A stretch of 64,000 bases of DNA from Candidatus Aminicenantes bacterium (GCA_011042725.1 DQWD01000234.1:2492-66491); one strand, 5' to 3'; shown: positions 1-64,000, counted from the stretch's first letter. A program made the numbers and translations. Notes: generated by a model from the sequence alone, not told the origin.

Positions 1-163
1 GGATGCGTTGGGCTTTTTCTTTAAGTTGGGGCCAGTTGATTTGAGCTTGAGTAGCTTTGAATTTCTGAAAATGGTGATTTGCAGCCCGGGAGAGAGCAAC
101 TTGAAGGTCTTTATTTTTTAAGGCAGAGAGGACTTTTTGGCGTGATTTATGGCCCCGGAACAA
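1..163 (-). CDS. 5' fragment of a LutB/LUD-like iron-sulfur protein gene (continues beyond window edge)
   Basis: Not in the ORF track because it is open at the edge. Hand translation of the minus strand from TTG (163-161), directly after the ftsK stop, gives MFRGHKSRQKVLSALKNKDLQVALSRAANHHFQKFKATQAQINWPQLKEKAQRI..., open to position 1. By eye it resembles the N-terminus of lactate-utilisation LutB-type proteins. The family call is weak. Confidence 0.3.
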   Translation of the reverse strand, partial: MFRGHKSRQKVLSALKNKDLQVALSRAANHHFQKFKATQAQINWPQLKEKAQRI

Positions 164-2572
164 TTACTCCTCCTGCCGGAGCTTGGTCAAATATTCTTGG
201 GGATCGACCAAAATTTCTCGTGGTTTGCTGCCTTCAGAGGGCCCTAAAATCCCTTCATTTTCCATTTGATCAATGATGCGGGCGGCTCGAGCATAACCCA
301 GCTTTAGTTTTCTTTGGAGATATGAGGCCGATGCTTGGCCAGTTAATAAAATTAATTCGACGGCTTTTTCGAATAAAGGGTCTTTTGAGATAGGTCCCTC
401 ATCGATAGGGACAGATTTTCCTTTTAAAACATTGATAATTTTTTCATCATACTCAGGTTTGGCCTGTTTTTTAACATAATTAACGACACGATTAATTTCG
501 GGCAAAGAAACATATGACCCATGGAGTCTAACCAAGCGAGGATAATTGGGGGGAAGAAAAAGCAGATCACCGTTACCAAGAAGTTTTTCAGCTCCCACCG
601 TGTCAATGATAATCCGGGAATCAATTTTACTTGGAACGCGAAAGGCGATTCGACAAGGAAAGTTGTTTTTGACTGTGCCGGTAATGACATCAATGGAGGG
701 GCGCTGGGTAGCCATTACGAGGTGTATTCCCACCGCTCGGGCGAGTTGAGCGAGGCGCGCGATACAATACTCTACATCTTGAGCCCCAATCATCATCAGT
801 TCGGCCAGCTCGTCAATGATTATAACTAGATAGGGTAGTGGTTTGGCTTTTTTGGATTGGGCATTTTCAGCTCCTTCTTCTTCGGAAGAAGGGATTTTAC
901 CTTGCTGAACATGGAGATTGTATTGTTCGATATGCCGGACCCCGACTTCGCTTAAAAGGCGATACCTATCCTCCATACGCTGGACAGCGTCCAAGAGAAT
1001 AGATCCTGCTTTTTTAGGGTCGCGCACGACGGGGCATAAAAGATGGGGAATGCCGTCATATTGATTAAATTCCAGGCGTTTGGGGTCGATGAGGATGAAT
1101 TTTACTTCCTCAGGCGAGGCTTTGTACAAAATGGAAAGAATTAGGGCGTTTAAAGCTACGCTCTTTCCCGTGCCGGTAGCCCCGGCTAGAAGAAGGTGAG
1201 GCATTACCGCCAAATCGGTGAGGTAAACTTCGCCGTGAATTGTTTTACCCAAAGCGTAGGTAAGTTTAGAGGGGGAGCGTTGAAACATTTCGCTTTGGAT
1301 TATGTCTCGCAGTCGAATAATTTCTCTTTTATTGTTGGGAACTTCGATTCCTAAGGAAGATTTTCCTGGAATTCTCTGAATTCTAACCGATTCAGCTCCC
1401 AAAGCGAGGGAAAGGTCTTCGGATCGATTGGCGACTTGGTTAACGGTTATTCCGGGGGAGGGATAAAATTCGTAGGTTGTTAGTACTGGTCCCGGATGAT
1501 ATTCTCTGACTTCACCGTCAACTCTGAATTCGCGTAACTTAGCTTCGATAATTTGCTTTTTTTCAAAAAGCTCATTTTTGTCGATTTGTTCGACTTCGCT
1601 TCCGGCATCAAGAAGGGTTATCGGGGGAAAGCGATAATCCCCTGACTGAGTTACTTCGGGAAACAGGGTCCCTTCCGGGGTAGGCGAAGGGGAAGAAGGC
1701 GGAGAGGGAGGAGGGGGTGGGGTAATGATGGATGGACCAATAGAGGGTTTGGATTTAGGAATCTTTTCCTGTTTTGAGGCGCGATATTTTTCCTGGATTT
1801 TCTGGCGCATTTTCTGGCGTGATTTTTCTTTTCGGTAACGAATAATCTTAATTCTAATTTCCTTGAAGAAAAAGGTAATGAATTTGGTGGGGAAACTCCA
1901 CAACCTTCTCAGGGAAAGGTTAAATGTAAGAAGGAAAGCAATCAACAAGAGGATGACCAGAAAAAGAATAGATCCCCAGCTATTTAACCAACGGACACAT
2001 AAGGTGGCCACAATGGTTCCAGTGAGACCTCCAGAGGAGAGCTCGACTTGACGCCAAATTATTTTAGGGATGATTATAACTAGTAATCCACTGGAAGATA
2101 GGGTAATGAGGAGCAAACCAAGAATTTTATTGAGAATATCACTTGATTCCTTTTTAGCAAAACTCTGCCAACAGAAATAGCCCAGGGTGAATAGAAAAAG
2201 AAAGGACGACAGACCGATGAATTGAAAAAAAGAATCGGACAATAATGCCCCTAGCCTTCCTCCGTAATTGTGGGTTCTTGTCCACTCGGTAGAAGTAGAG
2301 GCCCAGGTGGGGTCAAGGGGATGGTAGCTGATTAGACTAAGGAGGAGGAAGAGAGTGAAGAAGAGGAGAAGAAGAAAGGAGATTTCGGCAAAAACACGTT
2401 TTTTGCGACTTTTTTTCTCTTTGAGGTCGGCTTTCTTTTTTTTCTTCACTGTTGTGATTATAACATAAATTGGCCAAATTATAATTCGGGAACGACTGCC
2501 TTCCTGAGTTGATAACTCACCTTGAAATATTCTTACCTTTTTAAATCTAGTATTTTTTTTGGTACCTTTCAA
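164..2572 (-). CDS. ftsK: DNA translocase FtsK/SpoIIIE
   Basis: 802-aa ORF. Walker A GATGTGKS, Walker B LVIIIDELAEL, C-terminal winged-helix gamma domain (YLQRKLKLGYARAARIIDQMENEGILGP). N-terminal TM helices and a Pro-rich linker PPPPPSPPSSPSPTP. The TTG start at 2572 is uncertain (alternative GTG at 2449). Confidence 0.93.
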   Translation of the reverse strand: MKGTKKNTRFKKVRIFQGELSTQEGSRSRIIIWPIYVIITTVKKKKKADLKEKKSRKKRVFAEISFLLLLFFTLFLLLSLISYHPLDPTWASTSTEWTRTHNYGGRLGALLSDSFFQFIGLSSFLFLFTLGYFCWQSFAKKESSDILNKILGLLLITLSSSGLLVIIIPKIIWRQVELSSGGLTGTIVATLCVRWLNSWGSILFLVILLLIAFLLTFNLSLRRLWSFPTKFITFFFKEIRIKIIRYRKEKSRQKMRQKIQEKYRASKQEKIPKSKPSIGPSIITPPPPPSPPSSPSPTPEGTLFPEVTQSGDYRFPPITLLDAGSEVEQIDKNELFEKKQIIEAKLREFRVDGEVREYHPGPVLTTYEFYPSPGITVNQVANRSEDLSLALGAESVRIQRIPGKSSLGIEVPNNKREIIRLRDIIQSEMFQRSPSKLTYALGKTIHGEVYLTDLAVMPHLLLAGATGTGKSVALNALILSILYKASPEEVKFILIDPKRLEFNQYDGIPHLLCPVVRDPKKAGSILLDAVQRMEDRYRLLSEVGVRHIEQYNLHVQQGKIPSSEEEGAENAQSKKAKPLPYLVIIIDELAELMMIGAQDVEYCIARLAQLARAVGIHLVMATQRPSIDVITGTVKNNFPCRIAFRVPSKIDSRIIIDTVGAEKLLGNGDLLFLPPNYPRLVRLHGSYVSLPEINRVVNYVKKQAKPEYDEKIINVLKGKSVPIDEGPISKDPLFEKAVELILLTGQASASYLQRKLKLGYARAARIIDQMENEGILGPSEGSKPREILVDPQEYLTKLRQEE

Positions 2573-2656
2573 GGGTGTCTTAGGTGGGGAAGAAGACTAA
2601 TTGATTTTTAGAGGGACTTAATGTATAAATATAACTCGATTAAAGAAGGAGAATAT

Positions 2657-4495
2657 ATGGTGAGAAAAACCAAAGTTTATTTATTACTCATAATTTTAAG
2701 CGGTGTTTTGCTGCTCTTCACTCAAGCCACTGAACTAAAAATAGGGCGCCCTGATTTTCAAACGATGGTGACTGAGGAATGGTCCGATCCGGTGAATATC
2801 TCGATGTCAGGCACTCCTAGCTATGAGCCGAAAGTGGCGGCTGATGGAGAAGGTAATGTTCATGTTATTTGGGTTGAGGAAGATGGTGGTGAACGAGTTT
2901 TTTATAACACCAACTTGTCCGGTGAATGGGGAGTTCCTCAAAATATAACCAAGAGTGAGGTTCGGATAGGAGAAGGGCCTTGGCCTGAAATAGAAGTTGA
3001 TAATAACAATGTTCCTTGTATCCTTTATTCAGCTGTTACCGAAGGTAATTATGAAGCGGTTTTGAATCGCTATATTAATGGTGCTTGGACTGGTCACTGG
3101 AATGTCTCAAAGACTTCAGCTGGAGGCAGTGCTTATCCCTCCATTGTTATTGATCGCAATACCAACGATTATTATGTCTTTTGGCAAGATGATGCCAACC
3201 GGGCCTTCGAGGAACAAACTTATTGGGAAATCTGGATGAGATACCTTCGCGGAGGGTCGGGCTCCTGGATTGGGGGAGGCATTCTTCCTGATCGTCAGCA
3301 CCGGGCCTATACTCCTCAGGCCGCTATTGATGCCAAGGGCGGTATTTATGTTATTTATGCTAACCGGGCCTTGGGGAATATGACCAGAGTGTTTTTTACC
3401 CAAAATAAGGAACCCAAAGATTGGGAAAAATGGACTGATTCCATTGATATTTCCGGTTCAACAGGCATTGAATTTGCTTACCCTCAAATCGCCTGTGACA
3501 ATGCTGGCAATGTTTATGTCGTCTGGATGGATCATCGGGAAGGGAACATAGAGGTTTATTTTCGCCAAAGAATTAAAAATAAATGGTCAGCGATCATGAA
3601 TTTGTCTAACTCGGGAACCCCTTCTGAAGATCCTACGGTGGCTGTTAATAAAGAAACAGGTGATATTTATGTGGCGTGGGAAGAAAATCAGAAGATCTTT
3701 TTCCGAGAATTTAAAAATGGGAAATGGTTGGAGCCGGTCAACCTAACCGAATATTCCTCATCTTCAGCTCATCCCCATCTCTACGTGGACCAAGGAGGAT
3801 CAATCCACCTCGTCTTTACTGATAGTCGTACCGGGAGCTGGAATATATTTTATCGCTACCGGTTAGGGCAACCATTACGCCAGCCCGAACCCCCCTTAAA
3901 TTTGTCTTTAGTTACTTCCTTGGATGAAGCTACTTCTACTAAAACCAACAAGCTTTCTTGGCAAGCAAATGAAGAAAACGAAAGTTTAGATATTCAGAAT
4001 TATCGCCTTTACCGGCGGAAAGAAGGAGCAGGATCATTTCAATTTATAGCCGCTGTCGAAGGGACAACATTCGAATATCTTGATCAAGGATTACCCACTT
4101 CGGTGAAATATCAATATGCAGTTTCCGCTGTGGACAAGTGGGAACAAGAAAGTAGTCTTTCCGAAGCTGTTTCCGAAACAAGAATTTTTGCTCCACTCTC
4201 TCCATCCTTGACGACTTATGTTAATCGGGTTCTCTTTTACCGCGAAAAAATAATCAGATTTACCTGGCGGCATAATCCTCTTAATGATCCTCTTAGCTTG
4301 TCGCACTATAACATTTACCGCAAGAAAGCCAGTGCGGGAGATAGTGCTTTTAATCTGATTTCTTCAGTCGATGCCAATACCTTTGAGTACACTGACCGGG
4401 GCCTTTCTTTTGACCAAAAATATGCCTATGCAGTGACGATTGTTGATGCAGATGGAAATGAAAGCTCTCGATCTCCTACGGCCAAAGAAGATTAA
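2657..4495 (+). CDS. Secreted seven-bladed beta-propeller (degenerate BNR/Asp-box-like) protein with two C-terminal FN3-like domains
   Basis: ORF 2621..4495. I prefer ATG 2657, preceded by AAGGAG at 2646-2651. Signal peptide MVRKTKVYLLLIILSGVLLLFTQA. Seven repeats of P-x-[IV]-A-x-D-x-x-G-N-[VI]-[HY]-V-[IV]-W ... G-x-W ... N-[IVL]-[ST]. Two FN3-like modules carry NYRLYRR and HYNIYRK. Paralog of 7120..9309. Confidence 0.8.
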   Translation: MVRKTKVYLLLIILSGVLLLFTQATELKIGRPDFQTMVTEEWSDPVNISMSGTPSYEPKVAADGEGNVHVIWVEEDGGERVFYNTNLSGEWGVPQNITKSEVRIGEGPWPEIEVDNNNVPCILYSAVTEGNYEAVLNRYINGAWTGHWNVSKTSAGGSAYPSIVIDRNTNDYYVFWQDDANRAFEEQTYWEIWMRYLRGGSGSWIGGGILPDRQHRAYTPQAAIDAKGGIYVIYANRALGNMTRVFFTQNKEPKDWEKWTDSIDISGSTGIEFAYPQIACDNAGNVYVVWMDHREGNIEVYFRQRIKNKWSAIMNLSNSGTPSEDPTVAVNKETGDIYVAWEENQKIFFREFKNGKWLEPVNLTEYSSSSAHPHLYVDQGGSIHLVFTDSRTGSWNIFYRYRLGQPLRQPEPPLNLSLVTSLDEATSTKTNKLSWQANEENESLDIQNYRLYRRKEGAGSFQFIAAVEGTTFEYLDQGLPTSVKYQYAVSAVDKWEQESSLSEAVSETRIFAPLSPSLTTYVNRVLFYREKIIRFTWRHNPLNDPLSLSHYNIYRKKASAGDSAFNLISSVDANTFEYTDRGLSFDQKYAYAVTIVDADGNESSRSPTAKED

Positions 4496-6925
4496 CTACT
4501 CTGGATTACTCTCCTTTAGAAAAAGGTCTGAAAAGAGAAAACTTACTGGTCCGCCAGCGAGGTGGGGTAGAGTGGCATCATAATAAAAACTAAAACTGCC
4601 ACTTACTTTGAAATTCGCCGGCAGCGAGGGGATGACCATTGATTTTTTTGCCCCTCCCTTTTTCTTCCCCTGAAAGGAGCCCAATTTTCCTTTAAAAATG
4701 AGAAGATTAAAGAGGATCTGGCCATTTTGGTCCTTAATTTGGGCGGAAGGATTAACTAGATAGTCATCTCCCCAGCGTAATTCTCCTCCCCAAACTTGGC
4801 TGAAAAATCTATATTTATGGCGCTGAGGAGTGATGGTTACTATTTGGAAATATTCGTCGCCATTTTTAGCTGGTGATTGGCGATAAAAATAATATAAATT
4901 TAGTTGGTTTCTTTTTAAACTTTCTGGGGAAAAGCCATCGAGGAGAAGGAGTTTTTTCTCATAAGGTCCAGAGGTTTTAAGATAAGGGAGCGGTGGATCA
5001 AAAATATATTCATATCCCATAAAGATTTTTGACTGGGGTTGAATTTTAATAGAGGACAAGTCTCCTGAGTAACCAACTTGAGGTGATGAGTGATTAGATA
5101 GGGAGATATTATCAAGATAGATTCTTGTTAGCTTATCCGATGGAGGAGAGATGATGTCGATGAAAACACGGGTGACATTTTCGGGGGAGGTATTTAGAGC
5201 GATAGCCTGAGCTTGGGCTGAAATTCTCCATTTTTTGTTTGATTGCTTAATTAAAGATATCTTATGGGCGTATTGCTTGAAGTTTCCGGGGAAATCATAA
5301 TTAGGTAAAGAGCTTAGATAATAGATTTTAATAGTTGGATTGTGTAAATCAATCAGTTCTTCATTCCATTGAGGCTTAAATTCCTTGAGCAACACCGTTT
5401 TTTCTTCCAGAGATTGATAAAACTCTGCTTGTTTGGGATAATCTTGGGGGTTAGTAATAAATCGGTGATACATGATATCGCTGATAATGATGAAATTAAC
5501 CTGGCGAAAGGCTAAAAACTCCAGACTAACGTTTCCCAGCGTGTGACGATAAAGAAGGTTATAGCCACTGTCAAATAAAGGCGGGCTATACATCTCGAGG
5601 GCAATTTTGCTCCCGGGAGGCAGATGATCGAGAACCCACTCGCGGGCTTGGGTCCGGGTGTCTTTTTGAGTTAAGCTGAGGTCAAAGCGAATGACTTTAT
5701 AAGCTTGGGGCAAAAGCAAGGGAAAAGCGAAAATTATTGGCAGGAGGTATTTATTTTTTAAGAAAATTTTATTTGCTTTTGCCCCGGAGGAAAGCCTTCT
5801 TGCTAAGAAAGATTGGCTTCGATCTACAATGCTTCCGCAATAAATGATTAGAAAGGGGATGAAAGGCAGCATGTAGCGCACTGCTTGAGCTTTCCATGTA
5901 GAAACGATAATAAAGAGAAGAAGCGGATAAGACAGAAGAATTAAATTTTTTTTTTGAGGTCGGCGGAGGCCGAGGAGCAAGCCAAAAGGAAGAAGCCATT
6001 GAGCAAGCACGCCAATATGTTCTCGGAATCCATAGACGAGATAGAAAAATAAAGCCGATTTAGAAGCAGAGCCTCCATAATGACCAAGGGTATAAAGATG
6101 TTGAGATTGCCACTGAAAGTCCTTCCAGAAAGTCTTGAAATCGAGGAAGGCAAAAGGGCAGCCGATGAAAAAAGCAACTATAAAGAGACAACCAGCTAGG
6201 ATTAAAGGCCAGTTTAAAAATATAGATAGCCAAGTCTTTTTTTGGCGCCGCTGATAAAAGAGATGGGCTAGGAAAAGCGGTAGGAATAATAATTGCCCTC
6301 CGTACTTGGTAGCTGTAGCCAATCCGGCGGTAAAGCCAGCCAGAAGATAATTTTTCGCTTGGCCCCTTTCCATTATTTTCCAAATGAAATAATAGGAAAG
6401 AACCAGGAAGAAAACCATGGGAACGTCGGGAAGAGAATAGTGGGATATTTTGTTATGAATATGGGAAAAAATAAGAAAAAGGCTGGCCCAGAGCCCGGCT
6501 CGAAGTGAGTACATTCGTCGCCCAAGGTCAAAGACTAAGGCAATGGTTCCTAAGCTAAACAAGAGATTAAGAATGCGGCCGATGATGATAAACAGAGTAG
6601 GATTGGCACTGAAGGATTTAACAAGCTCTTCCACAGAATGGAAAGCACCAAATAATTTCCCTCCCAGGTAAATAAGACCCCACCAGCCAGCCTGAAGGTA
6701 AGTATAAAGAGAGGGGACATGAAAAAAGTGGGGATTTAAATCGCCTTTTAAATAGTTCAGGGAAATTTCAGCAAACCTTTTTTCATCAACATGGTAGAGA
6801 AAAGGAAGGCCGAAATTGAGGCCCAAGGCTCTAATAAATAGCCCAACAAGAAGAAGGTAAAGGAGAATTTTCTTGGTAGAACTTGGGGTCAATAAGAGAA
6901 AGTTATTTTTAACTTTGTTCTCCAT
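4496..6925 (-). CDS. ArnT/PMT-type GT-C glycosyltransferase (GT39/GT83-like) with large C-terminal non-membrane domain
   Basis: 809-aa ORF with about 10-12 hydrophobic helices in the first ~410 aa. First periplasmic loop motif HVDEKRFAEISLNYL resembles the ArnT DExRYAEISREM motif. The C-terminal ~400 aa are soluble-looking. Its stop abuts the stop of the convergent gene with 0-nt spacing. Confidence 0.8.
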   Translation of the reverse strand: MENKVKNNFLLLTPSSTKKILLYLLLVGLFIRALGLNFGLPFLYHVDEKRFAEISLNYLKGDLNPHFFHVPSLYTYLQAGWWGLIYLGGKLFGAFHSVEELVKSFSANPTLFIIIGRILNLLFSLGTIALVFDLGRRMYSLRAGLWASLFLIFSHIHNKISHYSLPDVPMVFFLVLSYYFIWKIMERGQAKNYLLAGFTAGLATATKYGGQLLFLPLFLAHLFYQRRQKKTWLSIFLNWPLILAGCLFIVAFFIGCPFAFLDFKTFWKDFQWQSQHLYTLGHYGGSASKSALFFYLVYGFREHIGVLAQWLLPFGLLLGLRRPQKKNLILLSYPLLLFIIVSTWKAQAVRYMLPFIPFLIIYCGSIVDRSQSFLARRLSSGAKANKIFLKNKYLLPIIFAFPLLLPQAYKVIRFDLSLTQKDTRTQAREWVLDHLPPGSKIALEMYSPPLFDSGYNLLYRHTLGNVSLEFLAFRQVNFIIISDIMYHRFITNPQDYPKQAEFYQSLEEKTVLLKEFKPQWNEELIDLHNPTIKIYYLSSLPNYDFPGNFKQYAHKISLIKQSNKKWRISAQAQAIALNTSPENVTRVFIDIISPPSDKLTRIYLDNISLSNHSSPQVGYSGDLSSIKIQPQSKIFMGYEYIFDPPLPYLKTSGPYEKKLLLLDGFSPESLKRNQLNLYYFYRQSPAKNGDEYFQIVTITPQRHKYRFFSQVWGGELRWGDDYLVNPSAQIKDQNGQILFNLLIFKGKLGSFQGKKKGGAKKSMVIPSLPANFKVSGSFSFYYDATLPHLAGGPVSFLFSDLFLKESNPE

Positions 6926-7119
6926 TGTCCGCAGGCATAATATTGCTTGAGTTTAGTGGCTTAGTCAAGTGGCGAGTAGGTCACCATTAATGATTAATCT
7001 CCAAAGGTGAGGGCGAAAGAACAAGATTCACCTTCGAAATCCTCGGTAAAGGGGGTTTTCTTTGAGTTTTTTTGTGTTATTATTTTACCGGCCTTGGATG
7101 TAAAAATGACGGGGAGAAA

Positions 7120-9309
7120 ATGAAATTGAAAGCTTTAAACAAATTTTTGGGGATAATTGTCCTTGGAACTTTGATTATTACCAGTTCCTCTTTTTCTGAC
7201 AGTTTGAAAAACAGGAAAAGTGATACCCACTTAAGCGATGTTTTCCTCCGTGCTCAAGCAGAAGAATTTGCGGCTATCAATATCTCTAATTCAAAGGTTA
7301 ATTCGATGGAACCTCAAATCCAGGTTGATAAATCAGGCAAGGCGTTTGTCATTTGGGTAAGAATGAACTCCCCTAAATCAGTTTATTTTAACACTAATGT
7401 CTCGGGAGAATGGGCCAAGCCAATTATGGTTTCCAGTGGAACAACAGTTAGTGCTTCGGGACCGTGGCCTCATTTAACCATTGATTCTCAAGGAACTCCC
7501 CATATTGTCTTTACAGCCAAAAATAGTGTCGGCAATTATGAAGTTTGGTTTAATACCTTTTATCGAAATACTAGCGCTGCTGGAGGATGGGGAACTAATT
7601 ACAATGTTTCTCAGACTACCGAAGGAGGTTCTGCTTATCCGACAGTGGCTGTGGATCCCAATAATTTAAGGAGATATGTTGTCTGGCAAGATGATGAATA
7701 TAAGCCTGATATCTGGGCTCTGTTTTTTCGCTTCCGGAATCCATCGAGTGAAACGTGGAGTGCCCGTGATAGCTTGCCTATTCCCACTTCGGCTTATACC
7801 CCCAAAATAAGTGTTGACGGCCGGGGCCGCCTCCACCTCATCTGGTTAAGAAGAGGGGGGGGAGGTTCAGTGGTTTATTATGCTCGCAATAATAATCCCA
7901 CTGACTCTTACGCCTGGACAGAGCCTGTGGCTATTTCTGGGGGTACTAATATTGATTTTGCCGAAATTCGATTAGCTACTGATAGCCAAGGAAATGTTTA
8001 TGTTGCCTGGGAACAGAGGAATGGCAGCAATTATGATATCTATTTTCGGCGATGCATTGATGGTAACTGGACAGGCATTGTTAATGCCTCCCAAACTGGT
8101 AGTCAGGCCAAATGGCCTGGCTTGGCCGTCAATTGGATGACAGGAGATTCTTACTTGGTCTGGCAACAGAAAAAGAATAATAAATGGCAAGTATTTATAA
8201 AAACTTTAATCGGGGGAGTGTGGTCATCGCCAACTGACTTAACTAATAATAACCATAATTCAATAATGCCGAGTGTAGCGGTCGATGATTTTGGAGATAT
8301 CCACTTGGCTTATGCCGAGGAATATTCTGGGGTCTATGACATCATGTATGCGACCACCGGGGAAATTGTCGGGCAGGGCATTCTGCCTCCCATTGGGGTA
8401 AAATTAGTCACTAAAAGAGAAGAAACCCCTGGATTCAAGAAAAATATCATTCGCTGGAAGAAGAATCCCGATAACGATAATACCAAAGTAAAAAATTATC
8501 GCCTTTACCGTAAAGAAGCTCAACAAGGAGAGAGCCAATATAAACCTGTGGCCACCTTAGGAAAATCCTCCTTTATCTATGAAGATAGAAATTTGCCCGA
8601 TACCAAGAAATTTTCCTATGTTTTAACGACAATAGATGCCGATGATCAAGAGAGTAGTTTTTCGGATGAGGTTTCCGAACCACTCGTTTTTCCGCCCGTC
8701 GAAGTTAAAATAATTTCTAAATTAAATCCCCAGCAAACCAAGAAAATAAACGTTGTTTCTTGGCAAGAGAATCCTCTCAATAACAAAGGAACGGTGAGTT
8801 CATATAGAATTTATCGCCGAGAAGTCAAGCCAGAGGCGAAATTCCAATTTCTTAAAGAAGTATCAGGTCAAACTTATAGTTATGAAGACAAGAATCTTTC
8901 CACCAAAATCAAATATGTATATTATTTAACTGCCACTGATAAACTTGGGGTTGAATGTGAACCTTCTTTAACTGCTTTTGAAGATCCTGTCTTTCCTCCT
9001 TGTTCTATTACCGTAGTGACCACCGTCAATGAAGCAATTTTTTTTGTGGAAAAAATTAATGTTCTCCGGTGGAAAGACAACCCTTTAAATGATGCCGTGT
9101 CCGTCGGGGAGTATCGGATTTATCGTCGAGATCTTAGTCAGTCCTCAACTGATTATATCTATATTGGCTCCGTTGATATTTCTAAAAAGCGATTTTTTGA
9201 CCGCAATTTGGTAATCGATAATAAATATAGTTATGTACTAACGGCGGTCACCACTGAAGGTGTCGAAAGTAAAAAGTCTCAGGCTGTGACTGAGGACGAG
9301 TCTAATTAA
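7120..9309 (+). CDS. Secreted seven-bladed beta-propeller protein with three C-terminal FN3-like domains (paralog of 2657..4495)
   Basis: ORF 7072..9309. I prefer ATG 7120 after GGGGAGAAA. Signal peptide MKLKALNKFLGIIVLGTLIITSSSFS. It has the same blade motif (PQIQVDKSGKAFVIWV, PTVAVD...YVVWQDD, SQGNVYVAWEQ...). Three FN3-like modules carry NYRLYRK, SYRIYRR and EYRIYRR. Confidence 0.8.
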   Translation: MKLKALNKFLGIIVLGTLIITSSSFSDSLKNRKSDTHLSDVFLRAQAEEFAAINISNSKVNSMEPQIQVDKSGKAFVIWVRMNSPKSVYFNTNVSGEWAKPIMVSSGTTVSASGPWPHLTIDSQGTPHIVFTAKNSVGNYEVWFNTFYRNTSAAGGWGTNYNVSQTTEGGSAYPTVAVDPNNLRRYVVWQDDEYKPDIWALFFRFRNPSSETWSARDSLPIPTSAYTPKISVDGRGRLHLIWLRRGGGGSVVYYARNNNPTDSYAWTEPVAISGGTNIDFAEIRLATDSQGNVYVAWEQRNGSNYDIYFRRCIDGNWTGIVNASQTGSQAKWPGLAVNWMTGDSYLVWQQKKNNKWQVFIKTLIGGVWSSPTDLTNNNHNSIMPSVAVDDFGDIHLAYAEEYSGVYDIMYATTGEIVGQGILPPIGVKLVTKREETPGFKKNIIRWKKNPDNDNTKVKNYRLYRKEAQQGESQYKPVATLGKSSFIYEDRNLPDTKKFSYVLTTIDADDQESSFSDEVSEPLVFPPVEVKIISKLNPQQTKKINVVSWQENPLNNKGTVSSYRIYRREVKPEAKFQFLKEVSGQTYSYEDKNLSTKIKYVYYLTATDKLGVECEPSLTAFEDPVFPPCSITVVTTVNEAIFFVEKINVLRWKDNPLNDAVSVGEYRIYRRDLSQSSTDYIYIGSVDISKKRFFDRNLVIDNKYSYVLTAVTTEGVESKKSQAVTEDESN

Positions 9310-10703
9310 AGCGTCCAAGACTTCCAAAGGTCGAACCCAAAAGTAAGTCCCAAGCCAAATTCTAATCCACCTAAATCAACTTCAATTGTTTCTTCTTGAG
9401 CAATAGCTTTGGTTATTTTTAAATAGAGATTAAGCATTAGAAATTTAAGCCGGGGCACTTTTATAAAGATTCCTCCTTCAAGGTGATAGCCCCAAGTTGA
9501 GCCTGAAGTAGAGTGGATGTCACTGTTTTCTTGATAAGAAACTATATCTCCCCCTATTCCCACATAAGGAATAACGTAGATGTAATTAGCCATGTATTGG
9601 GCGGATAAAGAGAATGGAGACATAGAAAATTTGGTTGGTTCCTTGGTGATTGTTGCTTCTCCGGAGGTAGAAGTTCGGGAGAATCCCAATTTTAGTAGAA
9701 AGTTATGATTATCCTGACGGATAATGGTTTTGGCTAACGAACCTCCCCATTTTGAAACTCTTTGACCGTAAACTTGACCGAAGACTTCCGAAGAAATGGC
9801 GTAGGAGCCATAACTAAGACTAATTAAAGTATTACCAAAAGGAGGAAAAATCACCTTTTCCGGACGGGGAGGCTTTTTTGTTGTTTTAACTTGCGGGCGG
9901 GAAGGAGTAACTGGAGAAGGAATTAAGGGAAGGAAAGAAAGGAGCAGATTGGGAGGGGTCTTTTCTATTTTAAATGAGTCTATTTTTTTTGAAAAAAAGA
10001 GAGATAATTTGATTGAGCTTTCACTGGAGGGGTCTAAGTTTAATTGGCTAATACCCATGTTTTTATATTCTGGCAAAGGAGGAATAATGGCGGCATTAAG
10101 AGGTTCGAGTTGGCAAGTAAATTGATTGCCTTTGGTTAACTCAATTTTAGTGGTTTGGAAAGGGCCATTGATTCGTAAGTTAAGGATAGTTTGCCGCCCT
10201 TCTTTGTTTATGGTGATTTCTTGGAGACTGCTTAATTGTTTTGTGGTGGCTATCTCACGGCTGATAGCTTTCGGGGATGGCTGAGGAGGGGTACAGATAA
10301 CATCTAGACCGGATGCAGTTGTTTTTACTTCTAGGCTCAGCGGTTTTTCGGCTAAAATAAACACCAATCGCAGCGAAGGGAGGGAATCTTTAACGACTTG
10401 GATTTTTTCGATAACTTCTTCTTTTACTTCGATTTCATCCGGGACCAAGATTGTCCCGATGGGCTTAAGCTGGCAAATTAATTGGTGGGGTGATTCCAGC
10501 TCATAAAACTCGGATTCGAAGTCCCCTTCCACTTCAATATGAAAAACTAAGCCAGCTTCTGTTTTTTCGTAGGTTATCGATTTTAATGTTGGGGGGATTA
10601 CTTGTTGAGGAGAGGATTCCTGCGAGGACAAAGGTAAAAATAAGCTGATGAAGAGAAGGACGATTGAAAAGTATTTTGTTATCTTCAAAGTAAAAGCCTC
10701 CAT
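9306..10703 (-). CDS. Outer-membrane protein: two tandem AMIN-like domains, Pro-rich linker, C-terminal small beta-barrel
   Basis: 465-aa ORF with signal peptide (KYFSIVLLFISLFLPLSSQ). Two ~100-aa repeats share the pattern L-x-x-I-x-x-E/K...F-x-x-x-x-E-L-x-x-P/G-x-Q-[LF]-[IT]-C-Q-L-[KE]-P. Linker PSPVTPSRPQVKTTKKPPRPEK. The last ~175 aa show alternating-hydrophobic strands ending GLEFGLGLTFGFDLWKSWTL. Its stop codon overlaps the stop of 7120..9309 (TTAA at 9306-9309). Confidence 0.6.
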   Translation of the reverse strand: MEAFTLKITKYFSIVLLFISLFLPLSSQESSPQQVIPPTLKSITYEKTEAGLVFHIEVEGDFESEFYELESPHQLICQLKPIGTILVPDEIEVKEEVIEKIQVVKDSLPSLRLVFILAEKPLSLEVKTTASGLDVICTPPQPSPKAISREIATTKQLSSLQEITINKEGRQTILNLRINGPFQTTKIELTKGNQFTCQLEPLNAAIIPPLPEYKNMGISQLNLDPSSESSIKLSLFFSKKIDSFKIEKTPPNLLLSFLPLIPSPVTPSRPQVKTTKKPPRPEKVIFPPFGNTLISLSYGSYAISSEVFGQVYGQRVSKWGGSLAKTIIRQDNHNFLLKLGFSRTSTSGEATITKEPTKFSMSPFSLSAQYMANYIYVIPYVGIGGDIVSYQENSDIHSTSGSTWGYHLEGGIFIKVPRLKFLMLNLYLKITKAIAQEETIEVDLGGLEFGLGLTFGFDLWKSWTL

Positions 10704-10740
10704 TTTTATTAGTTAAACAAAAAAAATTTTGTGACCTGTA

Positions 10741-10769
10741 TTTATACCATAGAGGAATAGCCATGGCAA
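10741..10769 (-). promoter_or_regulatory. Candidate sigma70 promoter for the AMIN/beta-barrel gene
   Basis: Minus strand reads TTGCCA (10769-10764), a 17-nt spacer, then TGG-TATAAA (-10 at 10746-10741, with a TGn extended -10). This lies about 35 nt upstream of ATG 10703. Confidence 0.35.
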
Positions 10770-10805
10770 TCTTTATCTATTTAGTAGGGTTTTGAATGGG
10801 GCTAA

Positions 10806-11786
10806 TTAGGGCATTCTCTTGCGGATGAACTTCCAGAGGTATTCTTTAGGTACTCCCCATATTTTTTCTCGCCAAGGTCGGTCACACTTCTGGCAGGCTG
10901 GAATATTTTGAATATCCATGGCCACCATTTTCTGGCGAAGAGCGATTATTTTCTCTCCGTTCCAAATCTCGGCCAAGGAAGAATTCTTGACGTTACCCAA
11001 GGCCAAACTGCCAAAAAAATCTTGAGTACAGGGGAGAACCTTTCCGTCCCAGAAGATTATTAGGGCTTGCCAGAGAAAAGTACAGGGGGAGAAATCTTTA
11101 GCTGGTCGAGGTTTTGGTATTTCTCCAGCCCAGTTGTGGAGTTCTTTGATTTCCAGCTTATCTAAAGGTAGATTTTGAAAATAGCTGAGAAATTTTTTCC
11201 TCCCTTCGCGATCGTGACGAATATTTTCTTCGGGAAAATTGATGAGTTCTAAAATAGTATACGGCTTTTTTGAGCCGAGCTTCTTTTTTATTTCTAGGAA
11301 ACGGATAATATTATTAATTGTTTTTTCAAAATTAGCGCCGATTCTAATTCTTTCGTAAGTTTCTTTTTTATAACCGTCAAAGGAAAATGAAAATTGATCA
11401 ATACCAGAGGCGATTAGTTGATAAGATTTTTTTTCATCGAGCAATGTTCCATTGGTATGGAACTTTACGGTTAATCCTTTTTCATGAGCATAGCGGGCCA
11501 TCTTGAAGAAATCGGGGTGAAGGAGTGATTCCCCGCGGTGCAGGAGATGAATATCGAACACTGAATCGGCAACTTCATCAATTATCTTTTGAAAAAGAGA
11601 CAACTCCATAAAACCTTTTTGTTCTTTGGGCAAGTCCTTATTGGGGCACATGATGCATCTTAAATTGCAATGGCTGGTGGGCTCAACCCAGATTCTTATC
11701 GGCATGTAAGGGAGAAAGGTTTTTTTCCTTTTATAAGCAATAAACAATTGCATCAAACGAAGGTGATATTGCCAATTTTTTTTCAT
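10806..11786 (-). CDS. Radical SAM protein with C-terminal SPASM/twitch Cys-rich domain
   Basis: 326-aa ORF. CxxxCxxC motif in EPTSHCNLRCIMCPN. C-terminal cysteines lie in SPCTF...VLPCTQD...IPACQKCD. The start overlaps the rsmA stop by 4 nt (11783-11786). Confidence 0.85.
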   Translation of the reverse strand: MKKNWQYHLRLMQLFIAYKRKKTFLPYMPIRIWVEPTSHCNLRCIMCPNKDLPKEQKGFMELSLFQKIIDEVADSVFDIHLLHRGESLLHPDFFKMARYAHEKGLTVKFHTNGTLLDEKKSYQLIASGIDQFSFSFDGYKKETYERIRIGANFEKTINNIIRFLEIKKKLGSKKPYTILELINFPEENIRHDREGRKKFLSYFQNLPLDKLEIKELHNWAGEIPKPRPAKDFSPCTFLWQALIIFWDGKVLPCTQDFFGSLALGNVKNSSLAEIWNGEKIIALRQKMVAMDIQNIPACQKCDRPWREKIWGVPKEYLWKFIRKRMP

Positions 11787-12628
11787 TGCTCCATCCTCTT
11801 TTTATTCTTTTGGTTTAGGGACTTTGTTGGCGAGAGGAAAAAAGTATAAAGATTATAAAAAGTTTTCAACTCTAATTCCTCAGCTCGAGCTTGAGGAGGA
11901 ATTTTTAAATAAGTTAATCCTTCTTTGATGGTTTCAAGTGGAAAATTTGCCCCCCTGAGGTTATTGGCGAGGGTTTTTCGGCGACAAGCAAAACATTTTT
12001 TCAGGAAAGCGAGAAAATCCTTTTCCTTTTCAATAGGAAACAAAGGAGAAGATCTTTTGACAAAAGTGAGGAGAGAAGAGTACACTCGGGGAGGAGGGGT
12101 AAAAGATTGGGGCCTAATCCGGAGAACACAGTGAATTTCAAAATGATTCTGCAGGAGAATAGCTAAAGGGGCAATTTTTTTGGAACCTGGGGAAGCCAGG
12201 AAACGATTAGCCATTTCTTCTTGGATTAAGAAGACCCAAAAGGGAAAAATTGATTTATGGTTAAAAACTTTAATGATAATCGGAGAGGCAACTGAATAAG
12301 GAAGATTTCCCACTACTTTAACGACTGAAGTAGGAGAAATTTTACTGACTATTTCTTTTTGTAGATCTAGGCGTAAGAAATCGCCTTGGATAAGGGTCAC
12401 ATTAGAGGGAATAATCGATTGGAGAAACTCAGCTAAATGAGGGTCTTTTTCGATGGCTACAACTTGACTTCCATGATTAGCTAGCGCTAAGGTTAGGCTT
12501 CCTTGACCAGCTCCAATTTCGATGATTACATCTCCTGGGGAAGGATTGATTACTTGAGTAATTTTCTGAATAAGACGAGGGTTGCGGAGAAAATGTTGTC
12601 CTAAGGTTTTTCTTTTTGATCTTTTCAT
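11783..12628 (-). CDS. rsmA: 16S rRNA (adenine1518/1519-N6)-dimethyltransferase RsmA/KsgA
   Basis: 281-aa ORF with LGQHFL, the SAM-binding motif IEIGAGQGSLT and the GNLPY motif. Confidence 0.9.
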   Translation of the reverse strand: MKRSKRKTLGQHFLRNPRLIQKITQVINPSPGDVIIEIGAGQGSLTLALANHGSQVVAIEKDPHLAEFLQSIIPSNVTLIQGDFLRLDLQKEIVSKISPTSVVKVVGNLPYSVASPIIIKVFNHKSIFPFWVFLIQEEMANRFLASPGSKKIAPLAILLQNHFEIHCVLRIRPQSFTPPPRVYSSLLTFVKRSSPLFPIEKEKDFLAFLKKCFACRRKTLANNLRGANFPLETIKEGLTYLKIPPQARAEELELKTFYNLYTFFLSPTKSLNQKNKKRMEQ

Positions 12629-12645
12629 CAGAATTGTGGTTAAAT

Positions 12646-13389
12646 TTAGCTTTTTTCCGGAGAAGGGGTCGGGAAGTTTCCCAGTCTATCTTTGATAATT
12701 AGGCTCATAGCTAATGTTTCCAGAAGGATGGCCAAGTTGAGTTTTGTTTTTCCTTGGGCCCGGTCTCGAAAAGTTATGGGTACTTCTGTCATTTTTAAGC
12801 CCAAAAGATGGGCCTTGTAAAGAATTTCCAGGACGATTGAAGGGCCAATAGAAATTAAATCGTCAAGATCTAACTTTTCTAGGGCTTGGCGGTGGAAGCA
12901 GCGAAAACCAGAAGATACGTCTTTAACGGGAATTTTGAATGAGCGGCGGATATAGAAGCGTACTAACCAAGTGATCAAGCGGCGGAGGAGGTTCCGTTCA
13001 CTATCTTTGCCATCCTTCACAAAACGAGAGCCAATAACGATATCGGCCTTTTCAGTGGCTTTTAAGAGTTTAGGAATTTCTTGAGGTTGGTGCGAGAAAT
13101 CTCCGTCCATTTCAATAACAAAATCAGGCTGAAGGTTAACAGCTGCTTTGAATCCATCGATTCCGGCGGCCCCTCGACCACGTCGTTTTAGACGGATTAA
13201 AGATTTTACTCGAGGATCGTGAGCAAAAGCTTCTTGAACAATTAAACCGGTTCCGTCTGGAGAATTATCATCCACAATCAAGACCTGAAACTCATAGTGG
13301 TGGTTTAATTTAAGTATTTCCTGGATCAAGGGAATAATATTCTCCCGCTCGTTGTAAGTAGGAATCATGACTACAACCTTTTTTTTCAT
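12646..13389 (-). CDS. Polyprenol-phosphate mannose/hexose synthase-like GT2 (Ppm1/Dpm1-like, soluble type)
   Basis: 247-aa ORF with VVMIPTYNERENI, VDDNSPDGT and EMDGDFSHQP (DxD region). No C-terminal TM helices. 4-nt overlap with the upstream GT9 gene. Confidence 0.8.
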   Translation of the reverse strand: MKKKVVVMIPTYNERENIIPLIQEILKLNHHYEFQVLIVDDNSPDGTGLIVQEAFAHDPRVKSLIRLKRRGRGAAGIDGFKAAVNLQPDFVIEMDGDFSHQPQEIPKLLKATEKADIVIGSRFVKDGKDSERNLLRRLITWLVRFYIRRSFKIPVKDVSSGFRCFHRQALEKLDLDDLISIGPSIVLEILYKAHLLGLKMTEVPITFRDRAQGKTKLNLAILLETLAMSLIIKDRLGNFPTPSPEKS

Positions 13390-14489
13390 GACTCGAGAAG
13401 TGATTTAATTGCCTGGAAGACTTCTAAGGGAAGGATGGATTTCATGCACGTCATTTCAGGACAAGTTTGCTTATAGCAAGGAGCGCAAGATACACCCGTA
13501 AATAATTTAATTCCTGAATCATAGAGATCGATTTCTTGCGGACAAGTTGGGCCGAAGAGGGCCACCACTTTTCTTTTCAGGGCCAAGGCCAAGTGAAGAG
13601 CCAAAGTGTCGGAGCAGACTATTAAATCCATTTTGGCCAAGAACCCAGCAAACTCACGGAGAGAATTATTGTTTCCAGTATTGTAGACTGGGCAGGATGA
13701 TAATTTTTCTATCTGGCGGTTAAGTTGGGTTTCTCTTGGCCCTCCTAAAAGAAAAACATTTGCGTCCAGTTGATGATGAAGAAGATCAATTAATTGGACA
13801 AAGTGATCTTGGGGCCATTGCTTAGTCAGGAATTTTGTTCCTGACCCGGTGTTTAAGCCGATGTTCAGCTTGGCAGGTTTAATTCGGTGAGTTTCAAAGT
13901 ATTGATTGGCTCGTTGGCTATCCTCGTCCTGCAAGTAGAACAGATAGGGATCTCGCTGGTATTTAAAACCGGTTATTTCATGAATGATTTGTTGATATGT
14001 TTTTTGATTCTGGCGAAATTTTAAGTCGTCATCAACCCCTAGTTGAAATGCGTACTCGCTTTCGGGATTAAAAATAGTTAAATTGCCCCACCGATTAAGT
14101 CCAAAACCTTTCTTTTCCTTCGCCGGGACTGATTGAGCTAAGGCGGTGGAGATTGGTTCTTTATCGAGCGAGAGGAGCAAATCAAATTCTTGGTGTTGAA
14201 GGGACAAGACTCCTTCAAGGGAAAAAGTAACAATTCGGTCAAGATGAGGATTATGGGTTAGGAGATCAACACTTTCCTCATCAACTATCCATGTCAGGTG
14301 AGAGTCGGGGATGGCTCTTTTAATGGCGGCAACTAGAGGGGTAGTCCGGAGAACATCCCCTTGAGCCCGGCCTTTAATAATAAGAATTCGGAAAGAGAAT
14401 GGTTGGTAATAAGGGCAATCAGGGCAGAGACGCTGATAGAGACATGGTTTTTCTCCCCGAAAATAACGACAGTCATCTTTTAACTTCAA
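13386..14489 (-). CDS. Glycosyltransferase family 9 (heptosyltransferase-like) with Cys-rich N-terminal extension
   Basis: 367-aa ORF. GT9 hallmark ILIIKGRAQGDVLRTTPLVAAIKRAIPDSHLTWIVDEES, and a C-terminal CAPCYKQTCPEMTCM. The N-terminal extension carries C7, C16, C22 and C25. Confidence 0.8.
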   Translation of the reverse strand: MKLKDDCRYFRGEKPCLYQRLCPDCPYYQPFSFRILIIKGRAQGDVLRTTPLVAAIKRAIPDSHLTWIVDEESVDLLTHNPHLDRIVTFSLEGVLSLQHQEFDLLLSLDKEPISTALAQSVPAKEKKGFGLNRWGNLTIFNPESEYAFQLGVDDDLKFRQNQKTYQQIIHEITGFKYQRDPYLFYLQDEDSQRANQYFETHRIKPAKLNIGLNTGSGTKFLTKQWPQDHFVQLIDLLHHQLDANVFLLGGPRETQLNRQIEKLSSCPVYNTGNNNSLREFAGFLAKMDLIVCSDTLALHLALALKRKVVALFGPTCPQEIDLYDSGIKLFTGVSCAPCYKQTCPEMTCMKSILPLEVFQAIKSLLES

Positions 14490-14650
14490 GGTTTAGCCTC
14501 TTTTCACTTTGTGAATAGTAGTATTAATTTATGCCATAAATTCACGCTAAAAACAACTTGTCTCCCTTTTTTCAGGACCAGCTTTAGTTCAGTTAGTCAA
14601 TTATTCCCCAGAAGATTAAAGCCGAAGGAAAGCGAAGCCACAAATAGGCT

Positions 14651-15325
14651 TTATGGTTTTTTAGTGGCTAGATAGGCGATGTGAGGATAAGGATAACCCT
14701 GGTCTAAGGGGATAATATTGGTTTTAAAACCAACCTGGGTTAAGAGCTGAGTTATTTCCCTTTGCGAACGAAAATAAAAGTGACTTCCTAGAGTAAACCC
14801 GATGAGTTTTACGGCTAGCGTTTCCTGGACTAGATTCCAGAGATATTTCCATCGGGGCCGGGTATCCATTTCTTTAAGAATAAAAACTCCATCAGGGGAT
14901 AAACATTCATAAATTTTCTGAAACAAGTTAAGATGTTCAGAATAAGGGATGAGATAAAGAACATCAATTAGAGCAACCGCCTCAACGGGTGGATAATTAT
15001 CAGTAATGATGTTTTTGTGAAAAAAAGATAAACTCTCCAGGTTTCCCATGAGCCTTTTCGCGGCTTCTATTTTTTTCTCATCTAGATCAAAGCCGATAAT
15101 TTTTCTCGGGGAAGACCCAAAATGAAGGATCAAGGCAAACAGGCCTTGGCCGCATCCTAAATCCAGAATTACTCCCTCTTGAGGGAAAAGAGGTTCAAGA
15201 TCTATTAAGGGACATATTCTCAGTTTAATGTTTTGATAAAGGCGGTTGGGCCAAGGTTGGTGGCGATAAAATTGGATGACTTTTTCTTGTATTTTTTGGC
15301 GTTGATGAGGTTCTAGTGTTTTCAT
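14651..15325 (-). CDS. Class I SAM-dependent methyltransferase
   Basis: 224-aa ORF with the motif I sequence ILDLGCGQGLF. Its ATG overlaps the asnB stop by 1 nt (15325). Confidence 0.75.
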   Translation of the reverse strand: MKTLEPHQRQKIQEKVIQFYRHQPWPNRLYQNIKLRICPLIDLEPLFPQEGVILDLGCGQGLFALILHFGSSPRKIIGFDLDEKKIEAAKRLMGNLESLSFFHKNIITDNYPPVEAVALIDVLYLIPYSEHLNLFQKIYECLSPDGVFILKEMDTRPRWKYLWNLVQETLAVKLIGFTLGSHFYFRSQREITQLLTQVGFKTNIIPLDQGYPYPHIAYLATKKP

Positions 15326-17208
15326 TAATCCAGATAAAAGTTATACCAGAATTGAAATATTATTAAGGGCCAAAGGAGTTGGCGGTGATTATGTTTTCCC
15401 TCAAAGTGTTCATTTAGAATCTGGGTAATGAATTTCTGATTAAAAAAGCCATGTTTCTGGAGAGCCTCAGGAGATAGGATTTCCTGGACAAAGTCTTTCA
15501 ATTCATTTTTTATCCATACTCCTAAGGGAATATCAAATCCTATTTTTCGCCGCGACAATATTTCGCGAGGAAGATATGGTTCCATAGCTTTTTTCAAGAT
15601 GTATTTTGTGGTTAAACCTTTCAACTTTAGGGGAGAAGGAATTTGGTGGGCGAATTCGACAACCTCGTGGTCGAGGAAAGGAACTCGAATTTCCAAAGAA
15701 TTAGCCATGCTCATCCTATCCACTTTGACCAACAGATCGTCTTGAAGGTAAAGTTTTAAATCTAGGTAGGTAATGCAGGTGAGCTCATCTTTGGCAGGGC
15801 AATGGCTCAGATGGTAATAGATGGGAGAGTAAGGATTTTCTTCAGGGGTCAAGGCAGGGGAAAAAAGATTTTTTCTGATTTCAGGGTGGTAAGCTCCCCA
15901 CCAGATGTAATTGGCTACTTCGGGAGGATAATCAATGCCACTAATAAACTTTTTGGCTTTAAACTCAAAACTTAGTCTATTTGGAGAAGCGGGCAAGATA
16001 GAGACAATGTTTTTTATGATTTTGTTGCGGATAAGAGAAGGTAAGCGACGGAAGTATTTAGCAATTTTATAAGCTTTGTAAGTATCATAGCCGGCAAATA
16101 ACTCATCTCCTCCATCGCCAGCCAAGGCCACAGTTACGAACTGGCGAGCTAATCGGGAAATGATAAAGGTAGGAATGATAGAAGCATCAGCTAATGGTTC
16201 ATCAAGAAACTTAATTAATTGGGGGACAAGTTCTTTGACTTGCTCCGAATGAACAATGAATTCATGATGGTCAGTTTTGTATTTTTCGGCCACCAAGCGA
16301 GCATACTGAAGTTCGTTGAAACTTTCTTCTACAAAACCAATGGAGAAGGTTTTTATGGGTTCAGGGACAATCTGAGTCATCAAGGCAGTAACCGAGCTGG
16401 AATCAATTCCCCCGCTTAAGAAAACACCTAGCGGAACATCGCTAACCAGTCTTTTTCTAACGGACTCTTGGAGATTAGCTTGGAGAGCAGCAATTATTTT
16501 GGTTTGATCGGACAAGGAAAATGATTTTTTCTCGTTCGAGATGTCCCAGTATTTTTCAATTTTCCATTCCTCATTATGGGCAACTAACCGATGGCCAGGA
16601 AGAAGTTTGAATAAATTTTTAAAGATTGTTCGTGGGGCAGGAATGTATTCAAAGGCAAAATATTGATGAAGAGCATTGATGTCGATTTCCCGGGGAAAGT
16701 CACTCTGAAGAATGGCTTTAATTTCCGAGGCAAAATAAAGGTGTCTTTTATGGAAAGCATAATGAAGGGGTTTGATCCCTAATCTGTCCCGGACAAGAAG
16801 AAATAGTTTTCTAGCTTTGTCCCAAAGCGCCATAGCAAACATGCCGTTTAAGGCTTCGACAAAATCCACTCCCATCTCCTCATAAAGATGCACGAGCACT
16901 TCTGTGTCTGATCTGGTTTGAAAATTATGGCCTTTTTTTATCAGACTATTCCTTATTTCCCGGTAATTATAAATTTCCCCATTGAAAATTACCCAGACAG
17001 TTTGAGTTTCGTTGGATAGAGGTTGGTGCCCTGTCTTCAAGTCGATGATACTAAGTCTTTTCATGGCCAAGGCAACTTGGTCGTCTAAATAGTAACCCTC
17101 ATCGTCTGGTCCTCGATGATGGAGGGACTGGTTCATGGCCCTTAGTTCTTTTTCAGGCGGCGAAGAGAAGGGAAGAGAGAAGCTATAAATACCGCATATT
17201 CCACACAT
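15325..17208 (-). CDS. asnB: Asparagine synthase (glutamine-hydrolysing) family amidotransferase
   Basis: 627-aa ORF. N-terminal nucleophile MCGICGIY (Ntn GATase) and PP-loop FLSGGIDSSS. It is the first gene of a glycan operon, so it may amidate a sugar acid rather than make Asn. Confidence 0.88.
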   Translation of the reverse strand: MCGICGIYSFSLPFSSPPEKELRAMNQSLHHRGPDDEGYYLDDQVALAMKRLSIIDLKTGHQPLSNETQTVWVIFNGEIYNYREIRNSLIKKGHNFQTRSDTEVLVHLYEEMGVDFVEALNGMFAMALWDKARKLFLLVRDRLGIKPLHYAFHKRHLYFASEIKAILQSDFPREIDINALHQYFAFEYIPAPRTIFKNLFKLLPGHRLVAHNEEWKIEKYWDISNEKKSFSLSDQTKIIAALQANLQESVRKRLVSDVPLGVFLSGGIDSSSVTALMTQIVPEPIKTFSIGFVEESFNELQYARLVAEKYKTDHHEFIVHSEQVKELVPQLIKFLDEPLADASIIPTFIISRLARQFVTVALAGDGGDELFAGYDTYKAYKIAKYFRRLPSLIRNKIIKNIVSILPASPNRLSFEFKAKKFISGIDYPPEVANYIWWGAYHPEIRKNLFSPALTPEENPYSPIYYHLSHCPAKDELTCITYLDLKLYLQDDLLVKVDRMSMANSLEIRVPFLDHEVVEFAHQIPSPLKLKGLTTKYILKKAMEPYLPREILSRRKIGFDIPLGVWIKNELKDFVQEILSPEALQKHGFFNQKFITQILNEHFEGKHNHRQLLWPLIIFQFWYNFYLD

Positions 17209-17515
17209 TTTTAGAAATCCGTCTCTAATTTTAATGTAAATAGAGAAGTAATTCTAATCGAATTCCTCATTAATTAAAACCAGGCGAACTTTTTGTCCTC
17301 AATATGTTCAAGTTATCTCCAAAAATAATGCTAAAAATAATGGATAGGCAGCCAGTTAGAAATCGAGAAAAATAGAGATACATTTATGGGTAACAACCTT
17401 TTTTCATTTTTGGGAATGAGGATATGTTCTTTCCAGGTAGTGGCCATTTCAGAGTTTCCGGGGAAAAAAGTCGCTGTAGTGGGCGTGCTGATTTATGGCT
17501 TATCCCCTTTTCTTA

Positions 17516-17524
17516 TGATATAAT
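17516..17524 (+). promoter_or_regulatory. Candidate extended -10 promoter element for the B12-rSAM operon
   Basis: TGATATAAT (TGn + TATAAT) at 17516-17524, about 50 nt upstream of ATG 17574. The -35 region is weak (TGGCTT). Confidence 0.3.
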
Positions 17525-17573
17525 CCAAAACCTATTAGGGAGAGACTGAGGAAAGAAAAACTAGGATACAGAA

Positions 17574-18953
17574 ATGAAAGTTTTATTGCTAAACCCTCCT
17601 GGGGATCAATTGTACATAAGAGATTATTATTGCAGTTTTGCTTCCAAGGCTGATTATTATTGGCCACCCCAAGATCTCCTTGTTCTCAGTGGGATTCTAT
17701 TTTCTGAATTTGAAGTCATTGTCTTGGATAGTATTATCCGGAGGTTAAAGGAAGCCCAAGTTGCTGAATTTGTGGAAACCAAAAAACCGGAAGTTATTAT
17801 TTATACCACGGGCACAGCTACCCTCAAGAGTGACTTGGAATTGATGTCCAAACTCAAAAAAAGGAACAAGCAGTTGCTTATAATTGCTAGTGCCGGAATT
17901 ATGAAATTTATCGGTCAAGAATATCTGGAAAACCATCCTTTTGTCGATGCTGTTTTAACTGATTTTACTGAATTGGATATTAAGGAATTTTTAAATCAAC
18001 CAGGTAATGGGAAACAATATCGAGGAGTGATGTATCGTCATAACCAGGAAATAGTCAAGAACGTGGAAGATAACTCTAGAGACTTTTCGGTGCCCATTCC
18101 CCGTCACGAATTGTTTGACCCGCACTTATATCGTCTGCCAATTGCCGAAAGAATGCCCATTGCCGAAGTCATTACCTCCCTCGGCTGCCCTTATCATTGT
18201 GCTTTTTGTACTGCTGGGGCTTATGGATATAAGACAAGGGACATTGAAGGAGTAATTGAAGAGCTAAAATATTTATCCTCGTTGGGGGTAAAAGAAATCC
18301 TCTTTCAGGACCCAACTTTTACGATTAATACTAAAAGAGTGACGACCCTCTGTCATTTGATGCAAAAAGAAGGGCTGGACTTTACTTGGAGTTGTAACGC
18401 CGATATAAAATCAATGAATGAAGAAAAAATTAAAGCAATGAAGGCTGCGGGCTGTCATACGGTATCAGTGGGAATTGAAAGTGGCAGTGATGAAATCCTG
18501 CAAAAATATGCCAAGATGATAACTGTTGAGGATATTAGAGAGAAGGTCAGGTTAATTCGAGAATATGGCGTTCGTGTTTTAGGTTACTTTATCATTGGCC
18601 TTCCCGGAGAAGACAGACAATCTATCCTCAAGACAATTGCCTTGGCTAAAAAATTAGATTTGGATTTTGCTTCTTTTACCGTAGCTACTCCTGATGTGGG
18701 AACTAGACTAAGACAAGAAGCTCTAGCTAAGGGATGGATTGCGCCTGATGTGGATGTTTTTGACAGCACAGGTTTTCCAATTATTAAGACTGAGAACTTA
18801 ACTCCAGAGGAAGTTTGGGCTTTAAGGAGAAAAGCCGTTAGAAGCTTTTATTTTCGACCGGCCTATATATGGCGCCGGTTAAAATCATTAAGGAAATGGA
18901 AGGATGTGCAGCTAGCGGTAACCAATGCCTTAAATCTTTGGCGCAAATCATGA
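17574..18953 (+). CDS. B12-binding-domain (class B) radical SAM protein, HpnJ-like architecture
   Basis: 459-aa ORF. N-terminal Rossmann-like B12-binding region (MKVLLLNPP...VIIYTTG) and a radical SAM cluster motif SLGCPYHCAFCTAG. Its stop overlaps the next gene's start (ATGA at 18950-18953). Confidence 0.85.
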   Translation: MKVLLLNPPGDQLYIRDYYCSFASKADYYWPPQDLLVLSGILFSEFEVIVLDSIIRRLKEAQVAEFVETKKPEVIIYTTGTATLKSDLELMSKLKKRNKQLLIIASAGIMKFIGQEYLENHPFVDAVLTDFTELDIKEFLNQPGNGKQYRGVMYRHNQEIVKNVEDNSRDFSVPIPRHELFDPHLYRLPIAERMPIAEVITSLGCPYHCAFCTAGAYGYKTRDIEGVIEELKYLSSLGVKEILFQDPTFTINTKRVTTLCHLMQKEGLDFTWSCNADIKSMNEEKIKAMKAAGCHTVSVGIESGSDEILQKYAKMITVEDIREKVRLIREYGVRVLGYFIIGLPGEDRQSILKTIALAKKLDLDFASFTVATPDVGTRLRQEALAKGWIAPDVDVFDSTGFPIIKTENLTPEEVWALRRKAVRSFYFRPAYIWRRLKSLRKWKDVQLAVTNALNLWRKS

Positions 18954-19798
18954 AAAGAGTAATTGTGAATGCTGATGATTTTGGGTTGAGTAAGGGGATA
19001 AATGAGGGAATAATTAAAGCTCATCGCGAGGGAATTCTTACCAGTGCGACATTAATGGTTAACATGCCCGGTTTTGCTAATGCCATCGAAGAAGCGGCAA
19101 AGTATCCATCATTAGGCGTGGGAATTCATCTTAATGTCATCCGGGGAAAACCCGTTTTACCCCCCGAAGATATTCCTAGCTTGGTCAATAAAAAGGGATT
19201 CTTCTGGGGTAATGTTTTTCTGGTTATCCAAAGAGTGTGGGCGAGGAAAATTAAGATTAATGAAATCATTAGGGAATTTAGAGCCCAAATTGAAAAAGCG
19301 CAGCAAGCTGGATTAGCTTTAACCCATGCTGATAGCGAAAAACATTTTCATTGTTTTTATCCTGTTTTACAAAAGTTACTTCCCATGTTAAAAGATTGTG
19401 GATTGCCTAGAATCCGCTATATAAATCAAATTTGTAGTTTGAAGTCTCCAAAAATGTTTGTTCTTTCCTGGGTTGTTAATTGGGCGTGGAGGCGCTGTCG
19501 TTCCCAAGCTCAGCAACTTAAATTTCGGTTAACGGATAATTTTTTCGGCTTGTGTACAACGGGACGGATGTCCCGCTCAAATTTAATTGCCATTTTGAAA
19601 AATCTTCCTCCTGGGACTTCCGAGATAATGGTTCATCCAGGATATATTACTCCGGAAGAGATGGCGGTAACTAAAGAAACGGGAGATTATCGTCTTTGGC
19701 AAGAGAGGGAGATGGAATTAGAAGCTTTACTGGATCCCGAGTTGCCAAAAATTTTAAAGAGCAATAAGATTGAATTAATAAATTTTGGGCAGGTTTAG
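18950..19798 (+). CDS. YdjC/ChbG/HpnK-family carbohydrate deacetylase
   Basis: ORF 18869..19798. I prefer ATG 18950 (MKRVIVNADDFGLSKGINEGIIKAHREGILTSATLMVNMP), which is the typical YdjC N-terminus. Confidence 0.85.
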   Translation: MKRVIVNADDFGLSKGINEGIIKAHREGILTSATLMVNMPGFANAIEEAAKYPSLGVGIHLNVIRGKPVLPPEDIPSLVNKKGFFWGNVFLVIQRVWARKIKINEIIREFRAQIEKAQQAGLALTHADSEKHFHCFYPVLQKLLPMLKDCGLPRIRYINQICSLKSPKMFVLSWVVNWAWRRCRSQAQQLKFRLTDNFFGLCTTGRMSRSNLIAILKNLPPGTSEIMVHPGYITPEEMAVTKETGDYRLWQEREMELEALLDPELPKILKSNKIELINFGQV

Positions 19799-19799
19799 A

Positions 19800-20804
19800 A
19801 TGAAGCAAGAGAAAAATTCCCCAAGGAATCTTCAAATTTCGATAGTCGTACCTTTTTTTAACGAAGAAGCTAATATCAAAGAATTATATCAGCGGTTAAA
19901 AAGGGTGTTAGATCGATTGCAGTTAGCCTATGAATTGATTTTTGTTGATGATGGCAGTACTGATCGGACCCCGACAATTCTCCACCAGCTCTATGAAAAT
20001 GATGAACGAGTTAAGATTATTCGTTTAAGAAAAAATTTTGGGCAAACGGCTGCTTTGCAAGCCGGCTTTGATTATGCTCGAGGCGAGATTATAATCTCTA
20101 TGGATGGTGATCTTCAACATGACCCGGAAGATATTCCTCGCTTCTTGGCTAAAATGGAGGAAGGATATGATGTGGTTAGTGGTTGGAGAAAGAAACGGGT
20201 GGATAATCTTTGGTTGAGAAGAATTCCGTCCTTAGTGGCTAATCGGATCATGAAATGGCTGTCCGGAGTAGAAATACATGATTTTGGCACAACGTTTAAG
20301 GCTTACAAGAAAGAAGTTATCAAGGGAATTCATCTGTATGGAGAGCTTCATCGTTTTATCCCTGCTCTCACCAGTCGCGCCGGAGTGAAAATAACAGAGA
20401 TTCCTATTAAGAATGTCGTTCGCCAAAAAGGAAAGTCAAAATATGGCCTTTCCCGCGTGCGAAGGGTATTTTTTGATTTGATAACGGTTAAATTCATAAT
20501 CAGTTTTATTGACCGACCTCTCCAAGTATTTGGCTTAATCGGGGTGATATTTGGAGGCCTGGGTTTTATTGTTGCCTTGGTGTTGACTATCGGCTTTTAT
20601 TTTTTGGGATGGTCCATTCGTGAGAATCTAGGCAACTTGATTTTTAGTGTCTTTTTAATGATGATGGGCCTTCAATTTATAATGACTGGATTGGTGGCTG
20701 AAATTCTCTCGCGAGTGTATTTTGCCACCCACAAGGTTAAGATTTATTCGGTGGAAAAAATCTTGTCAAGGGAAGCTTCCTTGCCGGAATCAGAGGAAGA
20801 TTAG
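19800..20804 (+). CDS. Polyprenyl-phosphate glycosyltransferase, GT2 (GtrB/ArnC/LgmA-like, two C-terminal TM helices)
   Basis: ORF 19785..20804, with ATG at 19800. Motifs ISIVVPFFNEEANI, FVDDGSTDRT and SMDGDLQHDP. It has C-terminal hydrophobic helices. Paralog of 28707..29687. Confidence 0.85.
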   Translation: MKQEKNSPRNLQISIVVPFFNEEANIKELYQRLKRVLDRLQLAYELIFVDDGSTDRTPTILHQLYENDERVKIIRLRKNFGQTAALQAGFDYARGEIIISMDGDLQHDPEDIPRFLAKMEEGYDVVSGWRKKRVDNLWLRRIPSLVANRIMKWLSGVEIHDFGTTFKAYKKEVIKGIHLYGELHRFIPALTSRAGVKITEIPIKNVVRQKGKSKYGLSRVRRVFFDLITVKFIISFIDRPLQVFGLIGVIFGGLGFIVALVLTIGFYFLGWSIRENLGNLIFSVFLMMMGLQFIMTGLVAEILSRVYFATHKVKIYSVEKILSREASLPESEED

Positions 20805-20815
20805 GCAGTCAAGAA

Positions 20816-22930
20816 ATGGGCTCTTTGGGCAATTGGTGGCTATCCAAAGGTGAACGGGTGGCCATGACAGTTTTTTTGGGCTTATTGATAGTTTTTGTTA
20901 TTTTTTATTTTAGCCGCCATTTAGCTGATCTTTCTTTGTGGATGGATGAGGGCTTTCATACTATCGCCACTCAAGAGATTTTGGCTCATGGTTATCCCCT
21001 TTTTCCCTCCGGGCATATTTACTATAAGGCCATCCTTTATACTTACTTATTGTCTTTGTTTTCCTTGTTATTTGGTTTTAATTCTTTTACTTTGCGTCTG
21101 GTTAGTGTTTTAGCGACAGCGGCAGCTATTCCTTTTATTTTTGCTTTCACGCGTAAGTTATTCAATAAAATTATAGCTGTTGGCTGTGTTGTTTTATTTG
21201 TCTTTTCTCTGTGGGTAGTGGAGAATGCTCGCTTGGCGCTTTATTTTAGCCCCCTCCTTTTTATTTGTATTGTTGGTTACTATTTCTTTTACCTGGGCTT
21301 TTTTGAAGAAAAAACAAAGTATAAGATTTTGACTACTGTGGTTTTTCTCTTGGCTCCTTTGGTTCACCAGTTGGGAATGAGCCTCTGGTTTTCGTTTTTA
21401 GCCTTGTTTTTTATAAGAGGCGCGGGGCGATTTTTTAAGAAAGATGTGCTTTTAAGCTTTGCCTCGATAAGCTTGTTTTATTTTTTAATTCAACTTCATG
21501 AGTTTTTCTTCTGGAAAGTGGGCTATGTCTACGAAAAAACTGAATTAAGCTTCCAGGGGATGATGGATTATTTTTTTTCGGGATTTTCTCTAGGCTATTT
21601 TAAAGAGCTTTTTCGGAGTTTTCCCGCGATGAGCTTGTTTGTTTTAGGGGGAACTTTTATTGCTTTGGTTAAATTTATTCCTCGCCCCTCTCCAGAAAAT
21701 CGTGGACATTTTTCCAGGTTTAATAATAATTGGTTGTTTGTCGCCTTATGTCTTTTTTTTCCCCTTATCTTTCTTGGATTTTTCCGTACCCATGTTCAAC
21801 CTCGTTATCTTTATCAACTGTATCCTCTCTTTCTTATTCTTTTTGTGGTTACTGTTTATGTTCTTAGTCAAGCAGTTGCCCAGCTGATGACCTTTTCGTT
21901 TAGTCTTAAAAATCCTCTCTTTCAAAAAATGATCTTGGGGCTTGTCTTTATTTTTTCCCTTTGGATGTTTAGTGATCAGGTGAGTCTGGCTGGAGTAAAG
22001 CGAGTTGTCAATCGCTATTATAACGATCCCATCCCCACCGACACCATAACTCGATCAGGTCGGTTTGAACATTATGACCATCAAGGTGTTGGAGAATTCG
22101 TTAAGCATCATCTTCAACCGGATGATATTGTGGTGGCTATCCATGTTGTTTTCCAGTATATCTATGTGGGACGAGTGGACTACTGGCTCTGGTCTGGAGG
22201 GCCCGGGACTTGGGATGCGTGGGAAAAGACTCCAGAAGGCTGGAAAGATTTTTATGTCGGGGCTAGATGGATTAATAATCTTCAGGATTTAAAATCTTTG
22301 ATTGAGAACAATTCAGGGCGAAGGATTTGGATTATTACTTCTCCTTCTCTTTATCGCCTTGACCACATAAACCACGAAATTAGAAAGTTTATTCAGCAGG
22401 ATCCTCGGAAATTGGTTTTTTTGGGAAAGGATGGTTTATCGGGAGTGTATTTATGGTCTGACACCCAAAGTGAGTTGACTCAAGATTATCATTCTATCGA
22501 GGGGGAATGGATTCCCTTGCGGGAAGGCAAGATAGTTTATTCCCCTTTAGCTTCCAAAAGGGCAGAGCTTTTTCTTTCTCGCCAGAGAAATAAAAGGAGG
22601 ATTTTTAAGTACCAGCTACCCTATGATCTGCCTCCAGGGAGATATCAAGTAGTCGTAAAATACAAAATTTCGGAGGCGGAAAGGGAACCCTGGCTTGGTC
22701 TTTCTATCCGAACTAAAACTCGGAGAGCTGTTGCTGAGCACCGATTTTATTTACATCCTTCCTCTGCAGCTAATAATTATTCTAAGGTAACAGGATCGTT
22801 TCGCTTAGATAGCCAAGCTAAGTTAGATTTTCTTTTTCTCCAAGAGGCAGGATACTCTTTGACTATTGATTGGATTAATATTATTGATGAACAAAAGGGG
22901 CACGTTTGGTCCCCTTACTTGACTTTTTAG
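20816..22930 (+). CDS. ArnT/PMT-type GT-C glycosyltransferase (second copy) with C-terminal soluble domain
   Basis: 704-aa ORF that is polytopic over the first ~390 aa. Loop motif LSLWMDEGFHTIATQEIL (the DE motif of GT-C). The C-terminal ~310 aa are non-membrane. Confidence 0.75.
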   Translation: MGSLGNWWLSKGERVAMTVFLGLLIVFVIFYFSRHLADLSLWMDEGFHTIATQEILAHGYPLFPSGHIYYKAILYTYLLSLFSLLFGFNSFTLRLVSVLATAAAIPFIFAFTRKLFNKIIAVGCVVLFVFSLWVVENARLALYFSPLLFICIVGYYFFYLGFFEEKTKYKILTTVVFLLAPLVHQLGMSLWFSFLALFFIRGAGRFFKKDVLLSFASISLFYFLIQLHEFFFWKVGYVYEKTELSFQGMMDYFFSGFSLGYFKELFRSFPAMSLFVLGGTFIALVKFIPRPSPENRGHFSRFNNNWLFVALCLFFPLIFLGFFRTHVQPRYLYQLYPLFLILFVVTVYVLSQAVAQLMTFSFSLKNPLFQKMILGLVFIFSLWMFSDQVSLAGVKRVVNRYYNDPIPTDTITRSGRFEHYDHQGVGEFVKHHLQPDDIVVAIHVVFQYIYVGRVDYWLWSGGPGTWDAWEKTPEGWKDFYVGARWINNLQDLKSLIENNSGRRIWIITSPSLYRLDHINHEIRKFIQQDPRKLVFLGKDGLSGVYLWSDTQSELTQDYHSIEGEWIPLREGKIVYSPLASKRAELFLSRQRNKRRIFKYQLPYDLPPGRYQVVVKYKISEAEREPWLGLSIRTKTRRAVAEHRFYLHPSSAANNYSKVTGSFRLDSQAKLDFLFLQEAGYSLTIDWINIIDEQKGHVWSPYLTF

Positions 22931-22960
22931 ATTAATTGAGAAGAGTTTTTGGTGTCGAGA

Positions 22961-23728
22961 ATGCCCCAAGATTTCAAAGGTAGCTTGCAAAAAGAATTAT
23001 TGGATCAGCGAAAATCTTCTTCTTCTAAATATCGTCTTATCTTTATTGGTCAAAAGAATTTGCTCTATTTAGTTAAATATGAACTTATTATGATGGCTAT
23101 CTCTTGGATCCCGGGAGCATTGGGATTTTTCTTGAGGAAGATTTTTTATCCTCGATTATTAAACAAAGTCGGCCGCGGAGTAGTTTTTGGGAGAAACATC
23201 ACCATTCGCCATCCCCACAAGATAGTCATTGGTGACCATGCTTTTATCGATGATAATGTTGTTCTTGATGCTAAAGGCGAGGATAACGAGGGGATTATCA
23301 TTGGTAATAATGTCTATATTGGGCGCAATACGATTATCAGTTGTAAAGAGGGCTCAATTTTTATTGATGATTATTGTAATATTTCCGCTAACTGTTCTTT
23401 GCTTTCGGAAACAAAATTGGGGTTGGGTAAATATTGCTTTTTGGCGGGACATTGCTATCTTGTGGCCGGGGGAAATCATAGTTTTGATCGCCGCGATGTA
23501 CCCATCATGTTTCAACCTTCTTTATCACGGGGGGGGATTAAAATTGAAGATGATGTGTGGTTGGGGGCAGGAGTGATTGTTTTGGACGGAGTGGAGATTC
23601 AGCGGGGGTGTGTGGTGGGAGCAGGTTCGGTGGTTATCGATTCTTTGCCTGAGTTTTCGATAGCTGTCGGTACCCCGGCCAAAAAGATTAAATTAAGAGG
23701 CAACGAAGTTCATTCAAAAAAAGGGTAA
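22961..23728 (+). CDS. Left-handed beta-helix (hexapeptide repeat) acyl/acetyltransferase
   Basis: ORF 22949..23728 (TTG); an ATG lies at 22961. Hexapeptide repeats are present (IGDHAFIDDNVVLDA, IGNNVYIGRNTII, IEDDVWLGAGVIVLDGVEIQRGCVVGAGSVV). Confidence 0.8.
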   Translation: MPQDFKGSLQKELLDQRKSSSSKYRLIFIGQKNLLYLVKYELIMMAISWIPGALGFFLRKIFYPRLLNKVGRGVVFGRNITIRHPHKIVIGDHAFIDDNVVLDAKGEDNEGIIIGNNVYIGRNTIISCKEGSIFIDDYCNISANCSLLSETKLGLGKYCFLAGHCYLVAGGNHSFDRRDVPIMFQPSLSRGGIKIEDDVWLGAGVIVLDGVEIQRGCVVGAGSVVIDSLPEFSIAVGTPAKKIKLRGNEVHSKKG

Positions 23729-24099
23729 CCGTATCCTTGATAAATTTAATGTTATATTAGGGATTTTAATCTTCACTCTTTCCATGTTTGAGATTTAAAG
23801 TAAAAACCACCTCCGTATCCAATAGATAAGGGAGCCTTCTTCTTTTCTGGGAAGCTCTCCCTAAAACTGTGATAGTCTGGATTAATATCCTTTGGCTTGA
23901 ATTATAAAGGAAAAACGATGACCGGTACTATATTAGTCGATTGTCTTGATAATGCTTCAATCCAAAATAAGATGTCAGGCACCGTTTTTCCATCGTGGTT
24001 TTGGGGATGTTAACTCTTTTCTTTGGAAAATTGACTTTAAACTTAGGAAGAATTAAGATGGATTCCTTCTTGAAACAATAGGGTTAAGAAGCTTTGACC

Positions 24100-25350
24100 A
24101 TGAGTCCAAAGTTTAAATTGAGGAAAATTCCCCTCCACACCCAAATATTTATTGGCTTGATTTTAGGGGTGGTGGTCGGTTTAGTTTTTAGAGAGCAAGC
24201 TCGCATCATCGAACCCATCGGGACCATCTTCCTTCGGTTAATCACGATGATCGTGGTTCCTTTGGTTTTTGTTTCCTTGATGTTGGGGACTGCCAGCCTG
24301 GGTGATATTCGAAAGCTGGGCAGGATTGGCTTGAAAACAGCTCTTTATTTTGTCGCCACCACGGTTGTGGCCATTTCCATAGGCCTTATTTTAGCTAATT
24401 CTATAAAACCAGGCGAAGGGCTAAACGAGCAAGTAAAAGCCGAGCTTTATAAGAATTATCAGCAAAAGGCTGCCGTGGGCTTACAAAGATTGGAAGAGAA
24501 ACCTTCGATGGTGGACGTATTGGTTAATATTGTCCCCACTAACCCAGTTCAAGCTTTAACTGAAGGCAACATGCTTCAAGTTATCTTCCTCGCTTTAATT
24601 TTTGGGGTGGCTCTCACCCTGATTAAAAAAGAAAAAGCCGAACCGGTGATTAAATTTTTTGATGGGGTTAATGATGCCATCATTCAAATTGTCCACATCG
24701 CCATGAGATTAGCTCCTTATGGAGTCTTGGCGTTGATCGCTGGTGTTATCGGGCAATACGGGGTGGATATTTTAGTGACTCTTTTGAAATATTCATTAGT
24801 AGTAATTGGGGGATTGGTCATTTATACTTTTTCAGTTAATACCTTTACGGTGGCTTTTTTAGGCCGGACCAATCCACTTCGTTTTTATAAGGGAGTTAAA
24901 GAAGCAATGATTATTGCTTTTAGCACTTCTAGTTCTAACGCCACTCTTCCGGTGGCGATGGAATGCGTGGAGCATGTGGGCGTTTCCCGGGAGTACTCCA
25001 GCTTTGTGATCCCTTTAGGAGCCACAGTTAACATGGATGGGACGGCTCTCTATCAAGGTGTGGCCGCGGTATTTATCGCCCAAATCTATGGAGTCCCTCT
25101 TGGATTGAGCGATCAATTAACCATTGTCTTGATGGCTGTGCTTTCCTCAGTCGGTGCTGCGGGCGTCCCCTCAGCTGGGATTATTACTCTGGCCATGGTG
25201 TTGAAGCAAATTGGGATTCCTCTGGAAGGGATTGCCTTAATTTTGGGAGTTGACCGTTTCTTGGATATGTGCCGGACCACAACAAATATTGTGGGTAATA
25301 TGGCTGCCTCGGTGGTAATTCATAGTTCCGAAGAAAAGAGAAAGATTTAG
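24100..25350 (+). CDS. Dicarboxylate/amino acid:cation symporter (DAACS family, GltP/GltT-like)
   Basis: ORF 24094..25350, with ATG at 24100. Family motifs SSSNATLPV and NMDGTALYQ. About 8 TM helices plus hairpins. Confidence 0.9.
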   Translation: MSPKFKLRKIPLHTQIFIGLILGVVVGLVFREQARIIEPIGTIFLRLITMIVVPLVFVSLMLGTASLGDIRKLGRIGLKTALYFVATTVVAISIGLILANSIKPGEGLNEQVKAELYKNYQQKAAVGLQRLEEKPSMVDVLVNIVPTNPVQALTEGNMLQVIFLALIFGVALTLIKKEKAEPVIKFFDGVNDAIIQIVHIAMRLAPYGVLALIAGVIGQYGVDILVTLLKYSLVVIGGLVIYTFSVNTFTVAFLGRTNPLRFYKGVKEAMIIAFSTSSSNATLPVAMECVEHVGVSREYSSFVIPLGATVNMDGTALYQGVAAVFIAQIYGVPLGLSDQLTIVLMAVLSSVGAAGVPSAGIITLAMVLKQIGIPLEGIALILGVDRFLDMCRTTTNIVGNMAASVVIHSSEEKRKI

Positions 25351-25380
25351 ACCATTATTTTCGGCTCTCTCTTTTGAAAA

Positions 25381-26160
25381 TTAAGATGAAGACTCAGCCC
25401 TTCTTTTCTTGCGGGCTTTATAAATAAAATTGGAAGTGCTATCAAATCTTCCTGAGGCAGGCAGGAATTTTTCTATTTCCAAGCCATTTTTTTTTAAATA
25501 TTCTTTTATTTCTTGCGGATAATAGTGATGTCGGATAGGTACGAAATACCAATCTAAAATAAGTTCTTCAAGCTTTTCTCCCTTTCGTGATTTTTCTCGT
25601 TTTTTAAATAAGGCTACCACCGGCCAGAGGAGGGAAGCCATAATTTTAGAGAGAGGTTGCCAAGCAAATTTAGGAGTTCGAATCAGCGTTTTGCGGATAA
25701 ATTCGTGAATGAAGGTTATTTTTGTCCGAGTGTAGATGGCTAATAAAATTGACCCCCCTGGTTTTAGCACTCGAATAAGCTCGGACATTGCTCGAAAAGG
25801 ATCTCGAGTATGATGAACCGTTCCCCAAGCCCAAACAATATCAAAACTTTCATCAGCAAAAGGAAGATTTAGGAGATCAGCTTCCTGGAAGACCACATTA
25901 GTGAGCGCAAATTTTTCTTTAAGTTTTTGAGCAGTTGATAAGCTGCCGCGGCTGATATCAATTCCTACCACTTCCTTCGCTCCCTGGCGGGCAAAGATAA
26001 TACTGAAAATTCCGGTCCCACAGCCTCCATCAAGAACTTTTTTGTCATTTATTTCCTCTGGGGAATAAAAAAGTTGCCAGTGCTTTTCTGATTCTTGGTA
26101 TTCAGGGACATATTCTGTCCAGACGACGTCATAAAAACGACTTACTTTTTTTTCGTCCAT
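25381..26160 (-). CDS. Class I SAM-dependent methyltransferase
   Basis: 259-aa ORF with the motif I sequence VLDGGCGTGIFSI. SD AAGGAAGG lies upstream of the ATG. Confidence 0.75.
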   Translation of the reverse strand: MDEKKVSRFYDVVWTEYVPEYQESEKHWQLFYSPEEINDKKVLDGGCGTGIFSIIFARQGAKEVVGIDISRGSLSTAQKLKEKFALTNVVFQEADLLNLPFADESFDIVWAWGTVHHTRDPFRAMSELIRVLKPGGSILLAIYTRTKITFIHEFIRKTLIRTPKFAWQPLSKIMASLLWPVVALFKKREKSRKGEKLEELILDWYFVPIRHHYYPQEIKEYLKKNGLEIEKFLPASGRFDSTSNFIYKARKKRRAESSS

Positions 26161-26211
26161 TAAATTACCTTCCTTGTCCTAGCCTAGGCCAATCATGAAT
26201 CAAGGCTTTCC

Positions 26212-26240
26212 AGTTTATTGTTTTCCTTAAAACAAGTCAA
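26212..26240 (-). promoter_or_regulatory. Candidate sigma70 promoter for methyltransferase 25381..26160
   Basis: Minus strand reads TTGACT (26240-26235), a 17-nt spacer, then TAAACT (26217-26212). This is about 50 nt upstream of ATG 26160. Confidence 0.35.
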
Positions 26241-26528
26241 TTTTAAGAGAGTTGAAATAAGCATTTTTATTTCCTGGGCTAAATCTCTTGTCTTTCCCTC
26301 ACCCCACCAGAAAGAAAAGGGGGGTGTTAATCTTAATGGTGGCGGGCTGCTTAGAGGGAAAGTAGTTTTAAGAAAAGTAATCCCTTGCTGTTGAATAAGG
26401 GCCGATTGACTAAAAACTAAGGCCTGCGGTCCAAATTTAACCAGAGAAAAAGTCTTATTCTTCTCATTAAGCCTTAGTAAGGCTCAGGCAGACAATAATA
26501 AACCAGGAACCCAGGTCATAAATGAAGG

Positions 26529-27527
26529 TCAAGAATGGCCATCCTGCTCATGGAGCCAATGGTGAGCCAAGTACCAGTCTATGGTTAGCCTTGAACCCGT
26601 GTGAAAATCAGTTTGGGGCGAATAGCCCAAATTCCGCTGAGCTTTGGAGCAATCCAGTGGTTTTGGGTGGGCAAAGAAGGCTAGTTTTCCGGGTGTAAGG
26701 GGCGCTTCCCGGTGAAAAAAGCGGAAAACTTGATCGAAAAACCAAGCCAAAGGAAGGAGAGGAGAAAGGGGTAAAGAAAAGGAAGGAAGTTTCCGGTTTA
26801 AGTGGGAAGCAATAGTTTCAGCCATTTCCCGGACGGTTAGAACTTCCGGTCCGGTTAAATGATAGATTTCTCCTCTCTCCCCTTTTTCAAGAGCGAGAAG
26901 AGTACCGCGGATTAAATCGTGGATAAAAACAGGTGTTTGTTGAGCTAACCCCCCACCCACCAGCAAGAATCTGCCTTTAGCAATGGCTTGGAAAAGTTTA
27001 AAGGTGCGTTTGTCTTCGGGGCCATAAACCCAGCCTGGTCGGATGATGATTATCTCCAATCCCCGGTGGCTAAAATTTAAAGCCTCTTTTTCAGCTTGGA
27101 ATTTGGTCTGGTCGTAGAGAGTCTGTGGATGGGGTGAATAGTCTTCGGCAGCAACTTGGCCAGGATTAACTTTTCCGATAACTCCTGCTGAACTAAAAAA
27201 AACGAGTCGATCTAACTTGGCTTTTTGAGCAGCCTGGAGGAAATTGATTGTCCCTTTCAGATTTACTTCCCAGAACTGCTGGGGAGGAATTAAAGAGCCT
27301 CCCAAAGCTGAGGCTAAGTGGAAGCCAACTTGACAATCCTTTAGATTTCTCTCTAAGAGGTCTTGGTTGGCTAAATCCCCCCTGATTATTTCAATTTTTC
27401 CTTGTCTTAAATCAAGGGGGAGAGGATGCTTATGGACGAGAACTTTGACTGCCCATCTATTGTGGAGTAGTTGACGAACAAGATGGCGTCCGATGAACCC
27501 TGAGGCTCCGGTGACAAATACTTTCAT
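26529..27527 (-). CDS. NAD-dependent sugar epimerase/dehydratase (extended SDR)
   Basis: 332-aa ORF with MKVFVTGASGFIGRHL (GxxGxxG) and YxxxK in LYDQTKFQAEK. 4-nt overlap with the upstream GT4 gene. Confidence 0.85.
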   Translation of the reverse strand: MKVFVTGASGFIGRHLVRQLLHNRWAVKVLVHKHPLPLDLRQGKIEIIRGDLANQDLLERNLKDCQVGFHLASALGGSLIPPQQFWEVNLKGTINFLQAAQKAKLDRLVFFSSAGVIGKVNPGQVAAEDYSPHPQTLYDQTKFQAEKEALNFSHRGLEIIIIRPGWVYGPEDKRTFKLFQAIAKGRFLLVGGGLAQQTPVFIHDLIRGTLLALEKGERGEIYHLTGPEVLTVREMAETIASHLNRKLPSFSLPLSPLLPLAWFFDQVFRFFHREAPLTPGKLAFFAHPKPLDCSKAQRNLGYSPQTDFHTGSRLTIDWYLAHHWLHEQDGHS

Positions 27528-28699
27528 TTAGCTGCCCTTGGTGAGGTTGTTGCTTTTTTCAGTATTTCTTTCATCTTTTTTAGATAGCGCTCATAGGTGA
27601 ATTCCTCGACGGCCCAGTCTTGGGCTTGTTGGGCAAGTTTTTTAGCCGCTGGATTTTCCAGAGCAAAGAGCAAACCTTGGGCTAAGGACTCGGGGGTAGG
27701 AGAAACAAGAATAGCCAAATCATTATTAAGCAGTTGAGTATGAGTCCAAAGGTTAGTCGCCACCAGAGGTTTTCCTGATTTCAAAAATGAATAAATTTTT
27801 AAAGGTGTATTAGTGCCGGAAAGGCGAGGAGAGACGAGGACATCAGCGATGGTTAAATAAGCAGGGATTTTTTCGGGCGGGACTTGCCCAATGAAAATCA
27901 CTTGTTCTCCTATTCCTAGCTGCTCAGCCATTTCCTTCATGGCTTCAACTTCTTCTTCAGAGCCTCCAACCAGCAACAAGCGAGCTTTCTTAGAGCTGAG
28001 ATTGGCCATTGCCCGCAAGAGGAGGGGGATGCCTTGATGGGGAAAAAAATTGCCCGTATAAAGAATTATTTTTTCCCCCTGGGAAGCATATTGTTTCTTG
28101 AAATCGTTTCCCACCGAGGATGAAGGTTGCGGATATTCGAAGTCTAGAAAGTTTTCCAGGAGAATAGCTTTCTCAGCCTGGCCTTTTTCCTCTACTGTTT
28201 TCAGAAGATCAGGGCAAATAACGATAATGGCCTGAGAATAACGCAGCACCCAGTTTTCCAATTTAGTAAAGATCGACTTCAGCAGTCGAGAACGGGAAAA
28301 ATTAAAGTTGGTCAATTGTTGGGGAAGGCTCGAATGCATGTCGTAAAGGTGGGGGATTTTTTTTAGCTTGGCTAAGAAGATTCCCCACCAGGAGGCTTCT
28401 TCATGGGTGAAGATGAGGTCGTAGGGATGAGTTAATAATTTAAATAGAGACAAGAAGAAAAGCAAGATATCAAGAGGAATTTTGGCCATTGAAGGGCCAA
28501 CTTTAATGCTTTTTAACCCTAATATATTAGGGACTCGATAAATTTTTAATCGGGGAAGAACCTTGTTTTCACCGAGAGGATAAGTCAATAAATCAACTTC
28601 ATGTCCCAGCTCGGATAAAGCCTTAAGTCGAAAATAAACGCTAATGGGTGTTCCTCGCGGCTGGAAAAACGGTTCGGGGGCAATCATCAAGATTTTCAT
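27524..28699 (-). CDS. Glycosyltransferase family 4 (GT-B fold)
   Basis: 391-aa ORF with typical GT4 organisation. The C-terminal half carries LLLVGGSEEE, PRLSGTNTPLKIYSFLKSGKPLVATN. Confidence 0.8.
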   Translation of the reverse strand: MKILMIAPEPFFQPRGTPISVYFRLKALSELGHEVDLLTYPLGENKVLPRLKIYRVPNILGLKSIKVGPSMAKIPLDILLFFLSLFKLLTHPYDLIFTHEEASWWGIFLAKLKKIPHLYDMHSSLPQQLTNFNFSRSRLLKSIFTKLENWVLRYSQAIIVICPDLLKTVEEKGQAEKAILLENFLDFEYPQPSSSVGNDFKKQYASQGEKIILYTGNFFPHQGIPLLLRAMANLSSKKARLLLVGGSEEEVEAMKEMAEQLGIGEQVIFIGQVPPEKIPAYLTIADVLVSPRLSGTNTPLKIYSFLKSGKPLVATNLWTHTQLLNNDLAILVSPTPESLAQGLLFALENPAAKKLAQQAQDWAVEEFTYERYLKKMKEILKKATTSPRAAK

Positions 28700-28706
28700 G
28701 TTTTGC

Positions 28707-29687
28707 TTAGTCTTGGGGAGGGTTGGAGTTGATGCCGACTATTTCCCGGATGTAGTAAATTTTCTTCTGGGATGATTCATGGTAGGTACGAACAAGCAGT
28801 TCGGCTAAGAGGCCGATAGAAATGAATTGAATCCCAATGACAATGAGCAGAATGGAAAGAAGAAGTAAAGGACGATTGCTGATCCCTTGCTTAAGAATGA
28901 GACGAATATAGGTGAGGTAAAGACCAATGCCTCCTCCAAACAAGCCGCTTAGTAAGCCAAGGGTGCCAAAAATTTGCAGAGGCCGGGTTGAATAACTTAG
29001 AAGAAATTTGACCGTCAAGAGGTCAAGGATGACTTTGAAGAATCGCCAAAAGCTGTACTTGGAATGGCCGTATTTTCGAGGCCGATGATGGACGGGGATT
29101 TCAGTAATTTTCACTCCAATGTGACTAGCGATAGCGGGGATGAAACGGTGAAGTTCGCCGTAGAGTTTGATATTTTCCACTACTTCACGCCGAAAGGCTT
29201 TCAGAGTGCAACCATAATCATGAAGTTTAACTCCGGTGATCAAGGAGATAAGCCAGTTAGCGATGGTGGAGGGCATTCGCCGCGATAAAAAAGGATCCTT
29301 TCTGTTTTTGCGCCACCCATTGACCATGTCATAGCCTTCCTCTAGCTTTTCCAAGAGGCGGGGAAAATCATGAGGATCATTCTGAAGGTCGGCATCTAAA
29401 GAGATGATGATTTCACCTTGGGCATGGTCAAATCCAGCGGAAAGAGCCGCTGTTTGGCCGAAATTTTTTCTTAATCTAATGAGTTTTACCTGGGGGGAAT
29501 GTTTTTTGATTTCTAAAAGGCGATGAAAAGAGCCATCATCAGAGCCGTCGTCGATATAAATTATTTCGTAAGGAAGGCCTATTTTTTGGCAGGCGGCGGA
29601 AATCTGTTCGTGGAGTTCTGGCAAACTTTTTTCTTCGTTGTAAACAGGAACCACAATGGAAAGTAATTTGTTGTCTTTTTCGCTCAT
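28707..29687 (-). CDS. Polyprenyl-phosphate glycosyltransferase, GT2 (GtrB/ArnC-like), paralog of 19800..20804
   Basis: ORF 28707..29696 (TTG); an ATG lies at 29687. Motifs LSIVVPVYNEEKSL, YIDDGSDDGS and SLDADLQNDP. Two C-terminal TM helices. By eye, about half of its residues are identical to the other GT2. Confidence 0.85.
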   Translation of the reverse strand: MSEKDNKLLSIVVPVYNEEKSLPELHEQISAACQKIGLPYEIIYIDDGSDDGSFHRLLEIKKHSPQVKLIRLRKNFGQTAALSAGFDHAQGEIIISLDADLQNDPHDFPRLLEKLEEGYDMVNGWRKNRKDPFLSRRMPSTIANWLISLITGVKLHDYGCTLKAFRREVVENIKLYGELHRFIPAIASHIGVKITEIPVHHRPRKYGHSKYSFWRFFKVILDLLTVKFLLSYSTRPLQIFGTLGLLSGLFGGGIGLYLTYIRLILKQGISNRPLLLLSILLIVIGIQFISIGLLAELLVRTYHESSQKKIYYIREIVGINSNPPQD

Positions 29688-29791
29688 CCTGGTCAATATA
29701 ACATATCCAAAGCAGACGGTAAATATATAGCCCTACCCTATCTCTAGGCTGGTTTGACTTTAGGTCGGGGGTAGACTAAAATTCAGTCACC

Positions 29792-30262
29792 ATGCCGGAA
29801 AAGAAAGTGCTCATTGTGGATTATGATCGTAATAGCTTGGATTCTTTAGTAGCCCTGTTGAAACCATATGAATTCAAGATTATTACGGCCACTGATGGTC
29901 AAACAGCTTATGAACTTTTTCAGAAAGAGCACCCTAATTGTGTGATTTTAGAAGCTATGCTCCCCAAACTGCATGGCTTTGATTTATGTCAACGGATTTA
30001 TGAGGAATCTAAAGGGGAAACTCCAGTTATAATTGTTACTGGTTTATATAAAGGGCCTCAATATCGTCAAGAGGCTTTACGCTCTTTCGGCGCAAAAGCG
30101 TATTTCGAAAAGCCATTTGATCGCCAAAAACTAGTTTCCACGGTTCTGGATTTAATTCAAGAAGAATTGGATATCCGAGAGGAGTTGCCTTCTCCGGAAA
30201 AAGTAACGGTGTTTCTCGATGAGTTGTTTGAAAAATTAAGAGACCAAGAAAGTAAGAAATAA
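29792..30262 (+). CDS. Stand-alone receiver (CheY-like) domain protein lacking the phospho-acceptor Asp
   Basis: 156-aa ORF with a receiver fold pattern: VLIVDYD..., VIIVTG (conserved Thr), YFEKPF (conserved Lys). The acceptor position reads NCVILEAMLP, so Glu54 (GAA 29951-29953) replaces the Asp. Confidence 0.8.
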   Translation: MPEKKVLIVDYDRNSLDSLVALLKPYEFKIITATDGQTAYELFQKEHPNCVILEAMLPKLHGFDLCQRIYEESKGETPVIIVTGLYKGPQYRQEALRSFGAKAYFEKPFDRQKLVSTVLDLIQEELDIREELPSPEKVTVFLDELFEKLRDQESKK

Positions 30263-30355
30263 GCGAAATGGCTAATTAGGAAGAAAGTCTCCAAGGGGAG
30301 CGGAGGCCAGAGAGAATGATAATAATAGTCAGAAAAGGGAAAAGGGGATAGAAAA

Positions 30356-31153
30356 ATGACCCAACTTTGGACGAGATGTAATAATTGTCGGAAAATTATT
30401 TATAAACAAGATATTTTGGATAACTTATGTGTTTGTCCTAATTGTGATTTTCATTTTCGTCTTTCGGCCCCGCAACGATTAAAAATGTTATTTGATCAGG
30501 AAAATTACGAGCTCCTTGATCAGAACCTCTATCCTTGTGATCCTCTTGAGTTTGAAGATTCAAAAAAATATTTAGACCGATTAAAGGAAAATCAAGAGAA
30601 GACTTCTTTACCTGATGCCGTGATCAATGCTCGAGGTAATATTGAAGGAATTGAAGTCATTATCTCGGCTCTTGATTTCCGGTTTATGGGGGGAAGTATG
30701 GGCTCGGTGGTGGGAGAGAAAGTCACCAGAGCCGTAGAAAGAGCTTACCAAACAAGAACTCCGGTTATTGTTGTTTCTTGTTCGGGAGGGGCTCGGATGC
30801 AGGAAGGGGCTTTATCCCTGATGCAGTTGATGAAAACAAGCGCGGCGATTGCTCGCTTGGAAGAAAGAAAAGTTCCTTACATTTCTGTTCTTACTGACCC
30901 TACTACCGGAGGAGTAACGGCTAGTTTTGCCATGCTCGGAGATATAAATATCGCTGAACCGCAGGCTTTGATCGGCTTTGCGGGACCGCGGGTTATCGAA
31001 CAAACCATCAGGGAGAAGCTTCCCAAAGGTTTTCAACGAGCTGAATTCCTCCTCGAGCACGGCTTTCTTGATGATGTGGTTCATCGCCGCCATTTGAAAC
31101 CCTATTTGGGTCGAGCTCTGAAATTATTTCTTAATCATTCTCGCTCAGCATGA
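30356..31153 (+). CDS. accD: Acetyl-CoA carboxylase carboxyltransferase beta subunit
   Basis: 265-aa ORF. N-terminal zinc ribbon CNNC...CPNC, followed by the carboxyltransferase core (FRFMGGSMGSVVGEK, GGARMQEG). Confidence 0.9.
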   Translation: MTQLWTRCNNCRKIIYKQDILDNLCVCPNCDFHFRLSAPQRLKMLFDQENYELLDQNLYPCDPLEFEDSKKYLDRLKENQEKTSLPDAVINARGNIEGIEVIISALDFRFMGGSMGSVVGEKVTRAVERAYQTRTPVIVVSCSGGARMQEGALSLMQLMKTSAAIARLEERKVPYISVLTDPTTGGVTASFAMLGDINIAEPQALIGFAGPRVIEQTIREKLPKGFQRAEFLLEHGFLDDVVHRRHLKPYLGRALKLFLNHSRSA

Positions 31154-32442
31154 ATTTTCAGTCTGCTCTTCGCTACCTTAATTCTCTCCAGCTTTTCGGA
31201 GTAAAGTTTGGTTTGGAGAATACCCAGACTATTCTTGCTGCTCTCAATAATCCCCAGAAAAAATTTCCTTCGATTTTAGTGGGGGGGACCAATGGCAAAG
31301 GGTCGGTGTGCGCTTTTACGGAGAAAATTTTTTCCCTTCATGGCTATCGGGTCGGTCTCTACACTTCCCCCCATTTGGTAAGTGTTCGCGAGAGAATAAA
31401 AATAGGGGAAAAGCTGATCAGTGAAGAAGAATTTGCTGAAGGCACCCGATATTTAAAAAGTAAAATTGACGATCTTCTCTCTTCTGGCCAGCTTTTAGCT
31501 CCTTTAACCTACTTTGAGTTTTTGACGGCCTTAGCTTTTCTTTATTTTGCCCAGCAGGGAGTTGATTTAGCTGTGGTTGAAGTGGGAATGGGCGGACGAT
31601 TTGATGCGACTAATGTTCTTGACCCAATTTGTTCGGTAGTGACTTCTATTTCTATTGACCACGAGAAATTTCTGGGTTCCACTTTGGGGCAAATAGCCAG
31701 GGAAAAGGGGGGCATTATTAAAAAGAAAAAACCAATCATCACTTCTGAGACCGAAGAGGAAGCCCTTCGCCCTCTCCAAGAAAAAGCCGCGATCATGAAA
31801 GCTCCTTTAATCAAAGTTTTCACCAGAGAAGATGATTTGAAAATAATCGGGCAGGAGGGGTTAAAAACAAGCTTTTGTTTTTCCTGGCAGGGGCAGAGTT
31901 ATACTTTTACTCCTTCCCTGTTAGGATTTCATCAAGGCCGGAATGCTGCTTGTGCCCTGGTAGTGGCGAAAGTTCTCTCGCCGCGGTGGTTTTTTCTGGA
32001 AGAGGAAAAAATTATTGAAGGATTACAACAAGCGAGGTGGGAGGGAAGATTGGAAATAATATCTTCGCAACCCCTTTTTTTAGTTGACGGAGCTCACAAT
32101 CCATCTGGGGCCAGAGCCTTGCAAGATTTCCTTGGCGAGGTTTGTCCCCATCCTGACCTCTTAATTTTTGCCTGTATGCGGGATAAAAAAATAGCTGAGA
32201 TGGCTAATATTCTTTTTCCGGCCCCTAAAAGAATTATTCTCACCCAGTTCCCTTATCATCGGTCGGCATTTCCTCAGGAGATTCTGCGCCAGGCCTCTTC
32301 TTACCGGGATAAGATAACTATCATTCCCGAGGTAAAATTGGTTTTGGAAGAAGTAAAAAACTCAGTTTTGCCTCAAGGAGTGGTGGTGGCTGCTGGGTCT
32401 TTGTATTTAATTGGCGAAATAAAGAAGTATTGGTCTTTTTAA
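31150..32442 (+). CDS. folC: Folylpolyglutamate synthase / dihydrofolate synthase
   Basis: 430-aa ORF with the P-loop GGTNGKGSV and Mur-ligase-type domains. The accD-folC adjacency (4-nt overlap) matches the arrangement in many proteobacteria. Confidence 0.9.
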   Translation: MNFQSALRYLNSLQLFGVKFGLENTQTILAALNNPQKKFPSILVGGTNGKGSVCAFTEKIFSLHGYRVGLYTSPHLVSVRERIKIGEKLISEEEFAEGTRYLKSKIDDLLSSGQLLAPLTYFEFLTALAFLYFAQQGVDLAVVEVGMGGRFDATNVLDPICSVVTSISIDHEKFLGSTLGQIAREKGGIIKKKKPIITSETEEEALRPLQEKAAIMKAPLIKVFTREDDLKIIGQEGLKTSFCFSWQGQSYTFTPSLLGFHQGRNAACALVVAKVLSPRWFFLEEEKIIEGLQQARWEGRLEIISSQPLFLVDGAHNPSGARALQDFLGEVCPHPDLLIFACMRDKKIAEMANILFPAPKRIILTQFPYHRSAFPQEILRQASSYRDKITIIPEVKLVLEEVKNSVLPQGVVVAAGSLYLIGEIKKYWSF

Positions 32443-32452
32443 GGTGGGTTTC

Positions 32453-32481
32453 TTGCATTTTATCTAAATTCGTGCTAAATT
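32453..32481 (+). promoter_or_regulatory. Candidate sigma70 promoter of the ATP synthase operon
   Basis: TTGCAT (32453-32458), a 17-nt spacer, then TAAATT (32476-32481). CTAAATT occurs twice (32464-70 and 32475-81), with the inverted copy AATTTAG at 32489-95. Confidence 0.3.
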
Positions 32482-32512
32482 TTCCTTCAATTTAGAATTT
32501 TAATGATCAACG

Positions 32513-32929
32513 ATGTTGTCGATTGATGCCAATGTAATTGTTATTTTTTTTATTGTTTGGATTTTGGTTTTTTTACTTAATAAATTTTATTACCGTCCCC
32601 TTTTAAAAATCAGAGACGAGCGCCACAAAAAGATAGAAGAGGATCGACTGTCAGCCGAACAGGCCAAAGAAGAACAAGAAAAAATGCTCATGGAAATAGA
32701 CCAGAAGATTAAAGAAGCCCAGAGCCAAGCCCGACAAACTATCGATGAACTAGAGGCTAAAGCTTTAGAGGAAAAGGAAAGAATAATAAACGAAGTTAAT
32801 CAAGAATATAAGGCTAGAGTAGAGGAGGCTCGCCAAAAATTGTCCGATCAATTGGAGGAATTGAAAATGAAATTGGCCCAAGAAACCGAAAATTTAGCTG
32901 AAAGAATAAAACAAAAGGTTCTCCATTGA
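32513..32929 (+). CDS. atpF: F-type ATP synthase subunit b' (first b-type subunit)
   Basis: 138-aa ORF with a single N-terminal TM helix followed by a long charged helix (RDERHKKIEEDRLSAEQAKEEQEKM...). Assignment also rests on its position ahead of delta. Confidence 0.75.
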   Translation: MLSIDANVIVIFFIVWILVFLLNKFYYRPLLKIRDERHKKIEEDRLSAEQAKEEQEKMLMEIDQKIKEAQSQARQTIDELEAKALEEKERIINEVNQEYKARVEEARQKLSDQLEELKMKLAQETENLAERIKQKVLH

Positions 32930-33510
32930 TGAAAGTTCTTAAAGACCAGAGGCTTTTCTCGATTGTGCCCTTGTTCTTATTTTTGTTCAGTCCCGAAAGC
33001 AGCCATACCTCTGGCCCCAGCTTGGAGATGGTGGGGAAAATTATAAATTTCATCGTGCTTTTTGGGGGGTTAGGCTTTTTGCTACGCAAAACAATTCTAA
33101 AATATTTTGAAGAGAGAATCGCTTTAACTAAAAAAGAATTAGACCGCGCCTCCCAAGAAAAAGAAGAGGGACAGCGCCGGCGAGAAGAAATTGTCCGCCG
33201 TTATCAGAGACTGGATGAAGAACTAGCTAAGATCAGAAAGGATTCTCTCCGCCAAGCAGAAGAAAGAAAAAAAGAGATAATTCTTCTGGCGCAAAAAGAG
33301 GCTCAAAGATTAAGGGATTTAACCGGGAAGGAAGTGGATTGGCTCTACCAAAAACACCTGTGGTCGCTCAAAAAATACGCGGCCGAGATGGCTGTAAAAT
33401 TGGCCAGGGAAAAAATTAGGAAGGATTTATCGACGCCTACTCATCATCAACTTATACAGAAATCTATAGATAATCTGGGAAAAGTTTATGAAAAATTTAG
33501 TGCTCGTTAA
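32929..33510 (+). CDS. atpF: F-type ATP synthase subunit b (second b-type subunit)
   Basis: ORF 32926..33510; the ATG at 32929 overlaps the upstream stop. It has a TM helix followed by a charged coiled helix (KKELDRASQEKEEGQRRREEIV...). Confidence 0.75.
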   Translation: MKVLKDQRLFSIVPLFLFLFSPESSHTSGPSLEMVGKIINFIVLFGGLGFLLRKTILKYFEERIALTKKELDRASQEKEEGQRRREEIVRRYQRLDEELAKIRKDSLRQAEERKKEIILLAQKEAQRLRDLTGKEVDWLYQKHLWSLKKYAAEMAVKLAREKIRKDLSTPTHHQLIQKSIDNLGKVYEKFSAR

Positions 33511-34033
33511 AAGATATAGTGAGGGTCTAGTCCGGGCCCTGGATTCAGTTGAAGAATTTAACCAGGTGAAGGAGGAGCTTCAATCTTTCAACCACCTTCT
33601 CTCCAAATCTACCCAACTAAATCGGGTGCTAGCCACTCCCATTGCCTCGCCAGCGAAAAGAAAAGAAGTCCTTCATTCCCTTTTTCGTCTATGGCCAGGT
33701 TTTTTGTCTAAAACCAAGCGTTTTCTGTCCCTATTGGTTGAACAAGGACGATTGGGTTTACTTCCTGAAATTATCGGTCAACTTCCGGCCATTTGGAATG
33801 ATGAACATGGAATTGTCACCTTTGATATTTTTTCAACCGTACCTTTAACCACCAAGGAAAAAAAAGTTCTCAAGGAAAAGCTGGAGAAGCTGGAAGGATC
33901 CCCCGTGGATCTGCACTTTCATCTTGATCCCCATTTAATTGGAGGGATTTCAGTTAAAAAAGGAAACATTATTTACGATTTGTCCATTCAAGGAAGCCTA
34001 GAGCTTTTAAAGCAACATTTAATTAAAGGATAG
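33488..34033 (+). CDS. atpH: F-type ATP synthase subunit delta (OSCP)
   Basis: 181-aa ORF positioned between b and alpha. OSCP-like C-terminus ([25 protein letters not shown]). Confidence 0.8.
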
Positions 34034-34038
34034 GAACC

Positions 34039-35556
34039 ATGGAAATTAAGGCCGATGAAATAAGCAAAATAATTCAACAGCAAATTGAAGGTTTTGCCGC
34101 CGAATTTGACGTTCAAGAGACAGGAACAGTAACTTCAGTTGGTGATGGGATTGCCAAGATCTATGGCTTGGAGCTGGTGATGTATAACGAATTACTGGAG
34201 TTTCCCCAGGGAGTATACGGGTTAGCCTTAAATTTAGAAGAAGATAGCGTCGGGGCGGTACTTTTGGGAGAAAGCCACTTAATCAAAGAAGGTGACTTAG
34301 TAAAGAGAACCCATCGAATTATTCAGGTTCCTTCCGGTCCAGCTCTGATCGGTCGAGTTGTCAATCCTTTGGGAATGCCGTTGGATGAAAAGGGTCCTAT
34401 TCAAACTGATATTTACATGAATGTCGAGCGCTTGGCTCCGGGAGTAGTTGATCGACTTCCGGTGAAAGAACCACTCCAAACGGGAATAAAGGCTATTGAT
34501 GCAATGATCCCGATCGGCCGTGGGCAGAGAGAGCTGATTATCGGGGATCGTCAGACAGGAAAAACAGCGATTGCCTTGGATACTATCCTTAATCAGAAAG
34601 GAAAGGACGTGGTTTGCATCTACGTGGCCATTGGCCAGAAAAGGTCAACTATTGCTTATATAATTAAAACGTTAGAAGATTTTGGAGCCCTGGATTACTC
34701 GATTGTGGTTGCCGCTTCGGCCAGTGCTCCTTCGCCTCTTCAATATTTGGCCCCTTATAGTGGGTGTGCCATCGGGGAGTATTTCCGGGATAATGGGCAA
34801 CATGCTTTGGTGATTTATGATGATTTGTCCAAACATGCGGCTGCCTACCGGGAAATATCCCTCCTTCTGAGAAGACCCCCGGGAAGAGAAGCCTATCCGG
34901 GCGATGTTTTCTATCTCCATTCACGACTACTGGAGAGAGCAGCCAAGTATAATGACGACCACGGAGGAGGCTCGCTTACTGCTCTCCCCATTATTGAAAC
35001 TCAAGCGGGAGATGTTTCGGGATATATTCCTACTAATGTCATTTCCATTACTGACGGGCAGATTTATCTCGAACCTGAGCTTTTCAATGCGGGTATTAGA
35101 CCGGCCATTAATGTTGGTATTTCCGTGTCTCGTGTAGGAGGAAATGCCCAGGTCAAAGCCATGAAGCAAGTAGCCGGCCAACTCCGTCTTGAACTAGCTC
35201 AATACCGGGAGTTGGCTACCTTCGCCCAGTTTGGGACTGAACTGGATAAAGCCAGCCAGGCCCAGTTGGAACGAGGAAGAAGATTAACCGAGATACTCAA
35301 GCAAAACCAGTATGAGCCGTTACCTGTTGAAAAACAGATTATCATCATTTATGCCGGTAATAAGGGATTCTTAGACGAATTTGAGGTGAGAGTTCTTAAG
35401 GATTATGAGAAAAAGCTTTATGATTATCTGGATAAAGAGAAAACTCAACTATTAAAGGAATTAGCCTTGAAAAAGGAAATATCTCCGGAACTTGACCAAG
35501 CTATTGAGCAAGCTTTGACTGAATTTAATCAGAGATTTAAAGAAGGAACCCTTTGA
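34039..35556 (+). CDS. atpA: F-type ATP synthase subunit alpha
   Basis: 505-aa ORF with Walker A GDRQTGKT and a highly conserved alpha sequence throughout. Confidence 0.97.
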
Positions 35557-35557
35557 A

Positions 35558-36433
35558 ATGCCGGCTTTAATTGATTTAAGACGTCGCATTAGAAGTATTC
35601 GTAACACCCAGCAGATTACTCAAGCGATGAAAACGGTGGCCACGGCCCGCTTAAAGAGATTTCAACGGATAGTTTTGGGAACAAGACCCTATTGGCATGC
35701 CACTCCATCTTTCTTTGCCCAGGTAGCTAAAATAGATAAAGGCTCTCTTCATCCTCTCCTTCAACCGAGGGCAGAAAACAGAGTAATGGTCGTGGTGATT
35801 ACTTCTGATAAAGGATTATGTGGAGCGTTTAACGCGAATCTGCTAGAGAGAACCTGGGACTTTCTAAATAACAAGTCATCCCGAGCGCAGATTAAATTAG
35901 CTCTGGTAGGGAAAAAGGCCATCTTGTTTTTTAAACACCGTCCCGATTATCCTGTCGTTTGGAGTTGCCTCAACCATCAGGAAAAAGAAACAGTTGGCAA
36001 TTTAAAAAGTTTGACCAAGGATTTAGTGGAGATGTTCTTAATTCATCAAGTTGATGCCGTTTATGTGGCTTATAATGAATTCAAGTCAATCCTTGCTCCT
36101 TTAATTTCATTTCCGCGGCTCTTACCCATCGGAGATTTTGCATTTCAAGAAGGCTCAGCAAAAGAAGATGGATTTGTTGGGAGGTGGTGGGAGCCCCAGG
36201 CCTTCGAGATTTTAGATAAGCTTTTACCTGCTTATGTGGAATATCAGATGGCTCATTTTTACTATGAATCTTTGGCGGCTGAGCAAGCAGCTCGGATGAT
36301 GGCCATGGAAAATGCTTCTCAAAATGCCGAAGAGTTGATTTCAGAATTAACCTTGGTCATGAATAAGATACGGCAAGCTTCAATTACCAAAGAATTACTC
36401 GAAATAATGACTGCCGTCGAGGCATTGAAATAA
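35558..36433 (+). CDS. atpG: F-type ATP synthase subunit gamma
   Basis: 291-aa ORF. N-terminal IRSIRNTQQITQAMKTVATARL and C-terminal ITKELLEIMTAVEAL are gamma hallmarks. Confidence 0.95.
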   Translation: MPALIDLRRRIRSIRNTQQITQAMKTVATARLKRFQRIVLGTRPYWHATPSFFAQVAKIDKGSLHPLLQPRAENRVMVVVITSDKGLCGAFNANLLERTWDFLNNKSSRAQIKLALVGKKAILFFKHRPDYPVVWSCLNHQEKETVGNLKSLTKDLVEMFLIHQVDAVYVAYNEFKSILAPLISFPRLLPIGDFAFQEGSAKEDGFVGRWWEPQAFEILDKLLPAYVEYQMAHFYYESLAAEQAARMMAMENASQNAEELISELTLVMNKIRQASITKELLEIMTAVEALK

Positions 36434-36448
36434 TATCAAGGGAGATAA

Positions 36449-38197
<1,749 letters not shown>

Positions 38198-38211
<14 letters not shown>

Positions 38212-38923
38212 AGAAACACTTGATCATTTCTACCATGGACGAATCTTGGTCTACCAGCCGCGGAAAGGATATCGATTTGCGGTAGATGCCCCTTTATTGG
38301 CGGGATTTATTCACCTTTACCCGGATGAATGGGCCTGTGAGCTAGGCACGGGGAGTGGGATTATTTCCTTGCTATTAAGCATCCACTTTTTTGGAGGGAT
38401 TGTAGCCGTGGAAATTCAGGAGAAATTGGCTCATTTAGCCAAGAAAAATGTTCAGATTAATAACTTGGAAGAGAAGATATTTGTTGTTTGTGCTGACATT
38501 ATGAATTTTTCTTCTCGCCGGAAGTTTGAGGTGGTGTTTTCGAACCCTCCTTATTTCCGTCGTGGTCAAGGGCGGATGAGTCCAACTAGAGAAAAAGCGA
38601 TCGCTAAATATGAGATAAAATGTGATATGATGGGGATCATGACCAAAACGAGTGAGCTTCTCTGTTCGAAGGGGAGAGCTTACTTTATTTATCCTGTCCA
38701 GCGGCAGGAGGAATTGGCCAGAGCTCTGGAAAGGGCGGGTCTCAAATTGAATCGTCTCCGCTATGTTTACCCGGCCCCCAACTGTTCACCTCGATTCTTA
38801 TTGACTCAATGTTCGTTCCAAGCTGGTGAACTGGTGGAAGAACCTCCGCTGTTTTTGCTTGATGAAAAGGGAGAGATTACCCCTGAAGCTGAGAAAATAT
38901 ATGGGGGTAAAGGCAATGATTAA
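38198..38923 (+). CDS. N6-adenine-type SAM methyltransferase, TrmN6/YfiC-like (COG4123-like)
   Basis: ORF 38057..38923. The first in-frame ATG after the bulk of the atpC body is 38198 (MNQNEETLDHF...). Motifs ELGTGSGIISLLL and FSNPPYF (NPPY). It overlaps atpC by 14 nt. Confidence 0.7.
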
Positions 38924-39752
38924 ACTCCTGGAAAATTTAAAGACCATCTACCGCTACCGTGGTTTAATCCAAAGCTTGGTTGGTCGAGAATTAAAAGCCC
39001 GCTATCGAGGCACTGTCCTGGGGTTCTTGTGGTCGTTTATCAATCCTTTACTGCTCATGATTATTTATACCATTGTCTTTGGTTTTATCATTGGCCCTCG
39101 GGATCCTGCTTTTAATAATAATCCCATCTTATATGCCCTCTTTCTTTTCTGTGGAGTATTACCATGGACTTGGTTTTCTTCTTCCTCGTTGGAAGCAGCC
39201 AATGTGTTGATGATTCAAGGCAACTTAATCAAAAAAGTGCTTTTTCCGGCTGAAGTTCTCCCGATCGTGGTTGTTACCTCCAACTTCATTCATTTTCTAT
39301 TTGGCTTGCCAATCTTATTTGGGGCTAAGGCTCTTATCTCTTGCTTTGTGCCTAATGCCCCAGGCTTTTCGATTTACCTTGTTTTCCTGCCTTATGTGAT
39401 TTTGGTGCAGTATATCTTTACTCTTGGTTTAGGTCTTTTTCTGTCGGCTTTAACGGTCCATTTTCGAGACATCAAAGATATCCTAGCTAATTTACTAACT
39501 TTTTGGTTTTTTGCTTCACCAATTATTTATCCCATGACTTTTGGGCCGATTAAGAAATCGGTTATCTTGCGTACTTTTCTGAACTTGAACCCCATAACTC
39601 ATATCATGGTGGGTTACCAGAATACAGTTTATTTTGGAGAGATGATTCGCTGGAAAAGGCTAAGCGTAACTTTACTAGTGGCGATAATTATTTTTATCGT
39701 TGGTTATCATGTTTTTGATAAACTCCGAGATTCTTTTCCTGAGGAGGTTTAA
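38916..39752 (+). CDS. wzm: ABC-2 type polysaccharide/O-antigen export permease
   Basis: ORF 38826..39752. I prefer ATG 38916 (MIKLLENLKTIYRYRGLIQSLVGRELKARYRGTVLGFLWSFINPLL), the canonical ABC-2 N-terminus. Six TM helices. Confidence 0.8.
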   Translation: MIKLLENLKTIYRYRGLIQSLVGRELKARYRGTVLGFLWSFINPLLLMIIYTIVFGFIIGPRDPAFNNNPILYALFLFCGVLPWTWFSSSSLEAANVLMIQGNLIKKVLFPAEVLPIVVVTSNFIHFLFGLPILFGAKALISCFVPNAPGFSIYLVFLPYVILVQYIFTLGLGLFLSALTVHFRDIKDILANLLTFWFFASPIIYPMTFGPIKKSVILRTFLNLNPITHIMVGYQNTVYFGEMIRWKRLSVTLLVAIIIFIVGYHVFDKLRDSFPEEV

Positions 39753-41042
39753 GTGGTCGCCATCGAAGTGGATCATGTGACCCGGATTTATCAGAAGTAT
39801 TCAGCTCGTCATCGCTTTAAAACTTTTAAAAGTGCTCTTCTTAAAGGCGATCTTTTTCATGCTCTGAAACCAGATGAACTGGTCACGGCTTTAGACAATG
39901 TAAGTTTTAAAGTAGATAAAGGTACAACTTTTGGGGTCATTGGAGAGAATGGCTCGGGAAAAAGTACTTTATTAAAGATAATCGCCGGCATCACCAAGCC
40001 AACTTCAGGCAGGATTAAAGTCAATGGGAAAGTCTCTGCCCTGATTGAACTGGGAGCAGGATTTCACCCGGAGATTAGTGGACGCGAAAATATATATATT
40101 AACGGCATCATGCTTGGTCTTTCTAAAAAAGAAATCCAGGAAAAGTTTGCTGATATAGTGCGTTTTGCCGAGCTCGAAGATTTTATCGATGCTCCGGTCA
40201 AGACCTATTCTTCGGGAATGTACATGAGGCTAGGTTTTTCAATCGCCATTAATGTTAATCCTGATATTCTTTTGGTGGATGAGGTTCTAGCTGTCGGAGA
40301 CGCTTCCTTTGTTCCTAAATGTTTAGACCGTATTGATGATTTTCGCCGGCGGGAGAAAACCATTCTTTTCGTCAGCCATGACTTAGCCACCGTGGAGCGA
40401 ATTTGTGACCGGGTAGCTTGGCTGAAGAATGGGCGAGTGATGACCATCGGAGATCCCAAGCGAGTTATCGATGCCTATTTACAAGATGTGGCTGAAAAGC
40501 AAGAAAGAAAATTTGAGGAGCGTCAACAGGAAGTCCAGGTTCAAGAGAGTTATGAAGAAGAAGAAAGAGAAAATAGGTGGGGAAAGCGAGAGGTGGAAAT
40601 TAAGCAAGTTCACTTGAAAAATCACCAAGGCGAAGAAAAGCATGTTTTTTCGCCCGAGGAGGGAATGGTGGTCGAGATGGATGTTGAAGCTTATTCCCCA
40701 ATAAAAGATTTTGTCTTTGGGATTGGGATATTTAATGCCCGTGGAATTCAAGTTTATGGAACCAACACTGATCTTGAGGATTTTAGTCCCCAAGTCATTG
40801 ATGGGCCTGGCAAGGTAATCTGTCAAATTAAACAACTTAATTTGATCAATGGTACTTATTATCTTGATGTCGCTGTTCATAAGAAAGATGGTTATCCTTA
40901 TGACTATCACCGTCATCTATACTCTTTTTTGGTTTCTTCTCGCCACAAAGATGAGGGAATAGTCCGCCTCCCGCACCAATGGCAATTTAGTGATAATATC
41001 AAGCTCAAATCCCCAAAATTTAAGTCGTCTTCGGGAAAGTGA
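39753..41042 (+). CDS. wzt: Polysaccharide/O-antigen ABC exporter ATPase with C-terminal carbohydrate-binding-type domain
   Basis: 429-aa ORF with a GTG start directly after the wzm stop. Walker A GENGSGKST, signature YSSGMYMRLGF, Walker B ILLVDE. A further ~170 aa of beta-rich C-terminal extension follow. Confidence 0.85.
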   Translation: MVAIEVDHVTRIYQKYSARHRFKTFKSALLKGDLFHALKPDELVTALDNVSFKVDKGTTFGVIGENGSGKSTLLKIIAGITKPTSGRIKVNGKVSALIELGAGFHPEISGRENIYINGIMLGLSKKEIQEKFADIVRFAELEDFIDAPVKTYSSGMYMRLGFSIAINVNPDILLVDEVLAVGDASFVPKCLDRIDDFRRREKTILFVSHDLATVERICDRVAWLKNGRVMTIGDPKRVIDAYLQDVAEKQERKFEERQQEVQVQESYEEEERENRWGKREVEIKQVHLKNHQGEEKHVFSPEEGMVVEMDVEAYSPIKDFVFGIGIFNARGIQVYGTNTDLEDFSPQVIDGPGKVICQIKQLNLINGTYYLDVAVHKKDGYPYDYHRHLYSFLVSSRHKDEGIVRLPHQWQFSDNIKLKSPKFKSSSGK

Positions 41043-41064
41043 AAAAAGAGGAGGCAATAACTGG

Positions 41065-41562
41065 GTGTCTAAAATCATCTCCTTAACCGGGCTCATTGAA
41101 GAGAGAAAAAAATGGCGGGAACAAGGACAAAAGGTGGTGATGACTAATGGGTGTTTCGACCTGTTACATGGTGGCCACATCTGGCTTTTCCAGCAAGCCA
41201 AATCTCTGGGGGATATTTTGATTGTGGCGGTGAATACTGACGAGTCCATCAGTCAATTAAAGGGAAAAGGTCGCCCGATTTTTCCTTTAGAGGAGAGGTT
41301 AGAAATTTTGGAAGCAATAGAGTTTATTGATTATCTTTTGCCCTTTTCGGAATTGACCCCTTATCGAATTATCTCGGCTCTTTTACCAGATGTGTTGGTT
41401 AAAGGTGGAGATTGGCCTCTCGATCAGATTGTCGGCCGCCAGGCCGTGGAAGAAGCCGGAGGGCAGGTGGTGACCATTCCTTATCGGCAAGGAAAGTCAA
41501 CTTCAGAAATAATTAAGGCGATTATTTCTAAAAACCGGAAAAATAATTATCCCCAAGAATAA
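41065..41562 (+). CDS. hldC: D-glycero-beta-D-manno-heptose-1-phosphate adenylyltransferase (RfaE domain II / HldC type)
   Basis: ORF 40990..41562. I prefer GTG 41065, preceded by AAGAGGAGG at 41046-41054. Cytidylyltransferase-fold motif TNGCFDLLHGGH and AVNTDES. No kinase (RfaE domain I) is attached. Confidence 0.8.
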   Translation: MSKIISLTGLIEERKKWREQGQKVVMTNGCFDLLHGGHIWLFQQAKSLGDILIVAVNTDESISQLKGKGRPIFPLEERLEILEAIEFIDYLLPFSELTPYRIISALLPDVLVKGGDWPLDQIVGRQAVEEAGGQVVTIPYRQGKSTSEIIKAIISKNRKNNYPQE

Positions 41563-41865
41563 TAAAGCCATCCCGCTAATAAATTACACATAAATAAAAA
41601 ATCTTCTTTTGGTCTTTGTCTAGCTCGAGTTAAGGTTAAAAAGAAATGGCCTTATCATTTATTAATTCCGGCGATTACTCTTTCTTGATTTAAGGGATTC
41701 TTCTTTTAATGAGTCGAAAAGACGCTTGATTTAGTTAGTTAAAGAACATAGTTTTAATGTTTAGATAACCTTATTTGTAATTAACAGGAGGATTAGGCAG
41801 GCCAAGAGCTAGATTGAGACATAATCAATTGACTTGACCAGCGGATTCTTAATCCAAGAGCCGAA

Positions 41866-43047
41866 TTATTTAGGCCAAGAGATGGATTGAGACCGATGGC
41901 GTTCGGAAGATTCAAGAAGGATCTTGCTCCACCAAGACCAGATCTTTTGATGAAATTCCAGGCTGGGAAAATGTCGACGTAAGTAGTTAGGGATATTTAT
42001 TTTTTCTTCTTCGGGGGCCAATTGAGTCAGGCGTGTTTCGTCATACAAGATGGGAAACTCAGGGTGAAACTGAAGGCCGAGGACATGAGGAAATTGTTCA
42101 TGAGCAATGGCTTCGATCACTTTTCCATCTAAGGAAGTGGCTGCCACTTGAAAGCCTTTCCCTAGCTGGCTAACAGCCTGGTGATGGGCACTCATGATGA
42201 AAGGGGACGGTTGAGGAGGAAACCCAAGGATTTGGGCTAAGAAACTTTCTTGATCCCAGGTTATAGGGTGGAGAAAATAGGGGAGCAAACCCATCTCGGG
42301 ATGGAGCTTGGCCCAGGGGTTGGTGTGCCAGTTTTCTCTTCCTAGTTCAATAACCTCTTCTAAGAATTTTTGCCCATATATTTCTGACCAAATATCTTGA
42401 ACAAGGGTGCCTCCGGTGGCCACATTCATGCTTTGGGCTCCCAGACAAATACCTAAGATGGGAAATTCAGGATCTTCAGCTAAAAGGGGAGAGAAGTCTG
42501 GATCTTGGTGGCCTCCTAGCAGATGAAAAAGAAAAGAAAGTTCAAAATAATGCCGGTAAGGATCTCTAATGCTGGTTAGAAGCAGTGATTTTTGTCCGTA
42601 AAGTCCCGGCGGTATATCCGGCCCGCCGAAAAATATTAAGCCGTCGCTGTGATGAAAAAGTTCAGCAAAGACTTCACTCAAAGAATTTTTCTTAAACACA
42701 TCTTCAGGAGAAATTTCACCTTTGATGGCGCGGAGGTTAATCCAGTCGATGTTGTTTTCCTCGAGGAAGCGTTGAGAGTCTTGGTAGTCTGTTTTTTCCT
42801 GAACATGGTAAACTCCTTGTACGACTAAGTTATCGAGGGCAAGAAGACCTTTTTGGCGAAGATTAGTCAGGGCTCGGAGGCTTCCCACTGAAGGATAACA
42901 TATAGTTAGATGAATTGCCTCGGCTTGATTAATAGAGGGAGAGGTATGATTGGAGGAGGAACAAGAAAAAAGAGCCAGAACCCCTCCCCCGATTAATAGG
43001 TAAAGGAAAATTAAGCGAGTTAATTTTATTAAATATTTGTTGAACAC
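41866..43047 (-). CDS. Class I glutamine amidotransferase / peptidase C26 (gamma-glutamyl hydrolase-like) with lipoprotein-type signal
   Basis: ORF 41866..43062. I prefer GTG 43047 after AGGAGGGAGG. N-terminus LIGGGVLALFSCSS (lipobox-like). Catalytic Cys in GICLGAQSMN and His/Glu in GLQFHPEF. Confidence 0.75.
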   Translation of the reverse strand: MFNKYLIKLTRLIFLYLLIGGGVLALFSCSSSNHTSPSINQAEAIHLTICYPSVGSLRALTNLRQKGLLALDNLVVQGVYHVQEKTDYQDSQRFLEENNIDWINLRAIKGEISPEDVFKKNSLSEVFAELFHHSDGLIFFGGPDIPPGLYGQKSLLLTSIRDPYRHYFELSFLFHLLGGHQDPDFSPLLAEDPEFPILGICLGAQSMNVATGGTLVQDIWSEIYGQKFLEEVIELGRENWHTNPWAKLHPEMGLLPYFLHPITWDQESFLAQILGFPPQPSPFIMSAHHQAVSQLGKGFQVAATSLDGKVIEAIAHEQFPHVLGLQFHPEFPILYDETRLTQLAPEEEKINIPNYLRRHFPSLEFHQKIWSWWSKILLESSERHRSQSISWPK

Positions 43048-43247
43048 TGCCTCCCTCCTCAAAGGGTAGTCAGAAAATCTTTGGAGAAGAAATTCAGCCT
43101 AAAGATGTATCATCAAAAGGTCGTTTAGTCAATATTAATTAAGATAGCAAACCTTTTGGTAGAAATTTCCGTTCATAAGAATGATTACTTTCTTTAAATT
43201 GGAAAGATTAAGAAAAATTGAATAGTAATAGTGGAGGAAAATTAACG

Positions 43248-45389
43248 ATGAAACTAAAGTTTATTTGTTGTCTATTGAGTTTGTTCATCTTCAGTTGTTT
43301 GAGTTTTGGAGCCTCCAATCAATCCCCGGAAGTTTTAACGTTTCCTCGTTTGTCCAAAGCTCCCAAAATTGATGGAGTTTTAGACAATAATCTCTGGGAG
43401 AAAGAAGCTTTAAAGATTGAAGGCTTTCTCCAATTTTTGCCCAAGGAAAAAGGGGAACCCACTCAGAAAACCATTGCTTACGTGGGAATGGACTATCAGA
43501 ATTTATACTTTGCTTTTCGCTGCTTTGATTCTGAACCTCAGAAAATAAGGGCCTCAATCACCAACCGCGACAACATCATGGATGATGATTGGATACTTAT
43601 TTCATTAGACACGTTTAATGAAAAAAGAAGAGCCTTTTGGTTTATATTTAATCCTTTGGGAGTCCAGCTGGATGCTATCAGGATTGAAGAAGGAGGGAAT
43701 GATAATATGAATACCACTTGGGATACGGTTTTTTATTCCGATGGGCGACTGGACGAGGATGGATACACGGTAGAAGTGGCCATTCCCTTTAAGAGCATTC
43801 GCTTTCCCAACGAAAAAGAAAAAAAATGGGGTCTAGTCCTGGGGCGAACTATTGCCCGGTCTGGCGAAATACTTATCTGGCCACCCATGTCCAAATCCAT
43901 CCCTGGCCTTCTTACCCAGGAAACAGAAATTATTATTAAGGGGGAAGTGGCCAAGGGAAAAAACTTCGAAGTAATGCCCGTTTTGACAGGCTTACGAACC
44001 AATGAGGAGAAAGGCGATATTCAACCGGGAGTTAATTTTAAATGGGGAATAAGTTCGGATGTTACGCTGGATTTAACTCTTAATCCCGATTTTAGCCAGA
44101 TTGAAGCCGATGCTCCCCAAATTGACATCAATCGTCGGTTTGCGCTTTATTATCCCGAAAAAAGGCCCTTTTTTTTGGAGGGAATGGAAATATTTAAGTT
44201 CCCTCAGTTAGAAATGGTTTATACCCGGCGAATTATTGATCCCTTAGCCGGGGCCAAGTTAACAGGAAAAGTGGGGCCCGTGGCTTATGGTTTACTGACT
44301 GCCTTGGATACAAGCCCTACCGAAAGCCTCTGGGAGGTTCATAATGGCCAAGGCCAAGCCCTTGATAATGCCCTCTTTAATATTTTGCGAATAAAAACAG
44401 ATGTTTTTTCCGAATCTTACTTGGGCTTTTGTCTAGCCGACAAAGAAATAGATGGCTCTTTTAATCGGGTGTTTGGCTTAGATGGTCAATTAAAATTCAA
44501 AAATAAGTATTTCTTTTCCTTTCAGGCAATGGCCTCCAAGACTAAGTTTGAAGATGATCCAACTCCCTTAGCCCCCGCTCTTTATGCCGATGCCAGTTAT
44601 TTTTCTAAGTATTGGGGAGCTGGTCTTTATTGGCTCTCCATTCATCCCGACTTTGAAGCAGCTTCGGGTTTTATCAATCGGGTTGATTATCGAAGCGTTG
44701 GCAGTTACACCTATTTCTCTCTGTATCCTGAAAAAACGTACTTGAATCAAATAAGGTTAAGCTTCCAAGCCGGCCGGCGATATGATTATTTCAGCTCCAA
44801 TATCCAGGATGAATGGTTTCGCACCCGAGTCAATATTCGCTTGACTGAATTCAACCAGGTTAACCTTAGTTATATTAGGAGCATGGAAGAATACGTCGGG
44901 CAAAATTTTCATAAAAATAATTTTTCCATCAGCACGCAAATTATTTTGTTTAAGTGGTTGAGCCCTTTAGGTTTTGAGTTTGAGACGGGAAATTCTGTTT
45001 ATTACGATCCTGATGATCCCTTTCTGGGTTACGCTAATACTTATGGGTTGTACATGAATTTCAGACCCAGTAAACGTTGGCAAATGGGAGTTACTTTCAG
45101 CAAGCAAACCTTCTGGGAAAAATGGGGTGGTGAGCAACTTTTTGATTATAATGTAATCCGCCAACGCACAACTTATCAAATCTCTAAGGAACTCTCCCTC
45201 CGGGCGATAGTTGATTACAACCATTTTTATAAAAAAGTTTATGGCAGCTTTCTGATGAGTTACATTCTCAAACCCGGGACAGTATTTTTCCTAGGGATCG
45301 AAAACAATCTCCTTCGCGGCGAAAGTGGAAAATACGCCCAGACTGACTATAGTGTTTTTCTGAAATTTTCTTACTGGTGGCGAATTTAG
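43248..45389 (+). CDS. Outer-membrane protein with N-terminal CBM9/DOMON-like domain and large beta-barrel-like C-terminus (DUF5916-like)
   Basis: ORF 43218..45389, with ATG 43248 after GGAGG. It has a signal peptide. PKIDGVLDNNLWEKEA is typical of CBM9-like family members. The C-terminus ends FLKFSYWWRI, an aromatic-rich terminus typical of OMPs. Confidence 0.65.
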   Translation: MKLKFICCLLSLFIFSCLSFGASNQSPEVLTFPRLSKAPKIDGVLDNNLWEKEALKIEGFLQFLPKEKGEPTQKTIAYVGMDYQNLYFAFRCFDSEPQKIRASITNRDNIMDDDWILISLDTFNEKRRAFWFIFNPLGVQLDAIRIEEGGNDNMNTTWDTVFYSDGRLDEDGYTVEVAIPFKSIRFPNEKEKKWGLVLGRTIARSGEILIWPPMSKSIPGLLTQETEIIIKGEVAKGKNFEVMPVLTGLRTNEEKGDIQPGVNFKWGISSDVTLDLTLNPDFSQIEADAPQIDINRRFALYYPEKRPFFLEGMEIFKFPQLEMVYTRRIIDPLAGAKLTGKVGPVAYGLLTALDTSPTESLWEVHNGQGQALDNALFNILRIKTDVFSESYLGFCLADKEIDGSFNRVFGLDGQLKFKNKYFFSFQAMASKTKFEDDPTPLAPALYADASYFSKYWGAGLYWLSIHPDFEAASGFINRVDYRSVGSYTYFSLYPEKTYLNQIRLSFQAGRRYDYFSSNIQDEWFRTRVNIRLTEFNQVNLSYIRSMEEYVGQNFHKNNFSISTQIILFKWLSPLGFEFETGNSVYYDPDDPFLGYANTYGLYMNFRPSKRWQMGVTFSKQTFWEKWGGEQLFDYNVIRQRTTYQISKELSLRAIVDYNHFYKKVYGSFLMSYILKPGTVFFLGIENNLLRGESGKYAQTDYSVFLKFSYWWRI

Positions 45390-45590
45390 TTTCGAGCTAA
45401 GGAAGGATTATAGATTTTTAACCAAGTTTCTCATCTTGGTGACTACCTGGCGGTTGAAAAATAATCATTGCTAAAATTCACTAGGGATAGAAATTGAAGA
45501 TAGAAAAGATGCTTGGAGCAAGAAGAAAACAATAGTCTACCCTTCTTTTCTCTGCTCATCAAATTGTAGCCCCGGTGAGGATGGTGAGTT

Positions 45591-45857
45591 TTAATCAATA
45601 AAGTCGACAATAAATTGGCCACCGGGAAAAACGGTGAGTTTTAAATAAGAATCTTCCGTTTGGCAGAAAAAAATTTCCCGTTGTTCACCCTTGATAAAGT
45701 CTCTTACTCGTTGGCGCCAAATAATCTTTTCTATTTTAATTTTTCTTTCCCCCAATATAATGGCGGAGGGGCGTTCTTGGCCTTGATACCCTTCATAAAA
45801 TTGGAGAGAAAAAGAGAGAGAAGAATTTTTGTTTTTTTCTTTCAATTTCTTCTTCAT
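45591..45857 (-). CDS. Hypothetical small protein (88 aa)
   Basis: ORF only. The composition is protein-like (mixed charged and beta-type residues), but no SD precedes the ATG. It overlaps an equally long plus-strand ORF. Divergent from mfd. Confidence 0.35.
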   Translation of the reverse strand: MKKKLKEKNKNSSLSFSLQFYEGYQGQERPSAIILGERKIKIEKIIWRQRVRDFIKGEQREIFFCQTEDSYLKLTVFPGGQFIVDFID

Positions 45858-45958
45858 GATGGAATGTTATGGTGTTTTTGTCAACCTGATAAGAATCTTT
45901 TTCTTTTCAGGGCCGAGAATTCTTCAAGGTTAAGCTATAATATTATTTAGGTTAAGAA

Positions 45959-48900
45959 ATGAGCTTGGGTTTTATTTTTGCGAAAAAAGAATTTGCCGAG
46001 CTTTTGTCGGTAGTTGAAGATAACCAGCTGTCTATTTGCGTTTCGGGTTTACCTCCTCCGGCGCGGCCTTTTCTCTTGGCGGCCTTGCTATCGAAAACAA
46101 CCCGGCCTATTGTTTATCTCCGCCCCCATTCCCGGGATTTGAGTGATTTTAAGCAAAATTTAAATTTTTACTTGTCCCTAATGGCTCCCCAGGCTAAGGC
46201 TCATGTTTTATCTCCTTTAGGTGATAACCCTTATGCTGATTTTCCACCTTCCTTAGAATCAGTTGCCACCCGGATGAAGTATTTTTATACTTTGCACCAT
46301 CGAATACCTCACGTAACGCTAACCAATCCGCTGGGCTTACTTAAAAGAATGCCTAGTGCTTCGCTGTTACCTAATTTTTTTCTAGAAATTGCCGAAAAAC
46401 AGGAATTTCCCCGGGATCGACTAATCAACTGGTTAATAGCTAGCGGCTATCAAAGACAAGACATAGTTGGTTCTCCAGGAGAATGTGCGTGGCGGGGAGG
46501 AGTAGTTGATGTTTTTTCGCCTTGGCGATCTTTTCCATTTCGATTGGAATTTAGTGGCGATGAAATTGTTTCCTTGCGAGAATTTCATCCCCAAACTCAA
46601 AGGTCGCAACGGGGCTTGAAGCGGATTGTTCTCCCAGGATTGAATGAATATCCTTCTAACTTGGCGGACCGGGTTCAGTGGAAACAAGTAGTAGCGGCTG
46701 ATCAGCAGCCATCTTGTATTGAAGATTTAGAGAAAAAGATCGAAGCAGTGGAAAATGGAGATTGTTTCCCGGCTTTTAATTTTATGGCGGCCCTTGATCA
46801 TTCTTTATTTGTTTCCTTCCTTTCTTATTTCCAAAACGCCTTTTTTATTTTGGAAGATAGCCAGGAAATGATGACTCAGTGGGATAAACACTGGGACTTT
46901 TTACAAAAAGAAAGAGCAGCGTTCGAGCGAGAACGGAAGTTTGCCCCCTCTCCCGGTAAAATTTTCGATGTCGATGCCTGGGAAAAATTAATTCAACAAG
47001 CGATGAGCTGGGAAGAAATTGGCCCTCGCCAGCGAAAAATTATTAATTTTTCTTTTCAAACTGCTCCCCGTTTTCATAATCGTCTTCCCTTTTTCATTGA
47101 ATATTTGAGAAAGAAAGTGGCCGAGGGCAATAAAATAGCCATTTTTCTGGCCACCCCTGCTCTTCGAGAAAGAATGTCCTTGATTCTCCAAGAACATGCC
47201 CTTCCCAGTCAGGTTGAAACAGATCCTCTCCGCTGGCCCCCGCGGGAGGAAATTTCAATTTATCAGGGCTTGCTAGAGAGAGGTTTTAGTTCGCCTCAAG
47301 ATAGGGTGTTCATTTTTGCCCAAGAAGATATTCTTACCGAAGAAAGAGTTGTTAGGCATCGCCGGCGAAATCAGCCATTTCTTTCCAGCTTTCAAGACCT
47401 GAAAAAGGGAGATTATATCCTTCATGCTGATTACGGCTTGGGCTTGTTCAAGGGCTTAGTTAAATTGCCGGTCGATGGCCTTTATCAAGACTTTATTGAG
47501 CTAGAGTATCGAGATGGAGACAAATTGTATGTTCCTGTTGAGGATCTTAGTCTCCTCCAGAAATATACGCCGATGGGCACTTCTTCTCCTTCTTTACACA
47601 AACTTGGCACCGCCACCTGGGATAGGATTAAGGCGCGCGCTAAAAAAGCTATCGAGGAGATGGCGCAAGAGCTTCTTGATCTTTATGCGCAGCGCAAGGC
47701 TCTTCAAGGTGTTCCCTTTGCTCCGGGGGGAGAGTGGGAACAAGAATTTTCTCAAGCCTTTGAATATACCGAGACTGAAGACCAGCTCCGGGCTATTGAG
47801 GAAGTGCTTCAGGATATGGAATCTCAATCTCCGATGGATCGATTGCTTTGTGGAGATGTTGGCTATGGAAAAACTGAAGTGGCTCTGCGGGCCTGTTTTA
47901 GGGCAGTGATGAATGGCAAGCAAGTTGCCGTCCTCTGCCCAACAACTGTGTTGGCTAGCCAACATTTAGCTACTTTTCGCCGCCGAATGTCTTTGTTTCC
48001 CGTTCGGATTGAAGCTTTAACCCGGTTTCAAACTCCATCCCAGCAGAAAGCTATCGTCAAAGATTTGAAAAAAGGGTTGATTGATGTGGTTATCGGTACT
48101 CATCGACTTCTTTCTTCAGACGTGAGTTTTAAAGATTTAGGCCTTTTAATCGTCGATGAAGAACAGCGTTTTGGTGTTCGCCATAAAGAAAAGATTAAGC
48201 AAATGAAAACCACGGTCGATGTCTTAACCATGACCGCCACCCCTATCCCCAGAACTCTAAACTTTTCTCTCTATGGGCTCCGCGATATAAGCCTAATTGA
48301 AACTCCTCCGCGCGATCGATTAGCCGTTCATACCGTTGTTGTTCCTTTTAACCGGCAGATAATTGAAGCGGCCATCAGGAAGGAATTGGCCCGAGAGGGG
48401 CAAGTTTATTTTATTCATAACCGAGTAGATGACATTGAAGCTATTGCTGAAAAAATTCGTCACTGGATTCCCGAAGCCAGAGTTGTGGTGTTGCATGGTC
48501 AGATGCGTAGTTCTGTTCTGGAAAAAAGAATGATCGAGTTTATTCATCATCACTACGATGTCTTAGTTTCAACGGCCATCATTGAAAATGGCATTGATAT
48601 TCCTTTGGTCAATACCTTAATTGTTAATCGAGCCGACCGCTTTGGTTTGGCCCAGCTTTATCAACTCCGAGGCAGGGTGGGGCGTTCTTCTCGGCAAGCT
48701 TACGCCTATTTCCTCGTGCCGCCTTATTCTTCTTTATCCCCTTCAGCCCGGGAGAGATTACGGGCCATTCAAGAATTTACGGCCTTAGGTTCCGGGTTTA
48801 GACTGGCAGCCAGAGATTTAGAGATAAGAGGGGCCGGAGAATTGTTAGGAGAGAGGCAGCATGGTTTATTGGCGACAGTAGGATTCGATTTTTATTTAAA

Positions 48901-49405
48901 GCTTTTGGAGCAGACAGTCAAGGAACTGAAAGGAGAGGAGTATCCCGGAAAATTGAAATGTGAGATAAACTTAAGAGTAAATATCAGAATTCCCGAAGAC
49001 TACCTTCCCCAAATCAGTCTACGGTTAAATCTTTATAAAAGGATTTCGGCAATAGAGCAGCTGAGTGACTTGGAGAAGATTAGAGAGGAAATTATTGATC
49101 GATATGGGCCTCTTCCACCTGAAGTTGAGAATTTACTGGTTTATGGAGCTATTAAGTGTTTAGCCCAACAAATTTATGTCAAGAGCTTGGATAGATTAGG
49201 TCAGCGGCTGGTTATCAATTTTCATCAGCCAGCTTTACCTCGCCTTCCCCAGATTATTAGAGCTATGCAGAAAAAGAAAGGACATTTGACGCCGCAGGGA
49301 GTCCTTTCTTTGCCCTTAAGAAGCCAAACGGAAAAAGGCCTTCTTGAGGAAACTAAATTAATCTTGCTGGAGTTTAAAAGAATATATTATAATGTCGAGA
49401 ACTGA
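45959..49405 (+). CDS. mfd: Transcription-repair coupling factor
   Basis: 1148-aa ORF with a UvrB-homology N-terminus, a CarD/RID-like region ([15 protein letters not shown]), and helicase motifs [11 protein letters not shown] and DEEQRFG. Confidence 0.95.
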
Positions 49406-49411
49406 AAATAA

Positions 49412-50386
49412 ATGAATAAGATAGGAAAAAAAAAGAGTTTATGGTTGCTGATGATTATTTTAAGCCAATTTTTGATAAGTCAGTGCTCATCGCCCCAGGA
49501 ATCAGGCCCAGAAAATTCAATTTCTGAGGCTCCTGCCAAAGATTTGGCTTCGGTCATCTTGCGGGTGGGGCCAAAGGAATACACTAATGCTGATTTTGCA
49601 GCTTACCTAACAATGAGCGTGGGCAAGGGCCGGGAAGAATTGCCACTCGAAGCTTTAAACGAACTAGTGATTAACTTTGTTGAAGATAAACTTCTTTTGG
49701 CGGCGGCGGAACAAAAGGGAATTGTGGTCACTTGGCCCGAGATTAAGAGTTACTTGGCCCGGATGAAAGCTAATTTATCCACAACGGAGCCGATTCAAAC
49801 CAGTGAGGAATTGGAATCCTTGAAAGAAGCTCTTCTTATTGAAAAATACATAGAAACAGTTGTTGCTGATGTTGAGGTTAAGGAAGATGAAATGCGCCAA
49901 TACTACCAAGAGCATAAAAGAGATTTTCTGCTAGCTGACCGGGTTCAGGTTAGTCAAATACTAGTCAATTCCGAGGAAAAAGCAGTGGAGCTTCGTCAAC
50001 AGTTACAAGAGGCCGATGAACAGAAATTTAGAGAAGTAGCACGTCAAAATTCTCTCGGTGTTGAAGCAGCCCAAGGTGGATTGATGGGAGTATTTGAGAT
50101 GGGCCAGCTTCCCTATGCCTTTGATAAAGTTGTTTTCACCTTGGAAGAAGGGCAGCTGAGTCGGGTTATTGAGTCCAGTTATGGCTATCACATCTTTCGG
50201 CTAGACAAAAAGATTCCGGCTGAACTTATGTCTTTTGATCAAGCTAAGGAAAAGATTCGGATCAAGGTTTTGGAAATAAAAATAAAGAATAGGTTGCAAG
50301 AACATCTCCAATGGCTAAAAGAAAATCTTGATTGGATTTTTCTTCCTGAAAATCTAACCTTTCCCTACCAGAGGAAAAAACAATGA
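49412..50386 (+). CDS. Parvulin-type peptidyl-prolyl isomerase, periplasmic chaperone (SurA/PpiD-like)
   Basis: 324-aa ORF with a signal/lipoprotein-like N-terminus (LMIILSQFLISQCSS) and a parvulin core (VSQILV...GGLMGVFEMGQLPYAFDKVVF...SSYGYHIFRLD). Confidence 0.75.
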   Translation: MNKIGKKKSLWLLMIILSQFLISQCSSPQESGPENSISEAPAKDLASVILRVGPKEYTNADFAAYLTMSVGKGREELPLEALNELVINFVEDKLLLAAAEQKGIVVTWPEIKSYLARMKANLSTTEPIQTSEELESLKEALLIEKYIETVVADVEVKEDEMRQYYQEHKRDFLLADRVQVSQILVNSEEKAVELRQQLQEADEQKFREVARQNSLGVEAAQGGLMGVFEMGQLPYAFDKVVFTLEEGQLSRVIESSYGYHIFRLDKKIPAELMSFDQAKEKIRIKVLEIKIKNRLQEHLQWLKENLDWIFLPENLTFPYQRKKQ

Positions 50387-51375
50387 TTAAGAAAGTAGTT
50401 ATGTTTGTCCTAATTTGTTTCTTGCTGAGCAATTCTCTATTTTTTAGTCAAGAGCAAAATAAAGAAAAAGTTGTCGAAGCAATAGTGGCTATTGTCAACG
50501 AAGATATTATCACCTTGAGTGATTTTAAGAGGGAGCATGATAATTTATATATGCTCCTTCGGTCTCAATTCCAAGGGGAAGAATTTTCCCAACAGTACGA
50601 GAAACTGAGCAAGGAACTATTGAACACGATGATAACCGAACTTCTCTTGCTGCAGGAAGCCAGAAAGATGGGAATAGATGTTTCCGAGCAAGTAAAAATG
50701 GCCATCGAGAACATAAAAAAAGAAAATGGACTGGAAACAGATGAGCAATTGCGACGGGCTTTGGCTCAACAAGGCATAGAGTTTAACGTTTGGAAGCAGA
50801 AGATGGAGGAAAATTTTCTAAAGCAGAACGTTATTTATTCCAATATTAACCGGGAAATTGTGATTGAAGATTCCGAGGTGATCAGCTATTACAAGCAGCA
50901 TCCTGATGAATTCACCGAACCAGAGGAATATAATTTAAAAGCTATTTTCTTAGATGGGGAAAGTCGCCCGGCTGAAGACATTGAGGGAGTAAAGCAGGAA
51001 ATATTAGCCAAAATAAATCAAGGAAGTGATTTTGGCGATGTAGCGGCTGAATATTCAGATGGACCTTTCAAGGAAAATAAAGGTGAATTGGGAAGTTTTA
51101 AGAAAGGAGAATTAGAACCCACGCTGGAAAAAGCAGTGTTAAAGCTCCAGCCGGGAGAAATCAGTTCTTGGTTGCACGTGAGAAACGGGTGGTACCTGTT
51201 AAAATTAGTTAGCAGGAAGGAAAGTCGCCTCCGGAGTTTTGAAGAAGTCAAATCGGCTATTGAAGAAAAATTATTTGAACAGAAAAGAGAAGTGAAATCT
51301 CAGGAATTCATTGCCAACTTGAAGAAAAGAAGTTTTATTAAGATTTTAATCTCTAATCCATTAGACTGGATTTGA
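50383..51375 (+). CDS. SurA-like periplasmic chaperone with parvulin domain
   Basis: 330-aa ORF with a signal peptide, a SurA_N-like helical region (IVAIVNEDIITLSDF...) and a parvulin core (GELGSFKKGELEPTLEKAV...GWYLLKL). 4-nt overlap with the upstream gene. Confidence 0.8.
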   Translation: MIKKVVMFVLICFLLSNSLFFSQEQNKEKVVEAIVAIVNEDIITLSDFKREHDNLYMLLRSQFQGEEFSQQYEKLSKELLNTMITELLLLQEARKMGIDVSEQVKMAIENIKKENGLETDEQLRRALAQQGIEFNVWKQKMEENFLKQNVIYSNINREIVIEDSEVISYYKQHPDEFTEPEEYNLKAIFLDGESRPAEDIEGVKQEILAKINQGSDFGDVAAEYSDGPFKENKGELGSFKKGELEPTLEKAVLKLQPGEISSWLHVRNGWYLLKLVSRKESRLRSFEEVKSAIEEKLFEQKREVKSQEFIANLKKRSFIKILISNPLDWI

Positions 51376-51378
51376 GTG

Positions 51379-51930
51379 TCAAGTAACTAAGACAGCGGCC
51401 GAGAGGGCGGTGGTCCACTTTCCCTTGGTTCCATAAGCAGTTTGAGTGATGCTTTCAGTACGGAAGTGAAGGCCCTCGGCAATATCAATTCGGTGTTTGT
51501 CTTCTGGAGAGCGGGAGTCCTCGGATATTTCTTTGCCAAAAGCATTGGCCAAGAGAGTTGCGGCTAACCATTCTGCTTTTTGGCTGACTTCTTCAGCTTT
51601 CATGTTAACGGCTTTAAATTCATACAGATAACCGTGATGGTTAAATATATTGGGAATAGCCATCCCAATTGAGGCAGCGATTAATTGATTGGGTTCATTG
51701 GTAGCGATCTCGCTTAAAACCACGAACACAATTTGACCTGGCTCTAGAAGACGGAGGCCTTCTTTTGGGGAAATTATTGCGCATCTTGGGGGTAAGATAC
51801 TAGAAACTTTGACCAGGTTAAAGGCAGAAAGGCCTGCTTCTCTTAAAGCCAGGTCAAAACTGACTAACTGGTCTTCATGGGTACCCTTACCGCGAGTCAG
51901 AAAAAGTTTTTTCGGCATAAGACTACTCAT
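51379..51930 (-). CDS. pdaD: Pyruvoyl-dependent arginine decarboxylase
   Basis: 183-aa ORF. LTRGKGTHEDQLVSFDLALREAGLSAFNLVKVSSILPP contains the Ser-Ser self-cleavage site context of PdaD/AaxB enzymes. Confidence 0.85.
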   Translation of the reverse strand: MSSLMPKKLFLTRGKGTHEDQLVSFDLALREAGLSAFNLVKVSSILPPRCAIISPKEGLRLLEPGQIVFVVLSEIATNEPNQLIAASIGMAIPNIFNHHGYLYEFKAVNMKAEEVSQKAEWLAATLLANAFGKEISEDSRSPEDKHRIDIAEGLHFRTESITQTAYGTKGKWTTALSAAVLVT

Positions 51931-51979
51931 CTTTCTCGGTTTCCTTTCTCCATTTCCTTATTTTTTAGGTTAAAAAGAC

Positions 51980-52594
51980 TTACTTTATCTCTTCTTTCTT
52001 TTTTTCGGAGCTTAATTTTTCTGATGAGTCTTGTTTTTCCTTGATTTTCTTTTTTTCCGGAAGCCCAACAGGCTCGGGCTCTTCGAATTCGATTTTTTTA
52101 GACACCTCCCATTCACCAAGCAACACGTACTGGGAACCTTTGGATTGAGCAAAAAGTTTAACGAAAACCGTCTTCCAGTAGGGGTTCTTTTCAAAAGACT
52201 CCTTTGTTTTACCTTCAACACCATAGTTGCTCTTGAGAGTGATTACATCACTTGTTTCTCCCGGGAGAACGGGATCATTACGGATGGCAGCTAAAAAACA
52301 ATCGCCCAGATTTTCATAATCATCTTTAAAGCGAAAGTTGGCATTGAAATTGATATACCTTAAAGGTTTGTCAGAGATATTTTTTACTCGAAAAGAGATG
52401 GCCGGCACCAGAATAAGTTTTGCTGGCCACGGCTGGTAGTATTTTTTTACCCATTTGGTTTCGACGTCGATTATTTCGATAGAATTTTTTAACTCATCGG
52501 GGGAGACTGTTCTCCAGAGGCCAGTTTTTTCGAAAATGTAAGCTAAAATAATACCGGCGACAATGATAACTAGGATGAAGGCCCATCTTCTCAT
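51980..52594 (-). CDS. Hypothetical N-terminally membrane-anchored protein with Lys/Glu-rich tail
   Basis: ORF 51980..52756. I prefer ATG 52594, preceded by AGGAGG (MRRWAFILVIIVAGIILAYIF...). It has a single TM helix, a ~150-aa beta-rich domain and a KE-rich C-terminus. Confidence 0.55.
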   Translation of the reverse strand: MRRWAFILVIIVAGIILAYIFEKTGLWRTVSPDELKNSIEIIDVETKWVKKYYQPWPAKLILVPAISFRVKNISDKPLRYINFNANFRFKDDYENLGDCFLAAIRNDPVLPGETSDVITLKSNYGVEGKTKESFEKNPYWKTVFVKLFAQSKGSQYVLLGEWEVSKKIEFEEPEPVGLPEKKKIKEKQDSSEKLSSEKKKEEIK

Positions 52595-52936
52595 CTCATC
52601 CTCCTTGTTTAAGTTGTGGCCATATTTAATATAGGAGAGAATTTCAAGAGATGCAAACCTAAAATCAAAAAAAATGTGGCGATCTAAAGATTTTTGGCGA
52701 TTGGAGTTTAATCGGGAAGTTAGACAGTTAGACCGGAGAGAATAACTACAGGCCACCTTATTTCTCGCTTCATGGGAAGGCAGAAGGCCATTTCATTGAG
52801 TGATGACGAGTAAGGTGATAAGCTAAATTCGTGGAACCGCTATTTAGTGAGAAACCAGCTCTTATGGTTTGGCTTCGCCTTAACCTAGTAACTCATTCCT
52901 GTCACTTGGGGACAAAACCTAAGCTTTAGTTGAGCT

Positions 52937-54145
52937 CTAATCAGAAGGACTCTGAGGCATAATCTCGGAGACAGGAACTGGTTGACAGTCATACTCAGAG
53001 AAGAGATCTTGATTTTCTTTCAGAATCAATAATGTTTCTTCCCAAGGATGCCCAATAGCCACCGCCCATCCATCATGACGAGCCCGCTGGAGAAGTTTGA
53101 TAAATTGTTCCTTTATCTTGGGCGATGATACTTCATTATCGAGAAATATTTTACGATAGGATGTTGGTATATTTAGTGATTTGGCAATTTGATAGGCTAC
53201 TGATTGGTTGGTGGTGCGGCTATCAATAAAAATTAACCCCCTTTTCTTAATCTCTTGGAGAATGATGGTCATTAACCGGGGATTGGAGGTTATTAGCGAA
53301 CCTTGATGATTGTTAACCCCAATGGCATAAGGAATATTTTGGAGACAATCATTAATGAAAGCTACTATTTCCGGAGTCGCCATTTGGGAATGAATCATAG
53401 ACATTGAAGAAGAGGGGGAATTCCCATGGGAATTATTATTTCCAGGGAGGGGTTCAAGGGGCAGATGAAGGAGGACCTCTAACCCGTATTGATGGGCCAA
53501 TTGAGCTGTTTCTTGAGCAAATTGACTATGGGGGAGAATGGCAATGGTGACTGGGTAACCTAGGCGACAAATGGAATCAATGGCCTTTAAACTATTGCCC
53601 ATATCATCGATAATAATAGCTACTTTATTTTGTCTCTTAATTTGAGTTAGGGAGGAAGAAAGAGTTTTTCTTGACCTCAGAAGGCGAAGGGGACTTTGAA
53701 AAAGGATAACCACTTTATTTTGGTCACGGGTAATATTCCATAGATGATAGGAAGTTGTCCCGAGCTGGTGTTGTTCAATAAGGGGGGAGCCATATTTCTG
53801 GCTAGCCAATTGCTTTTTCAGGGAGGGGACTAATTGGGAATACTCGTGAGCTGGAAGATTAACCAACACATGAAGGGTATTTTGATTATCTAGATGAGAT
53901 TGAACAGCGTCTTTGGGTACTCCCAGGCGGAAAAGGGTCGACAGAATGACATCGGCCAGAGAAGGAGAAATATAAGTTGAAGAAGAAGTCTTGGGCTGGG
54001 AGAGAGAAGAGCGAAAAAAATAAGATGATTGTCTTTGTTTAGAGGCAATATAATCGAGGGTAATAATACAGAAAAGAGAAAGGGCACCGAGGAAAAAAAC
54101 AATTGTTTGTTTTTTCTTGGTGAGATTTTTCGGTTGTAAACCCAA
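52937..54145 (-). CDS. yibQ: Divergent polysaccharide deacetylase family protein (YibQ-like)
   Basis: 402-aa ORF with a TTG start 4 nt after the upstream stop. It has an N-terminal TM anchor. KVAIIIDDMGNS, VTIAILPH and LLHLPLEP are YibQ-family hallmarks. Confidence 0.8.
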   Translation of the reverse strand: MGLQPKNLTKKKQTIVFFLGALSLFCIITLDYIASKQRQSSYFFRSSLSQPKTSSSTYISPSLADVILSTLFRLGVPKDAVQSHLDNQNTLHVLVNLPAHEYSQLVPSLKKQLASQKYGSPLIEQHQLGTTSYHLWNITRDQNKVVILFQSPLRLLRSRKTLSSSLTQIKRQNKVAIIIDDMGNSLKAIDSICRLGYPVTIAILPHSQFAQETAQLAHQYGLEVLLHLPLEPLPGNNNSHGNSPSSSMSMIHSQMATPEIVAFINDCLQNIPYAIGVNNHQGSLITSNPRLMTIILQEIKKRGLIFIDSRTTNQSVAYQIAKSLNIPTSYRKIFLDNEVSSPKIKEQFIKLLQRARHDGWAVAIGHPWEETLLILKENQDLFSEYDCQPVPVSEIMPQSPSD

Positions 54146-54149
54146 AGTT

Positions 54150-55307
54150 TTATGGCCCCGGATTGTCGTTGTTCTGGTTAATTAAACGTAAAGTTGCTTG
54201 GATATAATCTTGCGGAGTTCTTTCCTGGGGGTCTAATTCAATGGTTGGGTGAAGACCGGTTAACCAGAATTTTTCCTCCTTCGAAAATTGAAATACAGCT
54301 GTAGTTAAAAGCAAAGCGGTTCCGTCATCGAAGGGAAACAATCTTTGCTGGCCAACTAAGCCAGGGGTTTTAGTTCCCACAACAAGAGCATTTCGGTATT
54401 TTTGGAGGCTGGCCGCGAGAAGTTCCGCTGGTCCTATGGTGGCCTGATTGGTCCAAATGATCAAGGGAATATCGGGAATTTTCACTGGAGAAGGGCAACT
54501 TACATATTGGAAAGGCTGGTTTTTTTTCTGGAAAAATCCGACTTGATTGACCTGGATGAAGTTATCAAGAATTTTGATGGCTTCTGAGTTTTCCCCTTCG
54601 GAGCAATTCCGCAAATCGATCACCAAGGGCTTAGTTGAGTGACTTAAACCAGGTAGGATCTCTTGTTCAAAAATCTGGGAAACTGGTGAGTAAAAATGGA
54701 GAATCTGCAAATTATTGGTTTTTTTATTTAGAGGGGAGAGCTTTAGAGGAGGGTTCTCTCTCCGTTTGAGAGTAAGATTAAATTTTAATTTTGTATTTTG
54801 TCGGAGCACATCCAGTTCGACACTTTGCGCTTTCTTGTCTTTAAGGGCTAAGTTAGTCTCCGTCATGCTCCAGCGGACAGTTGGTTGGCCATTTATCGAG
54901 GTGAGGAGATCACCTGTCTTTAAACCCGCTTCCATCGCTGGGGAGTCGTCCTTAATCCCAATGACAAGAGGAAAAGATCCGTATCTCTTATAAACAATTA
55001 GACCCGAATCGAAAATTGGATCTGATTTAAGAAGGGATAGTCTTTGGAGAGAGGCTTGACTGAGATAGCTGGAGAGAACATCAAGGGAATCAACTAAACC
55101 TTGGTAAGCTCCTTCCATAGCTTTCTGGGGATCTGGCTCGTCGACATAGTCTTTTTGGATGAGCTGAATGGTTGTTTGGAAGAGATTAAAATCGGACGAT
55201 TTGTTATTTTTAAAAACAAATCCGGGGAATATCCCCCGGTGAAAGAAAAAAATTAAAGTGCAAGTGAGAAGAAAAAAAAGAATTATTTTTATTTTCTTGG
55301 GATTCAT
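54150..55307 (-). CDS. S41 (C-terminal processing peptidase, Ctp) family homolog with PDZ domain, catalytic dyad not conserved
   Basis: 385-aa ORF with a signal anchor, a PDZ domain (GIKDDSPAMEAGLKTGDLLTSINGQP) and an S41 core (VIDLRN..., IIWTNQATIGPAELLAASLQKYRNALVVGTKTPGLVGQQ). The SASASE and TFGKG motifs are replaced (see finding). Confidence 0.8.
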   Translation of the reverse strand: MNPKKIKIILFFLLTCTLIFFFHRGIFPGFVFKNNKSSDFNLFQTTIQLIQKDYVDEPDPQKAMEGAYQGLVDSLDVLSSYLSQASLQRLSLLKSDPIFDSGLIVYKRYGSFPLVIGIKDDSPAMEAGLKTGDLLTSINGQPTVRWSMTETNLALKDKKAQSVELDVLRQNTKLKFNLTLKRRENPPLKLSPLNKKTNNLQILHFYSPVSQIFEQEILPGLSHSTKPLVIDLRNCSEGENSEAIKILDNFIQVNQVGFFQKKNQPFQYVSCPSPVKIPDIPLIIWTNQATIGPAELLAASLQKYRNALVVGTKTPGLVGQQRLFPFDDGTALLLTTAVFQFSKEEKFWLTGLHPTIELDPQERTPQDYIQATLRLINQNNDNPGP

Positions 55308-55342
55308 TATCTTCCTTATTTTGAAAAAATTGAATTATTATT

Positions 55343-56545
55343 CTACCATCTTCTTCTCAGCCATTTCAAGGGGTTGAGCGGCTTGGTCTTGAATCGCAGC
55401 TCAAAATAAAGAGCAGGACCAATTAGTGAGTCTGACTCTCCGACCAAGGCGATTGGTTGACCAGCTTGAACAATATCGCCTTTATCCACTAGAAATTCAG
55501 AACAATGGCCGTATAAGGAATAATAAGCCAGCCCGTGGTCAATGATAATTAGATTACCGTAGCCTCGAAAGTAGTCACAATAAACTACTGAACCGTCATG
55601 GATAGCTTTGATGGGGGTGTTATCGTGAGCGGCAATTTCAATCCCGTTGTTCATGACCAAAGTGTTAAACCGGGGATGACGTTGGATGCCAAAATTGGTC
55701 ACAATTTTACCTGAACAGGGCCAGGGAAGTCGCCCCTTTTTTTCGTAAAGAGGAATGATCTGGAAGGGAAGTTTAAGTTGGTCTTTTTCAATTTTTTCGA
55801 TTAATCTTTTCAGTTGTTGTGCCTGTTCATTTAGTTCTTGCAAAGTTTGGAGATAAGATTTTTGGTTAGTTTCAATCCTTCTAATCAAGGCCTTTTTTTG
55901 TCTTTCTTGCTGACGAAGTTCGGCTTCTTTTGTTTTTGATTGCTGCCAAAGAGATTGGAGTTCATTTTTCTTGTTTTCTAAGTTGGTCTCAGCTTCTTCT
56001 AGTTTATGGAGGGATTCAAGATATTGATGGATGATCTTTTGCTGATAATCAGCCAAAAGAGACAAGTGGTGTTCTTCGCTTAAAATTTGGCTTAAATTAT
56101 CGGCCCGCAGGAAAAAATCGAGAAGACCTGGTTGCCCAGATTTATAGATTACTTTTAAGATTTGACCCAAAGCTTTATTTTGTGAATTTAGTTCTTGGCG
56201 GAGAAGAGGTATTTTGGCCTTTATTTGAGATATTTCTTGGTCGGTTTGATCAATTTTGGTTTGATAGAGAGTAAGTTCTTTCCGAAGCATCCTTTTTTGG
56301 AGGGTAATTTGACTTAGTTCCGAAAGGAGAGAGTTTTTTCTTTTTTCTTCTTGTTGAAGGCGGCTTTTCAAGTTAGCAATTTCTTGACGCAGTTGGGCAA
56401 GCTTCTTTTGATAATCAATTGGCTGTTCAAAGGTGCTAGTACTTAGAGGGTTAAGCAAAAAGCTAAGCCCGAGCAAAACACAGATTGTCTTTCCGAAGAA
56501 CTTGCTTTTTTTGGCGGGCCAAAAAGTCGACAAGAAGTATTTCAT
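55343..56545 (-). CDS. envC: EnvC-like murein hydrolase activator: coiled coil + degenerate LytM (M23) domain
   Basis: 400-aa ORF with a signal peptide and ~230 aa of heptad-rich coiled coil. The C-terminal M23 domain has NNGIEIA in place of HxGxD and GPALYFEL in place of PHLHFE. Confidence 0.8.
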   Translation of the reverse strand: MKYFLSTFWPAKKSKFFGKTICVLLGLSFLLNPLSTSTFEQPIDYQKKLAQLRQEIANLKSRLQQEEKRKNSLLSELSQITLQKRMLRKELTLYQTKIDQTDQEISQIKAKIPLLRQELNSQNKALGQILKVIYKSGQPGLLDFFLRADNLSQILSEEHHLSLLADYQQKIIHQYLESLHKLEEAETNLENKKNELQSLWQQSKTKEAELRQQERQKKALIRRIETNQKSYLQTLQELNEQAQQLKRLIEKIEKDQLKLPFQIIPLYEKKGRLPWPCSGKIVTNFGIQRHPRFNTLVMNNGIEIAAHDNTPIKAIHDGSVVYCDYFRGYGNLIIIDHGLAYYSLYGHCSEFLVDKGDIVQAGQPIALVGESDSLIGPALYFELRFKTKPLNPLKWLRRRW

Positions 56546-57480
56546 TTTCTAAAAATATAGATAATACCACCTATTATACCCAAAATGAGCATAAAAATGA
56601 CATCTATTAAGGAGAAGGTAAAAGCTATGGCCGGGGAAATCGAGTAAAAGCCAAAAATTTCTATGTAAGCTCCCTCTCTTAATCCTAAGCCGTTAATGGT
56701 CACCGGAATTGTTAGCAGAAGCAGCACAATCGGTACAAAGATGAAGTAATCAAGTAAGGGAATGGATATTTTCAGGCTTAGTCCAATCAGATAATAATGA
56801 AGAATGACATTTATTTGCAGGAGTAAAGCCCAGAATAAGGCTTGAGCCAAACGAGCAGGGTGGTGGCGAAAAGAGCGACCAGTTTTTTGGAATTCGATGA
56901 TCTTTTTTTTGATGGTCTCAATTTTCCCTGCTTTAGGCCAAGATTCGACAAATTTCTGAGAGAGCGGAAAGAAAAAGATAATGATTAACAATAACCCTCC
57001 GCTGCCAAGCCCCAAGGCTAGCCAAATCACCGGAAATCGGGAAGCCATCTCAATTCTGGTTAAGGAAGCGATAAGCCCAAAAGCCAGAAGGATTAAAATT
57101 CCTGAAAGCCGCTCGACAAGAATGGTCGCTGTGGATTTGATTAAAGAATGAGAATAGCGACGGCTATCCCAGATGCGAACAACATCACCTCCAAATCTGG
57201 TAGGAAGAAAATTGTTGAAAAAAGTCCCGACTAAATATGACTTAATTAGAAACAAAAGAGGGACTTTATCTCCCTGGGCAGCCATCAAAATTTGCCACCG
57301 GATGGCGCTGAAAATTAGGCCTAGCGCATGAAGCGAGAAGGAAAGAAGAAGCCAGGGAATGATGACTCCTTTGAGGGTAACTCCGACTTCTCGGAGAGAA
57401 ACTTTAAAGCAAAGCAGCAAAATGAGAATAGTCAAGCTGAAGACCAGCTTGAAGATGAAAGAAAAATTTTTAAATCGCAT
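56542..57480 (-). CDS. UPF0104 / flippase-like (LPG-synthase TM-type) membrane protein
   Basis: 312-aa ORF with ~8 TM helices and a SAIRWQILM motif typical of this family. Its stop overlaps the envC start (ATGA at 56542-56545). Confidence 0.7.
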   Translation of the reverse strand: MRFKNFSFIFKLVFSLTILILLLCFKVSLREVGVTLKGVIIPWLLLSFSLHALGLIFSAIRWQILMAAQGDKVPLLFLIKSYLVGTFFNNFLPTRFGGDVVRIWDSRRYSHSLIKSTATILVERLSGILILLAFGLIASLTRIEMASRFPVIWLALGLGSGGLLLIIIFFFPLSQKFVESWPKAGKIETIKKKIIEFQKTGRSFRHHPARLAQALFWALLLQINVILHYYLIGLSLKISIPLLDYFIFVPIVLLLLTIPVTINGLGLREGAYIEIFGFYSISPAIAFTFSLIDVIFMLILGIIGGIIYIFRK

Positions 57481-57514
57481 GCTTGGTCGTTGTTTATTGC
57501 CTCTCCTCAGACTC

Positions 57515-58879
57515 TCACTGCTGGATTAGGATGCGGATGAACACTAAAATCAGAATGATGGCCAAGGGAGCTAAAAATTTTATGTTGAAAATCCACAGGG
57601 GTTTTAGGCGAAAGGATTTGTTCCCGGAGGAAATTTCTTGGAGAGCTTTAGCCACTCCCCACGAGTAGGCCAGGAAAATGGTAATGAATAATCCTCCCAC
57701 GGCTAACATTATATTCCCAAAGATTAAGTCCATTTTCATCATGAAATTAGTTTTTGTTATCCAGGGAAGAGCCCCATTGGAGAGAGCCGAAGGGATTCCT
57801 AAAATAAAAGCCGCCCCCCCAACAATAAGAGCAGCCTTCTCTCTTTTCCAATTATGTTCATCAACCAAAAAAGCTGTCGGCACTTCTAAAAGAGAAATGG
57901 TTGAAGTAAGAGCGGCCACGAGCAGGAGAACAAAAAAGAATAGCCCAAAGATATAACCTCCCGGGAGTTTGGAAATAATTAAGGGAAAAACCTGGAACAT
58001 TAATCCCGTGCCCACCTGAAGTCCTTCGAGGTTATTCGTTGCGGAAAGAGTCGGGAAAATAATTATGCCGGCTAAAAAGGCTACCAGAGTAGTGGAAAAA
58101 CACACCCAGCCTGCTGAGGAAACCAGGTTTTCTCGTTTGGAAATATAGCTTCCGTAAGTCATCATGGTCCCCATCCCCAAGCTGAGGGAGAAAAAGGCTT
58201 GGCCCACCGCAAAGAAGAGAACTTTGGGATCAATTTTGGTCAATTCGGGCTTTAAATAAAAAGCCAGTCCTTTGCCAGCACCAGGTAAGGTAAGAGCTCT
58301 GATGGCCAAGAAGATAATGAGAGCAAAGAGCAAGGGCATTAAAATTTTAGACCATCTCTCAATTCCTCCCTTGACTCCTTTGGAAATAACGAAAGTGGTC
58401 AGGCCGATGATGATGAGCAAACAAAAGAGAACTTCCAAAGGATTGGCAGCAAAAGAGGAAAAAATATGGTCAGAAAGCTCCCAAGTGACTTCTCCCCGGA
58501 AAACTCCAAATAAAGTTTTGTAAAAATAGCCAAAGGCCCATCCGGCCACCACGGAATAGTAAGAAAGAATGAAAACTCCCGTTAGAACTCCCATGTAACC
58601 GACCAATTTCCAAGGTGTTCCGGGCTTGATAGCATTAAAGGCTCCGACGGGATTACGCTCGGTATGACGGCCAATGGTCAATTCGGCCAACATAACCGGA
58701 AAACCAATAAAGAAAACAGCCAAAATATAGGCAAGAACGAATATAGCTCCTCCATTTAAACCTACCATGAGAGGAAAACGCCAAATGCTTCCCAGTCCGA
58801 TAGCTGAGCCGGAAGCAGCAAATATAAAAGCAATCTTTGAGCCCCAATTTCCCCGAGCGGATTGCTCTACACTGCTCAT
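57515..58879 (-). CDS. Neurotransmitter:sodium symporter (NSS/SNF) family transporter
   Basis: 454-aa ORF. N-terminal WGSKIAFIFAASGSAIGLGSIWRFPLMVGLNGGAIF is the NSS signature. About 11-12 TM helices. Confidence 0.9.
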   Translation of the reverse strand: MSSVEQSARGNWGSKIAFIFAASGSAIGLGSIWRFPLMVGLNGGAIFVLAYILAVFFIGFPVMLAELTIGRHTERNPVGAFNAIKPGTPWKLVGYMGVLTGVFILSYYSVVAGWAFGYFYKTLFGVFRGEVTWELSDHIFSSFAANPLEVLFCLLIIIGLTTFVISKGVKGGIERWSKILMPLLFALIIFLAIRALTLPGAGKGLAFYLKPELTKIDPKVLFFAVGQAFFSLSLGMGTMMTYGSYISKRENLVSSAGWVCFSTTLVAFLAGIIIFPTLSATNNLEGLQVGTGLMFQVFPLIISKLPGGYIFGLFFFVLLLVAALTSTISLLEVPTAFLVDEHNWKREKAALIVGGAAFILGIPSALSNGALPWITKTNFMMKMDLIFGNIMLAVGGLFITIFLAYSWGVAKALQEISSGNKSFRLKPLWIFNIKFLAPLAIILILVFIRILIQQ

Positions 58880-59006
58880 TTGTCACTCCTTATGGAAGTC
58901 TAAAATCGAGATATTATTACCACAATCACCCTCGCTTGTAAAAGAATTTAGCATCTCTTCGTTAAACTCTAAAGAGCCTTATGCTAAGATATTTACCTAG
59001 AAGAAG

Positions 59007-60368
59007 ATGGCAAGAAATTCCAATTGGTTAAATTCAAGGCAGGCTTTGACCCTTCTTAACGATATCATTGAAGATGCTCTGGCGGCAGTTAGTCCTTTAA
59101 GATTGATCGGCGATTCTCTCCGGAGAGGAGATCACTGTCTGGTCATTAATGATGAAAAAATTGATTTGACCCCATTCCAAAAGTTCTGGTTAGTAGCTAT
59201 CGGCAAAGTCGCTCCCTATCTCACCTCAGCTTTTCTGGAACACGTAAACTTGCCCTTGGCGGGAGGAATCTGTCTTTACCTGCCTCCTAAGCCGGATGAA
59301 TTTTCCTCTCTCCGTCTCCTCCCTTCTTCCCATCCACTTCCCTCTCGCAAAAGTGTCCAAGGAGCGCGGGAAATATTGTCGCTAGTCAGTTCCTTAGGGG
59401 AAAGCGATTTATTAATAACGCTAATTTCTGGCGGTGGATCAGCTCAACTTACTTTGCCGCTAGCCGGGATTTCTTTAGCCGCGAAAAAGAAGATTACGCA
59501 AGAATTGATGAAAGCTGGGGCGAATATTCGTGAATTAAATACGGTAAGAAAGCATCTTTCGGCGATTAAAGGTGGTCGCTTAGCCCAAGCTGCTTATCCG
59601 ACGCAGATAATAAACCTGGTTGTTTCCGATGTCATCGGCAATGATTTGGAAGTTATTGCTTCTGGGCCTACTTGGTTTGATTCTTCGACTTATGAAGATG
59701 CTTATCTTGTTCTCCGTCAATATGAGCTTTGGGATTCTAGCCCTTTATCGATTAAAAGGGTGATTGAAAAAGGCCGGCAAGGTCTCTTGACCGAAACTTT
59801 AAAACCAGGTGATAAGGTTTTTTCCCGAGTAAAATCATTTATTATCGGAGACAACATAGTGGCTCTAAGGGCCGCCCAGGCCAGAGCTGCTCGCCAAGGA
59901 TGGCAGTCGATAATCGTTTCCAATCAAGACCAAGGCGAAGCTCGCAACACAGCTCGAAACTATGCGGGACTATTAGCTTCCCTGATGGATTTGGAGCGGA
60001 GTTTTTCCCGGCCCCTTCTTCTTCTCAGTGGTGGAGAACTGACCGTCACTGTGCAAGGGAAAGGAAGAGGAGGCCGGAACCAAGAATTTGCCTTAGCCAT
60101 GCTGCTAGAGATGAAAAAGTTGGGAATGGAGCAAGGGAATTGGCTAGTCGTTAGTGTCGGAAGTGATGGTCGCGACGGCCCAACAGATGCTGCTGGAGCT
60201 TGGGTTGATGGTCGAACGTGGGAGAAAGTAAAACAACAAAATCTCTCCCCCCAAGAATTTCTTCAAGAGAATGATTCTTACAATTTTTTTAAAAAGCTAA
60301 GGCAATTAATTTATACGGGTCCCACGCAAACCAATGTGATGGATTTGCGGTTTTTCTTGCTGTGGTAA
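59007..60368 (+). CDS. Glycerate 2-kinase / hydroxypyruvate reductase-like (DUF4147 + MOFRL domains)
   Basis: 453-aa ORF. LISGGGSAQLTLP, RKHLSAIKGGRLA and GGRNQEFALA...GSDGRDGPTDAAGA are typical of the MOFRL family. Confidence 0.8.
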   Translation: MARNSNWLNSRQALTLLNDIIEDALAAVSPLRLIGDSLRRGDHCLVINDEKIDLTPFQKFWLVAIGKVAPYLTSAFLEHVNLPLAGGICLYLPPKPDEFSSLRLLPSSHPLPSRKSVQGAREILSLVSSLGESDLLITLISGGGSAQLTLPLAGISLAAKKKITQELMKAGANIRELNTVRKHLSAIKGGRLAQAAYPTQIINLVVSDVIGNDLEVIASGPTWFDSSTYEDAYLVLRQYELWDSSPLSIKRVIEKGRQGLLTETLKPGDKVFSRVKSFIIGDNIVALRAAQARAARQGWQSIIVSNQDQGEARNTARNYAGLLASLMDLERSFSRPLLLLSGGELTVTVQGKGRGGRNQEFALAMLLEMKKLGMEQGNWLVVSVGSDGRDGPTDAAGAWVDGRTWEKVKQQNLSPQEFLQENDSYNFFKKLRQLIYTGPTQTNVMDLRFFLLW

Positions 60369-60582
60369 TCCGTTATTTAGGATTGATTCATTACCAGCAG
60401 GCTTGGTGAGCTTCAATGGTTGGGCCCCAAAAAATTTTACTGCTTTGCTGAGGAATATCCTCGAAGTTGTTTTTGTTTTTTTGATGCCCTGAATTGAATT
60501 GTGATATATTAACCATAGATAGAAGTAACTTGATTATAAGTAAAGTCGAAATAAGTAATGGTTTCCCCTGCGGAGGAAAAAG

Positions 60583-61047
60583 ATGAAAGATGAGATAAAA
60601 AATAAACTGAACAGTTTTTTTGAAGACATCCGGATAATCGAACAGAGCCAGGAAGAAGCGAAACTTGAGTTTGAACAGTTTTGTGAGTTCATTGCCGAAC
60701 CTGCTTTTGAGGAGTTAATTGAAGGATTAGAAGAAATGGGAAGCAAAGCAAGAATCATTAAAAGTCCTCGCGAGTGGATCTTAATTAGAATTAACTTCAA
60801 TTTTAGTCAACCAATTGTTTTTGAATATAAACTTGAATTGATACCCAAAACTGTCCGGTTGAAATTAAATCAAATAGTCCGCTACCGGCTGGCTAAAGAG
60901 AGGGAATGGCAAGAGAGAGTTGAGCTTTTCCAGCTCGAATCCCAAGAAAAAGATCTAATAAAAATAGATAAAAATGTTCTCCTAGCGAATTTTCTTAAAA
61001 CTTGTCAGGAGCATCTCTTCCGTTTTGTCACATCGCCAACCCTTTAA
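60583..61047 (+). CDS. Hypothetical protein (154 aa)
   Basis: ORF preceded by GGAGGAAAAAG. Acidic helical N-terminus followed by a beta-rich region. No recognisable motif. Confidence 0.45.
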   Translation: MKDEIKNKLNSFFEDIRIIEQSQEEAKLEFEQFCEFIAEPAFEELIEGLEEMGSKARIIKSPREWILIRINFNFSQPIVFEYKLELIPKTVRLKLNQIVRYRLAKEREWQERVELFQLESQEKDLIKIDKNVLLANFLKTCQEHLFRFVTSPTL

Positions 61048-61057
61048 AAAGACTAGA

Positions 61058-61963
61058 TTAGAGACCATCTAATCGAGTAAGGCCATATTTACGGGCTAAG
61101 TGAAGAGCTTGCCGAAATTCTTGAGAGGTTATCCGGCGCTGGAGAGGAGAATCGAAGGGGATATCTCCCCAAGGGTGATATTGATCCATGATGTTGATAT
61201 AGGTGTTAATTGAAATTTCCTGAGCTAAAAACTTCATCACTTTTTCAGATCCGGCTAGATTTTCCGGAAGAATAAGATGACGAACTAAAAGGCCTTTTTC
61301 CGCAATTCCTTCCTTATTGATAACTAAATCACCAACTTGGCGATGCATTTCTTTTATTGCCTGGCGAGCTCGCTCAGGATAATCAGAGGCTTGAGAATAT
61401 TTTTGAGCTGCTTGACAGCTAGTGTATTTAAAATCAGGCATATAGATGTCAACTATTCCTTCTAAAAGGCGAAGGGTGTCTACTGAATCGTATCCTCCGG
61501 TATTATAAACGAGGGGAAGAGAGAGACCTAGTTTAACAGCGATCTCCAGTGCTTTGAGAATTTGCGGAACGAAGTGGGTAGGAGTTACCAGATTTATATT
61601 GTGACAGCCAAGGAGTTGAAGTTGCAGCATCATCCGGGCTAGGGTTTCAAAACTAATCTCTTGCCCTTCAGCTCCATGACTAATGGAGTAATTTTGACAA
61701 TAGAGGCAATAAAGGTTACAAAAAGAAAAGAAAATGGTTCCCGAGCCATGGCGGCCGACTAATGGTTTTTCTTCCCCGAAGTGAGGGGCAAATGAGGCTA
61801 CTCGCGGTAAGAATCCCGCCCGGCAAAAGCCGGTTTCTCCCTTCAGGCGATTAACCCGACATTGACGGGGACAGATGGTGCAATTTTCGAGCCGAGAGAA
61901 AGCAAGGTGGATTTTTTCTTCCAAAATACCTTGCTTATAGCTCTCGATATAACTTGCTTTCAT
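61058..61963 (-). CDS. Radical SAM protein, PflX/COG1313-like (activase-type)
   Basis: 301-aa ORF. N-terminal Cys cluster CTICPRQCRVNRLKGETGFCR and a radical SAM motif FSFCNLYCLYCQN. Confidence 0.8.
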   Translation of the reverse strand: MKASYIESYKQGILEEKIHLAFSRLENCTICPRQCRVNRLKGETGFCRAGFLPRVASFAPHFGEEKPLVGRHGSGTIFFSFCNLYCLYCQNYSISHGAEGQEISFETLARMMLQLQLLGCHNINLVTPTHFVPQILKALEIAVKLGLSLPLVYNTGGYDSVDTLRLLEGIVDIYMPDFKYTSCQAAQKYSQASDYPERARQAIKEMHRQVGDLVINKEGIAEKGLLVRHLILPENLAGSEKVMKFLAQEISINTYINIMDQYHPWGDIPFDSPLQRRITSQEFRQALHLARKYGLTRLDGL

Positions 61964-62155
61964 CAGGTTTTGACTTGTTGGTTAATCTGGCTAACAACTG
62001 GTTATGGTTAAAACTATCGCCCTTGTTTTAACTAGGTTTTAATATAAATTGGTTATTGCTGATGGTCAATAGGTGAGCGAGGGAAGAGTGGGGGGGAAGA
62101 AATTTGGAAATGTTTTTTTCCTCAGGCGAGAAGGCTTGAATAAAAAATTTTTTTT

Positions 62156-62181
62156 AATATTATTCTTTTAAATATTATTCT
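62156..62181. repeat. Tandem direct repeat AATATTATTCT x2 (period 15) in the pgeF upstream region
   Basis: Exact 11-nt copies at 62156-62166 and 62171-62181, separated by TTTA. They lie ~60 nt upstream of ATG 62243. Confidence 0.6.
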
Positions 62182-62242
62182 GGAAAAGTAAAGGATATGA
62201 TGGTTATCTTGACAAGGGATTTCGGAGTTAAAAATAAGGATT

Positions 62243-62974
62243 ATGTCTGGGAAAGGTAAGCACCAAAATGACCGCCATTTACTTTTTTGGCCCATCTCTC
62301 TTTTTGAAGATATTCCTGGTTTGATTTCTGGTTTTGGAACTCGCTACTTAACCAAGAAGAAACTTGAATCAATGTCGGCTCTTTTAGCTCTAAAACTAGT
62401 TTTTATCGATCAAATCCACTCGGATAAGTTCCAGTTTATTGATTCTCACGGAGGACAATTACTGGCGGGGGATGCTTTAATCACCAGAGCGGCGGGTTTG
62501 TTGCTTTGTGTCCGGACCGCCGATTGCCTGCCGGTTTTAATTGTGGAGCCAAAAACACAAGTAATTGCTGCTGTGCACTGTGGATGGCGAGGAACAGCTC
62601 AGCAATTATTATTGAAAGTAGTAAATTTCATGATTAATGACCTTCGCTGTGCTGGCGAAGATCTGCTTTTTGCTTTTGGTCCACGAATATGTGGACATTG
62701 TTACGAAGTTGGTCAAGAAGTGAGGAAGGCTTTTGCCAACCAGTCGACTAAATTTATCGGTTTCCATTCCCATCGCCAAGGAGAAAGAAAATGGAATTTT
62801 GACTTGCTTGAGGCTAATTTAGCTCAACTAAGAGAGGCAGGGGTGAACAGGGAGCAAACTGAAGTTATCGACCAATGCACATATCACCATTCTGATTGGT
62901 GGTCATACCGTAAAAATGGGTTGCAGGCAGGAAGGCTTTTTAATTTTATTGGCTGGAGGACAGAAAAAGCCTGA
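62243..62974 (+). CDS. pgeF: Peptidoglycan editing factor / purine nucleoside phosphorylase YfiH family (laccase-domain protein)
   Basis: 243-aa ORF with GDALITR, RTADCLPVL, AAVHCGWRG and CGHCYEVG (conserved His/Cys/His metal site). Confidence 0.85.
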   Translation: MSGKGKHQNDRHLLFWPISLFEDIPGLISGFGTRYLTKKKLESMSALLALKLVFIDQIHSDKFQFIDSHGGQLLAGDALITRAAGLLLCVRTADCLPVLIVEPKTQVIAAVHCGWRGTAQQLLLKVVNFMINDLRCAGEDLLFAFGPRICGHCYEVGQEVRKAFANQSTKFIGFHSHRQGERKWNFDLLEANLAQLREAGVNREQTEVIDQCTYHHSDWWSYRKNGLQAGRLFNFIGWRTEKA

Positions 62975-63200
62975 CGACGAATTGCTTTTTTGCTTCAAAT
63001 TAGATAATTTAGGTTCATCCCAATAATAAAAGTAGGAAATATAATATAAATCGATGAATAACCGAACAAACAAATGGCAAAATATGTATATGAAAGTAGC
63101 CACTAATAAGAAAATAAGTATTGGACCCAGGTAGGAAAAAATAATTACGGATTAATTTCGGTGAGTGAAGTAGATTTTTTTCAACAAAAGGAGAGAGGCA

Positions 63201-64000
63201 TTGAGAGCTGATATTGACCTTCATCTCCATTCTAATAAAAGTAGCGATGGGGAATATTCCCCCTCTGAATTAGTCAAAATGGCTTATGAAGTGGGACTAA
63301 AAGCAGTGGCCATTGCTGACCATGACACAGTGGCCGCTTACCCGGAAGCTCTGGAAGCGGGAAAGAAATGGGGAATAGAGGTCATTCCTAGTGTTGAAAT
63401 TACCACCATTTATGAAGAACGCGAATTTCATCTGCTGCTTCCCTTTGTTGATTGGAGATCCTCAATAGTCCAGGATTTAATTCAAGAAGTTGATTTGAGG
63501 CGTCGCCGGGAAGCGAAAGCGAGAGTAGAAAAACTTCGGAGCTTAGGTTTTGATCTTACTTGGGAAGAAGTAGTCCAAGCCACCGCTCCCTTCCCGCCCC
63601 TGGGAGTAACCATTGCCCAAATATTGTTAAAGAAAAAGAATTTAAATCTAGATCCCCGGTTAAAAAAATATTATAAGGAAGGCAACCGGGCTCGAGCTCC
63701 TTATCTTTTTTATTGTGATTTTTTCATGGAAGGCCAGCCGGCCTATGTTCCCCGGCAAAATATTAATCTTTTGGAAGTGCTAGAAATGGCTCCAGCTACT
63801 GGATCTGTTCCTGTCTTGGCTCACCCGGGGGCTTATTTTCAGCGGACAACAAGGGAAGATTTGGTCTTGTTCCGCTCCAAGGGATTGGAGGGTTTGGAGG
63901 TCTTTACTTCTTATCATAACGACGAACAAACCCAGTTCTATTGGGAATTAGCTGATGAATTAGATTTGGTTCCCACGACTGGATCTGATTTTCATGGTTA
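63201..64000 (+). CDS. PHP-domain phosphoesterase (TrpH/YciV-like), 3' end beyond window
   Basis: Not in the ORF track because it is open at the edge. TTG 63201 follows AAAGGAGAGAGG. Hand translation gives LRADIDLHLHSNKSSDGEYSPSELVKMAYEVGLKAVAIADHDT...LAHPGAY...TGSDFHG, open to position 64000. The PHP metal-binding His/Asp motifs are present. Confidence 0.8.
   Translation, partial: MRADIDLHLHSNKSSDGEYSPSELVKMAYEVGLKAVAIADHDTVAAYPEALEAGKKWGIEVIPSVEITTIYEEREFHLLLPFVDWRSSIVQDLIQEVDLRRRREAKARVEKLRSLGFDLTWEEVVQATAPFPPLGVTIAQILLKKKNLNLDPRLKKYYKEGNRARAPYLFYCDFFMEGQPAYVPRQNINLLEVLEMAPATGSVPVLAHPGAYFQRTTREDLVLFRSKGLEGLEVFTSYHNDEQTQFYWELADELDLVPTTGSDFHG

Follow-up and report, generated by a model that had tools for sequence, protein, structure and literature searches.

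The 64,000-nucleotide stretch of Candidatus Aminicenantes DNA analysed here (the window) carries, at 17574-23728, a gene cluster that on balance we read as a three-component-type route for envelope glycan modification, in which the sugar would undergo extra tailoring on its carrier lipid before transfer by a GT-C glycosyltransferase. It is probably the known three-enzyme route to which a radical SAM enzyme (rSAM) and a methyltransferase have been added, the two remodelling the sugar while it is held on the carrier. The five co-directional genes described by the first-pass annotation are all present as plus-strand ORFs, but the unit is larger than was supposed, as two divergent upstream genes, encoding the methyltransferase MT224 and an AsnB-like amidotransferase, co-vary with them. 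The features are:

14651-15325, minus strand: class I SAM methyltransferase MT224, probable pathway member (Pfam Methyltransf_23/25/31)
15325-17208, minus strand: AsnB-type glutamine amidotransferase, probable accessory tailoring enzyme (Asn_synthase and GATase_7)
17209-17573, no strand: 365-bp divergent intergenic region between the asnB-like and rSAM genes, presumed to be regulatory and to hold their promoters
17574-18953, plus strand: rSAM with a Rossmann-like (B12-binding-like) N-domain, of a large unnamed family placed as sister to HpnJ
18950-19798, plus strand: YdjC-family de-N-acetylase (Pfam YdjC, 232 bits)
19800-20804, plus strand: ArnC/GtrB-type polyprenyl-phosphate glycosyltransferase (GT2) with a C-terminal TM hairpin (ArnC HMM, 205 bits)
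20816-22930, plus strand: ArnT/PMT-like GT-C with a periplasmic alpha/beta domain and a C-terminal CBM-like beta-sandwich (PMT_2, fold match)
22961-23728, plus strand: LbH acyltransferase, WcaF/WbbJ-like, probable O-acetyltransferase and lineage-specific accessory (Hexapep)

Read from the sequence, the junctions are as first described. An ATGA overlap at 18950-18953 joins the rSAM gene to ydjC, and the gaps that follow measure 1 nt (TAG 19796-19798, ATG 19800), 11 nt (TAG 20802-20804, ATG 20816) and 30 nt (TAG 22928-22930, ATG 22961). Public gene callers place the ydjC start 54 nt earlier (300 aa); the ATGA start is favoured since both the HpnK and the YdjC model begin their alignment at the first residue of the 282-aa protein. 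The 17209-17573 intergenic region has no match to an Rfam family, and scans for consensus promoters and for terminators gave background levels that are uninformative on operon structure. The identical five-gene order is present in at least nine other Aminicenantes genomes, and this repetition, together with recurrence of the core in other phyla, places the arrangement beyond chance.

Products of the cluster

Pfam and NCBIfam profile searches uphold the domain calls of the first-pass annotation, with the B12-binding match of rSAM falling just short. The enzyme scores 103 bits on Pfam Radical_SAM, with the CPYHCAFC motif providing C205/C209/C212, and its AF2 model (pLDDT 83.6) has a Rossmann-like N-domain, for which the PF02310 B12-binding score of 30.4 bits lies just below the gathering score of 32.1; a precomputed PF02310 match is held by 47 of the 120 closest homologues. 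HpnJ is the top-scoring named family (NCBIfam TIGR03471, 187.9 bits, cutoff 577.6), ahead of AprD4 (NF033070, 145.3 bits, cutoff 500), and neither cutoff is reached. Identity to the annotated Caballeronia HpnJ is 29.5% by BLAST, and HpnJ is the nearest outgroup to the rSAM family in a quick NJ tree drawn without support values. The best PDB matches are to AprD4, both by sequence (119 bits) and by fold (6fd2, TM 0.75/0.76, E 2e-27, over the whole length at 22-23% identity); the solved AprD4 structure contains the substrate, paromamine. AprD4 is cobalamin-free (PMC12931638), which leaves the earlier label of 'B12-type' unproven for the window enzyme, while the presence of cobU-cobT-cobS directly upstream of the module in one Omnitrophota locus hints in the opposite direction. 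The motifs YIRDYYCS and YYWPPQDL retrieve 137 relatives from species-representative genomes, and the best 150 clusters at 50% identity all score at least 284 bits, almost all over the full length. The family spreads through Aminicenantes, Omnitrophota, Planctomycetota, Clostridia, Desulfobacterota, Bacteroidota and DPANN archaea. Sequence comparison thus places the enzyme in a large unnamed family, sister to HpnJ and distinct from HpnJ itself, and the description 'HpnJ-like' is right as to the closest named family, at an identity and score far short of HpnJ proper.

The YdjC protein, with NADDFG at its N-terminus, matches PF04794 over residues 3-270 (231.8 bits against 29.7) and scores 221.0 bits on the HpnK model (NCBIfam TIGR03473), just under the cutoff of 232.6, at 29.0% identity to Caballeronia HpnK. 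The GT2 (Glycos_transf_2, 133 bits) aligns with the ArnC model over residues 12-325 (204.6 bits) and with the PgfS model (184 bits), and gives full-length matches to the solved ArnC 9hwj (187 bits, residues 12-323) and GtrB 5ekp (151 bits, residues 9-320), as well as a match to the DPMS 5mlz (91 bits). Its GT-A domain, its DXD motifs (FVDDGSTD and MDGDLQHD), its C-terminal hydrophobic/TM helices (246-264 and 281-299) and this full-length alignment identify it as a member of the ArnC/GtrB/DPMS type, so that the polyprenyl-phosphate transferase features claimed at first hold on proper alignment. It is below the equivalog cutoff of 529 bits for ArnC proper (NF007986, Und-P-Ara4FN transferase). 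A second GT2 in the window, at 28707-29696, scores higher on the ArnC model (262.7 bits).

The GT-C passes PMT_2 (33.4 bits, gathering score 26.1) and has about 12 hydrophobic segments and a WMDEGFH motif whose D44 and E45 do not vary among 27 homologues. A sequence-only search of the PDB gave no match, but the best fold matches to its AF2 model (pLDDT 85.1) are to ArnT 5f15/5ezm (E 5e-9 to 2e-8), then Emb, AglB and STT3; the PMT_2 match, the GT-C fold and the acidic motif in the first periplasmic loop together define an ArnT/PMT-type (GT83/GT39) enzyme. The triad of GT2, YdjC deacetylase and GT-C, with the features of a polyprenyl-phosphate aminosugar route, is therefore present as the first-pass annotation held. 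Lipid A, which it had named as an acceptor, is less well served: residues ~595-691 of the GT-C model match CBM4/6/35 modules in a structure search, and this predicted CBM-like beta-sandwich weakly favours a glycan, over lipid A in particular, as the acceptor. The final gene encodes a protein of the LbH fold family (Hexapep, 52.4 bits against 27) that scores 95.4 bits on the WcaF-family model (NF007797, cutoff 192, not reached) and 78 bits on WbbJ. It is found in nine Aminicenantes loci and in 0 of 51 distant loci, and from its sequence is probably a WcaF/WbbJ-type O-acetyltransferase; the N-re-acylation that might be read into its earlier assignment as a re-acylating enzyme is not indicated.

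Conservation of the module and gene fusions

GT2, methyltransferase, rSAM, YdjC and GT-C reappear as a group in both Omnitrophota and Planctomycetota, and a Planctomycetales locus (L082) has them contiguous and co-directional in the order GT2-MT-rSAM-YdjC-GT-C. Outside Aminicenantes the core module is also present in an Omnitrophica locus (L061) and in L092, L093, L094 and L095, and YdjC adjoins rSAM in 15 Aminicenantes-like loci in addition to the Omnitrophota and Planctomycetota loci. The linkage of rSAM with YdjC, GT2 and GT-C thus extends across phyla, a condition on which the first-pass annotation had let its reading stand or fall, but is not universal: ten Aminicenantes loci with a GT-C and an rSAM 56-60% identical to that of the window contain no YdjC or ArnC-like GT2 within 10 kb. 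In these the rSAM may not require a de-N-acetylated substrate, or the YdjC and GT2 genes may be unlinked. More distant rSAM relatives adjoin other GT-C-type enzymes (YfhO, GT87, PMT_2), and a large membrane protein with at least seven TM segments is encoded within 6 kb in 33 of the 51 distant loci. Where the rSAM is 35-41% identical, the gene most often found directly beside it is that of a GT9 GT-B enzyme (23 of 51 loci, against five with YdjC).

MT224 lies within 6 kb of rSAM in 12 of 29 Aminicenantes-like loci. It is homologous over its full length (33-37% identity) to the methyltransferase that L094 has between its GT2 and rSAM, and to the methyltransferase domain of GT2 fusions in L091, L092 and L093, and also matches the domain fused to an rSAM family member, P0321 (27% identity, E 4e-14). 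These GT2 and rSAM fusions tie MT224 to the module, and it is probably a pathway member overlooked at first. Two further fusions, of rSAM to a GT4 (P0391) and of an SDR epimerase to rSAM (P0350), show by their domain composition a family that apparently works on carbohydrates. In L096, which also has a GT2-GtrA fusion, a CE4 (ArnD-type) deacetylase takes the place of YdjC, a non-orthologous displacement that fits the removal of an N-acyl group from a lipid-linked sugar. The AsnB-like protein matches Asn_synthase (367 bits) and GATase_7 with its Cys2 nucleophile intact, and scores 642 bits on the XrtA/PEP-CTERM EPS amidotransferase model (cutoff 817). It occurs in essentially all Aminicenantes loci that have YdjC, in three different arrangements, adjoins family rSAMs in two Nanoarchaeota contigs (L056 and L066) and is present in L091 at 42% identity.

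Predicted pathway and alternatives

From the gene content, folds, co-conservation and fusions we infer the following chemistry. The GT2, judged by its family, would load polyprenyl phosphate, at the cytoplasmic face, with a HexNAc (most likely GlcNAc) taken from a nucleotide sugar, and YdjC would de-N-acetylate the sugar in the manner of NaxD and LgmC. The rSAM would then perform radical chemistry on the lipid-linked glucosamine-type ring, and MT224 would add a methyl group to that same intermediate; further decoration may come, in Aminicenantes, from the AsnB-like amidotransferase and the WcaF-like acetyltransferase. After flipping, for which the window cluster has no evident flippase gene, the ArnT-like GT-C would move the tailored sugar to a putative periplasmic acceptor, which given the CBM-like domain could be LPS core, O-chain or another polysaccharide. 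For HpnJ and AprD4, the two closest characterised relatives of the rSAM, the substrate is in each case a GlcN ring produced by GlcNAc transfer and de-N-acetylation. A ring-preserving radical reaction is favoured here because the donor of the GT-C must stay a glycosyl phosphate. As a rough division, C-methylation is the foremost single possibility, though less likely than not, AprD4-like deoxygenation or dehydration is somewhat unlikely, as to the same degree is another reaction such as epimerisation or oxidation, and ring contraction is distinctly unlikely. More broadly, we tentatively propose that this HpnJ-sister family tailors polyprenyl-phosphate-linked amino sugars with a dedicated methyltransferase, and that GT-Cs attach the product, an amino sugar that is C-methylated, deoxygenated or rearranged in some other way, to envelope glycans. 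If so, it would add a new enzymatic layer to the three-component glycan modification scheme and give rise to unknown envelope sugars in uncultivated phyla.

The first-pass annotation had allowed a ring-contracted sugar to be transferred by the GT-C, i.e. the rSAM would contract carrier-linked glucosamine to an aminocyclitol as HpnJ does, and the cyclitol would pass to lipid A, core or protein. The standing of HpnJ as top named family and nearest outgroup is compatible with such a scheme, as are the near-cutoff YdjC score on the HpnK model and the GT2-(MT)-rSAM-YdjC order in Omnitrophota and Planctomycetota, which recalls hpnI-J-K. However, a contracted C1 would be a carbocyclic carbon bearing a phosphodiester and no longer anomeric, so the GT-C could not use the cyclitol as a glycosyl donor, an argument from chemistry that draws on the mechanisms proposed for HpnJ and Cds (PMC13459092). 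With the GT-C among the most persistently linked partners, and the rSAM so far under the HpnJ cutoff, contraction followed by transfer is chemically unlikely and, overall, very improbable. In another reading the GT-C would be a neighbouring enzyme with a separate job, and the GT2, YdjC, rSAM and methyltransferase would build a modified aminosugar or aminocyclitol head group on a resident lipid (polyprenyl phosphate or another) as end product, by analogy with HpnIJK or calditol synthesis. The closest named relatives of rSAM and YdjC are indeed hopanoid head-group enzymes, rSAMs of this kind make lipid head groups in both bacteria and archaea, and three loci (L008, L014 and L018) have rSAM-YdjC(-GT2) with no adjacent GT-C. 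Such a membrane-lipid pathway is nevertheless improbable, as the GT2 resembles ArnC/GtrB along its entire length and has no relation to HpnI, GT-C directly follows YdjC in L082, L092, L093, L094 and L095, and the GT2-GtrA fusion in L096 implies that a carrier-linked sugar is flipped.

It is also unlikely, if less so, that the rSAM acts on a nucleotide sugar, the polyprenyl carrier or a cytoplasmic acceptor precursor in place of the carrier-linked aminosugar, and is merely co-regulated with GT-C systems. The tight and repeated rSAM-YdjC adjacency in three phyla (often an overlap or less than 100 nt), the GT2 and rSAM fusions to methyltransferase and the CE4 deacetylase in YdjC's place in L096 all argue for the carrier-linked aminosugar. 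Against these stand the group B Aminicenantes loci, which keep rSAM, methyltransferase and two GT-Cs with no YdjC or GT2, the pairing of distant members with GT9 GT-B enzymes, users of nucleotide sugars, the SDR epimerase/dehydratase fusion typical of nucleotide-sugar chemistry, and the occurrence of family members in DPANN archaea.

Relation to known systems

As in the hopanoid HpnI/HpnJ/HpnK system, the predicted order is GlcNAc transfer, YdjC deacetylation, then rSAM action on the GlcN ring, and HpnJ and HpnK are the top-scoring named models for their counterparts. The identities to the Caballeronia proteins and the sub-cutoff scores set the cluster apart, as do a GT2 with no BLAST match to HpnI and the GT-C that follows, which hpn loci lack. 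SHC and HpnH are present in 0 of 7 Aminicenantia genomes (bioRxiv 10.1101/2025.07.29.667474, Table S5), and no SQHop_cyclase, hpn or shc gene is found among the genes of the 64-kb window, in agreement with the first-pass annotation. An ordinary hpn locus is accordingly rejected: the GT2 is unlike HpnI, the window is free of hpn and shc, and the class is without SHC in the seven genomes surveyed.

With its ArnC/GtrB-type GT2, de-N-acylase and ArnT-like GT-C, the cluster fills the three roles found in ArnC/ArnD/ArnT (L-Ara4N), Bordetella LgmA/LgmC/LgmB (GlcN), in which LgmC is a YdjC-type deacetylase, and Francisella/Acinetobacter FlmF2/NaxD/FlmK (GalN). NaxD is likewise a YdjC-family deacetylase, involved in GalN addition (bioRxiv 10.1101/2025.07.24.666669). 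Neither a radical SAM enzyme nor a methyltransferase belongs to those systems, whereas in the module described here the two are co-conserved with pathway members and even occur as fusions with them. Unlike ArnT, the GT-C has the extra CBM-like domain and nothing ties it to lipid A, and the GT2 score separates it from ArnC proper. Three-component extracytoplasmic glycan modification combines a GtrB-like GT2, a flippase and a GT-C, and includes CsbB/YfhO and pentofuranose systems (PMC11127046). The likeness lies in a polyprenyl-P-monosaccharide made in the cytoplasm, flipped, and added by a GT-C to a finished glycan, and in rSAM family members that adjoin YfhO, GT87 and a GT2-GtrA fusion. To our knowledge the tailoring of polyprenyl-P-monosaccharides is hydrolytic or redox (ArnD, NaxD, DprE1/E2). 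A literature search found no description of a radical SAM step on such a substrate, nor of an envelope modification route of this kind, as had been surmised.

AprD4 is a radical SAM 1,2-diol dehydratase in apramycin C3'-deoxygenation, acting on the GlcN ring of paromamine. It resembles the window enzyme in its Rossmann-like N-domain, same-size architecture and de-N-acetylated substrate ring, but that substrate is a soluble pseudodisaccharide of antibiotic biosynthesis and not a carrier lipid. The window operon is without the adjacent reductase of the AprD4/AprD3 dehydratase-reductase pair, which the SDR-rSAM fusion P0350 recalls. The aminoglycoside pattern of glycosyltransferase, deacetylase, radical SAM enzyme and N-methyltransferase, e.g. 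GenK/GenD1 with GenN, is similar to that of this cluster.

The cluster and its predicted products

The five co-directional reading frames of the first-pass annotation are all present in the window:

Open reading frames of the cluster
17574-18953, + strand, radical SAM enzyme (rSAM)
18950-19798, + strand, YdjC deacetylase
19800-20804, + strand, GT2 glycosyltransferase
20816-22930, + strand, GT-C glycosyltransferase
22961-23728, + strand, LbH protein

Reading of the sequence bears out the junctions claimed for them, an ATGA overlap followed by gaps of 1, 11 and 30 nt, and every domain assignment of the five genes is upheld by Pfam and NCBIfam. Public gene callers place the ydjC start 54 nt upstream of the ATGA start, yet the shorter version is matched by the YdjC family models from its first residue. 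The cluster region is identical to contigs of the Aminicenantes MAG GCA_029932685.1 and of several metagenome assemblies. Consensus scans for promoters and terminators across 14.4-24.3 kb gave background only (23 against 21.5 expected, and 11 against 11.1), no tRNA gene lies in the window, and an Rfam search of the window at gathering thresholds returned no match, and therefore no cobalamin or SAM riboswitch 5' of rSAM.

The description of rSAM as HpnJ-like holds in that HpnJ is the best-scoring named family (188 bits, followed by AprD4 at 145, PhpK at 128 and BchE at 125), but this score is set against a cutoff of 577.6 and identity to annotated HpnJ is 29.5%. The AF2 model (pLDDT 83.6) finds its best whole-length structural match in AprD4 (TM 0.75/0.76, E 2e-27), with the cobalamin enzymes TsrM, MgmA, OxsB and TokK ranking behind. 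As AprD4 does not bind cobalamin (PMC12931638), cobalamin dependence of rSAM is not to be assumed; its B12-binding Pfam match, at 30.4 bits, is slightly below the gathering score of 32.1. The best 150 clusters of relatives at 50% identity all score at least 284 bits and are almost all full-length, and the family-specific N-terminal motifs YIRDYYCS and YYWPPQDL, which lie in an invariant loop of the family (residues 13-35), identify 137 relatives in species-representative genomes. In an NJ tree built with a fast distance method and without bootstrap support, HpnJ branches as the closest outgroup of the entire family. By its model scores rSAM falls outside both HpnJ and AprD4, in a family that has no name.

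The GT2 aligns over its full length with the solved structures of ArnC (187 bits), GtrB (151) and DPMS (91) and carries two C-terminal membrane helices; it is a predicted polyprenyl-phosphate glycosyltransferase whose sugar specificity cannot be assigned from its ArnC model score (205 bits, cutoff 529). The YdjC domain match is full-length (232 bits), the protein reaches 221 bits with the HpnK model, under its cutoff of 232.6, and identity to Caballeronia HpnK is just 29%. A fold search was needed for GT-C because searching the PDB by sequence only gave no match: the model (pLDDT 85.1) is closest to ArnT, then Emb, AglB and STT3, its C-terminal ~100 residues form a β-sandwich matching carbohydrate-binding modules, and D44/E45 in the WMDEGFH loop are invariant. 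LbH is nearest to the WcaF/WbbJ O-acetyltransferases and is lineage-specific, and N-re-acylation of the sugar by it is not indicated.

An ordinary hpn locus is rejected, as rSAM falls below the HpnJ cutoff, the GT2 has no similarity to genuine HpnI, and family searches of the genes in the 64-kb window uphold the earlier statement that no hopanoid gene is present, finding no squalene-hopene cyclase (SHC), HpnH or other hpn family. SHC, HpnH, HpnP and HpnR are likewise found in 0/7 Aminicenantia genomes (bioRxiv 10.1101/2025.07.29.667474, Table S5). An LPG_synthase_TM family membrane protein is encoded 33 kb from the cluster (56542-57480, - strand) beside M23 and S41 peptidases; the hpn locus of Caballeronia also has members of this family, flanking hpnI and hpnK, and we claim no link to the cluster.

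Conservation of the gene neighbourhood

The proteins of the window were compared with every ORF of 80 loci carrying rSAM relatives (29 Aminicenantes-like, 51 more distant). The proposed refutation, that rSAM is not co-conserved with its YdjC, GT2 and GT-C neighbours, fails: the linkage recurs in Aminicenantes, Planctomycetales, Omnitrophica and further metagenome contigs. Among the Aminicenantes-like loci YdjC, GT2 and an AsnB-like amidotransferase each occur in 15/29, in essentially one set of loci as far as contigs permit, with the 224-aa class I methyltransferase MT224 in 12/29 and LbH in 9/29. Three arrangements are seen: the divergent window type, a single rSAM-YdjC-GT2-AsnB-MT string (L008), and rSAM-MT opposite AsnB-GT2-YdjC-GT-C (L032-L034). 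Such reshuffling of order with retention of neighbourhood is the usual mark of functional coupling. The core module recurs as GT2-MT-rSAM-YdjC-GT-C in Planctomycetales (L082), and again in Omnitrophica (L061) and the metagenome contigs L092, L093, L094 and L095.

Gene fusions extend this picture. In L091, L092 and L093 the GT2 and methyltransferase are a single polypeptide, its methyltransferase domain homologous to MT224 over the full length. In L096 the GT2 is fused to GtrA, and a CE4 (ArnD-type) deacetylase stands in for YdjC. Natural fusions within the rSAM family itself are seen in P0321, P0350, P0371, P0391 and P0392: the partner is a class I methyltransferase in two of them, with an MT224-like domain joined to rSAM in P0321, and the others carry a flavin amine oxidase, a GT4 or an NAD-dependent sugar epimerase/dehydratase. 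Co-conservation and fusions together indicate that the functional unit exceeds five genes. On this comparative evidence MT224 (14651-15325, - strand) is assigned to it, and the AsnB-like gene (15325-17208, - strand) probably belongs to it also.

Ten Aminicenantes loci (L016, L017, L021, L022, L024, L025, L027-L029 and L031) depart from the pattern; OY969762.1 is an example of the genomes concerned. Their rSAMs, at around 10001-11370 in most loci, are 56-60% identical to that of the window and nest among other Aminicenantes rSAMs in the NJ tree, again without bootstrap support. They occupy the same ftsK-proximal region, next to ftsK itself, two GT-C genes (the orthologue of the window GT-C and a second one) and genes for a Methyltransf_11 protein and a Trm112p-MTase; the 10 kb searched contain no YdjC, ArnC-like GT2, AsnB, MT224 or LbH.

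The gene most often found directly beside the distant relatives (35-41% identity) encodes a GT9 (23/51 loci), genuine by Pfam (62-100 bits), and it often stands within arrays of additional B12-type rSAM paralogues. Proteins of GT-C type (YfhO, GT87, PMT_2) are common there as well. The arrays (L040, L042-L054, L079-L086 and L096) hold up to five such paralogues with GT9, together with flavin amine oxidases, TPR membrane proteins, and YfhO or GT87. Some distant loci are from the DPANN archaea Iainarchaeum, Woesearchaeota and Nanoarchaeota; DPANN archaea have no LPS. Profile-profile comparison with the GT-C alignment gave matches for just two families, c23 (94.5%) and c9, the second GT-C family (97.1%), and nothing significant for the neighbour families c18 (membrane+TPR), c25 (YfhO), c26 (GT87) and c37, so homology of all polytopic neighbours to GT-C is not claimed. 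The safest generalisation is that the rSAM family acts in envelope glycan assembly beside polyprenyl-phosphate-sugar enzymes, and the window belongs to a YdjC-linked subclade that represents one well-defined form of this role.

A proposed carrier-lipid route and its rSAM reaction

The gene content, folds, linkage and fusions are observed; their most economical reading is that the cluster encodes a carrier-lipid aminosugar route, the chemistry of which we infer. The GT2 would form polyprenyl-P-HexNAc, which YdjC would deacetylate to polyprenyl-P-HexN, a step with precedent in Lgm and NaxD. Still on the cytoplasmic side, rSAM and MT224 would then modify the sugar, with extra tailoring by the amidotransferase and acetyltransferase in Aminicenantes, and GT-C would move the product to an acceptor outside the cytoplasm, probably a glycan given its CBM-like module. 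The characterised rSAM relatives HpnJ, whose substrate is BHT-glucosamine (PMC13459092), and AprD4, whose substrate is paromamine, both act on a GlcN ring arising from GlcNAc transfer and de-N-acetylation, which is consistent with rSAM requiring the YdjC product.

The earlier proposal of ring contraction followed by GT-C transfer is chemically problematic. A contraction of the kind suggested for HpnJ and Cds would make C1 carbocyclic, so that the phosphate ester would be no glycosyl donor and GT-C could not use the sugar. We therefore favour a ring-preserving reaction: C-methylation, deoxygenation or epimerisation. Dehydration plus reduction is hinted at by the AprD4-like fold and by an SDR~rSAM fusion in the family, while hints of methylation come from the borderline B12 domain, from aminoglycoside pathways, in which a B12-rSAM C-methylase is paired with a class I N-methyltransferase, and from one Omnitrophota MAG (GCA_037134795.1) with cobU-cobT-cobS immediately upstream of the module. 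At this single locus (L093, 105-6652) cobU, cobT (DBI_PRT), cobS and a TonB-dependent receptor gene directly precede, and are co-directional with, GT2~MT-rSAM-YdjC-GT-C, a hint of cobalamin use. An ECF transporter lies upstream in L096.

Comparative genomics gives good support to the linkage of rSAM with a predicted carrier-lipid route. The frame of this route is known in part from the three-component GT2/flippase/GT-C modification of envelope glycans (PMC11127046). The lipid A aminosugar triads supply the other part. A major path to polymyxin and antimicrobial-peptide resistance, and to altered innate immune recognition, is the Und-P-carried addition of amino sugars in the periplasm (Arn, Lgm, NaxD/Flm). 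To our knowledge, the tailoring steps described for carrier-linked sugars are all hydrolytic or redox. The full-text literature searched gave nothing relevant on an rSAM in a YdjC/ArnT/undecaprenyl context, and no description of an rSAM with a dedicated methyltransferase within such a route. If correct, the route would carry radical SAM carbohydrate chemistry beyond antibiotic and hopanoid pathways into general envelope biogenesis, assign a role to a broadly distributed family now labelled 'BchE', 'YgiQ' or 'B12-binding radical SAM', and predict unknown surface sugars in Aminicenantes, Omnitrophota and Planctomycetota. At four or five genes, some of them fused, the module is compact enough for a direct test by heterologous expression.

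Other glycan-related genes in the window

Parts of a second carrier-lipid sugar system lie at 26529-29696 and 4496-6925 (both - strand), among further glycan-related genes:

Glycan-related and adjoining genes outside the cluster
2621-4495 and 7072-9309, paralogous BNR_4/GH43-like proteins flanking the second GT-C
4496-6925, - strand, second PMT/PMT_2 GT-C, between these two paralogues
10806-11786, - strand, SPASM-domain radical SAM gene, directly downstream of ksgA (11783-12628)
12646-13389, - strand, short GT2 adjoining the GT9 gene
13386-14489, - strand, GT9 heptosyltransferase-like gene, Cys-rich N-terminus CRYFRGEKPCLYQRLCPDCPYY
26529-27527, - strand, SDR epimerase/dehydratase, grouped with the second ArnC-like GT2
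27524-28699, - strand, GT4, likewise grouped
28707-29696, - strand, second ArnC-like GT2 (ArnC model 263 bits, above the cluster GT2)
about 38800-41600, + strand, Wzm/Wzt-type ABC exporter pair (ABC2_membrane; ABC_tran + Wzt_C), then a cytidylyltransferase-like gene

The GT9 (13386-14489) and short GT2 (12646-13389) may be part of the same wider glycan system as the cluster. Orthologues of both (43-58% identity) adjoin rSAM-family members in a deltaproteobacterial (L045) and a planctomycete (L072) locus, and the short GT2 orthologue alone does so in Woesearchaeota (L048). The Wzm/Wzt pair indicates a putative ABC-transporter-dependent polysaccharide, which could be the acceptor glycan. Downstream of the SPASM gene, a 465-aa protein (9306-10703) has no confident Pfam match and a weak OMP β-barrel match; part of it reappears as a ~200-aa ORF beside GT-C in the ten Aminicenantes loci without YdjC and GT2.
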